The translations under genes and the position numbers were made by a program. Shown here piece after piece: positions 1 to 64,000 of a DNA stretch of 64,000 bases. The notes beneath the pieces were generated by a model, which worked only from the letters and a program-made list of their open reading frames with translations, did not search any database and was not told the origin of the DNA. Positions within the stretch are counted from its first letter, which is position 1, and every line of letters starts with the position of its first letter. Source of the DNA: Azolla caroliniana (Eukaryota; Plantae; Polypodiophyta); assembly GCA_043228905.1 (NCBI GenBank), contig JBHGNT010000029.1:62001-126000 (forward strand), given 5' to 3'.

Positions 1-3000
1 GAAATCCGATATCACACGAGCCAGGTATGAACATTTTCATTTACTAACGCGCTCTTCTCCACTTCCTCCTCAAATTTGCTAATTTCTTCATGTCTCTGGA
101 CCTGAGTTTCAAAATCTTGATTTTTGAATTCCATATTAGAGATAGCGTTGTTAGCTTCGATTCGCATGTTTGAACACAGAAATCCGATATCACACGAGCC
201 AGGTATGAACATTTTAATTTAGTAACACGCTCTTCTCCACTTCCTCCTCAAATTTGCTAATTTCTTCATGTCTCTGGAGCTGAGTTTCAAAATCTTGATT
301 TTTGAATTCCATATTAGAGCTAGCGTTGTTAGGTTTGATTCGCATGTTTGAACACAGAAATCCGATATCACACGAGCCAGGTATGAACATTTTAATTTAC
401 TAACGCGCTCTTCTCCACTTCCTCCTCAAATTTGCTAATTTCTTCATGTCTCTCGACGTGAGTTTCAAAATCTTGATTTTTTAATTCCATATTAGAGATA
501 GCGTTGTTAGCTTCGATTCGCATGTTTGAACACAGAAATCCGATATCACACGAGCCAGGTATGAACATTTTCATTTACTAACGCGCTCTTCTCCACTTCC
601 TCCTCAAATTTGCTAATTTCTTCATGTCTCTGGACCTGAGTTTCAAAATCTTGATTTTTTAATTCCAGATTAGAGATAGCGTTGTTAGCTTCGATTCGCA
701 TGTTTGAACACAGAAATCCGATATCACACGAGCCAGGTATGAACATTTTAATTTACAAACGCGATCTTCTCCACTACCTCCTCAAATTTGCTAATTTCTT
801 CATGTCTCTCGACCTGAGTTTCAAAATCTTGATTTTCTAATTCCATATTAGAGATAGCGTTGTTAGCTTCGATTCGCATGTTTGAACACAGAAATCCGAT
901 ATCACACGAGCCAGGTATGAACATTTTCATTTACTAACGCGCTCTTCTCCACTTCCTCCTCAAATTTGCTAATTTCTTCATGTCTCTCGACCTGAGTTTC
1001 AAAATCTTGATTTTCTAATTCCATATTAGAGATAGCGTTGTTAGCTTCGATTCGCATGTTCGAACACAGAAATCCGATATCACAAGAGCCAGGTATGAAC
1101 ATTTTAATTTACTAACGCACTCTTCTCCACTACCTCCTCAAATTTGCAAATTTCTTCATGTCTCTCGACCTGAGTTTCAAAATCTTGATTTTTTAATTCC
1201 ATATTAGAGCTAGCGTTGTTAGCTTCGATTCGCATGTTTGAACACAGAAATCCGATATCACACGAGCCAGGTATGAACATTTTAATTTACAAACGTGATC
1301 TTCTCCACTTCCTCCTCAAATTTGCTAATTTCTTCATGTCTCTGGACCTGAGTTTCAAAATCTTGTTTTTTCGATTCCATATTATAATTTACTAACGCGC
1401 TCTTCTCCACTACCTCCTCAAATTTGCAAATTTCTTCATGTCTCTCGACCTGAGTTTCAAAATCTTGATTTTTTAATTCCATATTATAGCTAGCGTTGTT
1501 AGCTTCGATTCGCATGTTTAAACACAAAAATCCGATATCACACGAGCCAGGTATGAACATTTTAATTTACTAACAGGCTCTTCTTCACTACCTCCTCAAA
1601 TTTGCTAATTTGTTCATGTCTCTCGACCTGAGTTTCAAAATCTTGATTTTTTAACTCCATATTAGAGCTAGCGTTGTTAGCTTCGATTCGCATGTTTGAA
1701 CACAGAAATCCGATATCACACGAGCCAGGTATGAACATTTTAATTTACAAACGCGATCTTCTCCACTACCTCCTCAAATTTGCTAATTTCTTCATGTCTC
1801 TCGACCTGAGTTTCAAAATCTTGATTTTCTAATTCCATATTAGAGATAGCGTTGTTAGCTTCGATTCGCATGTTTGAACACAGAAATCCGATATCACAAG
1901 AGCCAGGTATGAACATTTTAATTTACTAACGCACTCTTCTCCACTACCTCCTCAAATTTGGAAATTTCTTCATGTCTCTCGACCTGAGTTTCAAAATCTT
2001 GATTTTTTAATTCCATATTAGAGCTAGCGTTGTTAGCTTCGATTCGCATGTTTGAACACAGAAATCCGATATCACACGAGCCGGGTATGAACATTTTAAT
2101 TTACAAACGCGATCTTCTCCACTACCTCCTCAAATTTGCTAATTTCTTCATGTCTCTCGACCTGAGTTTCAAAATCTTGATTTTTTAATTCTATATTAGA
2201 GATAGCGTTGTTAGCTTCGATTCGCATGTTTGAACACAGAAATCCGATATCACACGAGCTAGGTATGAACATTTTCATTTACTAATGCGCTCTCCTCCAC
2301 TTCCTCCTCAAATTTGCTAATTTCTTCATGTCTCTCGACCTGAGTTTCAAAATCTTGATTTTTTAATTCCATATTAGAGATAGCGTTGTTAGCTTCGATT
2401 CGCATGTTTGAACACAGAAATCCGATATCACACGAGCCAGGTATGAACATTTTAATTTACTAACGCGCTCTTCTCCACTTCCTCCTCAAATTTGCTAATT
2501 TCTTCATGTCTCTCGACGTGAGTTTCAAAATCTTGATTTTTTAATTCCATATTAGAGATAGCGTTGTTAGCTTCGATTCGCATGTTTGAACACAGAAATC
2601 CGATATCACACGAGCCAGGTATGAACATTTTAATTTACTAACGCGCTCTTCTCCACTTCCTCCTCAAATTTGCTAATTTCTTCATGTCTCTCGACGTGAG
2701 TTTCAAAATCTTGATTTTTTAATTCCATATTAGAGATAGCGTTGTTAGCTTCGATTCGCATGTTTGAACACAGAAATCCGATATCACACGAGCCAGGTAT
2801 GAACATTTTCATTTACAAACGTGATCTTCTCCACTTCCTCCTCAAATTTGCAAATTTCTTCATGTCTCTCGACCTGAGTTTCAAAATCTTGATTTTTTAA
2901 TTCCATATCATAGCTAGCGTTGTTAGCTTCGATTCGCATGTTTAAACACAAAAATCCGATATCACACGAGCCAGGTATGAACATTTTAATTTACTAACAG

Positions 3001-6000
3001 GCTCTTCTTCACTACCTCCTCAAATTTGCTAATTTGTTCATGTCTCTCGACCTGAGTTTCAAAATCTTGTTTTTTCGATTCCATATTATAATTTACTAAC
3101 GCGCTCTTCTCCACTACCTCCTCAAATTTGCAAATTTCTTCATGTCTCTCGACGTGAGTTTCAAAATCTTGATTTTTTAATTCCATATTAGAGATAGCGT
3201 TGTTAGCTTCGATTCGCATGTTTGAACACAGAAATCCGATATCACACGAGCCAGGTATGAACATTTTCATTTACTAACGCGCTCTTCTCCACTTCCTCCT
3301 CAAATTTGCTAATTTCTTCATGTCTCTCGACGTGAGTTTCAAAATCTTGATTTTTTAATTCCATATTAGAGATAGCGTTGTTAGCTTCGATTCGCATGTT
3401 TGAACACAGAAATCCGATATCACACGAGCCAGGTATGAACATTTTCATTTACAAACGTGATCTTCTCCACTTCCTCCTCAAATTTGCAAATTTCTTCATG
3501 TCTCTCGACCTGAGTTTCAAAATCTTGATTTTTTAATTCCATATCATAGCTAGCGTTGTTAGCTTCGATTCGCATGTTTAAACACAAAAATCCGATATCA
3601 CACGAGCCAGGTATGAACATTTTAATTTACTAACAGGCTCTTCTTCACTACCTCCTCAAATTTGCTAATTTGTTCATGTCTCTCGACCTGAGTTTCAAAA
3701 TCTTGATTTTTTAATTCCATATTAGAGCTAGCGTTGTTAGCTTCGATTCGCATGTTTGAACACAGAAATCCGATATCACACGAGCCGGGTATGAACATTT
3801 TAATTTACAAACGCGATCTTCTCCACTACCTCCTCAAATTTGCTAATTTCTTCATGTCTCTCGACCTGAGTTTCAAAATCTTGATTTTTTAATTCTATAT
3901 TAGAGATAGCGTTGTTAGCTTCGATTCGCATGTTTGAACACAGAAATCCGATATCACACGAGCTAGGTATGAACATTTTCATTTACTAATGCGCTCTCCT
4001 CCACTTCCTCCTCAAATTTGCTAATTTCTTCATGTCTCTCGACCTGAGTTTCAAAATCTTGATTTTTTAATTCCATATTAGAGATAGCGTTGTTAGCTTC
4101 GATTCGCATGTTTGAACACAGAAATCCGATATCACACGAGCCAGGTATGAACATTTTAATTTACTAACGCGCTCTTCTCCACTTCCTCCTCAAATTTGCT
4201 AATTTCTTCATGTCTCTCGACGTGAGTTTCAAAATCTTGATTTTTTAATTCCATATTAGAGATAGCGTTGTTAGCTTCGATTCGCATGTTTGAACACAGA
4301 AATCCGATATCACACGAGCCAGGTATGAACATTTTCATTTACTAACGCGCTCTTCTCCACTTCCTCCTCAAATTTGCTAATTTCTTCATGTCTCTCGACG
4401 TGAGTTTCAAAATCTTGATTTTTTAATTCCATATTAGAGATAGCGTTGTTAGCTTCGATTCGCATGTTTGAACACAGAAATCCGATATCACACGAGCCAG
4501 GTATGAACATTTTCATTTACAAACGTGATCTTCTCCACTTCCTCCTCAAATTTGCAAATTTCTTCATGTCTCTCGACCTGAGTTTCAAAATCTTGATTTT
4601 TTAATTCCATATCATAGCTAGCGTTGTTAGCTTCGATTCGCATGTTTAAACACAAAAATCCGATATCACACGAGCCAGGTATGAACATTTTAATTTACTA
4701 ACAGGCTCTTCTTCACTACCTCCTCAAATTTGCTAATTTGTTCATGTCTCTCGACCTGAGTTTCAAAATCTTGATTTTTTAATTCCATATTAGAGCTAGC
4801 GTTGTTAGCTTCGATTCGCATGTTTGAACACAGAAATCCGATATCACACGAGCCAGGTATGAACATTTTAATTTACAAACGCGATCTTCTCCACTACCTC
4901 CTCAAATTTGCTAATTTCTTCATGTCTCTCGACCTGAGTTTCAAAATCTTGATTTTCTAATTCCATATTAGAGATAGCGTTGTTAGCTTCGATTCGCATG
5001 TTTGAACACAGAAATCCGATATCACAAGAGCCAGGTATGAACATTTTAATTTACTAACGCACTCTTCTCCACTACCTCCTCAAATTTGCAAATTTCTTCA
5101 TGTCTCTCGACCTGAGTTTCAAAATCTTGATTTTTTAATTCCATATTAGAGCTAGCGTTGTTAGCTTCGATTCGCATGTTTGAACACAGAAATCCGATAT
5201 CACACGAGCCGGGTATGAACATTTTAATTTACAAACGCGATCTTCTCCACTACCTCCTCAAATTTGCTAATTTCTTCATGTCTCTCGACCTGAGTTTCAA
5301 AATCTTGATTTTTTAATTCAATATTAGAGATAGCGTTGTTAGCTTCGATTCGCATGTTTGAACACAGAAATCCGATATCACACGAGCTAGGTATGAACAT
5401 TTTCATTTACTAACGCGCTCTCCTCCACTTCCTCCTCAAATTTGCTAATTTCTTCATGTCTCTCGACCTGAGTTTCAAAATCTTGATTTTTTAATTCCAT
5501 ATTAGAGATAGCGTTGTTAGCTTCGATTCGCATGTTTGAACACAGAAATCCGATATCACACGAGCCAGGTATGAACATTTTAATTTACTAACGCGCTCTT
5601 CTCCACTTCCTCCTCAAATTTGCTAATTTCTTCATGTCTCTCGACGTGAGTTTCAAAATCTTGATTTTTTAATTCCATATTAGAGATAGCGTTGTTAGCT
5701 TCGATTCGCATGTTTGAACACAGAAATCCGATATCACACGAGCCAGGTATGAACATTTTAATTTACAAACGCGATCTTCTCCACTACCTCCTCAAATTTG
5801 CTAATTTCTTCATGTCTCTCGACCTGAGTTTCAAAATCTTGATTTTCTAATTCCATATTAGAGATAGCGTTGTTAGCTTCGATTCGCATGTTTGAACACA
5901 GAAATCCGATATCACAAGAGCCAGGTATGAACATTTTAATTTACTAACGCACTCTTCTCCACTACCTCCTCAAATTTGCAAATTTCTTCATGTCTCTCGA

Positions 6001-9000
6001 CCTGAGTTTCAAAATCTTGATTTTTTAATTCCATATTAGAGCTAGCGTTGTTAGCTTCGATTCGCATGTTTGAACACAGAAATCCGATATCACACGAGCC
6101 GGGTATGAACATTTTAATTTACAAACGCGATCTTCTCCACTACCTCCTCAAATTTGCTAATTTCTTCATGTCTCTCGACCTGAGTTTCAAAATCTTGATT
6201 TTTTAATTCAATATTAGAGATAGCGTTGTTAGCTTCGATTCGCATGTTTGAACAGAGAAATCCGATATCACACGAGCTAGGTATGAACATTTTCATTTAC
6301 TAACGCGCTCTCCTCCACTTCCTCCTCAAATTTGCTAATTTCTTCATGTCTCTGGACCTGAGTTACAAAATCTTGATTTTTTAATTCCATATTAGAGATA
6401 GCGTTGTTAGCTTCGATTCGCATGTTTGAACACAGAAATCCGATATCACACGAGCCAGGTATGAACATTTTAATTTACTAACGCGCTCTTCTCCACTTCC
6501 TCCTCAAATTTGCTAATTTCTTCATGTCTCTCGACCTGAGTTTCAAAATCTTGATTTTTTAATTCCATATTAGAGATAGCGTTGTTAGCTTCGATTCGCA
6601 TGTTTGAACACAGAAATCCGATATCACACGAGCTAGGTATGAACATTTTCATTTACTAACGCGCTCTCCTCCACTTCCTCCTCAAATTTGCAAATTTCTT
6701 CATGTCTCTGGACCTGAGTTACAAAATCTTGATTTTTTAATTCCATATTAGAGATAGCGTTGTTAGCTTCGATTCGCATGTTTGAACACAGAAATCCGAT
6801 ATCACGCGAGCCAGGTATGAACATTTTAATTTACTAACGCGATCTTCTCCACTACCTCCTCAAATTTGCTAATTTCTTCATGTCTCTCGACCTGAGTCTC
6901 AAAATCTTGATTTTTTAATTCAATATTAGAGATAGCGTTGTTAGCTTCGATTCGCATGTTTGAACACAGAAATCCGATATCACACGAGCTAGGTATGAAC
7001 ATTTTCATTTACTAACGCGCTCTCCTCCACTTCCTCCTCAAATTTGCTAATTTCTTCATGTCTCTGGACCTGAGTTACAAAATCTTGATTTTTTAATTCC
7101 ATATTAGAGATAGCGTTGTTAGCTTCGATTCGCATGTTTGAACACAGAAATCCGATATCACACGAGCCAGGTATGAACATTTTAATTTACTGACTCGTTC
7201 TTCTCCACTTCCTCCTCAAATTTGCTAATTTCTTCATGTCTCTGGACCTGAGTTTCAAAATCTTGATTTTTTAATTCCATATTAGAGCTAGCATTGTTAG
7301 CTTCGAGTCGCATGTTTGAACACAGAAATCCGATATCAAACGAGCAAGGTATGAACATTTTAATTTACTGACTCGCTCTTCTCCACTTCCTCCTCAAATT
7401 TGCTAATTTCTTCATGTCTCTTGACCTGAGTTTCAAAATCTTGATTTTTTAATTCAATATTAGAGCTAGCGTTGTTAGCTTCGATTCGCATGTTTGAACA
7501 CAGAAATCCGATATCACACGAGCCAGGTATGAACGTTTTAATTTACAAACGTGATCTTCTCCACTTCCTCCTCAAATTTGCTAATTTCTTCATGTCTCTT
7601 GACCTGAGTTTCAAAATCTTGATTTTTTAATTCAATATTAGAGCTAGCGTTGTTAGCTTCGATTCGCATGTTTGAACACAGAAATCCGATATCACACGAG
7701 CCAGGTATGAACATTTTAATTTACAAACGTGATCTTCTCCACTTCCTCCTCAAATTTGCTAATTTCTTCATGTCTCTGGACCTGAGTTTCAAAATCTTGT
7801 TTTTTCGATTCCATATTATAATTTACTAACGCGCTCTTCTCCACTACCTCCTCAAATTTGCAAATTTCTTCATGTCTCTCGACCTGAGTTAAAAAATCTT
7901 GATTTTTTAATTCCATATCATAGCTAGCGTTGTTAGCTTCGTTTCGCATGTTTAAACACAAAAATCCGATATCACACGAGCCAGGTATGAACATTTTAAT
8001 TTACTAACAGGCTCTTCTTCACTACCTCCTCAAATTTGCTAATTTGTTCATGTCTCTCGACCTGAGTTTCAAAATCTTGATTTTTTAATTCCATATTAGA
8101 GCTAGCGTTGTTAGCTTCGATTCGCATGTTTGAACACAGAAATCCGATATCACACGAGCCAGGTATGAACATTTTAATTTACAAACGCGATCTTCTCCAC
8201 TACCTCCTCAAATTTGCTAATTTCTTCATGTCTCTCGACCTGAGTTTCAAAATCTTGATTTTCTAATTCCATATTAGAGATAGCGTTGTTAGCTTCGATT
8301 CGCATGTTTGAACACAGAAATCCGATATCACAAGAGCCAGGTATGAACATTTTAATTTACTAACGCACTCTTCTCCACTACCTCCTCAAATTTGCAAATT
8401 TCTTCATGTCTCTCGACCTGAGTTTCAAAATCTTGATTTTTTAATTCCATATTAGAGCTAGCGTTGTTAGCTTCGATTCGCATGTTTGAACACAGAAATC
8501 CGATATCACACGAGCCGGGTATGAACATTTTAATTTACAAACGCGATCTTCTCCACTACCTCCTCAAATTTGCTAATTTCTTCATGTCTCTCGACCTGAG
8601 TTTCAAAATCTTGATTTTTTAATTCAATATTAGAGATAGCGTTGTTAGCTTCGATTCGCATGTTTGAACACAAAAATCCGATATCACACGAGCTAGGTAT
8701 GAACATTTTCATTTACTAACGCGCTCTCCTCCACTTCCTCCTCAAATTTGCTAATTTCTTCATGTCTCTCGACCTGAGTTTCAAAATCTTGATTTTTTAA
8801 TTCCATATTAGAGATAGCGTTGTTAGCTTCGATTCGCATGTTTGAACACAGAAATCCGATATCACACGAGCCAGGTATGAACATTTTAATTTACTAACGC
8901 GCTCTTCTCCACTTCCTCCTCAAATTTGCTAATTTCTTCATGTCTCTCGACGTGAGTTTCAAAATCTTGATTTTCTAATTCCATATTAGAGATAGCGTTG

Positions 9001-12000
9001 TTAGCTTCGATTCGCATGTTTGAACACAGAAATCCGATATCACACGAGCCAGGTATGAACATTTTAATTTACAAACGCGATCTTCTCCACTACCTCCTCA
9101 AATTTGCTAATTTCTTCATGTCTCTCGACCTGAGTTTCAAAATCTTGATTTTCTAATTCCATATTAGAGATAGCGTTGTTAGCTTCGATTCGCATGTTTG
9201 AACACAAAAATCCGATATCACAAGAGCCAGGTATGAACATTTTAATTTACTAACGCACTCTTCTCCACTACCTCCTCAAATTTGCAAATTTCTTCATGTC
9301 TCTCGACCTGAGTTTCAAAATCTTGATTTTTTAATTCCATATTAGAGCTAGCGTTGTTAGCTTCGATTCGCATGTTTGAACACAGAAATCCGATATCACA
9401 CGAGCCGGGTATGAACATTTTAATTTACAAACGCGATCTTCTCCACTACCTCCTCAAATTTGCTAATTTCTTCATGTCTCTCGACCTGAGTCTCAAAATC
9501 TTGATTTTTTAATTCAATATTAGAGATAGCGTTGTTAGCTTCGATTCGCATGTTTGAACACAGAAATCCGATATCACACGAGCTAGGTATGAACATTTTC
9601 ATTTACTAACGCGCTCTCCTCCACTTCCTCCTCAAATTTGCTAATTTCTTCATGTCTCTGGACCTGAGTTACAAAATCTTGATTTTTTAATTCCATATTA
9701 GAGATAGCGTTGTTAGCTTCGATTCGCATGTTTGAACACAGAAATCCGATATCACACGAGCCAGGTATGAACATTTTAATTTACTGACTCGTTCTTCTCC
9801 ACTTCCTCCTCAAATTTGCTAATTTCTTCATGTCTCTGGACCTGAGTTTCAAAATCTTGATTTTTTAATTCCATATTAGAGCTAGCATTGTTAGCTTCGA
9901 GTCGCATGTTTGAACACAGAAATCCGATATCAAACGAGCAAGGTATGAACATTTTAATTTACTGACTCGCTCTTCTCCACTTCCTCCTCAAATTTGCTAA
10001 TTTCTTCATGTCTCTTGACCTGAGTTTCAAAATCTTGATTTTTTAATTCAATATTAGAGCTAGCGTTGTTAGCTTCGATTCGCATGTTTGAACACAGAAA
10101 TCCGATATCACACGAGCCAGGTATGAACGTTTTAATTTACAAACGTGATCTTCTCCACTTCCTCCTCAAATTTGCTAATTTCTTCATGTCTCTTGACCTG
10201 AGTTTCAAAATCTTGATTTTTTAATTCAATATTAGAGCTAGCGTTGTTAGCTTCGATTCGCATGTTTGAACACAGAAATCCGATATCACACGAGCCAGGT
10301 ATGAACATTTTAATTTACAAACGTGATCTTCTCCACTTCCTCCTCAAATTTGCTAATTTCTTCATGTCTCTGGACCTGAGTTTCAAAATCTTGTTTTTTC
10401 GATTCCATATTATAATTTACTAACGCGCTCTTCTCCACTACCTCCTCAAATTTGCAAATTTCTTCATGTCTCTCGACCTGAGTTTCAAAATCTTGATTTT
10501 TTAATTCCATATCATAGCTAGCGTTGTTAGCTTCGTTTCGCATGTTTAAACACAAAAATCCGATATCACACGAGCCAGGTATGAACATTTTAATTTACTA
10601 ACAGGCTCTTCTTCACTACCTCCTCAAATTTGCTAATTTGTTCATGTCTCTCGACCTGAGTTTCAAAATCTTGATTTTTTAATTCCATATTAGAGCTAGC
10701 GTTGTTAGCTTCGATTCGCATGTTTGAACACAGAAATCCGATATCACACGAGCCAGGTATGAACATTTTAATTTACAAACGCACTCTTCTCCACTACCTC
10801 CTCAAATTTGCTAATTTCTTCATGTCTCTCGACCTGAGTTTCAAAATCTTGATTTTTTAATTCCATATTAGAGCTAGCGTTGTTAGCTTCGATTCGCATG
10901 TTTGAACACAGAAATCCGATATCACACGAGCCGGGTATGAACATTTTAATTTACAAACGCGATCTTCTCCACTACCTCCTCAAATTTGCTAATTTCTTCA
11001 TGTCTCTCGACCTGAGTTTCAAAATCTTGATTTTTTAATTCAATATTAGAGATAGCGTTGTTAGCTTCGATTCGCATGTTTGAACACAGAAATCCGATAT
11101 CACACGAGCTAGGTATGAACATTTTCATTTACTAACGCGCTCTCCTCCACTTCCTCCTCAAATTTGCTAATTTCTTCATGTCTCTGGACCTGAGTTTCAA
11201 AATCTTGATTTTTTAATTCCATATTAGAGATAGCGTTGTTAGCTTCGATTCGCATGTTTGAACACAGAAATCCGATATCACACGAGCCAGGTATGAACAT
11301 TTTAATTTACTGACTCGTTCTTCTCCACTTCCTCCTCAAATTTGCTAATTTCTTCATGTCTCTGGACCTGAGTTTCAAAATCTTGATTTTTTAATTCCAT
11401 ATTAGAGCTAGCATTGTTAGCTTCGAGTCGCATGTTTGAACACAGAAATCCGATATCAAACGAGCAAGGTATGAACATTTTAATTTACTGACTCGCTCTT
11501 CTCCACTTCCTCCTCAAATTTGCTAATTTCTTCATGTCTCTTGACCTGAGTTTCAAAATCTTGATTTTTTAATTCAATATTAGAGCTAGCGTTGTTAGCT
11601 TCGATTCGCATGTTTGAACACAGAAATCCGATATCACACGAGCCAGGTATGAACATTTTAATTTACAAACGTGATCTTCTCCACTTCCTCCTCAAATTTG
11701 CTAATTTCTTCATGTCTCTGGACCTGAGTTTCAAAATCTTGTTTTTTCGATTCCATATTATAATTTACTAACGCGCTCTTCTCCACTACCTCCTCAAATT
11801 TGCAAATTTCTTCATGTCTCTCGACCTGAGTTTAAAAATCTTGATTTTTTAATTCCATATCATAGCTAGCGTTGTTAGCTTCGTTTCGCATGTTTAAACA
11901 CAGAAATCCGATATCACACGAGCCAGGTATGAACATTTTAATTTACTAACAGGCTCTTCTTCACTACCTCCTCAAATTTGCTAATTTCTTCATGTCTCTC

Positions 12001-15000
12001 GACGTGAGTTTCAAAATCTTGATTTTTTAATTCCATATTAGAGCTAGCGTTGTTAGCTTCGATTCGCATGTTTGAACACAGAAATCCGATATCACACGAG
12101 CCAGGTATGAACATTTTAATTTACAAACGCGATCTTCTCCACTACCTCCTCAAATTTGCTAATTTCTTCATGTCTCTCGACGTGAGTTTCAAAATCTTGA
12201 TTTTTTAATTCCATATTAGAGATAGCGTTGTTAGCTTCGATTCGCATGTTTGAACACAGAAATCCGATATCACACGAGCTAGGTATGAACATTTTCATTT
12301 ACTAACGCGCTCTCCTCCACTTCCTCCTCAAATTTGCTAATTTCTTCATGTCTCTGGACCTGAGTTACAAAATCTTGATTTTTTAATTCCATATTACAGA
12401 TAGCGTTGTTAGCTTCGATTCGCATGTTTGAACACAGAAATCCGATATCACACGAGCCAGGTATGAACATTTTAATTTACTAACGCGCTCTTCTCCACTT
12501 CCTCCTCAAATTTGCTAATTTCTTCATGTCTCTCGACGTGAGTTTCAAAATCTTGATTTTTTAATTCCATATTAGAGATAACGTTGTTAGCTTCGATTCG
12601 CATGTTTGAACACAGAAATCCGATATCACACGAGCCAGGTATGAACATTTTCATTTACTAACGCGCTCTTCTCCACTTCCTCCTCAAATTTGCTAATTTC
12701 TTCATGTCTCTGGACCTGAGTTTCAAAATCTTGATTTTTGAATTCCATATTAGAGATAGCGTTGTTAGCTTCGATTCGCATGTTTGAACACAGAAATCCG
12801 ATATCACTCGAGCCAGGTATGAACATTTTAATTTACTAACACGCTCTTCTCCACTTCCTCCTCAAATTTGCTAATTTCTTCATGTCTCTCGACGTGAGTT
12901 TCAAAATCTTGATTTTTTAATTCCATATTAGAGATAGCGTTGTTAGCTTCGATTCGCATGTTTGAACACAGAAATCCGATATCACACGAGCCAGGTATGA
13001 ACATTTTCATTTACTAACGCGCTCTTCTCCACTTCCTCCTCAAATTTGCTAATTTCTTCATGTCTCTGGACCTGAGTTTCAAAATCTTGATTTTTGAATT
13101 CCATATTAGAGATAGCGTTGTTAGCTTCGATTCGCATGTTTGAACACAGAAATCCGATATCACTCGAGCCAGGTATGAACATTTTAATTTACTAACACGC
13201 TCTTCTCCACTTCCTCCTCAAATTTGCTAATTTCTTCATGTCTCTCGACCTGAGTTTCAAAATCTTGATTTTTTAATTCAATATTAGAGATAGCGTTGTT
13301 AGCTTCGATTCGCATGTTTGAACACAGAAATCCGATATCACACGAGCTAGGTATGAACATTTTCATTTACTAACGCGCTCTCCTCCACTTCCTCCTCAAA
13401 TTTGCTAATTTCTTCATGTCTCTGGACCTGAGTTTCAAAATCTTGATTTTTTAATTCCATATTAGAGATAGCGTTGTTAGCTTCGATTCGCATGTTTGAA
13501 CACAGAAATCCGATATCACACGAGCCAGGTATGAACATTTTAATTTACTGACTCGTTCTTCTCCACTTCCTCCTCAAATTTGCTAATTTCTTCATGTCTC
13601 TGGACCTGAGTTTCAAAATCTTGATTTTTTAATTCCATATTAGAGCTAGCATTGTTAGCTTCGAGTCGCATGTTTGAACACAGAAATCCGATATCAAACG
13701 AGCAAGGTATGAACATTTTAATTTACTGACTCGCTCTTCTCCACTTCCTCCTCAAATTTGCTAATTTCTTCATGTCTCTTGACCTGAGTTTCAAAATCTT
13801 GATTTTTTAATTCAATATTAGAGCTAGCGTTGTTAGCTTCGATTCGCATGTTTGAACACAGAAATCCGATATCACACGAGCCAGGTATGAACATTTTAAT
13901 TTACTAACGCGCTCTTCTCCACTACCTCCTCAAATTTGCTAATTTATTCATGTCTCTCGAGCTGAGTTTTAAAATCTTGATTTTGTAATTCCATATCATA
14001 GCTAGCGTTGTTAGCTTCGATTCGCATGTTTGAACACCGAAATCCGATATCACACGAGCCAGGTATGAACATTTTAATTTACTGACTCGTTCTTCTCAAC
14101 TTCCTCCTCAAATATACTAATTTCTTCATGTCTCTCGACCAGAGTTTCAAAATCTTGATTTTTTAATTCCATATTAGAGCTAGCGTTGTTAGCTTCGAGT
14201 CGCATGTTTGAACACAGAAATCCGATATCAAACGAGCAAGGTATGAACATTTTAATTTACTGACTCGCTCTTCTCCACTTCCTCCTCAAATTTGCTAATT
14301 TCTTCATGTCTCTTGACCTGAGTTTCAAAATCTTGATTTTTTAATTCAATATTAGAGCTAGCGTTGTTAGCTTCGATTCGCATGTTTGAACACAGAAATC
14401 CGATATCACACGAGCCAGGTATGAACATTTTAATTTACAAACGTGATCTTCTCCACTTCCTCCTCAAATTTGCTAATTTCTTCATGTCTCTGGACCTGAG
14501 TTTCAAAATCTTGTTTTTTCGATTCCATATTATAATTTACTAACGCGCTCTTCTCCACTACCTCCTCAAATTTGCAAATTTCTTCATGTCTCTCGACCTG
14601 AGTTTCAAAATCTTGATTTTTTAATTCCATATCATAGCTAGCGTTGTTAGCTTCGATTCGCATGTTTAAACACAAAAATCCGATATCACACGAGCCAGGT
14701 ATGAACATTTTAATTTACTAACAGGCTCTTCTTCACTACCTCCTCAAATTTGCTAATTTGTTCATGTCTCTCGACCTGAGTTTCAAAATCTTGATTTTTT
14801 AATTCCATATTAGAGCTAGCGTTGTTAGCTTCGATTCGCATGTTTGAACACAGAAATCCGATATCACACGAGCCAGGTATGAACATTTTAATTTACAAAC
14901 GCGATCTTCTCCACTACCTCCTCAAATTTGCTAATTTCTTCATGTCTCTCGACCTGAGTTTCAAAATCTTGATTTTTTAATTCAATATTAGAGATAGCGT

Positions 15001-18000
15001 TGTTAGCTTCGATTCGCATGTTTGAACACAGAAATCCGATATCACACGAGCCAGGTATGAACATTTTAATTTACTAACGCACTCTTCTCCACTACCTCCT
15101 CAAATTTGCAAATTTCTTCATGTCTCTCGACCTGAGTTTCAAAATCTTGATTTTTTAATTCCATATTAGAGATAGCGTTGTTAGCTTCGATTCGCATGTT
15201 TGAACACAGAAATCCGATATCACACGAGCCAGGTATGAACATTTTAATTTACTAACGCGCTCTTCTCCACTTCCTCCTCAAATTTGCTAATTTCTTCATG
15301 TCTCTCGACGTGAGTTTCAAAATCTTGATTTTTTAATTCCATATTAGAGATAACGTTGTTAGCTTCGATTCGCATGTTTGAACACAGAAATCCGATATCA
15401 CACGAGCCAGGTATGAACATTTTCATTTACTAACGCGCTCTTCTCCACTTCCTCCTCAAATTTGCTAATTTCTTCATGTCTCTGGACCTGAGTTTCAAAA
15501 TCTTGATTTTTGAATTCCATATTAGAGATAGCGTTGTTAGCTTCGATTCGCATGTTTGAACACAGAAATCCGATATCACTCGAGCCAGGTATGAACATTT
15601 TAATTTACTAACACGCTCTTCTCCACTTCCTCCTCAAATTTACTAATTTCTTCATGTCTCTCGACGTGAGTTTCAAAATCTTGATTTTTTAATTCCATAT
15701 TAGAGATAGCGTTGTTAGCTTCGATTCGCATGTTTGAACACAGAAATCCGATATCACACGAGCCAGGTATGAACATTTTCATTTACTAACGCGCTCTTCT
15801 CCACTTCCTCCTCAAATTTGCAAATTTCTTCATGTCTCTCGACCTGAGTTTCAAAATCTTGATTTTTGAATTCCATATTAGAGCTAGCGTTGTTAGGTTG
15901 GATTCGCATGTTTGAACACAGAAATCCGATATCACACGAGCCAGGTATGAACATTTTAATTTACTAACGCGCTCTTCTCCACTACCTCCTCAAATTTGCT
16001 AATTTATTCATGTCTCTCGAGCTGAGTTTTAAAATCTTGATTTTGTAATTCCATATCATAGCTAGCGTTGTTAGCTTCGATTCGCATGTTTGGACACAGA
16101 AATCCGATATCACACGAGCCAGGTATGAACATTTTAATTTACTATCGCGCTCTTCTCCACTTCCTCCTCAAATTTGCAAATTTCTTCATGTCTCTCGACC
16201 TGAGTTTCAAAATCTTGATTTTTGAATTCCATATTAGAGCTAGCGTTGTTAGGTTGGATTCGCATGTTTGAACACAGAAATCCGATATCACACGAGCCAG
16301 GTATGAACATTTTAATTTACTAACGCGCTCTTCTCCACTACCTCCTCAAATTTGCTAATTTATTCATGTCTCTCGAGCTGAGTTTTAAAATCTTGATTTT
16401 GTAATTCCATATCATAGCTAGCGTTGTTAGCTTCGATTCGCATGTTTGAACACCGAAATCCGATATCACACGAGCCAGGTATGAACATTTTAATTTACTG
16501 ACTCGTTCTTCTCAACTTCCTCCTCAAATATACTAATTTCTTCATGTCTCTCGACCAGAGTTTCAAAATCTTGATTTTTTAATTCCATATTAGAGCTAGC
16601 GTTGTTAGCTTCGAGTCGCATGTTTGAACACAGAAATCCGATATCAAACGAGCAAGGTATGAACATTTTAATTTACTGACTCGCTCTTCTCCACTTCTTC
16701 CTCAAATTTGCTAATTTCTTCATGTCTCTTGACCTGAGTTTCAAAATCTTGATTTTTTAATTCAATATTAGAGCTAGCGTTGTTAGCTTCGATTCGCATG
16801 TTTGAACACAGAAATCCGATATCACACGAGCCAGGTATGAACATTTTAATTTACAAACGTGATCTTCTCCACTTCCTCCTCAAATTTGCTAATTTCTTCA
16901 TGTCTCTGGACCTGAGTTTCAAAATCTTGTTTTTTCGATTCCATATTATAATTTACTAACGCGCTCTTCTCCACTACCTCCTCAAATTTGCAAATTTCTT
17001 CATGTCTCTCGACCTGAGTTTCAAAATCTTGATTTTTTAATTCCATATCATAGCTAGCGTTGTTAGCTTCGATTCGCATGTTTAAACACAAAAATCCGAT
17101 ATCACACGAGCCAGGTATGAACATTTTAATTTACTAACAGGCTCTTCTTCACTACCTCCTCAAATTTGCTAATTTGTTCATGTCTCTCGACCTGAGTTTC
17201 AAAATCTTGATTTTTTAATTCCATATTAGAGCTAGCGTTGTTAGCTTCGATTCGCATGTTTGAACACAGAAATCCGATATCACACGAGCCAGGTATGAAC
17301 ATTTTAATTTACAAACGCGATCTTCTCCACTACCTCCTCAAATTTGCTAATTTCTTCATGTCTCTCGACCTGAGTTTCAAAATCTTGATTTTTTAATTCA
17401 ATATTAGAGATAGCGTTGTTAGCTTCGATTCGCATGTTTGAACACAAAAATCCGATATCACACGAGCCAGGTATGAACATTTTAATTTACTAACGCACTC
17501 TTCTCCACTACCTCCTCAAATTTGCAAATTTCTTCATGTCTCTCGACCTGAGTTTCAAAATCTTGATTTTTTAATTCCATATTAGAGATAGCGTTGTTAG
17601 CTTCGATTCGCATGTTTGAACACAGAAATCCGATATCACACGAGCCAGGTATGAACATTTTAATTTACTAACGCGCTCTTCTCCACTTCCTCCTCAAATT
17701 TGCTAATTTCTTCATGTCTCTCGACGTGAGTTTCAAAATCTTGATTTTTTAATTCCATATTAGAGATAACGTTGTTAGCTTCGATTCGCATGTTTGAACA
17801 CAGAAATCCGATATCACACGAGCCAGGTATGAACATTTTCATTTACTAACGCGCTCTTCTCCACTTCCTCCTCAAATTTGCTAATTTCTTCATGTCTCTG
17901 GACCTGAGTTTCAAAATCTTGATTTTTGAATTCCATATTAGAGATAGCGTTGTTAGCTTCGATTCGCATGTTTGAACACAGAAATCCGATATCACTCGAG

Positions 18001-21000
18001 CCAGGTATGAACATTTTAATTTACTAACACGCTCTTCTCCACTTCCTCCTCAAATTTGCTAATTTCTTCATGTCTCTCGACGTGAGTTTCAAAATCTTGA
18101 TTTTTTAATTCCATATTAGAGATAGCGTTGTTAGCTTCGATTCGCATGTTTGAACACAGAAATCCGATATCACACGAGCCAGGTATGAACATTTTCATTT
18201 ACTAACGCGCTCTTCTCCACTTCCTCCTCAAATTTGCTAATTTCTTCATGTCTCTGGACCTGAGTTTCAAAATCTTGATTTTTGAATTCCATATTAGAGA
18301 TAGCGTTGTTAGCTTCGATTCGCATGTTTGAACACAGAAATCCGATATCACTCGAGCCAGGTATGAACATTTTAATTTACTAACACGCTCTTCTCCACTT
18401 CCTCCTCAAATTTGCTAATTTCTTCATGTCTCTAGACCTGAGTTTCAAAATCTTGATTTTTGAATTCCATATTAGAGCTAGCGTTGTTAGGTTTGATTCG
18501 CATGTTTGAACACAGAAATCCGATATCACACGAGCCAGGTATGAACATTTTAATTTACTAACGCGCTCTTCTCCACTTCCTCCTCAAATTTGCTAATTTA
18601 TTCATGTCTCTCGACGTGAGTTTCAAAATCTTGATTTTTTAATTCTATATTAGAGATAGCGTTGTTAGCTTCGATTCGCATGTTTGAACACAGAAATCCG
18701 ATATCACACGAGCCAGGTATGAACATTTTAATTTACTAACGCGCTCTTCTCCACTTCCTCCTCAAATTTGCAAATTTCTTCATGTCTCTCGACCTGAGTT
18801 TCAAAATCTTGATTTTTGAATTCCATATTAGAGCTAGCGTTGTTAGGTTGGATTCGCATGTTTGAACACAGAAATCCGATATCACACGAGCCAGGTATGA
18901 ACATTTTAATTTACTAACGCGCTCTTCTCCACTACCTCCTCAAATTTGCTAATTTATTCATGTCTCTCGAGCTGAGTTTTAAAATCTTGATTTTGTAATT
19001 CCATATCATAGCTAGCGTTGTTAGCTTCGATTCGCATGTTTGAACACCGAAATCCGATATCACACGAGCCAGGTATGAACATTTTAATTTACTGACTCGT
19101 TCTTCTCAACTTCCTCCTCAAATATGCTAATTTCTTCATGTCTCTCGACCAGAGTTTCAAAATCTTGATTTTTTAATTCCATATTAGAGCTAGCGTTGTT
19201 AGCTTCGAGTCGCATGTTTGAACACAGAAATCCGATATCAAACGAGCAAGGTATGAACATTTTAATTTACTGACTCGCTCTTCTCCACTTCCTCCTCAAA
19301 TTTGCTAATTTCTTCATGTCTCTTGACCTGAGTTTCAAAATCTTGATTTTTTAATTCAATATTAGAGCTAGCGTTGTTAGCTTCGATTCGCATGTTTGAA
19401 CACAGAAATCCGATATCACACGAGCCAGGTATGAACATTTTAATTTACAAACGTGATCTTCTCCACTTCCTCCTCAAATTTGCTAATTTCTTCATGTCTC
19501 TGGACCTGAGTTTCAAAATCTTGTTTTTTCGATTCCATATTATAATTTACTAACGCGCTCTTCTCCACTACCTCCTCAAATTTGCAAATTTCTTCATGTC
19601 TCTCGACCTGAGTTTCAAAATCTTGATTTTTTAATTCCATATCATAGCTAGCGTTGTTAGCTTCGATTCGCATGTTTAAACACAAAAATCCGATATCACA
19701 CGAGCCAGGTATGAACATTTTAATTTACTAACAGGCTCTTCTTCACTACCTCCTCAAATTTGCTAATTTGTTCATGTCTCTCGACCTGAGTTTCAAAATC
19801 TTGATTTTTTAATTCCATATTAGAGCTAGCGTTGTTAGCTTCGATTCGCATGTTTGAACACAGAAATCCGATATCACACGAGCCAGGTATGAACATTTTA
19901 ATTTACAAACGCGATCTTCTCCACTACCTCCTCAAATTTGCTAATTTCTTCATGTCTCTCGACCTGAGTTTCAAAATCTTGATTTTCTAATTCCATATTA
20001 GAGATAGCGTTGTTAGCTTCGATTCGCATGTTTGAACACAGAAATCCGATATCACAAGAGCCAGGTATGAACATTTTAATTTACTAACGCACTCTTCTCC
20101 ACTACCTCCTCAAATTTGCAAATTTCTTCATGTCTCTCGACCTGAGTTTCAAAATCTTGATTTTTTAATTCCATATTAGAGCTAGCGTTGTTAGCTTCGA
20201 TTCGCATGTTTGAACACAGAAATCCGATATCACACAAGCCGGGTATGAACATTTTAATTTACAAACGCGATCTTCTCCACTACCTCCTCAAATTTGCTAA
20301 TTTCTTCATGTCTCTCGACCTGAGTTTCAAAATCTTGATTTTTTAATTCAATATTAGAGATAGCGTTGTTAGCTTCGATTCGCATGTTTGAACACAGAAA
20401 TCCGATATCACACGAGCTAGGTATGAACATTTTCATTTACTAACGCGCTCTCCTCCACTTCCTCCTCAAATTTGCTAATTTCTTCATGTCTCTGGACCTG
20501 AGTTTCAAAATCTTGATTTTTTAATTCCATATTAGAGATAGCGTTGTTAGCTTCGATTCGCATGTTTGAACACAGAAATCCGATATCACACGAGCCAGGT
20601 ATGAACATTTTAATTTACTAACGCGCTCTTCTCCACTTCCTCCTCAAATTTGCTAATTTCTTCATGTCTCTCGACGTGAGTTTCAAAATCTTGATTTTTT
20701 AATTCGATATTAGAGATAGCGTTGTTAGCTTCGATTCGCATGTTTGAACACAGAAATCCGATATCACACGAGCCAGGTATGAACATTTTCATTTACTAAC
20801 GCGCTCTTCTCCACTTCCTCCTCAAATTTGCTAATTTATTCATGTCTCTCGACGTGAGTTTCGAAATCTTGATTTTTGAATTCCATATTAGAGCTAGCGT
20901 TGTTAGGTTGGATTCGCATGTTTGAACACAGAAATCCGATATCACACGAGCCAGGTATGAACATTTTAATTTACTGACTCGCTCTTCTCAACTTCCTCCT

Positions 21001-24000
21001 CAAATATGCTAATTTCTTTATGTCTCTCGACCTGAGTTTCAAAATCTTGATTTTTTAATTCCATATTAGAGCTAGCGTTGTTAGCTTCGATTCGCATGTT
21101 TGAACACAGAAATCCGATATTACACGAGCCAGGTATGAACATTTTAATTTACTAACGCGCTCTTCTCCACTTCCTCCTCAAATTTGCTAATTTCTTCATG
21201 TCTCTGGACCTGAGTTTCAAAATCTAGTTTTTTCGATTCCATATTAGAGCTAGCGTTGTTAGCTTTGAGTCGCATGTTTGAACACAGAAATCCGATATCA
21301 CACGAGCCAGGTATGAACATTTTAATTTACAAACGCGATCTTCTCCACTACCTCCTCAAATTTGCTAATTTCTTCATGTCTCTTGACCTGAGTTTCAAAA
21401 TCTTGATTTTTGAATTCCATATTAGAGATAGCGTTGTTAGCTTCGATTCGCATGTTTGAACACAGAAATCCGATATCACACGAGCCAGGTATGAACATTT
21501 TAATTTACTAACGCGCTCTTCTCCACTACCTCCTCAAATTTGCTAATTTATTCATGTCTCTCGAGCTGAGTTTTAAAATCTTGATTTTGTAATTCCATAT
21601 CATAGCTAGCGTTGTTAGCTTCGATTCGCATGTTTGAACACCGAAATCCGATATCACACGAGCCAGGTATGAACATTTTAATTTACTGACTCGTTCTTCT
21701 CAACTTCCTCCTCAAATATGCTAATTTCTTCATGTCTCTCGACCTGAGTTTCAAAATCTTGATTTTTTAATTCCATATTAGAGCTAGCGTTGTTAGCTTC
21801 GAGTCGCATGTTTGAACACAGAAATCCGATATCAAACGAGCCAGGTATAAACATTTTAATTTACAAACGCGATCTTCTCCACTACCTCCTCCAATTTGCT
21901 AATTTCTTCATGTCTCTCGACCTGAGTTTCAAAATCTTGATTTTTTAATTCAATATTAGAGATAGCGTTGTTAGCTTCGATTCGCATGTTTGAACACAGA
22001 AATCCGATATCACACGAGCCAGGTATGAACATTTTAATTTACAAACGCGATCTTCTCCACTACCTCCTCAAATTTGCTAATTTCTTGATGTCTCTCGCCC
22101 TGAGTTTCAAAATCTTGATTTTTTAATTCCATATTAGAGATAGCGTTGTTAGCTTCGATTCGCATGTTTGAACACAGAAATCCGACATCACACGAGCCAG
22201 GTATGAACATTTTCATTTACTAACGCGCTCTTCTCCACTTCCTCCTCAAATTTGCTAATTTCTTCATGTCTCTGGACCTGAGTTTCAAAATCTTGATTTT
22301 TTAATTCCATATTAGAGATAGCGTTGTTAGCTTCGATTCGCATGTTTGAACACAGAAATCCGATATCACACGAGCCAGGTATGAACATTTTAATTTACTA
22401 ACGCGCTCTTCTCCACTTCCTCCTCAAATTTGCTAATTTCTTCATGTCTCTGGACCTGAGTTTCAAAATCTTGATTTTTGAATTCCATATTAGAGGTAGC
22501 GTTGTTAGCTTCGATTCGCATGTTTGAACACAGAAATCCGATATCACACGAGCCAGGTATGAACATTTTAATTTACTAACGCGCTCTTCTCCACTACCTC
22601 CTCAAATTTGCTAATTTCTTCATGTCTCTTGACCTGAGTTTCAAAATCTTGATTTTTTAATTCAATATTAGAGCTAGCGTTGTTAGCTTCGATTCGCATG
22701 TTTGAACACCGAAATCCGATATCACACGAGCCAGGTATGAACATTTTAATTTACTGACTCGCTCTTCTCAACTTCCTCCTCAAATATGCTAATTTCTTCA
22801 TGTCTCTCGACCTGAGTTTCAAAATCTTGATTTTTTAATTCCATATTAGAGCTAGCGTTGTTAGCTTCGATTCGCATGTTTGAACACAGAAATCCGATAT
22901 CACACGAGCCAGGTATGAACATTTTAATTTACTAACGCGCTCTTCTCCACTTCCTCCTCAAATTTGCTAATTTCTTCATGTCTCTCGACCTGAGTTTCAA
23001 AATCTTGATTTTTTAATTCAATATTAGAGCTAGCGTTGTTAGCTTCGATTCGCATGTTTGAACACAAAAATCCGATATCACACGAGCCAGGTATGAACAT
23101 TTTAATTTACTAACGGGCTCTTCTTCACTACCTCCTCAAATTTGCTAATTTCTTCATGTCTCTCGACCTGAGTTTCAAAATATTGATTTTTTAATTCCAT
23201 ATTAGAGCTAGCGTTGTTAGCTTCGATTCGCATGTTTGAACACAGAAATCCGATATCACACGAGCCAGGTATGAACATTTTAATTTACAAACGCGATCTT
23301 CTCCACTACCTCCTCTAATTCGCATGTTTGAACACAGAAATCCGATATCACATGAGCCAGGTATGAACATTTTAATTTACTAACGCGCTCTTCTCCACTT
23401 CCTCCTCAAATTTGCTAATTTCTTCATGTCTCAGGACCTGAGTTTCAAAATCTTGATTTTTTAATTCCATATTAGAGATAGCGTTGTTAGCTTCGATTCA
23501 CATGTTTAAACACAAAAATCCGATATCACAGGAGCCAGGTATGAACATTTTAATTTACTAACGGGCTCTTCTTCACTACCTCCTCAAATTTGCTAATTTC
23601 TTCATGTCTCTCGACCTGAATTTCAAATTCTGTATTTTCTAATTCCATATCATAGCTAGTGTTGTTAGCTTCGATTCGCATGTTTGAACACTAAAATACG
23701 ATATCGCACGAGACAGGTATGACAATTTTAATTTACTCACGCGCTGTTCTCAACTCCCTCCTCTAATTTTCTAATTTCTTCATGTCTCTCGACCTGAGTT
23801 TCAAAATCTTGATTTTCTAATTCCATATCATAGCTAGTGTTGTTAGCTTTGATTGGCATGTTTGAACACAAAAATCCGATATCACAAGAGCCAGGTATGA
23901 CAATTTTAATTTACTGACGCAATCTTCTCAACTCCCTCCTCTAATTTACTAATTTCATCATGTCTCTCGACCTGAGTTTCAAAATTTGTATTTTCTAATT

Positions 24001-24839
24001 CGATATCATAGCTAGTGTTGTTAGCTTCGATTCCATGTTTGGAAACTAAAATCCGATATCACACGAGCTAGGTATGACAATTTTATTTACTAACACAATC
24101 TTCTAAACTCCCTCTTCTAATTTACTAATTTCATCATGTCTCTCGACCTGAGTTTCAAAATCTTGATTTTGTAATTCCATGTCATAGCTAGTGTTGTTAG
24201 CTTCGATTCGCATGTTTGAACACTAAAATCCGATATCACACGAGCCAGGTATGACAATTTTAATTTACTGACGCACTCTTCTCAACTTTCTCCTCTAATT
24301 TTCTAATTTCTTCATGTCTGTCCACCTGAGTTTCAAAATCTTGAATTTCTAATTGCATAGCGTAGCTAGTGTTGTTAGCTTCGATTCGCATCTTTGAACA
24401 CAAAAATACGATATCACACGAGCCAGGTATGACAATTTTAATTTACTCACGCGCTCTTCTCAACTCCCTCCTCTAATTTTCTAATTTCTTCATGTCTCTC
24501 GACCTGAGTTTGAAAATCTAGATTTTTTAATTCCATATCATAGCTAGTTTTGTTAGCTTCGATTTGCAGCTTTGAACACTAAAATCCGATATCACACGAG
24601 CCAGGTATGACAATTTTAATTTACCGACGCGCTCTTCTCAACTGCCTCCTCTAATTTACTAATTCCATCATGTCTCTCGACCTGAGTTTCAAAATCTTGA
24701 TTTTTTAATTCCATATTAGAGATAGCGTTGTTAGCTTCGATTCGCATGTTTGAACACAGAAATCCGATATCACACGAGCCAGGTATGAACATTTTCATTT
24801 ACTAACGCGCTCTTCTCCACTTCCTCCTCAAATTTGCTA
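1..24839. repeat. 178-bp tandem satellite array, left arm (mostly type A; type B monomers at ~23580-24690)
   Basis: The motif GATATCACACGAGCCAGGTATGAAC recurs every 178 bp (e.g. 8, 186, 364). Monomers are highly similar, with recurring 102-bp truncated monomers. Centromeric identity is inferred only from monomer size and higher-order organisation. Confidence 0.98.
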
Positions 24840-24842
24840 TTG

Positions 24843-24848
24843 TTTATT
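24843..24848 (-). terminator. Possible AATAAA polyadenylation signal at the extreme 3' end of the unit (also 30424-30429 and 36026-36031)
   Basis: TTTATT on +, only 3 nt inside the unit boundary; no poly(A) tail at any junction. Confidence 0.3.
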
Positions 24849-24912
24849 AACCGTAAGGTTGATACAAGGAGTGCGAGCGACTTTTAGCTATGGTAGATAA
24901 TGTAATAGGAAA

Positions 24913-25065
24913 GGGTTTAGGGTTTCCGGATTAGGGTTTAGGGTTTTGGGATTAGGGTTTAGGGCTTCGGGATTAGGGTTTTGGGATTAGGGTTTTGGGT
25001 TTCGAGATTAGGGTTTCAGGATTAGGGTTTCGGGATTAGGGTTTCGGGATTAGGTCTAGGGTTTA
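24913..25065 (+). repeat. Degenerate telomere-like tract (mostly 7-bp units GGGTTTA/GGGATTA/GGGTTTC) near the element 3' end, unit 1
   Basis: About 150 bp of TTTAGGG-like repeats, G-rich on + and C-rich on the element sense strand. Confidence 0.9.
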
Positions 25066-25103
25066 CATAGATAATGTGATAAGAAAAGATTCTAAGCACA
25101 CAT

Positions 25104-25106
<3 letters not shown>

Positions 25107-25146
<40 letters not shown>
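25107..25146 (+). repeat. (GA)20 microsatellite in element 3' UTR
   Basis: Perfect dinucleotide run. Confidence 0.97.
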
Positions 25147-25148
<2 letters not shown>

Positions 25149-25177
25149 CAGGAAAATTCCATTAAAATAAAAGGAAA

Positions 25178-25236
25178 GACCTTATGCAGCAAACTAGTTT
25201 CGCTCTTTTAGGTAGAGCTCATCAGTGCAAAAGGTC
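25178..25236 (-). ncRNA. Type I hammerhead ribozyme motif in 3' UTR, unit 1
   Basis: The minus strand reads GACCTT-T-TGCA CTGATGA GCTCT-ACCTAAA-AGAGC GAAAC-TA-GTT TGC TGCA-T-AAGGTC: conserved CUGAUGA and GAAAC cores, 5-bp stem II, minimal palindromic stem III and a closing stem I. Confidence 0.85.
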
Positions 25237-25600
25237 ATGTACATACAAAAGGTGGTTTATATAGGATGTTGAGGATGGGGAAGGGAGGAGAATGTATAAT
25301 CATAGTGAGTGGGGTACAATAACAATGTAAATAGATGGAGGGCTGTAAGGTTTTAAGTTGGAAGATCTTGATGATAGAGGGGGTGGTGATATGGGGGGGG
25401 AAACAAAATGGGCTGGTGAATGGAAGATTGATAGGGTGATAAGACAGATGAGGGAGTAGGAAAAGGTGAATAAGGGGAAATGAATGAGTGGTAGGGTGTG
25501 TAATTATATGTAAATAAAAGAAAGAAGGGAAAGTTAAAGGAAGTTAATAAGAGGTATTAGGGAGAGGGGTTGAGGGAAGAGGGAAGAGAGAGAGTGTATA

Positions 25601-25807
25601 AAAAGGTAGTGAGAGGAAGAGGGGATGAGAAATGGAAAAAAAAGGTAGTGAGAGGAAGAGGGGATGAGAAATGGAAAAAAAGGGGGAGGGGGAGATGGAA
25701 TATAGTTTTTAGTGAGATATAAGGGAAATATTGGGGGGGAAAAAAAGGGAGGGGGAGATAGAATATAGTTTTTAGTGAGATATAAGGGAAATATTGGGGG
25801 AAAAAAG
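25601..25807. repeat. Two tandem duplications (39 bp x2, then 63 bp x2) in the pyrimidine-rich 3' UTR
   Basis: AAAAGGTAGTGAGAGGAAGAGGGGATGAGAAATGG occurs twice (once only in unit 2). GGGGGAGAT..GAATATAGTTTTTAGTGAGATATAAGGGAAATATTGGGGG occurs twice, 63 bp apart. Confidence 0.85.
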
Positions 25808-25897
25808 TAGATGTGTGTGACTACAAAATAAAAGTAAGGGGGAAGGAGAGAGGAACAAGGAAAGGGGATAGATTAAATGAAGGGTGAGAAAATATGT

Positions 25898-27868
25898 TTA
25901 TAGTGGCTCTAGGATGTTTTTAGTTTTTACTAGAAGGGAGTGGAGGTTTTTGGATTTAGTCCAACAAATAATGGGTTTAGGGATATGTTGTAGTTGGGGA
26001 TCTAATTGGATATCATAGTGTAGGTTAGTTAGTATTTTCTTAATAATTAGTGTGGGGGTATGGCGAGTATATCTAAGTTTAAAGATAGTGGGTGGGGTGG
26101 TCTTTTTAGTTTTTTCTTTGAAAAGGAGAGTGTGTCTAAGGGAGTAAGGGTGTTTTCGAAAGTTATTTAGAATAAAATGTGTGGGATAACCTCGGGCTCT
26201 AAGTCTCGTAAAGAATTTTTTTTGCATATTTAAATAACCTAGGGCCGTGCTTTCTCTAATCATATATCTTTTGAGTTCATTTGAAACAAAACTATTTTTA
26301 ACATGTAGAGGGTGATTGGAGGAATAAGGGATGTATTGATATGTGTTAAGTGTTTTTTGAAAGCAATTAAAGGTGAATCTATTATTATCTAATCTAATCC
26401 AAAGGTCTAAAAAGGGTAGTTTCGTGTAAGAAGTGTGTATGGTTAGTTTTATAGAGTTTTGAGTAGAGTTACTATAGAAGTTTAGGTATTCGAGAAGTTG
26501 GATTTTAGTACCAGTCCAGACGCCAAAGGCATCATCAATATACCTAGTGAAATAGAAAAGGTGGGGTGATGGATTGGAATTTTCTAGATATGAGAGGAAG
26601 AGACATGCATACACGACGGAAAAATTACTACCCATGGCTGTTCCTTTTACCTGTTGATAAATTTGGTTGTTAAATTTAAGGAAGTGGTATTCTAAGGTGA
26701 GGGCACTAAGGGTGTAAATCAAATTGGTTTTTTGGTTAGAAAAGTGGGGGGCAATAAGGTTTTTTAGGGCAGAGAGTCCTAGTTTAGGTGGGATGCTAGG
26801 GTAGAGGGATTCAACATCAAAAGAAAAAATGAAGCTATTGGGTGGTGTTATAAGTTGTTCTAAAGTTTGGACAAGGGAATGGGAGTCCCTAAGATACTGT
26901 TTTTGAACTAGAAGTATGGGGAGGAGTTGATGGTGAAGCCATTTAGACGTTTGTTCAAATAATGAACCGTTATATGAGCAAATCGGTCTATAGCTAACAG
27001 GACTTTTATGTACTTTTGGCAAGAAGTACATATTAGGTATTGAGTAACCTTTAGGAGGTTTGTGTAGGATAAATTCTATTTCTATGAGAGATAAGATATT
27101 ACGATTACAATTGACTATGTCTTGTAGTCGACTTAAAAGTTCTTCTAATGGGAGACTATCAACTTTTTTATATGTAGTGATGTCGGATAAATGTTCTAGG
27201 GCTTTATCTAAGTATGTTTTTTTATCGAGGACACAAACTCCAATGTTTTTGTCCGCTGGTAGGATGGTTATTTTATTATTATTTTTAAGGCTAGTTATTG
27301 CTAATTGGAGGTGTAGTGGTATTTTGATATTAGGTAATATATTATCATGGAGGTTTGTGGAGAGAGAGATATTGTGTTTATGGAGTATAGATTCTAATGG
27401 TGGATATTTAGTAGGAGGGTTCCAATTCGGGTTGGGTAGTTTGAAGGGATTAGAGGGAGGAGAGTTGGATTTTCTAAAGAAATGTTTAAGTCTCAAGGAT
27501 CTACTTAGGTTTTGGTATTCTTGAAGAATGGATTGGTTAGTAGGTGGGGGGCAAGGGGGTATAAACTTAAGTCCTAGGTTTAAAAGTTTCATTTCTAGTT
27601 TACTAAGGGTGTAACTTGAAAGATTATGAATTTTACTTTGTAAGATGGAAGTAGTGTCTATGGTGGGAGTAAGTGGTTTCCAAAACTTGTATCTAAGCCT
27701 TTTAGGGCGTGATTTAGTATAAGGGGAGAAAGGGAAGTGGGAGTTTTCTTTACCTAGCCACATGTACGTATCATGTGTCAAAGGGGGCCTATCTAGTATG
27801 TAAAAAAGACGCTTACAAGGGTGTAAGGCGTGCTTAAACTGTTTACTAATTCGTTTAGCACGCCTCAC
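25898..27868 (-). CDS. Penelope-like reverse transcriptase (ORF2), no endonuclease; probably expressed as an ORF1-RT fusion by -1 frameshift
   Basis: PLE RT motifs in order: LNLGLKFIP, ILPADKN, YFLPKVHK, YRPICS, FSFDVESLYPSIP (A), QVKGTAMGSNFS (B), RYIDD (C), LPFLDL (E), YSSNHP, RARGYP. The protein ends ~75 aa after RGYP with no GIY-YIG or Cys/His linker. The track start at 27868 is GTG; the frame is open from 27904 and the first ATG is at 27763. Confidence 0.95.
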   Translation of the reverse strand: MRRAKRISKQFKHALHPCKRLFYILDRPPLTHDTYMWLGKENSHFPFSPYTKSRPKRLRYKFWKPLTPTIDTTSILQSKIHNLSSYTLSKLEMKLLNLGLKFIPPCPPPTNQSILQEYQNLSRSLRLKHFFRKSNSPPSNPFKLPNPNWNPPTKYPPLESILHKHNISLSTNLHDNILPNIKIPLHLQLAITSLKNNNKITILPADKNIGVCVLDKKTYLDKALEHLSDITTYKKVDSLPLEELLSRLQDIVNCNRNILSLIEIEFILHKPPKGYSIPNMYFLPKVHKSPVSYRPICSYNGSLFEQTSKWLHHQLLPILLVQKQYLRDSHSLVQTLEQLITPPNSFIFSFDVESLYPSIPPKLGLSALKNLIAPHFSNQKTNLIYTLSALTLEYHFLKFNNQIYQQVKGTAMGSNFSVVYACLFLSYLENSNPSPHLFYFTRYIDDAFGVWTGTKIQLLEYLNFYSNSTQNSIKLTIHTSYTKLPFLDLWIRLDNNRFTFNCFQKTLNTYQYIPYSSNHPLHVKNSFVSNELKRYMIRESTALGYLNMQKKFFTRLRARGYPTHFILNNFRKHPYSLRHTLLFKEKTKKTTPPTIFKLRYTRHTPTLIIKKILTNLHYDIQLDPQLQHIPKPIICWTKSKNLHSLLVKTKNILEPL

Positions 27869-27880
27869 TACACGTTTTTT
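27823..27880 (-). promoter_or_regulatory. Programmed -1 ribosomal frameshift signal (slippery heptamer A_AAA_AAC plus stimulatory hairpin), unit 1
   Basis: ORF1 ends CCA AAA AAC GTG TAG; the -1 frame AAA AAA CGT GTA GTG AGG is the RT frame. Five nt after the heptamer, GTGAGGCGTGCT pairs with AGCACGCCTTAC (12 bp, one G-U), extendable by AAAC/GTTT. Confidence 0.85.
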
Positions 27881-30402
27881 GGTTTCGACACATGAGTTGG
27901 AGTTTTAGATGGGGGTTGATAGGGGGGTTTGTAAGAGTTGTGTGGGTTTGATTTATTATGTGGGTGGGTGGCTGGGGCAGATGGGTTAGAATTACAAAAA
28001 AGGGAAGGGGTATTAGATGTAAATAGGGAGGGGTTACTAACAGGAAAATGGAAAGGGGTATTAGACGTAAATGGGGAGGGGTTCTTATTTATATTATGTG
28101 GAAATAAGAGGGGGTTGCCGTGTGTGGAATTATTAGGAAAAGAGAGGGGGGTATGGGAGGAGTGTGTGAAAATATTGGGGGGGTTTGTGAAAATATTGAG
28201 GGGGTTTGGGGCTATATTAGAGATTGGGGAAGGGGCAAGACCAAAATTATACAAAATGTTAGGGGGGTAATTAGGGTGGGGATCATTACAAAAAAGGGGC
28301 ATGGGGTTATGGAGGGGAATATTGGAAAGTAACGGGGGGGTATACAGAGAATTATTAAGAAGTGTAGGGGGAAGGTTTTGAGAGTGAGTGGGATATGGGT
28401 AAAGGGATGGGCTATGTTGTTGCCCTAGCGTAGGAGGAGGGAAAGAAAATTGAGGGGGAGAGGTATCGAGGGGCTTAGTATACGGAGGAGGGTTGGAGAG
28501 CAGAGGGGGAAGGTGAGAATGGGGGAGATGCTTTCTATTGTAGTCGAACGCAGGACCTGAGTTTGGGACAGCGTTATGGCCCGCCTGTGAATTAATCTCG
28601 TCCTGTTGTTGATGGCTATGTTGGGCCGACGAGAAACTAGCAGGTGCAGCCGAAGAGTAGAAGCTATGGACCAGAGACGGGGGTCCTCGGTGTGCAGCCT
28701 GTGACCAAGCATGTGTATGGTGGCTCGTGTCTCTGTGGCCATCGAAAAGTGATGATGGTGGTAGTTGATGGAGATCTCGTGGTGGATGATTAAAGTGGTT
28801 GATGTCCGTGTTGCCGCCGAAGAGTGATGATGGTGGTCGGTGTGGGTGATCTTGTGGTGGATGAAGCCAAGAACCTGTACGAAGGGAAGCATGTGTCGTG
28901 AAATTGGAGTTCGGGTTATGGTGGGGGTAGGCCGAGTTTATGTTAGGGCCTGCCGAAAGCTCGTTCGATCTATAGAAAAGTACTTGTGGGTTTTGATGGT
29001 TGAGGTTCGGGTTGATGCTAACTTCATTGTTATTCATGTTGCAGATGAATTGAGGATGGTCGCGGATGAAGTGAGGGTGGTTGCGGTGGTTGGATGGTCC
29101 GCGGTGGTTGCGGTGGTTGGATGGTCCGCGGTGAAAATGTGGTGGAGGAGGCTTCGGGTTTGCTGATGGAGGCCGAGGGTTAGGGTTTGGGTTAGTGTTA
29201 GGATTAGGGTTAGGGTTAGGGTGTGTTCTGAAATTAGGGTTAGGGTTAGGGTGTGTTCTGAAATTAGGGTTAGGGTTAGGGTTAGGGTTGGGTTCTTTTC
29301 TCAAGTTAGGGTTAGGGTTGGGTTTCGGGTTTGTTCTCAAGTTAGGGTTAGGGTTGGGATTCGGGTTTGTTCTCAAATTAGGGTTAGGGTTAGGGTTGGG
29401 CTTAGGGGTTGTTCTCAAATTAAGGTTAGGGTTAATTCTCGAGTTAGGATTATAGTCTTTATCTTTATACTGAAATTTATTATATTGTACTTTCTCAAAA
29501 CTGTCGACAACTTTTTCAATATCATCTTCAATATCATCATCTGACTCCATATCTATGTCTATCTCTCTAATATGGTGCTTACTTGTGCTTTGAGTGTTCT
29601 CATTTAGTGATTGGGCTTTATCTTTTCTTTGCATAGCAGCAACTCTAAAGGCTTCCCTATAAGTGAATGAGAGAGCTATAGTATTACATTCTTTTAGAAT
29701 ATTAGTTGCTAACTCTTCTTGGAAAATTTCAAGCTGTTTGCTAAATGAGTTTGGACTCGAATTGGATTCCTCTACTTCGTCAAAACAAACAGGGGCTTTT
29801 AGGAGATTAGCAATCTTGAGAATATCAGCTCGTACAGTCATAGGAAAATCATCTACTGTTTTTGTGTAGTAATGGACAAGACTATCTAAATGCTTGACAT
29901 ATGTGGTAGTGAGATCTTTACTATATTGTGTTGTGATGGAAGCAAACTCTAGTTGTAGGCTTTTATTTATATCTTCGTGCTCAATAATTAGTCTTGGGGG
30001 CTGGATTCTCAAGCTATGAGGGGCTATATTCTGAGAATTAAGGTTTGACATACGACTATATGTTTTTTTAGCTTTTTGAGCTTTTCGATAGAGGTTTTTA
30101 AACTCTGCGATTATTCTACACTTGTAATCTTCAAAGTGTTGGGAAATTAGCGGTGATTCATTGGAGATTACCTGGGTACTAGTAGTTTTTGCAGGGGTCG
30201 GAGTAGTTGAGACTATTGGAGCTCGCGGTCTTTTAGTTGGACGTTTGTTGGCGCTTCTAGGTTTCGTTGGGGTAGGTGTAGTGGAAGTAGCCGCTGCAAA
30301 AGTCATCATCTCTTGTGGAGGGAACTCGGCATTGAATGGTGATTCGATGCGAGTCGAACTATCACTATTATGGGTTCCAAACTCCGATGATAAGCCCTCC
30401 AT
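27868..30402 (-). CDS. Retroelement ORF1, 844 aa: predicted helical/coiled-coil N-terminal region, acidic patch, (PN)n repeats, long Pro/Asn/His/Ser-rich disordered C-terminus
   Basis: 2.5-kb uninterrupted ORF directly upstream of the RT, intact in two copies. The first ATG is at 30402 (the track start at 30411 is GTG; an in-frame TAG lies at 30417-30415). Function is inferred from position only. Confidence 0.85.
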   Translation of the reverse strand: MEGLSSEFGTHNSDSSTRIESPFNAEFPPQEMMTFAAATSTTPTPTKPRSANKRPTKRPRAPIVSTTPTPAKTTSTQVISNESPLISQHFEDYKCRIIAEFKNLYRKAQKAKKTYSRMSNLNSQNIAPHSLRIQPPRLIIEHEDINKSLQLEFASITTQYSKDLTTTYVKHLDSLVHYYTKTVDDFPMTVRADILKIANLLKAPVCFDEVEESNSSPNSFSKQLEIFQEELATNILKECNTIALSFTYREAFRVAAMQRKDKAQSLNENTQSTSKHHIREIDIDMESDDDIEDDIEKVVDSFEKVQYNKFQYKDKDYNPNSRINPNLNLRTTPKPNPNPNPNLRTNPNPNPNPNLRTNPKPNPNPNLRKEPNPNPNPNPNFRTHPNPNPNFRTHPNPNPNPNTNPNPNPRPPSANPKPPPPHFHRGPSNHRNHRGPSNHRNHPHFIRDHPQFICNMNNNEVSINPNLNHQNPQVLFYRSNELSAGPNINSAYPHHNPNSNFTTHASLRTGSWLHPPQDHPHRPPSSLFGGNTDINHFNHPPRDLHQLPPSSLFDGHRDTSHHTHAWSQAAHRGPPSLVHSFYSSAAPASFSSAQHSHQQQDEINSQAGHNAVPNSGPAFDYNRKHLPHSHLPPLLSNPPPYTKPLDTSPPQFSFPPPTLGQQHSPSLYPYPTHSQNLPPTLLNNSLYTPPLLSNIPLHNPMPLFCNDPHPNYPPNILYNFGLAPSPISNIAPNPLNIFTNPPNIFTHSSHTPLSFPNNSTHGNPLLFPHNINKNPSPFTSNTPFHFPVSNPSLFTSNTPSLFCNSNPSAPATHPHNKSNPHNSYKPPYQPPSKTPTHVSKPKNV
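29177..29434 (+). repeat. (TTAGGG)n-rich coding minisatellite in ORF1 (encodes PNPNPN; 30/36-bp super-units), unit 1
   Basis: Runs of GGGTTA interrupted by GTTCTGAAA/GTTCTCAA spacers; translates as (F/L)RT(H/N)PNPNPN. Confidence 0.9.
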
Positions 30403-30493
30403 AGAAAACACGATCTAGCTTTGTTTATTAACCGTAAGGTTGATACAAGGAGTGCGAGCGACTTTTAGCTATGGTAGATAATGTAATAGGAAA

Positions 30494-30646
30494 GGGTTTA
30501 GGGTTTCCGGATTAGGGTTTAGGGTTTTGGGATTAGGGTTTAGGGCTTCGGGATTAGGGTTTTGGGATTAGGGTTTTGGGTTTCGAGATTAGGGTTTCAG
30601 GATTAGGGTTTCGGGATTAGGGTTTCGGGATTAGGTCTAGGGTTTA
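30494..30646 (+). repeat. Degenerate telomere-like tract, unit 2
   Basis: Same sequence as in unit 1. Confidence 0.9.
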
Positions 30647-30684
30647 CATAGATAATGTAATAAGAAAAGATTCTAAGCACACAT

Positions 30685-30789
<105 letters not shown>

Positions 30790-30818
30790 CAGGAAAATTC
30801 CATTAAAATAAAAGGAAA

Positions 30819-30877
30819 GACCTTATGCAGCAAACTAGTTTCGCTCTTTTAGGTAGAGCTCATCAGTGCAAAAGGTC
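30819..30877 (-). ncRNA. Type I hammerhead ribozyme motif, unit 2
   Basis: Identical to the unit 1 motif. Confidence 0.85.
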
Positions 30878-31499
30878 ATGTACATACAAAAGGTGGTTTA
30901 TATAGGATGTTGAGGATGGGGAAGGGAGGAGAATGTATAATCATAGTGAGTGGGGTACAATAACAATGTAAATAGATGGAGGGCTGTAAGGTTTTAAGTT
31001 GGAAGATCTTGATGATAGAGGGGGTGGTGATATGGGGGGGGAAACAAAATGGGCTGGTGAATGGAAGATTGATAGGGTGATAAGACAGATGAGGGAGTAG
31101 GAAAAGGTGAATAAGGGGAAATGAATGAGTGGTAGGGTGTGTAATTATATGTAAATAAAAGAAAGAAGGGAAAGTTAAAGGAAGTTAATAAGAGGTATTA
31201 GGGAGAGGGGTTGAGGGAAGAGGGAAGAGAGAGAGTGTATAAAAAGGTAGTGAGAGGAAGAGGGGATGAGAAATGGAAAAAAAGGGGGAGGGGGAGATGG
31301 AATATAGTTTTTAGTGAGATATAAGGGAAATATTGGGGGGGAAAAAAAGGGAGGGGGAGATAGAATATAGTTTTTAGTGAGATATAAGGGAAATATTGGG
31401 GGAAAAAAGTAGATGTGTGTGACTACAAAATAAAAGTAAGGGGGAAGGAGAGAGGAACAAGGAAAGGGGATAGATTAAATGAAGGGTGAGAAAATATGT

Positions 31500-33470
31500 T
31501 TATAGTGGCTCTAGGATGTTTTTAGTTTTTACTAGAAGGGAGTGGAGGTTTTTGGATTTAGTCCAACAAATAATGGGTTTAGGGATATGTTGTAGTTGGG
31601 GATCTAATTGGATATCATAGTGTAGGTTAGTTAGTATTTTCTTAATAATTAGTGTGGGGGTATGGCGAGTATATCTAAGTTTAAAGATAGTGGGTGGGGT
31701 GGTCTTTTTAGTTTTTTCTTTGAAAAGGAGAGTGTGTCTAAGGGAGTAAGGGTGTTTTCGAAAGTTATTTAGAATAAAATGTGTGGGATAACCTCGGGCT
31801 CTAAGTCTCGTAAAGAATTTTTTTTGCATATTTAAATAACCTAGGGCCGTGCTTTCTCTAATCATATATCTTTTGAGTTCATTTGAAACAAAACTATTTT
31901 TAACATGTAGAGGGTGATTGGAGGAATAAGGGATGTATTGATATGTGTTAAGTGTTTTTTGAAAGCAATTAAAGGTGAATCTATTATTATCTAATCTAAT
32001 CCAAAGGTCTAAAAAGGGTAGTTTCGTGTAAGAAGTGTGTATGGTTAGTTTTATAGAGTTTTGAGTAGAGTTACTATAGAAGTTTAGGTATTCGAGAAGT
32101 TGGATTTTAGTACCAGTCCAGACGCCAAAGGCATCATCAATATACCTAGTGAAATAGAAAAGGTGGGGTGATGGATTGGAATTTTCTAGATATGAGAGGA
32201 AGAGACATGCATACACGACGGAAAAATTACTACCCATGGCTGTTCCTTTTACCTGTTGATAAATTTGGTTGTTAAATTTAAGGAAGTGGTATTCTAAGGT
32301 GAGGGCACTAAGGGTGTAAATCAAATTGGTTTTTTGGTTAGAAAAGTGGGGGGCAATAAGGTTTTTTAGGGCAGAGAGTCCTAGTTTAGGTGGGATGCTA
32401 GGGTAGAGGGATTCAACATCAAAAGAAAAAATGAAGCTATTGGGTGGTGTTATAAGTTGTTCTAAAGTTTGGACAAGGGAATGGGAGTCCCTAAGATACT
32501 GTTTTTGAACTAGAAGTATGGGGAGGAGTTGATGGTGAAGCCATTTAGACGTTTGTTCAAATAATGAACCGTTATATGAGCAAATCGGTCTATAGCTAAC
32601 AGGACTTTTATGTACTTTTGGCAAGAAGTACATATTAGGTATTGAGTAACCTTTAGGAGGTTTGTGTAGGATAAATTCTATTTCTATGAGAGATAAGATA
32701 TTACGATTACAATTGACTATGTCTTGTAGTCGACTTAAAAGTTCTTCTAATGGGAGACTATCAACTTTTTTATATGTAGTGATGTCGGATAAATGTTCTA
32801 GGGCTTTATCTAAGTATGTTTTTTTATCGAGGACACAAACTCCAATGTTTTTGTCCGCTGGTAGGATGGTTATTTTATTATTATTTTTAAGGCTAGTTAT
32901 TGCTAATTGGAGGTGTAGTGGTATTTTGATATTAGGTAATATATTATCATGGAGGTTTGTGGAGAGAGAGATATTGTGTTTATGGAGTATAGATTCTAAT
33001 GGTGGATATTTAGTAGGAGGGTTCCAATTCGGGTTGGGTAGTTTGAAGGGATTAGAGGGAGGAGAGTTGGATTTTCTAAAGAAATGTTTAAGTCTCAAGG
33101 ATCTACTTAGGTTTTGGTATTCTTGAAGAATGGATTGGTTAGTAGGTGGGGGGCAAGGGGGTATAAAATTAAGTCCTAGGTTTAAAAGTTTCATTTCTAG
33201 TTTACTAAGGGTGTAACTTGAAAGATTATGAATTTTACTTTGTAAGATGGAAGTAGTGTCTATGGTGGGAGTAAGTGGTTTCCAAAACTTGTATCTAAGC
33301 CTTTTAGGGCGTGATTTAGTATAAGGGGAGAAAGGGAAGTGGGAGTTTTCTTTACCTAGCCACATGTACGTATCATGTGTCAAAGGGGGCCTATCTAGTA
33401 TGTAAAAAAGACGCTTACAAGGGTGTAAGGCGTGCTTAAACTGTTTACTAATTCGTTTAGCACGCCTCAC
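31500..33470 (-). CDS. Penelope-like reverse transcriptase (ORF2), unit 2
   Basis: Identical to the unit 1 RT except GLKFI>GLNFI; all catalytic motifs intact. Confidence 0.95.
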   Translation of the reverse strand: MRRAKRISKQFKHALHPCKRLFYILDRPPLTHDTYMWLGKENSHFPFSPYTKSRPKRLRYKFWKPLTPTIDTTSILQSKIHNLSSYTLSKLEMKLLNLGLNFIPPCPPPTNQSILQEYQNLSRSLRLKHFFRKSNSPPSNPFKLPNPNWNPPTKYPPLESILHKHNISLSTNLHDNILPNIKIPLHLQLAITSLKNNNKITILPADKNIGVCVLDKKTYLDKALEHLSDITTYKKVDSLPLEELLSRLQDIVNCNRNILSLIEIEFILHKPPKGYSIPNMYFLPKVHKSPVSYRPICSYNGSLFEQTSKWLHHQLLPILLVQKQYLRDSHSLVQTLEQLITPPNSFIFSFDVESLYPSIPPKLGLSALKNLIAPHFSNQKTNLIYTLSALTLEYHFLKFNNQIYQQVKGTAMGSNFSVVYACLFLSYLENSNPSPHLFYFTRYIDDAFGVWTGTKIQLLEYLNFYSNSTQNSIKLTIHTSYTKLPFLDLWIRLDNNRFTFNCFQKTLNTYQYIPYSSNHPLHVKNSFVSNELKRYMIRESTALGYLNMQKKFFTRLRARGYPTHFILNNFRKHPYSLRHTLLFKEKTKKTTPPTIFKLRYTRHTPTLIIKKILTNLHYDIQLDPQLQHIPKPIICWTKSKNLHSLLVKTKNILEPL

Positions 33471-33482
33471 TACACGTTTTTT
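33425..33482 (-). promoter_or_regulatory. Programmed -1 ribosomal frameshift signal, unit 2
   Basis: Identical to the unit 1 cassette. Confidence 0.85.
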
Positions 33483-36004
33483 GGTTTCGACACATGAGTT
33501 GGAGTTTTAGATGGGGGTTGATAGGGGGGTTTGTAAGAGTTGTGTGGGTTTGATTTATTATGTGGGTGGGTGGCTGGGGCAGATGGGTTAGAATTACAAA
33601 AAAGGGAAGGGGTATTAGATGTAAATAGGGAGGGGTTACTAACAGGAAAATGGAAAGGGGTATTAGACGTAAATGGGGAGGGGTTCTTATTTATATTATG
33701 TGGAAATAAGAGGGGGTTGCCGTGTGTGGAATTATTAGGAAAAGAGAGGGGGGTATGGGAGGAGTGTGTGAAAATATTGGGGGGGTTTGTGAAAATATTG
33801 AGGGGGTTTGGGGCTATATTAGAGATTGGGGAAGGGGCAAGACCAAAATTATACAAAATGTTAGGGGGGTAATTAGGGTGGGGATCATTACAAAAAAGGG
33901 GCATGGGGTTATGGAGGGGAATATTGGAAAGTAACGGGGGGGTATACAGAGAATTATTAAGAAGTGTAGGGGGAAGGTTTTGAGAGTGAGTGGGATATGG
34001 GTAAAGGGATGGGCTATGTTGTTGCCCTAGCGTAGGAGGAGGGAAAGAAAATTGAGGGGGAGAGGTATCGAGGGGCTTAGTATACGGAGGAGGGTTGGAG
34101 AGCAGAGGGGGAAGGTGAGAATGGGGGAGATGCTTTCTATTGTAGTCGAACGCAGGACCTGAGTTTGGGACAGCGTTATGGCCCGCCTGTGAATTAATCT
34201 CGTCCTGTTGTTGATGGCTATGTTGGGCCGACGAGAAACTAGCAGGTGCAGCCGAAGAGTAGAAGCTATGGACCAGAGACGGGGGTCCTCGGTGTGCAGC
34301 CTGTGACCAAGCATGTGTATGGTGGCTCGTGTCTCTGTGGCCATCGAAAAGTGATGATGGTGGTAGTTGATGGAGATCTCGTGGTGGATGATTAAAGTGG
34401 TTGATGTCCGTGTTGCCGCCGAAGAGTGATGATGGTGGTCGGTGTGGGTGATCTTGTGGTGGATGAAGCCAAGAACCTGTACGAAGGGAAGCATGTGTCG
34501 TGAAATTGGAGTTCGGGTTATGGTGGGGGTAGGCCGAGTTTATGTTAGGGCCTGCCGAAAGCTCGTTCGATCTATAGAAAAGTACTTGTGGGTTTTGATG
34601 GTTGAGGTTCGGGTTGATGCTAACTTCATTGTTATTCATGTTGCAGATGAATTGAGGATGGTCGCGGATGAAGTGAGGGTGGTTGCGGTGGTTGGATGGT
34701 CCGCGGTGGTTGCGGTGGTTGGATGGTCCGCGGTGAAAATGTGGTGGAGGAGGCTTCGGGTTTGCTGATGGAGGCCGAGGGTTAGGGTTTGGGTTAGTGT
34801 TAGGATTAGGGTTAGGGTTAGGGTGTGTTCTGAAATTAGGGTTAGGGTTAGGGTGTGTTCTGAAATTAGGGTTAGGGTTAGGGTTAGGGTTGGGTTCTTT
34901 TCTCAAGTTAGGGTTAGGGTTGGGTTTCGGGTTTGTTCTCAAGTTAGGGTTAGGGTTGGGATTCGGGTTTGTTCTCAAATTAGGGTTAGGGTTAGGGTTG
35001 GGCTTAGGGGTTGTTCTCAAATTAAGGTTAGGGTTAATTCTCGAGTTAGGATTATAGTCTTTATCTTTATACTGAAATTTATTATATTGTACTTTCTCAA
35101 AACTGTCGACAACTTTTTCAATATCATCTTCAATATCATCATCTGACTCCATATCTATGTCTATCTCTCTAATATGGTGCTTACTTGTGCTTTGAGTGTT
35201 CTCATTTAGTGATTGGGCTTTATCTTTTCTTTGCATAGCAGCAACTCTAAAGGCTTCCCTATAAGTGAATGAGAGAGCTATAGTATTACATTCTTTTAGA
35301 ATATTAGTTGCTAACTCTTCTTGGAAAATTTCAAGCTGTTTGCTAAATGAGTTTGGACTCGAATCGGATTCCTCTACTTCGTCAAAACAAACAGGGGCTT
35401 TTAGGAGATTAGCAATCTTGAGAATATCAGCTCGTACAGTCATAGGAAAATCATCTACTGTTTTTGTGTAGTAATGGACAAGACTATCTAAATGCTTGAC
35501 ATATGTGGTAGTGAGATCTTTACTATATTGTGTTGTGATGGAAGCAAACTCTAGTTGTAGGCTTTTATTTATATCTTCGTGCTCAATAATTAGTCTTGGG
35601 GGCTGGATTCTCAAGCTATGAGGGGCTATATTCTGAGAATTAAGGTTTGACATACGACTATATGTTTTTTTAGCTTTTTGAGCTTTTCGATAGAGGTTTT
35701 TAAACTCTGCGATTATTCTACACTTGTAATCTTCAAAGTGTTGGGAAATTAGCGGTGATTCATTGGAGATTACCTGGGTACTAGTAGTTTTTGCAGGGGT
35801 CGGAGTAGTTGAGACTATTGGAGCTCGCGGTCTTTTAGTTGGACGTTTGTTGGCGCTTCTAGGTTTCGTTGGGGTAGGTGTAGTGGAAGTAGCCGCTGCA
35901 AAAGTCATCATCTCTTGTGGAGGGAACTCGGCATTGAATGGTGATTCGATGCGAGTCGAACTATCACTATTATGGGTTCCAAACTCCGATGATAAGCCCT
36001 CCAT
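33470..36004 (-). CDS. Retroelement ORF1, unit 2
   Basis: Identical to unit 1 ORF1 except ESNSS>ESDSS; first ATG at 36004. Confidence 0.85.
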   Translation of the reverse strand: MEGLSSEFGTHNSDSSTRIESPFNAEFPPQEMMTFAAATSTTPTPTKPRSANKRPTKRPRAPIVSTTPTPAKTTSTQVISNESPLISQHFEDYKCRIIAEFKNLYRKAQKAKKTYSRMSNLNSQNIAPHSLRIQPPRLIIEHEDINKSLQLEFASITTQYSKDLTTTYVKHLDSLVHYYTKTVDDFPMTVRADILKIANLLKAPVCFDEVEESDSSPNSFSKQLEIFQEELATNILKECNTIALSFTYREAFRVAAMQRKDKAQSLNENTQSTSKHHIREIDIDMESDDDIEDDIEKVVDSFEKVQYNKFQYKDKDYNPNSRINPNLNLRTTPKPNPNPNPNLRTNPNPNPNPNLRTNPKPNPNPNLRKEPNPNPNPNPNFRTHPNPNPNFRTHPNPNPNPNTNPNPNPRPPSANPKPPPPHFHRGPSNHRNHRGPSNHRNHPHFIRDHPQFICNMNNNEVSINPNLNHQNPQVLFYRSNELSAGPNINSAYPHHNPNSNFTTHASLRTGSWLHPPQDHPHRPPSSLFGGNTDINHFNHPPRDLHQLPPSSLFDGHRDTSHHTHAWSQAAHRGPPSLVHSFYSSAAPASFSSAQHSHQQQDEINSQAGHNAVPNSGPAFDYNRKHLPHSHLPPLLSNPPPYTKPLDTSPPQFSFPPPTLGQQHSPSLYPYPTHSQNLPPTLLNNSLYTPPLLSNIPLHNPMPLFCNDPHPNYPPNILYNFGLAPSPISNIAPNPLNIFTNPPNIFTHSSHTPLSFPNNSTHGNPLLFPHNINKNPSPFTSNTPFHFPVSNPSLFTSNTPSLFCNSNPSAPATHPHNKSNPHNSYKPPYQPPSKTPTHVSKPKNV
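34779..35036 (+). repeat. (TTAGGG)n-rich coding minisatellite in ORF1, unit 2
   Basis: Same sequence as in unit 1. Confidence 0.9.
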
Positions 36005-36095
36005 AGAAAACACGATCTAGCTTTGTTTATTAACCGTAAGGTTGATACAAGGAGTGCGAGCGACTTTTAGCTATGGTAGATAATGTAATAGGAAA

Positions 36096-36248
36096 GGGTT
36101 TAGGGTTTCCGGATTAGGGTTTAGGGTTTTGGGATTAGGGTTTAGGGCTTCGGGATTAGGGTTTTGGGATTAGGGTTTTGGGTTTCGAGATTAGGGTTTC
36201 AGGATTAGGGTTTCGGGATTAGGGTTTCGGGATTAGGTCTAGGGTTTA
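36096..36248 (+). repeat. Degenerate telomere-like tract, unit 3
   Basis: Same sequence as in unit 1. Confidence 0.9.
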
Positions 36249-36286
36249 CATAGATAATGTAATAAGAAAAGATTCTAAGCACACAT

Positions 36287-36289
<3 letters not shown>

Positions 36290-36337
<48 letters not shown>
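36290..36337 (+). repeat. (GA)24 microsatellite in element 3' UTR
   Basis: Perfect dinucleotide run. Confidence 0.97.
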
Positions 36338-36339
<2 letters not shown>

Positions 36340-36368
36340 CAGGAAAATTCCATTAAAATAAAAGGAAA

Positions 36369-36427
36369 GACCTTATGCAGCAAACTAGTTTCGCTCTTTT
36401 AGGTAGAGCTCATCAGTGCAAAAGGTC
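36369..36427 (-). ncRNA. Type I hammerhead ribozyme motif, unit 3
   Basis: Identical to the unit 1 motif. Confidence 0.85.
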
Positions 36428-37088
36428 ATGTACATACAAAAGGTGGTTTATATAGGATGTTGAGGATGGGGAAGGGAGGAGAATGTATAATCATAGTGAG
36501 TGGGGTACAATAACAATGTAAATAGATGGAGGGCTGTAAGGTTTTAAGTTGGAAGATCTTGATGATAGAGGGGGTGGTGATATGGGGGGGGAAACAAAAT
36601 GGGCTGGTGAATGGAAGATTGATAGGGTGATAAGACAGATGAGGGAGTAGGAAAAGGTGAATAAGGGGAAATGAATGAGTGGTAGGGTGTGTAATTATAT
36701 GTAAATAAAAGAAAGAAGGGAAAGTTAAAGGAAGTTAATAAGAGGTATTAGGGAGAGGGGTTGAGGGAAGAGGGAAGAGAGAGAGTGTATAAAAAGGTAG
36801 TGAGAGGAAGAGGGGATGAGAAATGGAAAAAAAAGGTAGTGAGAGGAAGAGGGGATGAGAAATGGAAAAAAAGGGGGAGGGGGAGATGGAATATAGTTTT
36901 TAGTGAGATATAAGGGAAATATTGGGGGGGAAAAAAAGGGAGGGGGAGATAGAATATAGTTTTTAGTGAGATATAAGGGAAATATTGGGGGAAAAAAGTA
37001 GATGTGTGTGACTACAAAATAAAAGTAAGGGGGAAGGAGAGAGGAACAAGGAAAGGGGATAGATTAAATGAAGGGTGAGAAAATATGT

Positions 37089-38841
37089 TTATAGTGGCTC
37101 TAGGATGTTTTTAGTTTTTACTAGAAGGGAGTGGAGGTTTTTGGATTTAGTCCAACAAATAATGGGTTTAGGGATATGTTGTAGTTGGGGATCTAATTGG
37201 ATATCATAGTGTAGGTTAGTTAGTATTTTCTTAATAATTAGTGTGGGGGTATGGCGAGTATATCTAAGTTTAAAGATAGTGGGTGGGGTGGTCTTTTTAG
37301 TTTTTTCTTTGAAAAGGAGAGTGTGTCTAAGGGAGTAAGGGTGTTTTCGAAAGTTATTTAGAATAAAATGTGTGGGATAACCTCGGGCTCTAAGTCTCGT
37401 AAAGAATTTTTTTTGCATATTTAAATAACCTAGGGCCGTGCTTTCTCTAATCATATATCTTTTGAGTTCATTTGAAACAAAACTATTTTTAACATGTAGA
37501 GGGTGATTGGAGGAATAAGGGATGTATTGATATGTGTTAAGTGTTTTTTGAAAGCAATTAAAGGTGAATCTATTATTATCTAATCTAATCCAAAGGTCTA
37601 AAAAGGGTAGTTTCGTGTAAGAAGTGTGTATGGTTAGTTTTATAGAGTTTTGAGTAGAGTTACTATAGAAGTTTAGGTATTCGAGAAGTTGGATTTTAGT
37701 ACCAGTCCAGACGCCAAAGGCATCATCAATATACCTAGTGAAATAGAAAAGGTGGGGTGATGGATTGGAATTTTCTAGATATGAGAGGAAGAGACATGCA
37801 TACACGACGGAAAAATTACTACCCATGGCTGTTCCTTTTACCTGTTGATAAATTTGGTTGTTAAATTTAAGGAAGTGGTATTCTAAGGTGAGGGCACTAA
37901 GGGTGTAAATCAAATTGGTTTTTTGGTTAGAAAAGTGGGGGGCAATAAGGTTTTTTAGGGCAGAGAGTCCTAGTTTAGGTGGGATGCTAGGGTAGAGGGA
38001 TTCAACATCAAAAGAAAAAATGAAGCTATTGGGTGGTGTTATAAGTTGTTCTAAAGTTTGGACAAGGGAATGGGAGTCCCTAAGATACTGTTTTTGAACT
38101 AGAAGTATGGGGAGGAGTTGATGGTGAAGCCATTTAGACGTTTGTTCAAATAATGAACCGTTATATGAGCAAATCGGTCTATAGCTAACAGGACTTTTAT
38201 GTACTTTTGGCAAGAAGTACATATTAGGTATTGAGTAACCTTTAGGAGGTTTGTGTAGGATAAATTCTATTTCTATGAGAGATAAGATATTACGATTACA
38301 ATTGACTATGTCTTGTAGTCGACTTAAAAGTTCTTCTAATGGGAGACTATCAACTTTTTTATATGTAGTGATGTCGGATAAATGTTCTAGGGCTTTATCT
38401 AAGTATGTTTTTTTATCGAGGACACAAACTCCAATGTTTTTGTCCGCTGGTAGGATGGTTATTTTATTATTATTTTTAAGGCTAGTTATTGCTAATTGGA
38501 GGTGTAGTGGTATTTTGATATTAGGTAATATATTATCATGGAGGTTTGTGGAGAGAGAGATATTGTGTTTATGGAGTATAGATTCTAATGGTGGATATTT
38601 AGTAGGAGGGTTCCAATTCGGGTTGGGTAGTTTGAAGGGATTAGAGGGAGGAGAGTTGGATTTTCTAAAGAAATGTTTAAGTCTCAAGGATCTACTTAGG
38701 TTTTGGTATTCTTGAAGAATGGATTGGTTAGTAGGTGGGGGGCAAGGGGGTATAAACTTAAGTCCTAGGTTTAAAAGTTTCATTTCTAGTTTACTAAGGG
38801 TGTAACTTGAAAGATTATGAATTTTACTTTGTAAGATGGAA
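37089..38841 (-). pseudogene. 5'-truncated Penelope-like RT (unit 3); residual 564-aa ORF from an internal ATG at 38783
   Basis: Same RT sequence, cut at the satellite junction; lacks ORF1, the frameshift cassette and the RT N-terminal ~70 codons. Confidence 0.88.
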
Positions 38842-41800
38842 CATTAAGATCGGATATCACACGAGCCAGGTCTGACAATTTTAATTTACTCACGCGCTCT
38901 TTTCAACTCCCTCCTCTAATTTACTAATTTCTTCATGTCTCTCGACCTAAGTTTGAAAATCTTGATTTTCTAATTCCATATCATAGGTAGTGTTGTTAGC
39001 TTCGATTCGCATGTTTGAACACAAAATCCCGATATCAGACGAGCCAGGAATGACATTTTAATTTACTGGCGCGCTCTTCTTAACTCCCTCCTCTAATTTA
39101 CTAATTTCATCATGTCTCTCGACCTGAGTTTCAAAATCTTGATTTTCTAATTCCATATCATAGCTAGTGTTGTTAGCTTCGATTCGCATGTTTGAACAGA
39201 AAAATTCGATATCACAAGAGCCAGGTATGACAATTTTAATTTACTGACGCAATCTTCTCAACTCCCTCCTCTAATTTACTAATTTCATCATGTCTCTCGA
39301 CCTGAGTTTCAAAATCTTGATTTTCTAATTCCATATCGATATCACAAGAGCGAGGTATAACAATTTTAATTTACTGACGCAATCTTCTCAACTGCCTCCT
39401 CTAATTTACTAATTTCATCATGTCTCTCGACCTGAGTTTCAAAATCTTGATTTTCTAATTCCATATTATAGGTAGTCTTGTTACCTTCGATTCGCATGTT
39501 TGAACACAAAAATACTATATCACACGAGCCAGGTATGAACATTTTAATTTACTCACGCGCTCTTCTCAATTCCCTCCTCAAATTTGCTAATTTCTTCATG
39601 TCTCTCGACCAGAGTTTCAAAATCTTAATTTTCTAATTTCATATCATAGCTAGTGTTGTTAGCTTCGATTCGCATGTTTGAAAACTAAAATCTGATGTCA
39701 CACGAGCTAGGTATGACAATTTTAATTTACTGACGCAATCTTCTCAACTCCCTCCTCTAATTTACTAATTTCATCATGTCTCTCGACCTGAGTTTCAAAA
39801 TCTTGATTTTCTAATTCCATATCATAATTAGCGTTATTAGCTTCGATTCGCATGTTTGAACACTAAAATCCGATATCACACGAGCCAGGTATGACAATTT
39901 TAATTTACTAACGCGCTCTTCTCAACTTTCTCCTCTAATTTTCTAATTTCTTCATGTCTCTCGACCTGAGTTTTAAATTCTTGATTTTCTAATTCCATAT
40001 CGTAGCTAGTGTTGTTAGCTTCGATTCGCATGTTTGAACACTAAAATCCGATATCACACGAGCCACGTATAACAATTTTAATTTACTGATGCGCTCTTCT
40101 CAACTCCCTCCTCTAATTTACTAATTTCTTCATGTCTCTCGACCTAAGTTTGAAAATCTTGATTTTCTAATTCCATATCATAGGTAGTGTTGTTAGCTTC
40201 GATTCGCATGTTTGAACACAAAATCCCGATATCACACGAGCCAGGAATGACATTTTAATTTACTGGCGCGCTCTTCTTAACTCCCTCCTCTAATTTACTA
40301 ATTTCATCATGTCTCTCGACCTGAGTTTGAAAATCTTGATTTTTGAATTCCATATCATAGCTAGTGTTGTTAGCTTCGATTCGCATGTTTGAACAGAAAA
40401 ATTCGATATCACAAGAGCCAGGTATGACAATTTTAATTTACTGACGCAATCTTCTCAACTCCCTCCTCTAATTTACTAATTTCATCATGTCTCTCGACCT
40501 GAGTTTCAAAATCTTGATTTTCTAATTCCATATCGATATCACAAGAGCGAGGTATAACAATTTTAATTTACTGACGCAATCTTCTCAACTGCCTCCTCTA
40601 ATTTACTAATTTCATCATGTCTCTCGACCTGAGTTTCAAAATCTTGATTTTATAATTCCATATTATAGGTAGTCTTGTTACCTTCGATTCGCATGTTTGA
40701 ACACAAAAATACTATATCACACGAGCCAGGTATGAACATTTTAATTTACTCACGCGCTCTTCTCAATTCCCTCCTCAAATTTGCTAATTTCTTCATGTCT
40801 CTCGACCAGAGTTTCAAAATCTTAATTTTCTAATTTCATATCATAGCTAGTGTTGTTAGCTTCGATTCGCATGTTTGAAAACTAAAATCTGATGTCACAC
40901 GAGCTAGGTATGACAATTTTAATTTACTGACGCAATCTTCTCAACTCCCTCCTCTAATTTACTAATTTCATCATGTCTCTCGACCTGAGTTTCAAAATCT
41001 TGATTTTCTAATTCCATATCATAACTAGCGTTATTAGCTTCGATTCGCATGTTTGAACACTAAAATCCGATATCACACGAGCCAGGTATGACAATTTTAA
41101 TTTACTAACGCGCTCTTCTCAACTTTCTCCTCTAATTTTCTAATTTCTTCATGTCTCTCGACCTGAGTTTTAAATTCTTGATTTTCTAATTCCATATCGT
41201 AGCTAGTGTTGTTAGCTTCGATTCGCATGTTTGAACACTAAAATCCGATATCACACGAGCCACGTATAACAATTTTAATTTACTGATGCGCTCTTCTCAA
41301 CTCCCTCCTCTAATTTACTAATTTCATCATGTCTCTCGACCTGAGTTTCAAAATCTTGATTTTCTAATTCCATAACATAGCTAGTGTTGTTAGTTTCGAT
41401 TCGCATGTTTGAACACTAAAATCCGATATCACACGAGCCAGGTATGACAATTTTAATTTACTGACGCGCTCTTCTCAACTTTCTCCTCTAATTTTCTAAT
41501 TCCTTCATGTCTCTCGACCTGAGTTTCAAAATCTTGATTCTCTAATTCCATATCATAGCTAGTGTTGTTAGCTTCAATTCGCATCTTTGAACACTAAAAT
41601 CGGATATCACACGAGCCAGGTATGAACATTTTAATTTACTCCCGCGCTCTACTCAACTCCCTCCTCAAATTTGGTAATTTCTTTATGTCGCTCGACCTGA
41701 GTTTGAAAATCTTGATTTTTGAATTCCATATCTTAGCTAGTGTTAGGAGCTTCGATTTGCATGTTTGAACACAAAAAACCGATATCACACGAGCCAGGTA

Positions 41801-44800
41801 TGAACATTTTAATTTACTCACGCGCTCTTTTCAACTCCCTCCTCTAATTTACTAATTTCATCATGTGTCTCCACCTGAGTTACAAAATCTGTATTTTCTA
41901 ATTCGATATCATAGCTAGTGTTGTTAGCTTCGATTCGCATGTTTGAACACTAAAATCCGATATCACACGAGCCAGGTATGACAATTTTAATTTACTGACG
42001 CGTTCTTTTCAACTCCCTCCTCTAATTTACTAATTTCTTCATGACTCTCGACCTGAGATTCAAAATCTTGATTTTCTAATTCCATATCATAGCTAGTGTT
42101 GTTAGCTTCGATTCGCATGTTTGAACACAAAAATAGGATATCACACGAGCCAGGTATGACAATTTTAATTTACTCACGCGCTCTTCTCAACTCCCTCCTC
42201 TAATTTACTAATTTCTTCATGTCTCTGGACCTGAGTTTCAAAATCTGGATTTTTTAAGTTCATATCATAGCTAAAGTTGTTAGCTTCGATTGGCATGATG
42301 GAACATTGAAATCGGATATCACAATAGCCAGGTATGACAATTTTAATTTACTCACGCGCTCTTCTCAACTCCCTCCTCAAATTTGGTAATTTCTTCATGT
42401 CTCGCGACCTGAGTTTCAAAATCTTGATTTTTTATTACCATATCATAGCTAGTGTTGTTAGCATCGATTCGCATGTTTGAACACAAAAATAGGATATGAC
42501 ACGAGCCAGGTATGAACATTTTAATTTACTCCCGCGCTCTTCTCAACTCCCTCCTCAAATTTGGTAATTTCTTCATGTCGCTCGACCTCAGTTTGAAAAT
42601 CTCGATTTTTGAATTCCATATCATAGCTAGTGTTAGGAGCTTCGATTTGCATGCTTCGATATCACACGAGCCAGGTATGACAATTTTAATTTACTCACGC
42701 GCTCTTCACAACTCCCTCCTCTAATTTACTAATTTCATCATGTCTCTCAACCTGAGTTTCAAAATCTTTATTTTCTAATTCCATATCATAGCTTGTGTGG
42801 TTACCTTCGATTCGCATGTTTGAACACAAAAAGAGGATATCACACGAGCCAGGTATGACAATTTTAATTTACTCACGCGCTCTTCTCAACTCCCTCCTCT
42901 AATTTACTAATTTCTTCATGTCTCTCGACCTGAGTTTGAAAATCCAAATTTTTTAATTCCATATCATAGCTAGTGTTGTTAGCTTCGATTTGCATCGTTG
43001 AACACTAAAATCCGATATCACAATTTTAATTTACTCACGCGCTCTTCTCAACTCCCTCCTCAAATTTGGTAATTTCTTCATGTCTCTCGACCTGAGTTTC
43101 AAAATCTGTATTTTCTAATTCCATATCATAGGTAGTGTTGTTAGCTTCGATTCGCATGTTTGAACACAACAATCCGATATCACACGAGCTAGGTATGAAC
43201 ATTTTAATTTACTCACGCGCTCTTTTCAACTCCCTCCTCTAATTTACTAATTTCTTCATGTCTCTTGACCTGAGTTTCAAAATCTTGATTTTCTAATTCC
43301 ATATCATAGCTATTGTTGTTAGCTTCGATACACATGTTTGAACACTAAAATCCGATTTCACACGAACCACGTATGACAATTTTAATTTACTGACGCACTC
43401 TTGTCAACTTTCTCCTCTAATTTTCTAATTTCTTCATGTCTCTCGACCTGAGTTTCAAAATCTTGATTTTCTAATTCCATATCGTAGCTAGTGTTGTTAG
43501 TTTCGATTCGCGTGATGGAACACTAAGATCGAATATCACACGAGCCAGGTATGAACATTTTAATTTACTCACGCGCTCTTTTCAACTCCCTCCTCTAATT
43601 TACTAATTTCTTCATGTCTCTCGACCTAAGTTTGAAAATCTTGATTTTCTAATTCCATATCATAGGTAGTGTTGTTAGCTTCGATTCGCATGTTTGAACA
43701 CCAAAATCCGATATCACACGAGCCAGGTATGGCAATTTTAATTTACTGACGCACTCTTCTCAACTTTCTCCTCTAATTTTCTAATTTCTTCATGTCTCTC
43801 GACCTGAGTTTCAAAATCTTGATTTTCTAATTCCATATCGTAGCTAGTGTTGTTAGTTTCGATTCGCGTGATGGAACACTAAGATCGGATATCACACGAG
43901 CCAGGTCTGACAATTTTAATTTACTCAGGCGCTCTTTTCAACTCCCTCCTCTAATTTACTAATTTCTTCATGTCTCTCGACCTAAGTTTGAAAATCTTGA
44001 TTTTCTAATTCCATATCATAGGTAGTGTTGTTAGCTTCGATTCGCATGTTTGAACACAAAATCCCGATATCAGACGAGCCAGGTATGACATTTTAATTTA
44101 CTGACGCGCTCTTCTTAACTCCCTCCTCTAATTTACTAATTTCATCATGTCTCTCGACCTGAGTTTCAAAATCTTGATTTTCTAATTCCATATCATAGCT
44201 AGTGTTTTTAGCTTCGATTGGCATGTTTGAACAGAAAAATTCGATATCACAAGAGCGAGGTATAACAATTTGAATTTACTTACGCAATCTTCTCAACTGC
44301 CTCCTCTAATTTACTAATTTCATCATGTCTCTCGACCTGAGTTTCAAAATCTTGATTTTCTAATTCCATATCATAGCTAGTGTTGTTAGCTTCGATTCGC
44401 ATGTTTGAAAACTAAAATCTGATGTCACACGAGCTAGGTATGACAATTTTAATTTACTGACGCAATCTTCTCAACTCCCTCCTCTAATTTACTAATTTCA
44501 TCATGTCTCTCGACCTGAGTTTCAAAATCTTGATTTTCTAATTCCATATCATAACTAGCGTTATTAGCTTCGATTCGCATGTTTGAACACTAAAATCCGA
44601 TATCACACGAGCCAGGTATGACAATTTTAATTTACTAACGCGCTCTTCTCAACTTTCTCCTCTAATTTTCTAATTTCTTCATGTCTCTCGACCTGAGTTT
44701 TAAATTCTTGATTTTCTAATTCCATATCGTAGCTAGTGTTGTTAGCTTCGATTCGCATGTTTGAACACTAAAATCCGATATCACACGAGCCACGTATAAC

Positions 44801-47800
44801 AATTTTAATTTACTGATGCGCTCTTCTCAACTCCCTCCTCTAATTTACTAATTTCATCATGTCTCTCGACCTGAGTTTCAAAATCTGGATTTTCTAATTC
44901 CATAACATAGCTAGTGTTGTTAGTTTCGATTCGCATGTTTGAACACTAAAATCCGATATCACACGAGCCAGGTATGACAATTTTAATTTACTGACGCACT
45001 CTTCTCAACTTTCTCCTCTAATTTTCTAATTCCTTCATGTCTCTCGACCTGAGTTTCAAAATCTTGATTCTCTAATTCCATATCATAGCTAGTGTTGTTA
45101 GCTTCAATTCGCATCTTTGAACACTAAAATCGGATATCACACGAGCCAGGTATGAACATTTTAATTTACTCCCGCGCTCTACTCAACTCCCTCCTCAAAT
45201 TTGGTAATTTCTTCATGTCGCTCGACCTAAGTTTGAAAATCTTGATTTTTGAATTCCATATCATAGCTAGTGTTAGGAGCTTCGATTTGCATGTTTGAAC
45301 ACAACAAACATATATCACACGAGCCAGGTATGAACATTTTAATTTACTCACGCGCTCTTTTCAACTCCCTCCTCTAATTTACTAATTTCATCATGTGTCT
45401 CGACCTGAGTTACAAAATCTGTATTTTCTAATTCCATATCATAGCTAGTGTTGTTAGCTTCGATTCGCATGTTTGAACACTAAAATCCGATTTCACACGA
45501 GCCAGGTATGACAATTTTAATTTACTGACGCGTTCTTTTCAACTCCCTCCTCTAATTTACTAATTTCTTCATGACTCTCGACCTGAGATTCAAAATCTTG
45601 ATTTTCTAATTCCATATCATAGCTAGTGTTGTTAGCTTCGATTCGCATGTTTGAAAACAAAAATAGGATATCACAGGAGCCAGGTATGACAATTTTAATT
45701 TACTCACGCGCTCTTCTCAACTCCCTCCTCTAATTTACTAATTTCTTCATGTCTCTCGACCTGAGTTTCAAAATCTTGATTTTCTAATTCCATATCATAG
45801 GTAGTGTTGTTAGCTTCGATTCGCATGTTTGAACACAAAATCCCGATATCACACGAGCCAGGAATGACATTTTAATTTACTGACGCGCTCTTCTCAACTT
45901 CCTCCTCAAATTTACTAATTTCTTCATGTCTCGCTACCTGAGTTTCAAAATCTTGATTTTCTAATTCCATATCATAGCTAGTGTTATTAGCTTCGATTCG
46001 CATCTTTGAACACTAAAATCCGATATCACACGAGCCAGGTATGACAATTTTAATTTACTCACGCGCTCTTCTCAACTCCCTCCTCTAATTTACTAATTTC
46101 TTCATGTCTCTGGACCTGAGTTTCAAAATCTTGATTTTCTAATTCCATATCATAGCTATTGTTGTTAGCTTCGATACACACGTTTGAACACTAAAATCCG
46201 ATTTCACACGAACCACGTATGACAATTTTAATTTACTCACACGCTTTTCTAAACTCCCTCCTCAAATTTGGTAATTTCTTCATGTCTCTCGACCTGAGTT
46301 TCAAAATCTTGATTTTCTAATTCCATATCGTAGCTAGTGTTGTTAGTTTCGATTCGCGTGATGGAACACTAAGATCGGATATCACACGAGCCAGGTCTGA
46401 CAATTTTAATTTACTCACGCGCTCTTTTCAACTCCCTCCTGTAATTTACTAATTTCTTCATGTCTCTCGACCTAAGTTTGAAAATCTTGATTTTCTAATT
46501 CCATATCATGGGTAGTGTTGTTAGCTTCGATTCGCATGTTTGAACACAAAATCCCGATATCAGACGAGCCAGGTATGACATTTTAATTTACTGACGTGCT
46601 CTTCTTACCTCCCTCCTCTAATTTACTAATTTCATCATGTCTCTCGATCTGAGTTTCAAAATCTTGATTTTCTAATTCCATATCATAGCTAGTGTTGTTA
46701 GATTCGATTCCCATGATGCAACACTAAAATCGGATATCACACGAGCCAGGTATGAACATTTTAATTTACTCACGCGCTCTTCTCAACTCCCTCCTCAAAA
46801 TTACTAATTTCTTCATGTCTCTCGAGCTGAGTTTCAAAATCTTGATTTTCTAATTCCAAATCATAGCTAGTGTTTGAACACTAAAATCCGATATCACACG
46901 AGCCACGTATGACATGTTTGAACACAAAAATCATAGCTAGTGTTGTTAGCTTCGATTTACATGTTTGAACAGTAAAATCCGATATCACACGAGCCAGGTA
47001 TGACAATTTTAATTTACTCACGCGCTCTTCTCAACTTTCTCCTCTAATTTTCTAATTTCTTCATGTCTCTCGACCTGAATTTGAGAATCTTGATTTTCTA
47101 ATTCCATATCGTAGCTAGTGTGTTTAGCTTCGATTCGCATGTTTGAACACAAAAATACGATATCACACGAGCCAGGTATGAACATTTTAATTTACTCCCG
47201 CGCTCTTCTCAACTTTCTTCTCTCATTTTCTAATTTCTTCATGTCTCTCGACCTGAGTTTCAAAATCTTGATTTTCTAATTCCATATTATAGCTAGAGTT
47301 GTTAGCTTCGATTCGCATGATGGAACACTAAAATCGGAAATCACACGAGCCAGGTATGACAATTTTAATTTACTCACGCGCTCTTCTCAACTCCCTCCTC
47401 AAATTTGGTAATTTCTTCATGTCTCTCGACCTGAGTTTCAAAATCTGTATTTACTAATTCCATATCATAGGTAGTGCTGTTAGCTTCGATTTGCATGTTT
47501 GAACACAATAAACCGATATCACACGAGCCAGGTATGAACATTTTAATTTAATGACGCAATCTTCTCAACTCCCTCCTCTAATTTACTAATTTCATCATGT
47601 CTCTCGACCTGAGTTTCAAAATCTGTATTTTCTAATTCCATATCATAGCTAGTTTTGTTAGCTTCGATTCGCATCTTTGAACACTAAAATCCGATATCAC
47701 ACGAGCCAGGTATGACAATTTTAATTTACTAACGCGCTCTTCTCAACTTTCTCCTCTAATTTACTAATTCTGTCATGTCTCTCGACCTGAGTTTCAAAAT

Positions 47801-50800
47801 CTTGATTTTCTAATTCCATATCATAGCTAGTGTTGTTTGCTTCGATTCGCATCTTTGAACACTAAAATCGGATATCACACGAGACAGGTATGAACATTTT
47901 AATTTACTCCCGCGCTCTTCTCAACTTTCTTCTCTAATTTTCTAATTTCTTCATGTCTCTCGACCTGAGTTTCAAAATCTTGATTTTTTAATTCCATATT
48001 ATAGCTAGTGCTGTTAGCTTCGATTTGCATCTTTGAACACTAAAATCCGATATCACACGAGCCAGGTATGACAGTTTTAATTTACTAACACGCTCTTGTC
48101 AACTCCCTCCTCTAATTTACTAATTTCATCATGTTTCTCGACCTGAGTTTCAAAATCTGTATTTTCGAATTTCATATCATAGCTAGTGTTGTTAGCTTCG
48201 ATTCGCATTTTTGAACACAACAATCCGATATCACACGAGCCAGGTATGAACATTTTAATTTACTCACGCGCTCTTTTCAACTCCCTCCTCTAATTTACTA
48301 ATTTCTTTATGTCTCTTGACCTGAGTTTCAAAATCTTGATTTTCTAATTCGATATCATAGTTAGTGTTGTTAGCTTCGATTCGCATGTTTGAACACAAAA
48401 ATCCGATATCACACGAGCCACGTATGACAATTTTAATTTACTGACGCGCTCTTCTCAACTTTCTCCTCTAATTTACTAATTCCTTCATGTCTCTCGACCT
48501 GAGTTTCAAAATCTTGATTTTCTAATTCCATATCATAGCTAGTGTTGTTAGCTTCGATTCGCATCTTTGAACACTAAAATCGGATATCACACGAGCCAGG
48601 TATGAACATTTTAATTTACTCACGCGCTCTTCTCAATTCCCTCCTCAAATTTGCTAATTTCTTCATGTCTCTCGGCCTGAGTTTGAAAATCTTGATTTTC
48701 TAATTCCATATCATAACTAGTGTTGTTAGCTTCGATTTGCATCTTTGAACACTAAAATCCGATATCACACGAGCCAGGTATGACAATTTTAATTTACTCA
48801 CGCGCTCTTCTCAACTTTCTCCTCAAATTTGGTAATTTCTTCATGTCTCTCGACCTGAGTTTCAAAATCTTGATTTTCTAATTCCATATCATAGGTAGTG
48901 TTGTTAGCTTCGATTCGCATGTTTGAACACAAGAATCCGATATCACACGAGCCAGATATGAACATTTTAATTTACTGACGCGCTCTTTTCAACTTCCTCC
49001 TCTACTTTACTAATTTCTTCATGTCTCTTGACCTGAATTTCAAAATCTTGATTTTCTAATTCCATATTATAGCTAGTGTTGTTAGCTTCGATTCGCATGT
49101 TTGAACACTAAAATCCGATATCACACGAGCCAGTTATGACAATTTTAATTTACTCACGCGCTCTTCTCAACTCCCTCCTCTAATTTACTAATTTCTTCAT
49201 GTCTCTCGACCTGAGTTTCAAAATCTTGATTTTCTAAGTCCATATCATAGGTACTGTTTTTAGCTTTGATTCGCATGTTTGAACACAAAAATAGGATATC
49301 ACACGAGCCAGGTATGACAATTTTAATTTACTCACGCGCTCTTCTCAACTCCCTCCTCTAATTTACTAATTTCTACATGTCTGTGTACCTGAGTTTCAAA
49401 ATCTGGATTTTTTAAGTCCATATCATAGCTAGTGTTGTTAGCTTCGATTCTCATTTTTGAACACAACAATCCGATATCACACGAGCCAGGTATGACAATT
49501 TTAATTTACTGACGCAATATTCTCAACTCCCTCCTCTAATTTACTAATTTCATCATGCCTCTCGACCTGAGTTTCAAAATCTGTATTTTCTAATTCCATA
49601 TCATAGCTAGTGTTATTAGCTTCGATTCGCATCTTTGAACACTAAAATCCGATATCACACGAGCCAGGTATGACAATTTTAATTTACTAACGCGCTCTTC
49701 TCAACTTTCTCCTCTAATTTACTAATTCTTTCATGTCTCTCGACCTGAGTTTCAAAATCTTGATTTTCTAATTCCATATCATAGCTAGTGTTGTTTGCTT
49801 CGATTCGCATCTTTGAACACTAAAATCGGATATCACACGAGCCAGGTATGAACATTTTAATTTACTCCCGCGCTCTTCTCAACTTTCTTCTCTAATTTTC
49901 TAATTTCTTCATGTCTCTCGACCTGAGTTTCAAAATCTTGATTTTTTAATTCCATATTATAGCTAGTGCTGTTAGCTTCGATTTGCATCTTTGAACACTA
50001 AAATCCGATATCACACGAGCCAGGTATGACAGTTTTAATTTACTAACACGCTCTTGTCAACTCCCTCCTCTAATTTACTAATTTCATCATGTTTCTCGAC
50101 CTGAGTTTCAAAATCTGTATTTTCGAATTTCATATCATAGCTAGTGTTGTTAGCTTCGATTCGCATTTTTGAACACAACAATCCGATATCACACGAGCCA
50201 GGTATGAACATTTTAATTTACTCACGCGCTCTTTTCAACTCCCTCCTCTAATTTACTAATTTCTTTATGTCTCTTGACCTGAGTTTCAAAATCTTGATTT
50301 TCTAATTCCATATCATAGTTAGTGTTGTTAGCTTCGATTCGCATGTTTGAACACAAAAATCCGATATCACACGAGCCACGTATGACAATTTTAATTTACT
50401 GACGCGCTCTTCTCAACTTTCTCCTCTAATTTACTAATTCCTTCATGTCTCTCGACCTGAGTTTCAAAATCTTGATTTTCTAATTCCATATCATAGCTAG
50501 TGTTGTTAGCTTCGATTCGCATCTTTGAACACTAAAATCGGATATCACACGAGCCAGGTATGAACATTTTAATTTACTCACGCGCTCTTCTCAATTCCCT
50601 CCTCAAATTTGCTAATTTCTTCATGTCTCTCGGCCTGAGTTTGAAAATCTTGATTTTTTAATTCCATATCATAACTAGTGTTGTTAGCTTCGATTTGCAT
50701 CTTTGAACACTAAAATCCGATATCACACGAGCCAGGTATGACAATTTTAATTTACTCACGCGCTCTTCTCAACTTTCTCCTCAAATTTGGTAATTTCTTC

Positions 50801-53800
50801 ATGTCTCTCGACCTGAGTTTCAAAATCTTGATTTTCTAATTCCATATCATAGCTAGTGTTGTTAGCTTCGATTCGCATCTTTGAACATTAAAATCGGATT
50901 TCACACGAGCCAGGTATGAACATTTTAATTTACTCACGCGCTCTTCTCAATTCCCTCCTCAAATTTGCTAATTTCTTCATGTCTCTCGGCCTGAGTTTGA
51001 AAATCTTGATTTTTTAATTCCATATCATAACTAGTGTTGTTAGCTTCGATTTGCATCTTTGAACACTAAAAGCCGATATCACACGAGCCAGGTATGACAA
51101 TTTTAATTTACTCACGCGCTCTTCTCAACTTTCTCCTCAAATTTGGTAATTTCTTCATGTCTCTCGACCTGAGTTTCAAAATCTTGATTTTCTAATTCCA
51201 TATCATAGGTAGTGTTGTTAGCTTCGATTCGCATGTTTGAACACAAGAATCCGATATCACACGAGCCAGGTATGAACATTTTAATTTACTGACGCGCTCT
51301 TTTCAACTTCCTCCTCTACTTTACTAATTTCTTCATGTCTCTTGACCTGAATTTCAAAATCTTGATTTTCTAATTCCATATTATAGCTAGTGTTGTTAGC
51401 TTCGATTCGCATGTTTGAACACTAAAATCCGATATCACACGAGCCAGTTATGACAATTTTAATTTACTCACGCGCTCTTCTCAACTCCCTCCTCTAATTT
51501 ACTAATTTCTTCATGTCTCTCGACCTGAGTTTCAAAATCTTGATTTTCTAAGTCCATATCATAGGTACTGTTTTTAGCTTTGATTCGCATGTTTGAACAC
51601 AAAAATAGGATATCACACGAGCCAGGTATGACAATTTTAATTTACTCACGCGCTCTTCTCAACTCCCTCCTCTAATTTACTAATTTCTACATGTCTGTGT
51701 ACCTGAGTTTCAAAATCTGGATTTTTTAAGTCCATATCATAGCTAGTGTTGTTAGCTTCGATTCTCATTTTTGAACACAACAATCCGATATCACACGAGC
51801 CAGGTATGACAATTTTAATTTACTGACGCAATATTCTCAACTCCCTCCTCTAATTTACTAATTTCATCATGTCTCTCGACCTGAGTTTCAAAATCTGTAT
51901 TTTCTAATTCCATATCATAGCTAGTGTTATTAGCTTCGATTCGCATCTTTGAACACTAAAATCCGATATCACACGAGCCAGGTATGACAATTTTAATTTA
52001 CTAACGCGCTCTTCTCAACTTTCTCCTCTAATTTACTAATTCTTTCATGTCTCTCGACCTGAGTTTCAAAATCTTGATTTTCTAATTCCATATCATAGCT
52101 AGTGTTGTTTGCTTCGATTCGCATCTTTGAACACTAAAATCGGATATCACACGAGCCAGGTATGAACATTTTAATTTACTCCCGCGCTCTTCTCAACTTT
52201 CTTCTCTAATTTTCTAATTTCTTCATGTCTCTCGACCTGAGTTTCAAAATCTTGATTTTTTAATTCCATATTATAGCTAGTGCTGTTAGCTTCGATTTGC
52301 ATCTTTGAACACTAAAATCCGATATCACACGAGCCAGGTATGACAGTTTTAATTTACTAACACGCTCTTGTCAACTCACTCCTCTACTTTACTAATTTCA
52401 TCATGTTTCTCGACCTGAGTTTCAAAATCTGTATTTTCGAATTTCATATCATAGCTAGTGTTGTTAGCTTCGATTCGCATTTTTGAACACAACAATCCGA
52501 TATCACACGAGCCAGGTATGAACATTTTAATTTACTCACGCGCTCTTTTCAACTCCCTCCTCTAATTTACTAATTTCTTTATGTCTCTTGACCTGAGTTT
52601 CAAAATCTTGATTTTCTAATTCCATATCATAGTTAGTGTTGTTAGCTTCGATTCGCATGTTTGAACACAAAAATCCGATATCACACGAGCCACGTATGAC
52701 AATTTTAATTTACTGACGCGCTCTTCTCAACTTTCTCCTCTAATTTACTAATTCCTTCATGTCTCTCGACCTGAGTTTCAAAATCTTGATTTTCTAATTC
52801 CATATCATAGCTAGTGTTGTTAGCTTCGATTCGCATCTTTGAACACTAAAATCGGATATCACACGAGCCAGGTATGAACATTTTAATTTACTCACGCGCT
52901 CTTCTCAATTCCCTCCTCAAATTTGCTAATTTCTTCATGTCTCTCGGCCTGAGTTTGAAAATCTTGATTTTTTAATTCCATATCATAACTAGTGTTGTTA
53001 GCTTCGATTTGCATCTTTGAACACTAAAATCCGATATCACACGAGCCAGGTATGACAATTTTAATTTACTCACGCGCTCTTCTCAACTTTCTCCTCAAAT
53101 TTGGTAATTTCTTCATGTCTCTCGACCTGAGTTTCAAAATCTTGATTTTCTAATTCCATATCATAGCTAGTGTTGTTAGCTTCGATTCGCATCTTTGAAC
53201 ACTAAAATCGGATATCACACGAGCCAGGTATGAACATTTTAATTTACTCACGCGCTCTTCTCAATTCCCTCCTCAAATTTGCTAATTTCTTCATGTCTCT
53301 CGGCCTGAGTTTGAAAATCTTGATTTTTTAATTCCATATCATAACTAGTGTTGTTAGCTTCGATTTGCATCTTTGAACACTAAAAGCCGATATCACACGA
53401 GCCAGGTATGACAATTTTAATTTACTCACGCGCTCTTCTCAACTTTCTCCTCAAATTTGGTAATTTCTTCATGTCTCTCGACCTGAGTTTCAAAATCTTG
53501 ATTTTCTAATTCCATATCATAGGTAGTGTTGTTAGCTTCGATTCGCATGTTTGAACACAAGAATCCGATATCACACGAGCCAGGTATGAACATTTTAATT
53601 TACTGACGCGCTCTTTTCAACTTCCTCCTCTACTTTACTAATTTCTTCATGTCTCTTGACCTGAATTTCAAAATCTTGATTTTCTAATTCCATATTATAG
53701 CTAGTGTTGTTAGCTTCGATTCGCATGTTTGAACACTAAAATCCGATATCACACGAGCCAGTTATGACAATTTTAATTTACTCACGCGCTCTTCTCAACT

Positions 53801-56800
53801 CCCTCCTCTAATTTACTAATTTCTTCATGTCTCTCGACCTGAGTTTCAAAATCTTGATTTTCTAAGTCCATATCATAGGTACTGTTTTTAGCTTTGATTC
53901 GCATGTTTGAACACAAAAATAGGATATCACACGAGCCAGGTATGACAATTTTAATTTACTCACGCGCTCTTCTCAACTCCCTCCTCTAATTTACTAATTT
54001 CTACATGTCTGTGTACCTGAGTTTCAAAATCTGGATTTTTTAAGTCCATATCATAGCTAGTGTTGTTAGCTTCGATTCTCATTTTTGAACACAACAATCC
54101 GATATCACACGAGCCAGGTATGACAATTTTAATTTACTGACGCAATATTCTCAACTCCCTCCTCTAATTTACTAATTTCATCATGTCTCTCGACCTGAGT
54201 TTCAAAATCTGTATTTTCTAATTCCATATCATAGCTAGTGTTATTAGCTTCGATTCGCATCTTTGAACACTAAAATCCGATATCACACGAGCCAGGTATG
54301 ACAATTTTAATTTACTAACGCGCTCTTCTCAACTTTCTCCTCTAATTTACTAATTCTTTCATGTCTCTCGACCTGAGTTTCAAAATCTTGATTTTCTAAT
54401 TCCATATCATAGCTAGTGTTGTTTGCTTCGATTCGCATCTTTGAACACTAAAATCGGATATCACACGAGCCAGGTATGAACATTTTAATTTACTCCCGCG
54501 CTCTTCTCAACTTTCTTCTCTAATTTTCTAATTTCTTCATGTCTCTCGACCTGAGTTTCAAAATCTTGATTTTTTAATTCCATATTATAGCTAGTGCTGT
54601 TAGCTTCGATTTGCATCTTTGAACACTAAAATCCGATATCACACGAGCCAGGTATGACAGTTTTAATTTACTAACACGCTCTTGTCAACTCCCTCCTCTA
54701 ATTTACTAATTTCATCATGTTTCTCGACCTGAGTTTCAAAATCTGTATTTTCGAATTTCATATCATAGCTAGTGTTGTTAGCTTCGATTCGCATTTTTGA
54801 ACACAACAATCCGATATCACACGAGCCAGGTATGAACATTTTAATTTACTCACGCGCTCTTTTCAACTCCCTCCTCTAATTTACTAATTTCTTTATGTCT
54901 CTTGACCTGAGTTTCAAAATCTTGATTTTCTAGATCCATATCATAGTTAGTGTTGTTAGCTTCGATTCGCATGTTTGAACACAAAAATCCGATATCACAC
55001 GAGCCACGTATGACAATTTTAATTTACTGACGCGCTCTTCTCAACTTTCTCCTCTAATTTACTAATTCCTTCATGTCTCTCGACCTGAGTTTCAAAATCT
55101 TGATTTTCTAATTCCATATCATAGCTAGTGTTGTTAGCTTCGATTCGCATCTTGGAACACTAAAATCGGATATCACACGAGCCAGGTATGAACATTTTAA
55201 TTTACTCACGCGCTCTTCTCAATTCCCTCCTCAAATTTGCTAATTTCTTCATGTCTCTCGGCCTGAGTTTGAAAATCTTGATTTTTTAATTCCATATCAT
55301 AACTAGTGTTGTTAGCTTCGATTTGCATCTTTGAACACTAAAATCCGATATCACACGAGCCAGGTATGACAATTTTAATTTACTCACGCGCTCTTCTCAA
55401 CTTTCTCCTCAAATTTGGTAATTTCTTCATGTCTCTCGACCTGAGTTTCAAAATCTTGATTTTCTAATTCCATATCATAGCTAGTGTTGTTAGCTTCGAT
55501 TCGCATCTTTGAACATTAAAATCGGATATCACACGAGCCAGGTATGAACATTTTAATTTACTCACGCGCTCTTCTCAATTCCCTCCTCAAATTTGCTAAT
55601 TTCTTCATGTCTCTCGGCCTGAGTTTGAAAATCTTGATTTTTTAATTCCATATCATAACTAGTGTTGTTAGCTTCGATTTGCATCTTTGAACACTAAAAG
55701 CCGATATCACACGAGCCAGGTATGACAATTTTAATTTACTCACGCGCTCTTCTCAACTTTCTCCTCAAATTTGGTAATTTCTTCATGTCTCTCGACCTGA
55801 GTTTCAAAATCTTGATTTTCTAATTCCATATCATAGGTAGTGTTGTTAGCTTCGATTCGCATGTTTGAACACAAGAATCCGATATCACACGAGCCAGGTA
55901 TGAACATTTTAATTTACTGACGCGCTCTTTTCAACTTCCTCCTCTACTTTACTAATTTCTTCATGTCTCTTGACCTGAATTTCAAAATCTTGATTTTCTA
56001 ATTCCATATTATAGCTAGTGTTGTTAGCTTCGATTCGCATGTTTGAACACTAAAATCCGATATCACACGAGCCAGTTATGACAATTTTAATTTACTCACG
56101 CGCTCTTCTCAACTCCCTCCTCTAATTTACTAATTTCTTCATGTCTCTCGACCTGAGTTTCAAAATCTTGATTTTCTAAGTCCATATCATAGGTACTGTT
56201 TTTAGCTTTGATTCGCATGTTTGAACACAAAAATAGGATATCACACGAGCCAGGTATGACAATTTTAATTTACTCACGCGCTCTTCTCAACTCCCTCCTC
56301 TAATTTACTAATTTCTACATGTCTGTGTACCTGAGTTTCAAAATCTGGATTTTTTAAGTCCATATCATAGCTAGTGTTGTTAGCTTCGATTCTCATTTTT
56401 GAACACAACAATCCGATATCACACGAGCCAGGTATGACAATTTTAATTTACTGACGCAATATTCTCAACTCCCTCCTCTAATTTACTAATTTCATCATGT
56501 CTCTCGACCTGAGTTTCAAAATCTGTATTTTCTAATTCCATATCATAGCTAGTGTTATTAGCTTCGATTCGCATCTTTGAACACTAAAATCCGATATCAC
56601 ACGAGCCAGGTATGACAATTTTAATTTACTAACGCGCTCTTCTCAACTTTCTCCTCTAATTTACTAATTCTTTCATGTCTCTCGACCTGAGTTTCAAAAT
56701 CTTGATTTTCTAATTCCATATCATAGCTAGTGTTGTTTGCTTCGATTCGCATCTTTGAACACTAAAATCGGATATCACACGAGCCAGGTATGAACATTTT

Positions 56801-59800
56801 AATTTACTCCCGCGCTCTTCTCAACTTTCTTCTCTAATTTTCTAATTTCTTCATGTCTCTCGACCTGAGTTTCAAAATCTTGATTTTTTAATTCCATATT
56901 ATAGCTAGTGCTGTTAGCTTCGATTTGCATCTTTGAACACTAAAATCCGATATCACACGAGCCAGGTATGACAGTTTTAATTTACTAACACGCTCTTGTC
57001 AACTCCCTCCTCTAATTTACTAATTTCATCATGTTTCTCGACCTGAGTTTCAAAATCTGTATTTTCGAATTTCATATCATAGCTAGTGTTGTTAGCTTCG
57101 ATTCGCATTTTTGAACACAACAATCCGATATCACACGAGCCAGGTATGAACATTTTAATTTACTCACGCGCTCTTTTCAACTCCCTCCTCTAATTTACTA
57201 ATTTCTTCATGTCTCTCGACCTGAGTTTCAAAATCTTGATTTTCTAATTCCATATCATAGTTAGTGTTGTTAGCTTCGATTCGCATGTTTGAACACAAAA
57301 ATCCGATATCACACGAGCCACGTATGACAATTTTAATTTACTGACGCGCTCTTCTCAACTTTCTCCTCTAATTTACTAATTCCTTCATGTCTCTCGACCT
57401 GAGTTTCAAAATCTTGATTTTCTAATTCCATATCATAGCTAGTGTTGTTAGCTTCGATTCGCATCTTTGAACACTAAAATCGGATATCACACGAGCCAGG
57501 TATGAACATTTTAATTTACTCACGCGCTCTTCTCAATTCCCTCCTCAAATTTGCTAATTTCTTCATGTCTCTCGGCCTGAGTTTGAAAATCTTAATTTTT
57601 TAATTCCATATCATAACTAGTGTTGTTAGCTTCGATTTGCATCTTTGAACACTAAAATCCGATATCACACGAGCCAGGTATGACAATTTTAATTTACTCA
57701 CGCGCTCTTCTCAACTTTCTCCTCAAATTTGGTAATTTCTTCATGTCTCTCGACCTGAGTTTGAAAATCTGTATTTTCGAATTCCATATGATAGCTAGTG
57801 TTGTTAGCTTCGATTTGCATCGTTGAACACTAAAATCCGATATCACACGAGCCAGGTATGACAATTTTAATTTAGTGATGCGCTCTTCTCAACTCCCTCC
57901 TCTAATTTACTAATTCCTTCATGTCTCTCGACCTGAGTTTTAAAATCTTGATTTTCTAACTCCATATCATAGCTAGTGTTGTTAGCTTCGATTCACATGT
58001 TTGAACACAAAAATTCAATATCACACGAGCCAGGTATGAATATTTTAATTTACTCACGCGCTCTTCTCAATTCCCTTCTCAAATTTGCTAATTTCTTCAT
58101 GTCTCTCGACCTGAGTTTCAAAATCTTGATTTTCTAATTCCATATCATAGCTAGTGTTGTTAGCTTCGATTCTATTGTTTGAACACAAAAATACAATATC
58201 ACACGAGCCAGGTATGAACATTTTAATTTACTCACGCGCTCTTCTCAATTCCCTCCTCAAATTTGCTAATTTCTTCATGTCTCTCGACCAGAGTTTCAAA
58301 ATTTTGATTTTTTAATTGCATATCATAACTAGTGTTGTTAGCTTCGATTCGCATCTTTGAACACTTCAATCCGATATCACACGAGCTAGGTTTGAACATT
58401 TTAATTTACTCATGCGCTCTTCTCAACTCCCTCCTCTAATTTACTAATTTCTTCATGTCTCTCGACCTGAGTTTCGAAATCTTGATTTTCTAATTCCATA
58501 TCATAGGTAGTGTTGTTAGCTTCGATTCACATGTTTGAACACAAAAATACGATATCACACGAGCCAGGTATGAACATTTTAATTTACTCACGCGCTCTTC
58601 TAATTTCCCTCCTCAAATTTGCTAATTTCTTCATGTCTCTTGACCAGGTATGAACATTTTCATTTACTCACGCGGTCTTCGCATCTCCCTCCTCTACTTT
58701 ACTAATTTCTTCATGTCTCTCGACGTGAGTTTCAAAATCTTGATTTTCTAATTCCAAATCATAGCTACTGTTTTTAGCTTTGATTCGCATGTTTGAACAC
58801 AAAAATAGGATATCACACGAGCCAGGTATGACAATTTTAATTTACTCACGCGCTCTTCTCAACTCCCTCCTCTAATTTACTAATTTCTTCATGTCTGTGT
58901 ACCTGAGTTTCAAAATCTGGATTTTTTAAGTCCATATCATAGCTAGAGTTGTTAGCTTCGATTGACATGATGGAACACTAAAATCCGATATCACACGAGC
59001 CAGGTATGACAATTTTAATTTACTAACATGCTCTTCTCAACTCCCTCCTCTACTTTACTAATTTCATCATGTTTCTCGGCCTGAGTTTCAAAATCTGTAT
59101 TTTCTAATTCCATATCATAGCTAGTGTTGTTAGCATCGATTCGCATGTTTGAACACAAAAATCCGATATCACAAGAGCCACGTATGACAATTTTAATTTA
59201 CTGACGCGCTCTTCTCAACTTTCTCCTCTAATTTTCTAATTTCTTCATGTCTCTCGACCTGAGTTTCAAAATCTTGATTTTCTAATTCCATATCGTAGCT
59301 AGTGTTGTTAGCTTCGATTCGCATGTTTGAACACAACAATCCGATATCACACGAGCCAGGTATGAACATTTTAATTTACTGACGCGCTCTTTTCAACTCC
59401 CTCCTCTAATTTACCAATTTCTTCATGTCTCTTGACCTGAGTTTTAAAATCTTGATTTTCGAATTCCATATCATAGCTAGTGTTGTTAGCTTCGATTCGC
59501 ATTTTTGAACACAACAATCCGATATCACACGAGCCAGGTATGAACATTTTAATTTACTCACGCGCTCTTTTGAACTCCCTCCTCTAATTTACTAATTTCT
59601 TCATGTCTCTCGACGTGAGTTTCAAAATCTTGATTTTCTAATTCCAAATCATAGCTAGTCTTGTTAGCATCGATTCGCATGTTTGAACACAAAAATCCGA
59701 TATCACAAGAGCCACGTATGACAATTTTAATTTACTAACGCGCTCTTCTCAACTCCCTCCTCAAATTTGGTAATTTCTTCATGTCTCTCGACCTGAGTTT

Positions 59801-62800
59801 GAAAATCTGTATTTTCGAATTCCATATGATAGCTAGTGTTGTTAGCTTCGATTTGCATCGTTGAACACTAAAATCCGATATCACACGAGCCAGGTATGAC
59901 AATTTTAATTTAGTGACGCGCTCTTCTCAACTCCCTCCTCTAATTTACCAATTCCTTCATGTCTCTCGACCTAAGTTTCAAAATCTTGATTTTCTAACTC
60001 CATATCATAGCTAGTGTTGTTAGCTTCGATTCACATGTTTGAACACAAAAAGACAATATCACACGAGCCAGGTATGAACATTTTAATTTACTCACGCGCT
60101 CTTCTCAATTCCCTCCTCAAATTTGCTAATTTCTTCATGTCTCTCGACCAGAGTTTCAAAATCTTGATTTTTTAATTGCATATCATAACTAGTGTTGTTA
60201 GCTTCGATTCGCATCTTTGAACACTTCAATCCGATATCACACGAGCTAGGTTTGAACATTTTAATTTACTCACGCGCTCTTCTCAACTCCCTCCTCTAAT
60301 TTACTAATTTCTTCATGTCTGTCGACCTGAGTTTCGAAATCTTGATTTTCTAATTCCATATCATAGGTAGTGTTGTTAGCTTCGATTCAGATGTTTGAAC
60401 ACAAAAATACGATATCACACGAGCCAGGTCTGAACATTTTAATTTACTCACGCGCTCTTCTCAATTCCCTCCTCAAATTTGCTAATTTCTTCATGTCTCT
60501 CGACCAGGTATGAACATTTTCATTTACTCACGCGGTCTTCGCATCTCCCTCCTCTACTTTACTAATTTCTTCATGTCTCTCGACGTGAGTTTCAAAATCT
60601 TGATTTTCTAATTCCAAATCATAGCTAGTTTTGTTAGCATCGATTCGCATGTTTGAACACAAAAATCCGATATCACAAGAGCCAGGTATAAACATTTTAA
60701 TTTACTGACTCGCTCTTCTCATCTTTCTCCTCTAATTTTTTAATTTCTTCATGTCTCTCGACCTGAGTTTCAAAATCTTGATTTTCTAATTCCATATCAT
60801 AGGTAGTGTTGTTAGCTTCGATTTGCATGTTTGAAAACTAAAATCCGATATCACACGAGCTAGGTATGACTATTTTAATTTACTGACGCGCTATTCTCAA
60901 CTCCCTCCTCTAATTTACTAATTTCATCATGTCTCTCGACCTGAGTTTCAAAATCTTGATTTTCTAATTCCATATCATAACTAGCGTTGTTAGCTTCGAT
61001 TCGCATGTTTGAACACTAAAATCCGATATCACACGAGCCATGTATGACAATTTTAATTTACTGACAAACTCTTCTCAACTCCCTCCTCTAATTTACTAAT
61101 TTCTTCATGTCTCTCGACCTTAGTTTCAAAATCTTGATTTTCTAATTCCATATCATAGCTAGTGTTGTTAGCTTTGATTCGCGTAGAACACAAAAATAGG
61201 ATATCAAACGAGCCAGGCATGACAATTTTAATTTACTCACGCGCTCTTCTCAACTCCCTCCTCTAATTTACTAATTTCTTCATGTCTCTCGACCTGAGTT
61301 TCAAAATCTTTATTTTCTAATTCCATATCATAACTAGCGTTGTTAGCTTCGATTCGCATGTTTGAACACTAAAATCGGATATCACACGAGCCATGTATGA
61401 CAATTTTAATTTTCTAACGCGCTCTTCTCAACTCCCTCCTTTAATTTACTAATTTCTTCATGTCTCTCGACCTTAGTTTCAAAATCTTGATTTTCTAATT
61501 CCATATTATAGGTAGTCTTGTTACCTTCGATTCGCATGTTTGAACACAAAAATACTATATCACACGAGCCAGGTATGAACATTTTAATTTACTCACGCGC
61601 TCTTCTCAATTCCCTCCTCAAATTTGCTAATTTCTTCATGTCTCTCGACCAGAGTTTCAAAATCTTAATTTTCTAATTTCATATCATAGCTAGTGCTGTT
61701 AGCTTCGATTCGCATCTTTGAACACTTCAATCGGATATTACACGAGCTAGGTATGAACACTTCATGTCTCTTGACCAGAGTTTCAAAATCTTAATTTTCT
61801 AATTTCATATCATAGCTAGTGCTGTTAGCTTCGATTCGCATCTTTGAACACTTCAATCGGATATCACACGTTCTTCTCAACTCCCTCCTCTAATTTACTA
61901 ATTTCTTCATGTCTCTCGACCTGAGTTTCAAAATCTTGATTTTTGAATTCCATATCATAGCTAGTGTTAGGAGCTTCGATTTGCATGTTTGAACACAACA
62001 AACCGATATCACACGAGCCAGGTATGAACATTTTAATTTACTCACGCGCTCTTTTCAACTCCCTCCTCTAATTTACTAATTTCATCATGTGTCTCGACCT
62101 GAGTTACAAAATCTGTATTTTCTAATTCGATATCATAGCTAGTGTTGTTAGCTTCGATTCGCATGTTTGAACACTAAAATCCGATATCACACGAGCCAGG
62201 TATGAACATTTTAATTTACTCACGCGCTCTTCTCAACTCCCTCCTCTAATTTACTAATTTCTTCATGTCTCTTGACCTGAGTTTCGAAATCTTGATTTTC
62301 TAATTCCATATCATAGGTAGTGTTGTTAGCTTCGATTCAGATGTTTGAACACAAAAATACGATATCACACGAGCCAGGTCTGAACATTTTAATTTACTCA
62401 CGCGCTCTTCTCAATTCCCTCCTCAAATTTGCTAATTTCTTCATGTCTCTCGACCAGGTATGAACATTTTCATTTACTCACGCGGTCTTCGCATCTCCCT
62501 CCTCTACTTTACTAATTTCTTCATGTCTCTCGACGTGAGTTTCAAAATCTTGATTTTCTAATTCCAAATCATAGCTAGTGTTGTTAGCATCGATTCGCAT
62601 GTTTGAACACAAAAATCCGATATCACAAGAGCCAGGTATAAACATTTTAATTTACTGACTCGCTCTTCTCAACTTTCTCCTCTAATTTTTTAATTTCTTC
62701 ATGTCTCTCGACCTGAGTTTCAAAATCTTGATTTTCTAATTCCATATCATAGGTAGTGTTGTTAGCTTCGATTTGCATGTTTGAAAACTAAAATCCGATA

Positions 62801-64000
62801 TCACACGAGCTAGGTATGACAATTTTAATTTACTGACGCGCTATTCTCAACTCCCTCCTCTAATTTACTAATTTCATCATGTCTCTCGACCTGAGTTTCA
62901 AAATCTTGATTTTCTAATTCCATATCATAACTAGCGTTGTTAGCTTCGATTCGCATGTTTGAACACTAAAATCCGATATCACACGAGCCATGTATGACAA
63001 TTTTAATTTACTGACACGCTCTTCTCAACTCCCTCCTCTAATTTACTAATTTCTTTATGTCTCTCGACCTTAGTTTCAAAATCTTGATTTTCTAATTCCA
63101 TATCATAGCTAGTGTTGTTAGCTTTGATTCGCGTAGAACACAAAAATAGGATATCAAACGAGCCAGGCATGACAATTTTAATTTACTCACGCGCTCTTCT
63201 CAACTCCCTCCTCTAATTTACTAATTTCTTCATGTCTCTCGACCTGAGTTTCAAAATCTTGATTTTCTAATTCCATATCATAACTAACGTTGTTAGCTTC
63301 GATTCGCATGTTTGAACACTTAAATCGGATATCACACGAGCCATGTATGACAATTTTAATTTTCTAACGCGCTCTTCTCAACTCCCTCCTCTAATTTACT
63401 AATTTCTTCATGTCTCTCGACCTTAGTTTCAAAATCTTGATTTTCTAATTCCATATTATAGGTAGTCTTGTTACCTTCGATTCGCATGTTTGAACACAAA
63501 AATACTATATCACACGAGCCAGGTATGAACATTTTAATTTACTCACGCGCTCTTCTCAATTCCCTCCTCAAATTTGCTAATTTCTTCATGTCTCTCGACC
63601 AGAGTTTCAAAATCTTAATTTTCTAATTTCATATCATAGCTAGTGCTGTTAGCTTCGATTCGCATCTTTGAACACTTCAATCGGATATCACACGAGCTAG
63701 GTATGAATATTTTCATTTACTCACGCGCTCTTCTCAACTCCCTCCTCTATATTTACTAATTTCTTCATGTCTCTCGACCTGAGTTTCAAAATCTTGATTT
63801 TCTAATTCCATATCATAACTAGGGTTGTTAGCTTCGATTCGCATGTTTGAACACTAAAATCCGATATCACACGAGCCATGTATGACAATTTTAATTTACT
63901 GACACGCTCTTCTCAACTCCCTCCTCTAATTTACTAATTTCTTCATGTCTCTCGACCTTAGTTTCAAAATCTTGATTTTCTAATTCCATATCATAGCTAG
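38842..64000. repeat. 178-bp tandem satellite array, right arm (type B, more diverged, with higher-order repeats)
   Basis: Same monomer and orientation as the left arm, with diagnostic variants GACAATTTT, CTCAACTCCCTCCTCTAATTTAC, ATCATAGCTAGTGTTG and CACTAAAATCC. Confidence 0.98.
47500..57750. repeat. 13-monomer (2314-bp) higher-order repeat block, preceded by an 11-monomer (1958-bp) variant
   Basis: The variant CAGTTATGAC occurs at 49131, 51445, 53759 and 56073 (spacing 2314). TACTAACACGCTCTTGTC occurs at 48083, 50041, 52355, 54669 and 56983 (1958, then 2314 x3). Block edges are approximate. Confidence 0.9.

What the first reader, a model, noticed from the sequence alone, without database searches (positions are those of the whole stretch)
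24690..24850. Out-of-place type-A satellite patch at the element 3' end: possible satellite-guided priming or 3' transduction
Seen: monomers from ~23580 to ~24670 are type B (GACAATTTT, CTCAACT, CTCTAATT, ATCATAGCTAGTG), as is everything right of the insertion. The last ~140-170 bp before the element revert to pure type A (ATTAGAGATAGCG, CACAGAAATCC, GAACATTTTCATT, CTCCACTTCCTCCTCAAATTTGC). The switch lies in sequence shared by both types, with monomer phase preserved. Inference: the template RNA may have read through from a donor copy in type-A satellite. Its satellite tail could then anneal to a broken type-B end and prime reverse transcription. This would be self-perpetuating, homology-based satellite targeting, analogous to Athena using telomeric repeats, and would also move satellite variants around.
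Basis: partly seen in the sequence, partly recalled or inferred. Interest (0 to 1): 0.85.

Follow-up and report, generated by a model that had tools for sequence, protein, structure and literature searches.

The report
Satellite filler at retroelement repair junction
A nuclease-lacking Penelope-like jumping gene patched a break in a plant satellite array, and about 150 bases of the neighbouring satellite variant were copied in, in phase, exactly at its 3' end; the patch is real, but related copies end at the same element position next to unrelated DNA, so it looks like a one-off repair filler and not a satellite-guided targeting system.

Summary
The last 135-172 bp before the element (to 24839) are pure type A inside a type-B tract. 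The last 157 bp match five monomers of the adjacent A array exactly, and no other of about 150 B monomers comes close. The element is a young, 2.5-unit, endonuclease-less Penelope-like retroelement of a land-plant clade, with no target duplication.

Three other 3' junctions (L013, L020, L031) end within about 10 nt of the same element position, next to non-satellite DNA. Internal unit junctions carry no satellite, and contigs of three public runs show no satellite branch there.

Best reading (0.42): the broken B end was first extended in phase on a type-A template (nearby DNA, or satellite RNA), then primed the RT at the element's fixed 3' start. One-off 3' transduction stays open (0.28). No donor or empty allele could be examined.

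The scan has noted such elements in this satellite on at least five other pieces. My look-ups returned no variant patch elsewhere.

The parts
1..23597 (.). 178-bp satellite, type-A tract; homogenised core, more diverged last 2.8 kb
   Evidence: nearest-neighbour differences 0.56 (core) vs 3.9 (20.8-23.5 kb)
23592..23620 (.). older A-to-B border without any element (last A-state letter 23592, first B-only letter 23620)
23598..24667 (.). six type-B monomers plus four bases; no near-identical twin in the window (5-14 differences to the nearest)
24668..24704 (.). in-phase B-to-A switch zone, identical in both consensuses (probably 24683-24704)
24705..24839 (+). type-A patch (minimal extent); 24683-24839 is an exact match to A monomers at 459, 3155, 4223, 12895 and 18083; inferred 3'-OH primer end at 24839 on the + strand
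   Evidence: primer role inferred from element orientation
24840..24875 (-). element 3' terminus: small conserved hairpin (24849-24860) followed by an A-rich stretch; four junctions end 6-15 nt past the hairpin; no poly(A)
24912..25054 (-). degenerate telomere-like repeats (C-rich on the RNA strand), about 70 bp inside the terminus, not at the junction
25169..25239 (-). hammerhead ribozyme motif (weak HH9 match, E 0.052, below gathering score; core motifs intact, minimal palindromic stem III)
25898..27868 (-). RT ORF (656 aa), no GIY-YIG domain; land-plant endonuclease-less clade
27868..30411 (-). ORF1 (847 aa), no Pfam hit, relatives only in the same element group
30421..36022 (-). second tandem unit; no satellite at the unit junction
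36023..38841 (-). third, 5'-truncated unit
38839..38841 (.). 5' junction: 3-bp exact microhomology; satellite resumes at monomer column 89, type B; no target-site duplication (15 of 88 differences between left and right columns 89-176)
38839..64000 (.). type-B satellite tract

Best explanation
The patch is a templated filler laid down during the break repair that captured the element. (1, inferred) A double-strand break hit the seventh monomer of the B tract, 1.07 kb from an older A/B border. (2, inferred) The left 3' end annealed in phase, through 22-37 bp of perfect identity, to a type-A template. That was either a monomer of the adjacent A array (out-of-register strand invasion) or a type-A satellite transcript copied by the RT, and the end was extended by 135-172 nt. 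(3, partly shown) The new end primed reverse transcription at the element's own fixed 3' start just past a conserved hairpin; four junctions share this start. (4, structure shown) About 14 kb of tandem cDNA was made and its truncated 5' end joined the right B arm through a 3-bp microhomology. There is no duplication, and about 50-85 bp of target were lost (modulo 178). The element needs no satellite tail.
For: The patch is unique among about 150 B monomers and ends exactly at the junction. Its last 157 bp match the adjacent A array exactly, nearest copy 37 monomers away. The element has a fixed terminus with non-satellite flanks in L013, L020 and L031. There is no satellite at unit junctions and no abundant satellite branch in runs X3, X6 and X10. 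The A/B border looks old: A monomers diverge towards it. Four of six left B monomers have their nearest relative in the first 4.1 kb right of the element, suggesting a B target. Precedent: 15 of 21 endonuclease-independent L1 insertions carry 4-312 bp of extra DNA from local DNA or other RNAs, and 18 of 21 delete target (PMC1920257). Satellite homology-directed copying in Arabidopsis uses same-chromosome donors at a median of 16 units (10.1101/2025.06.02.657473). A PLE RT starts at a fixed internal RNA site in vitro (PMC11167929).
Against: It is a single event, and the predicted sequence is the same as for cis transduction. Nearness to the border is only suggestive, because the insertion had to land near the border under every model. 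The matching haplotype is near-consensus A and may be genome-wide. The nearest exact donor is 6.6 kb away rather than among the closest A monomers. The tract is longer than the mean Arabidopsis conversion tract (58.5 bp). Logan contigs drop rare joins, so a single donor copy would be invisible. DNA and RNA templates are not separated.
Confidence: 0.42

Rival explanations
1. 3' transduction with homology priming. RNA from a donor copy sitting in type-A satellite read through its 3' end, the satellite tail annealed to the broken B end, and the RT copied tail plus element. As a one-off event about 0.21; as a self-perpetuating targeting strategy about 0.07.
For: Explains in one step the in-phase switch, the end exactly at the junction and the uniqueness. 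Orientation fits: a minus-strand tail pairs with the left arm's + strand end. Other satellite-embedded copies are noted in this genome (s1-500852, s1-504019; unchecked), and a sister family joins a third variant of this satellite at its 5' end (L003). PLEs can transduce host DNA (PMC6431247).
Against: Three of four 3' junctions are non-satellite at the same terminus. No abundant shared junction appears in three runs. No donor was seen. An active hammerhead some 330-350 nt upstream would cut the tail from the coding RNA, though uncleaved RNA is the main template for the anole PLE in vitro. Note s1-500852 describes de novo priming on a broken satellite end by a 14-base match (unchecked).
Confidence: 0.28
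2. Purely DNA-level origin, separate from reverse transcription. Either non-allelic gene conversion turned one B monomer into A before or after the insertion, or the element plus its A flank came from another site or haplotype by strand invasion or unequal exchange in the 37-bp shared stretch.
For: Non-allelic conversion between nearby satellite units is frequent in Arabidopsis. An A array lies seven monomers away, and heterology at the element would stop a conversion tract there.
Against: None of the other six border-proximal B monomers, nor any right-tract monomer, has a long A tract, so hitting just the terminal monomer up to the junction is a coincidence. The element is very young (3 substitutions between units), which leaves little time afterwards.
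Confidence: 0.2
3. Mirror reading: the patch is the true end of the A tract, the element sits on the A/B border, and the six B monomers were inserted later into the A tract as whole units.
For: Both switches fall in the same monomer interval (column 174 to 41), as a whole-unit insertion would give. Such kilobase insertions occur in Arabidopsis.
Against: The six B monomers have no twin in 25 kb of B tract (5-14 differences), although a recent copy should. A monomers become more diverged towards 23598, as at an old edge. That interval is also the longest non-diagnostic stretch, so the shared phase is weak evidence.
Confidence: 0.05
4. Assembly or consensus artefact: a chimeric join of reads in a satellite array.
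For: No public contig bridges this junction. Satellite arrays are error-prone to assemble.
Against: Monomers carry coherent private variants, both element junctions are clean, and the terminus matches independent junctions. The contig sets drop rare joins and may come from other accessions.
Confidence: 0.05

Closest known systems
Endonuclease-deficient Penelope-like elements (Athena/Coprina type; Selaginella telomeric PLEs; Terminons) - PMC8557442, PMC6431247, PMC4209133
   Same: Two ORFs, RT without GIY-YIG, hammerhead motif followed by reverse-complement telomere-like repeats, head-to-tail units, 5' truncation. The RT groups (SH-aLRT 99) with GIY-less proteins of Selaginella, Cryptomeria and an entry named Gb_11119.
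   Different: Internal site in a 178-bp satellite. The telomere-like repeats lie about 70 bp inside the terminus and did not prime here. One relative (L013) lacks them at its 3' end. The 5' end is joined to satellite, not capped by telomere repeats.
Endonuclease-independent (non-classical) L1 insertions with extra nucleotides - PMC1920257
   Same: No target duplication, no poly(A), inferred target deletion, extra templated DNA within the reported 4-312 bp range at the 3' junction.
   Different: Different RT class. The filler is an in-phase variant of the target repeat, visible only through A/B markers. The element's 3' end is fixed, not truncated.
Internal initiation by the anole PLE PAc - PMC11167929
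   Same: Copies end at a defined internal RNA position near a small stem-loop downstream of the hammerhead, regardless of target.
   Different: PAc has an endonuclease and starts inside its ORF; here the inferred start lies just before ORF1. Inferred from four junctions, not assayed.
3' transduction by L1 and host-DNA transduction by PLEs - PMC6431247
   Same: Foreign flank DNA directly after the element's 3' end.
   Different: No poly(A), no duplication, no donor identified; the flank is homologous to the target.
Non-allelic gene conversion in Arabidopsis CEN178 - 10.1101/2025.06.02.657473
   Same: In-phase copy of a nearby variant; exact donors on the same array.
   Different: Tract two to three times the mean length and tied to a retroelement junction.

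Membership tests
Endonuclease-less Penelope-like element | PLE-type RT grouping with PLE RTs | tested here: met
   Homologues include GIY-YIG-bearing RTs and GIY-less plant proteins; plant clade support 99. No named Athena or Coprina reference was in the tree.
Endonuclease-less Penelope-like element | No GIY-YIG domain | tested here: met
   Pfam finds only RVT_1; the same scan finds GIY-YIG in control P0036
Endonuclease-less Penelope-like element | Hammerhead motif in the terminal repeat | tested here: met
   HH9 match with intact core, but E 0.052 and below gathering score; cleavage not tested
Endonuclease-less Penelope-like element | Tandem or partial-tandem units | tested here: met
   2.5 units; identical unit junction in family contigs
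Athena/Terminon telomere attachment | Reverse-complement telomere repeats at the very 3' end pairing with a G-rich overhang | tested here: not met
   Repeats start at 24912, about 70 bp inside; the junction abuts satellite
Athena/Terminon telomere attachment | Location at a chromosome end | tested here: not met
   At least 24 kb of satellite on each side
3' transduction | Donor copy with the same junction and the same flank | tested here: inconclusive
   None among the family loci fetched or in contigs of runs X3, X6, X10; X9 unclear; rare joins are dropped; whole genome not searchable
3' transduction | Read-through transcript element-to-flank | not testable with these tools
   No holder on record as RNA, and contigs only
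Satellite-targeting retroelement | Independent copies share a satellite site or phase, or carry a satellite-matching 3' tail | tested here: not met
   3 of 4 junctions non-satellite; no satellite in unit junctions; no notable satellite match to the terminus at this phase. Short-read contigs are biased against satellite flanks.
Endonuclease-independent insertion with filler | No target-site duplication | tested here: met
Endonuclease-independent insertion with filler | Target deletion relative to the empty allele | not testable with these tools
   Inferred only from the phase jump (column 5-41 to 89); no empty allele available
Endonuclease-independent insertion with filler | Extra DNA traceable to a template | tested here: met
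   157-bp exact match to five A monomers in the window

The most novel reading that the evidence does not exclude
Endonuclease-less plant Penelope-like elements lodged in satellite make read-through RNAs whose satellite tail anneals to any broken monomer and primes the RT. This gives a facultative, self-perpetuating satellite-tropic lineage that also carries satellite variants between arrays, or the RT copies satellite transcripts onto broken ends before switching to its own RNA.
Probability: 0.12. Interest if true: 0.75.

Novelty: new variant of a known kind. Interest (0 to 1): 0.4.

Why it matters
Endonuclease-less PLEs are described as mostly confined to chromosome ends (PMC8557442). This locus shows one at an internal satellite break and records an intermediate step that is normally invisible: in-phase extension of the broken end on another satellite variant. 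It gives a concrete test of whether retroelement-assisted repair moves satellite variants, and of where these RTs start copying (a fixed site past a small hairpin). If the tail proved to be RNA-borne and recurrent, it would be a new route of satellite targeting and variant spread. As a single filler it is a good example of known break-repair behaviour.

Tried and rejected
Exact search for the element terminus in JGI metagenome contigs gave one tandem-unit contig only. Viral contigs had neither the terminus nor the A motif, and bacterial genomes lacked the B motif. Findings search by sequence was blank, which is uninformative for this genome.

An 87-bp target duplication was rejected (15 of 88 differences). 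A special microhomology between satellite column 176 and the element start was rejected: there is no exact match at the join, only three shared letters offset by one, and better chance sites exist elsewhere. No unusual RNA fold across tail plus 3' end (z 0.36).

Rebuilding the pre-insertion monomer from the left head and right stub was inconclusive. The stub's twins (43786, 46276) lack the two head variants, but their duplication borders are unknown. A/B interspersion away from the element: none in about 280 monomers. Unit differences (3 substitutions, AG length, one 39-bp repeat) do not separate RNA from DNA copying; two substitutions are private, and the 39-bp state varies in the family.

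The 2007 PNAS Athena paper was not held and is cited through reviews. The careful tree did not finish, so the quick tree was used. The host was not identified. No spliced model was involved.

Full report
Setting. The window is a 178-bp satellite array interrupted at 24840-38841 by a minus-strand element. The element has ORF1 (847 aa) and an RT ORF (656 aa; RVT_1 only, no GIY-YIG, positive control). It also has a hammerhead motif and degenerate telomere-like repeats about 70 bp inside its 3' end. It forms 2.5 head-to-tail units that differ by only three substitutions, AG-repeat length and one 39-bp repeat, so it is young. Its RT groups with GIY-less proteins of Selaginella and Cryptomeria (support 99, quick tree). 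The closest relatives lie in ENA metagenome contigs, and holders include leaf and plant metagenomes. The host is a land plant; earlier scan notes say fern, which I did not verify.

Observation. Two satellite types differ at 14 columns. Type A fills 1-23597; type B fills 23598-24667 and everything right of the element; the monomer at 24664 is pure A from column 42 to the junction. It has 1 difference to the A consensus and 15 to B over 135 columns, while the most A-like B monomer has 12 differences to A. A states at five strict sites never run longer than two in B tracts; the patch has five of five. Letters 24665 and 24667 are B-only, so the switch lies in 24668-24704, a stretch identical in both types. 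The last 157 bp match five A monomers of this window exactly. Those carry a variant at column 19 that the patch lacks, which narrows the likely switch to 24683-24704.

Was the target B? The A tract becomes less homogeneous over its last 2.8 kb (nearest-neighbour differences 3.9 against 0.56), as expected at an old edge. The six left B monomers have no twin, and four have their nearest relative within 4.1 kb right of the element; these monomers are not independent, so this is suggestive only. It favours an old border at 23598 and a break in the seventh B monomer. It disfavours the mirror reading that a B block was dropped into the A tract. The right junction has three exactly shared letters and resumes at column 89 in type B. 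There is no target duplication. With a B target, the smallest loss is about 50-85 bp.

Does the element need a satellite tail? No. Three further 3' junctions in public contigs end 6-15 nt past the same small hairpin, as the window's does (10 nt). They are L013 (99% identical family), L020 (85% identical copy) and L031 (sister family), all against non-satellite DNA. These come from short-read assemblies, which disfavour satellite flanks and can mis-join (L020 is probably chimeric at its far end). They still show an element-defined terminus, like the fixed internal start shown in vitro for an anole PLE (PMC11167929). Unit-to-unit junctions contain no satellite. In runs X3, X6 and X10 a single contig covers the terminus and continues 61-305 letters into non-satellite sequence, in X10 visibly the next unit, with no second contig over 24855-24912; X9 is mixed and unclear. 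These contigs drop rare joins, so this excludes only an abundant shared junction, which a self-perpetuating lineage would be expected to give.

Mechanism. Orientation makes the + strand 3' end at 24839 the primer. The best-supported account (0.42) has three steps. The broken B end was first extended in phase on a type-A template, either a monomer of the adjacent array or a satellite transcript. It then primed the RT at the fixed start. The truncated cDNA was joined to the right arm by microhomology. Extra templated DNA and target loss are the rule in endonuclease-independent L1 insertions (15 and 18 of 21 loci; PMC1920257). Homology-directed copying among nearby satellite units is measured in Arabidopsis (median donor distance 16 units, mean tract 58.5 bp; 10.1101/2025.06.02.657473). 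PLEs can transduce host DNA (PMC6431247), and satellite-embedded copies are noted elsewhere in this genome. Nearness to the A/B border is required for a local template to be visible, but it is a coincidence that every model shares, so I give it little weight. Independent conversion or DNA-level transfer (0.20) needs the tract to hit just the terminal monomer. Shown: patch, phase, fixed terminus, absence of duplication. Inferred: order of events, template type, deletion size.

Comparison. The element meets the tests for an endonuclease-less PLE but not those for Athena-type telomere attachment at this site. Transduction's defining features (donor, read-through RNA) could not be shown. Family-level satellite targeting failed the tests I could run. 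The patch is best filed as a new variant of a known kind: junction filler at a break-healing retroelement insertion, made visible by satellite variants.

Limits. One locus; no empty allele, long reads or RNA; one reads call; earlier scan notes are unchecked leads.

Noticed in passing
window 24849-24860 (-); L013 5658-5676, L020 2730-2755, L031 3838-3865: A small hairpin (four-base loop ending AC) followed by an A-rich stretch is kept across two element families, and all four 3' junctions end 6-15 nt past it: a candidate RT start signal.
   Followed up: partly
L020 2789-2863 and 3461-3535: An 85%-identical copy ends about 40 bp upstream of a tRNA-Phe gene in the same orientation; a second tRNA-Phe follows. 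The far end of the contig has a tRNA-Ala and a bacterial-looking helicase, so the contig is probably chimeric there.
   Followed up: partly
L003 1-302: A sister family (RT 74% identical) has its truncated 5' end joined to a third variant of the same satellite (84-88% identical to A and B).
   Followed up: partly
L013 5555-5675: The terminal copy of the 3' region lacks the telomere-like repeat block that the internal copy has, yet ends at the same terminus.
   Followed up: partly
L006 ~4940, L007 ~4924, L024 ~4923; window 29176-29434: Three sister-family contigs leave the element inside the six-base telomere-like repeat of ORF1 (encoding NP repeats): a second priming site, or misassembly at the repeat.
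   Followed up: no
L002 600-640: A 5'-truncated sister-family copy has about two plant-type telomere repeats at its 5' join to unrelated DNA.
   Followed up: no
window 27860-27880 (-): ORF1 and RT ORF meet at an A-rich slippery-type run, compatible with a -1 frameshift (also in note s1-497411).
   Followed up: no
window 1330-19590 and 47000-57700: Both tracts have higher-order repeats: a recurring 102-bp short monomer in A, and a near-perfect block of about 13 monomers (2.3 kb) repeated in B.
   Followed up: no
window 23150-23419: A 270-bp monomer with a 92-bp internal duplication sits two units left of the old A/B border.
   Followed up: no
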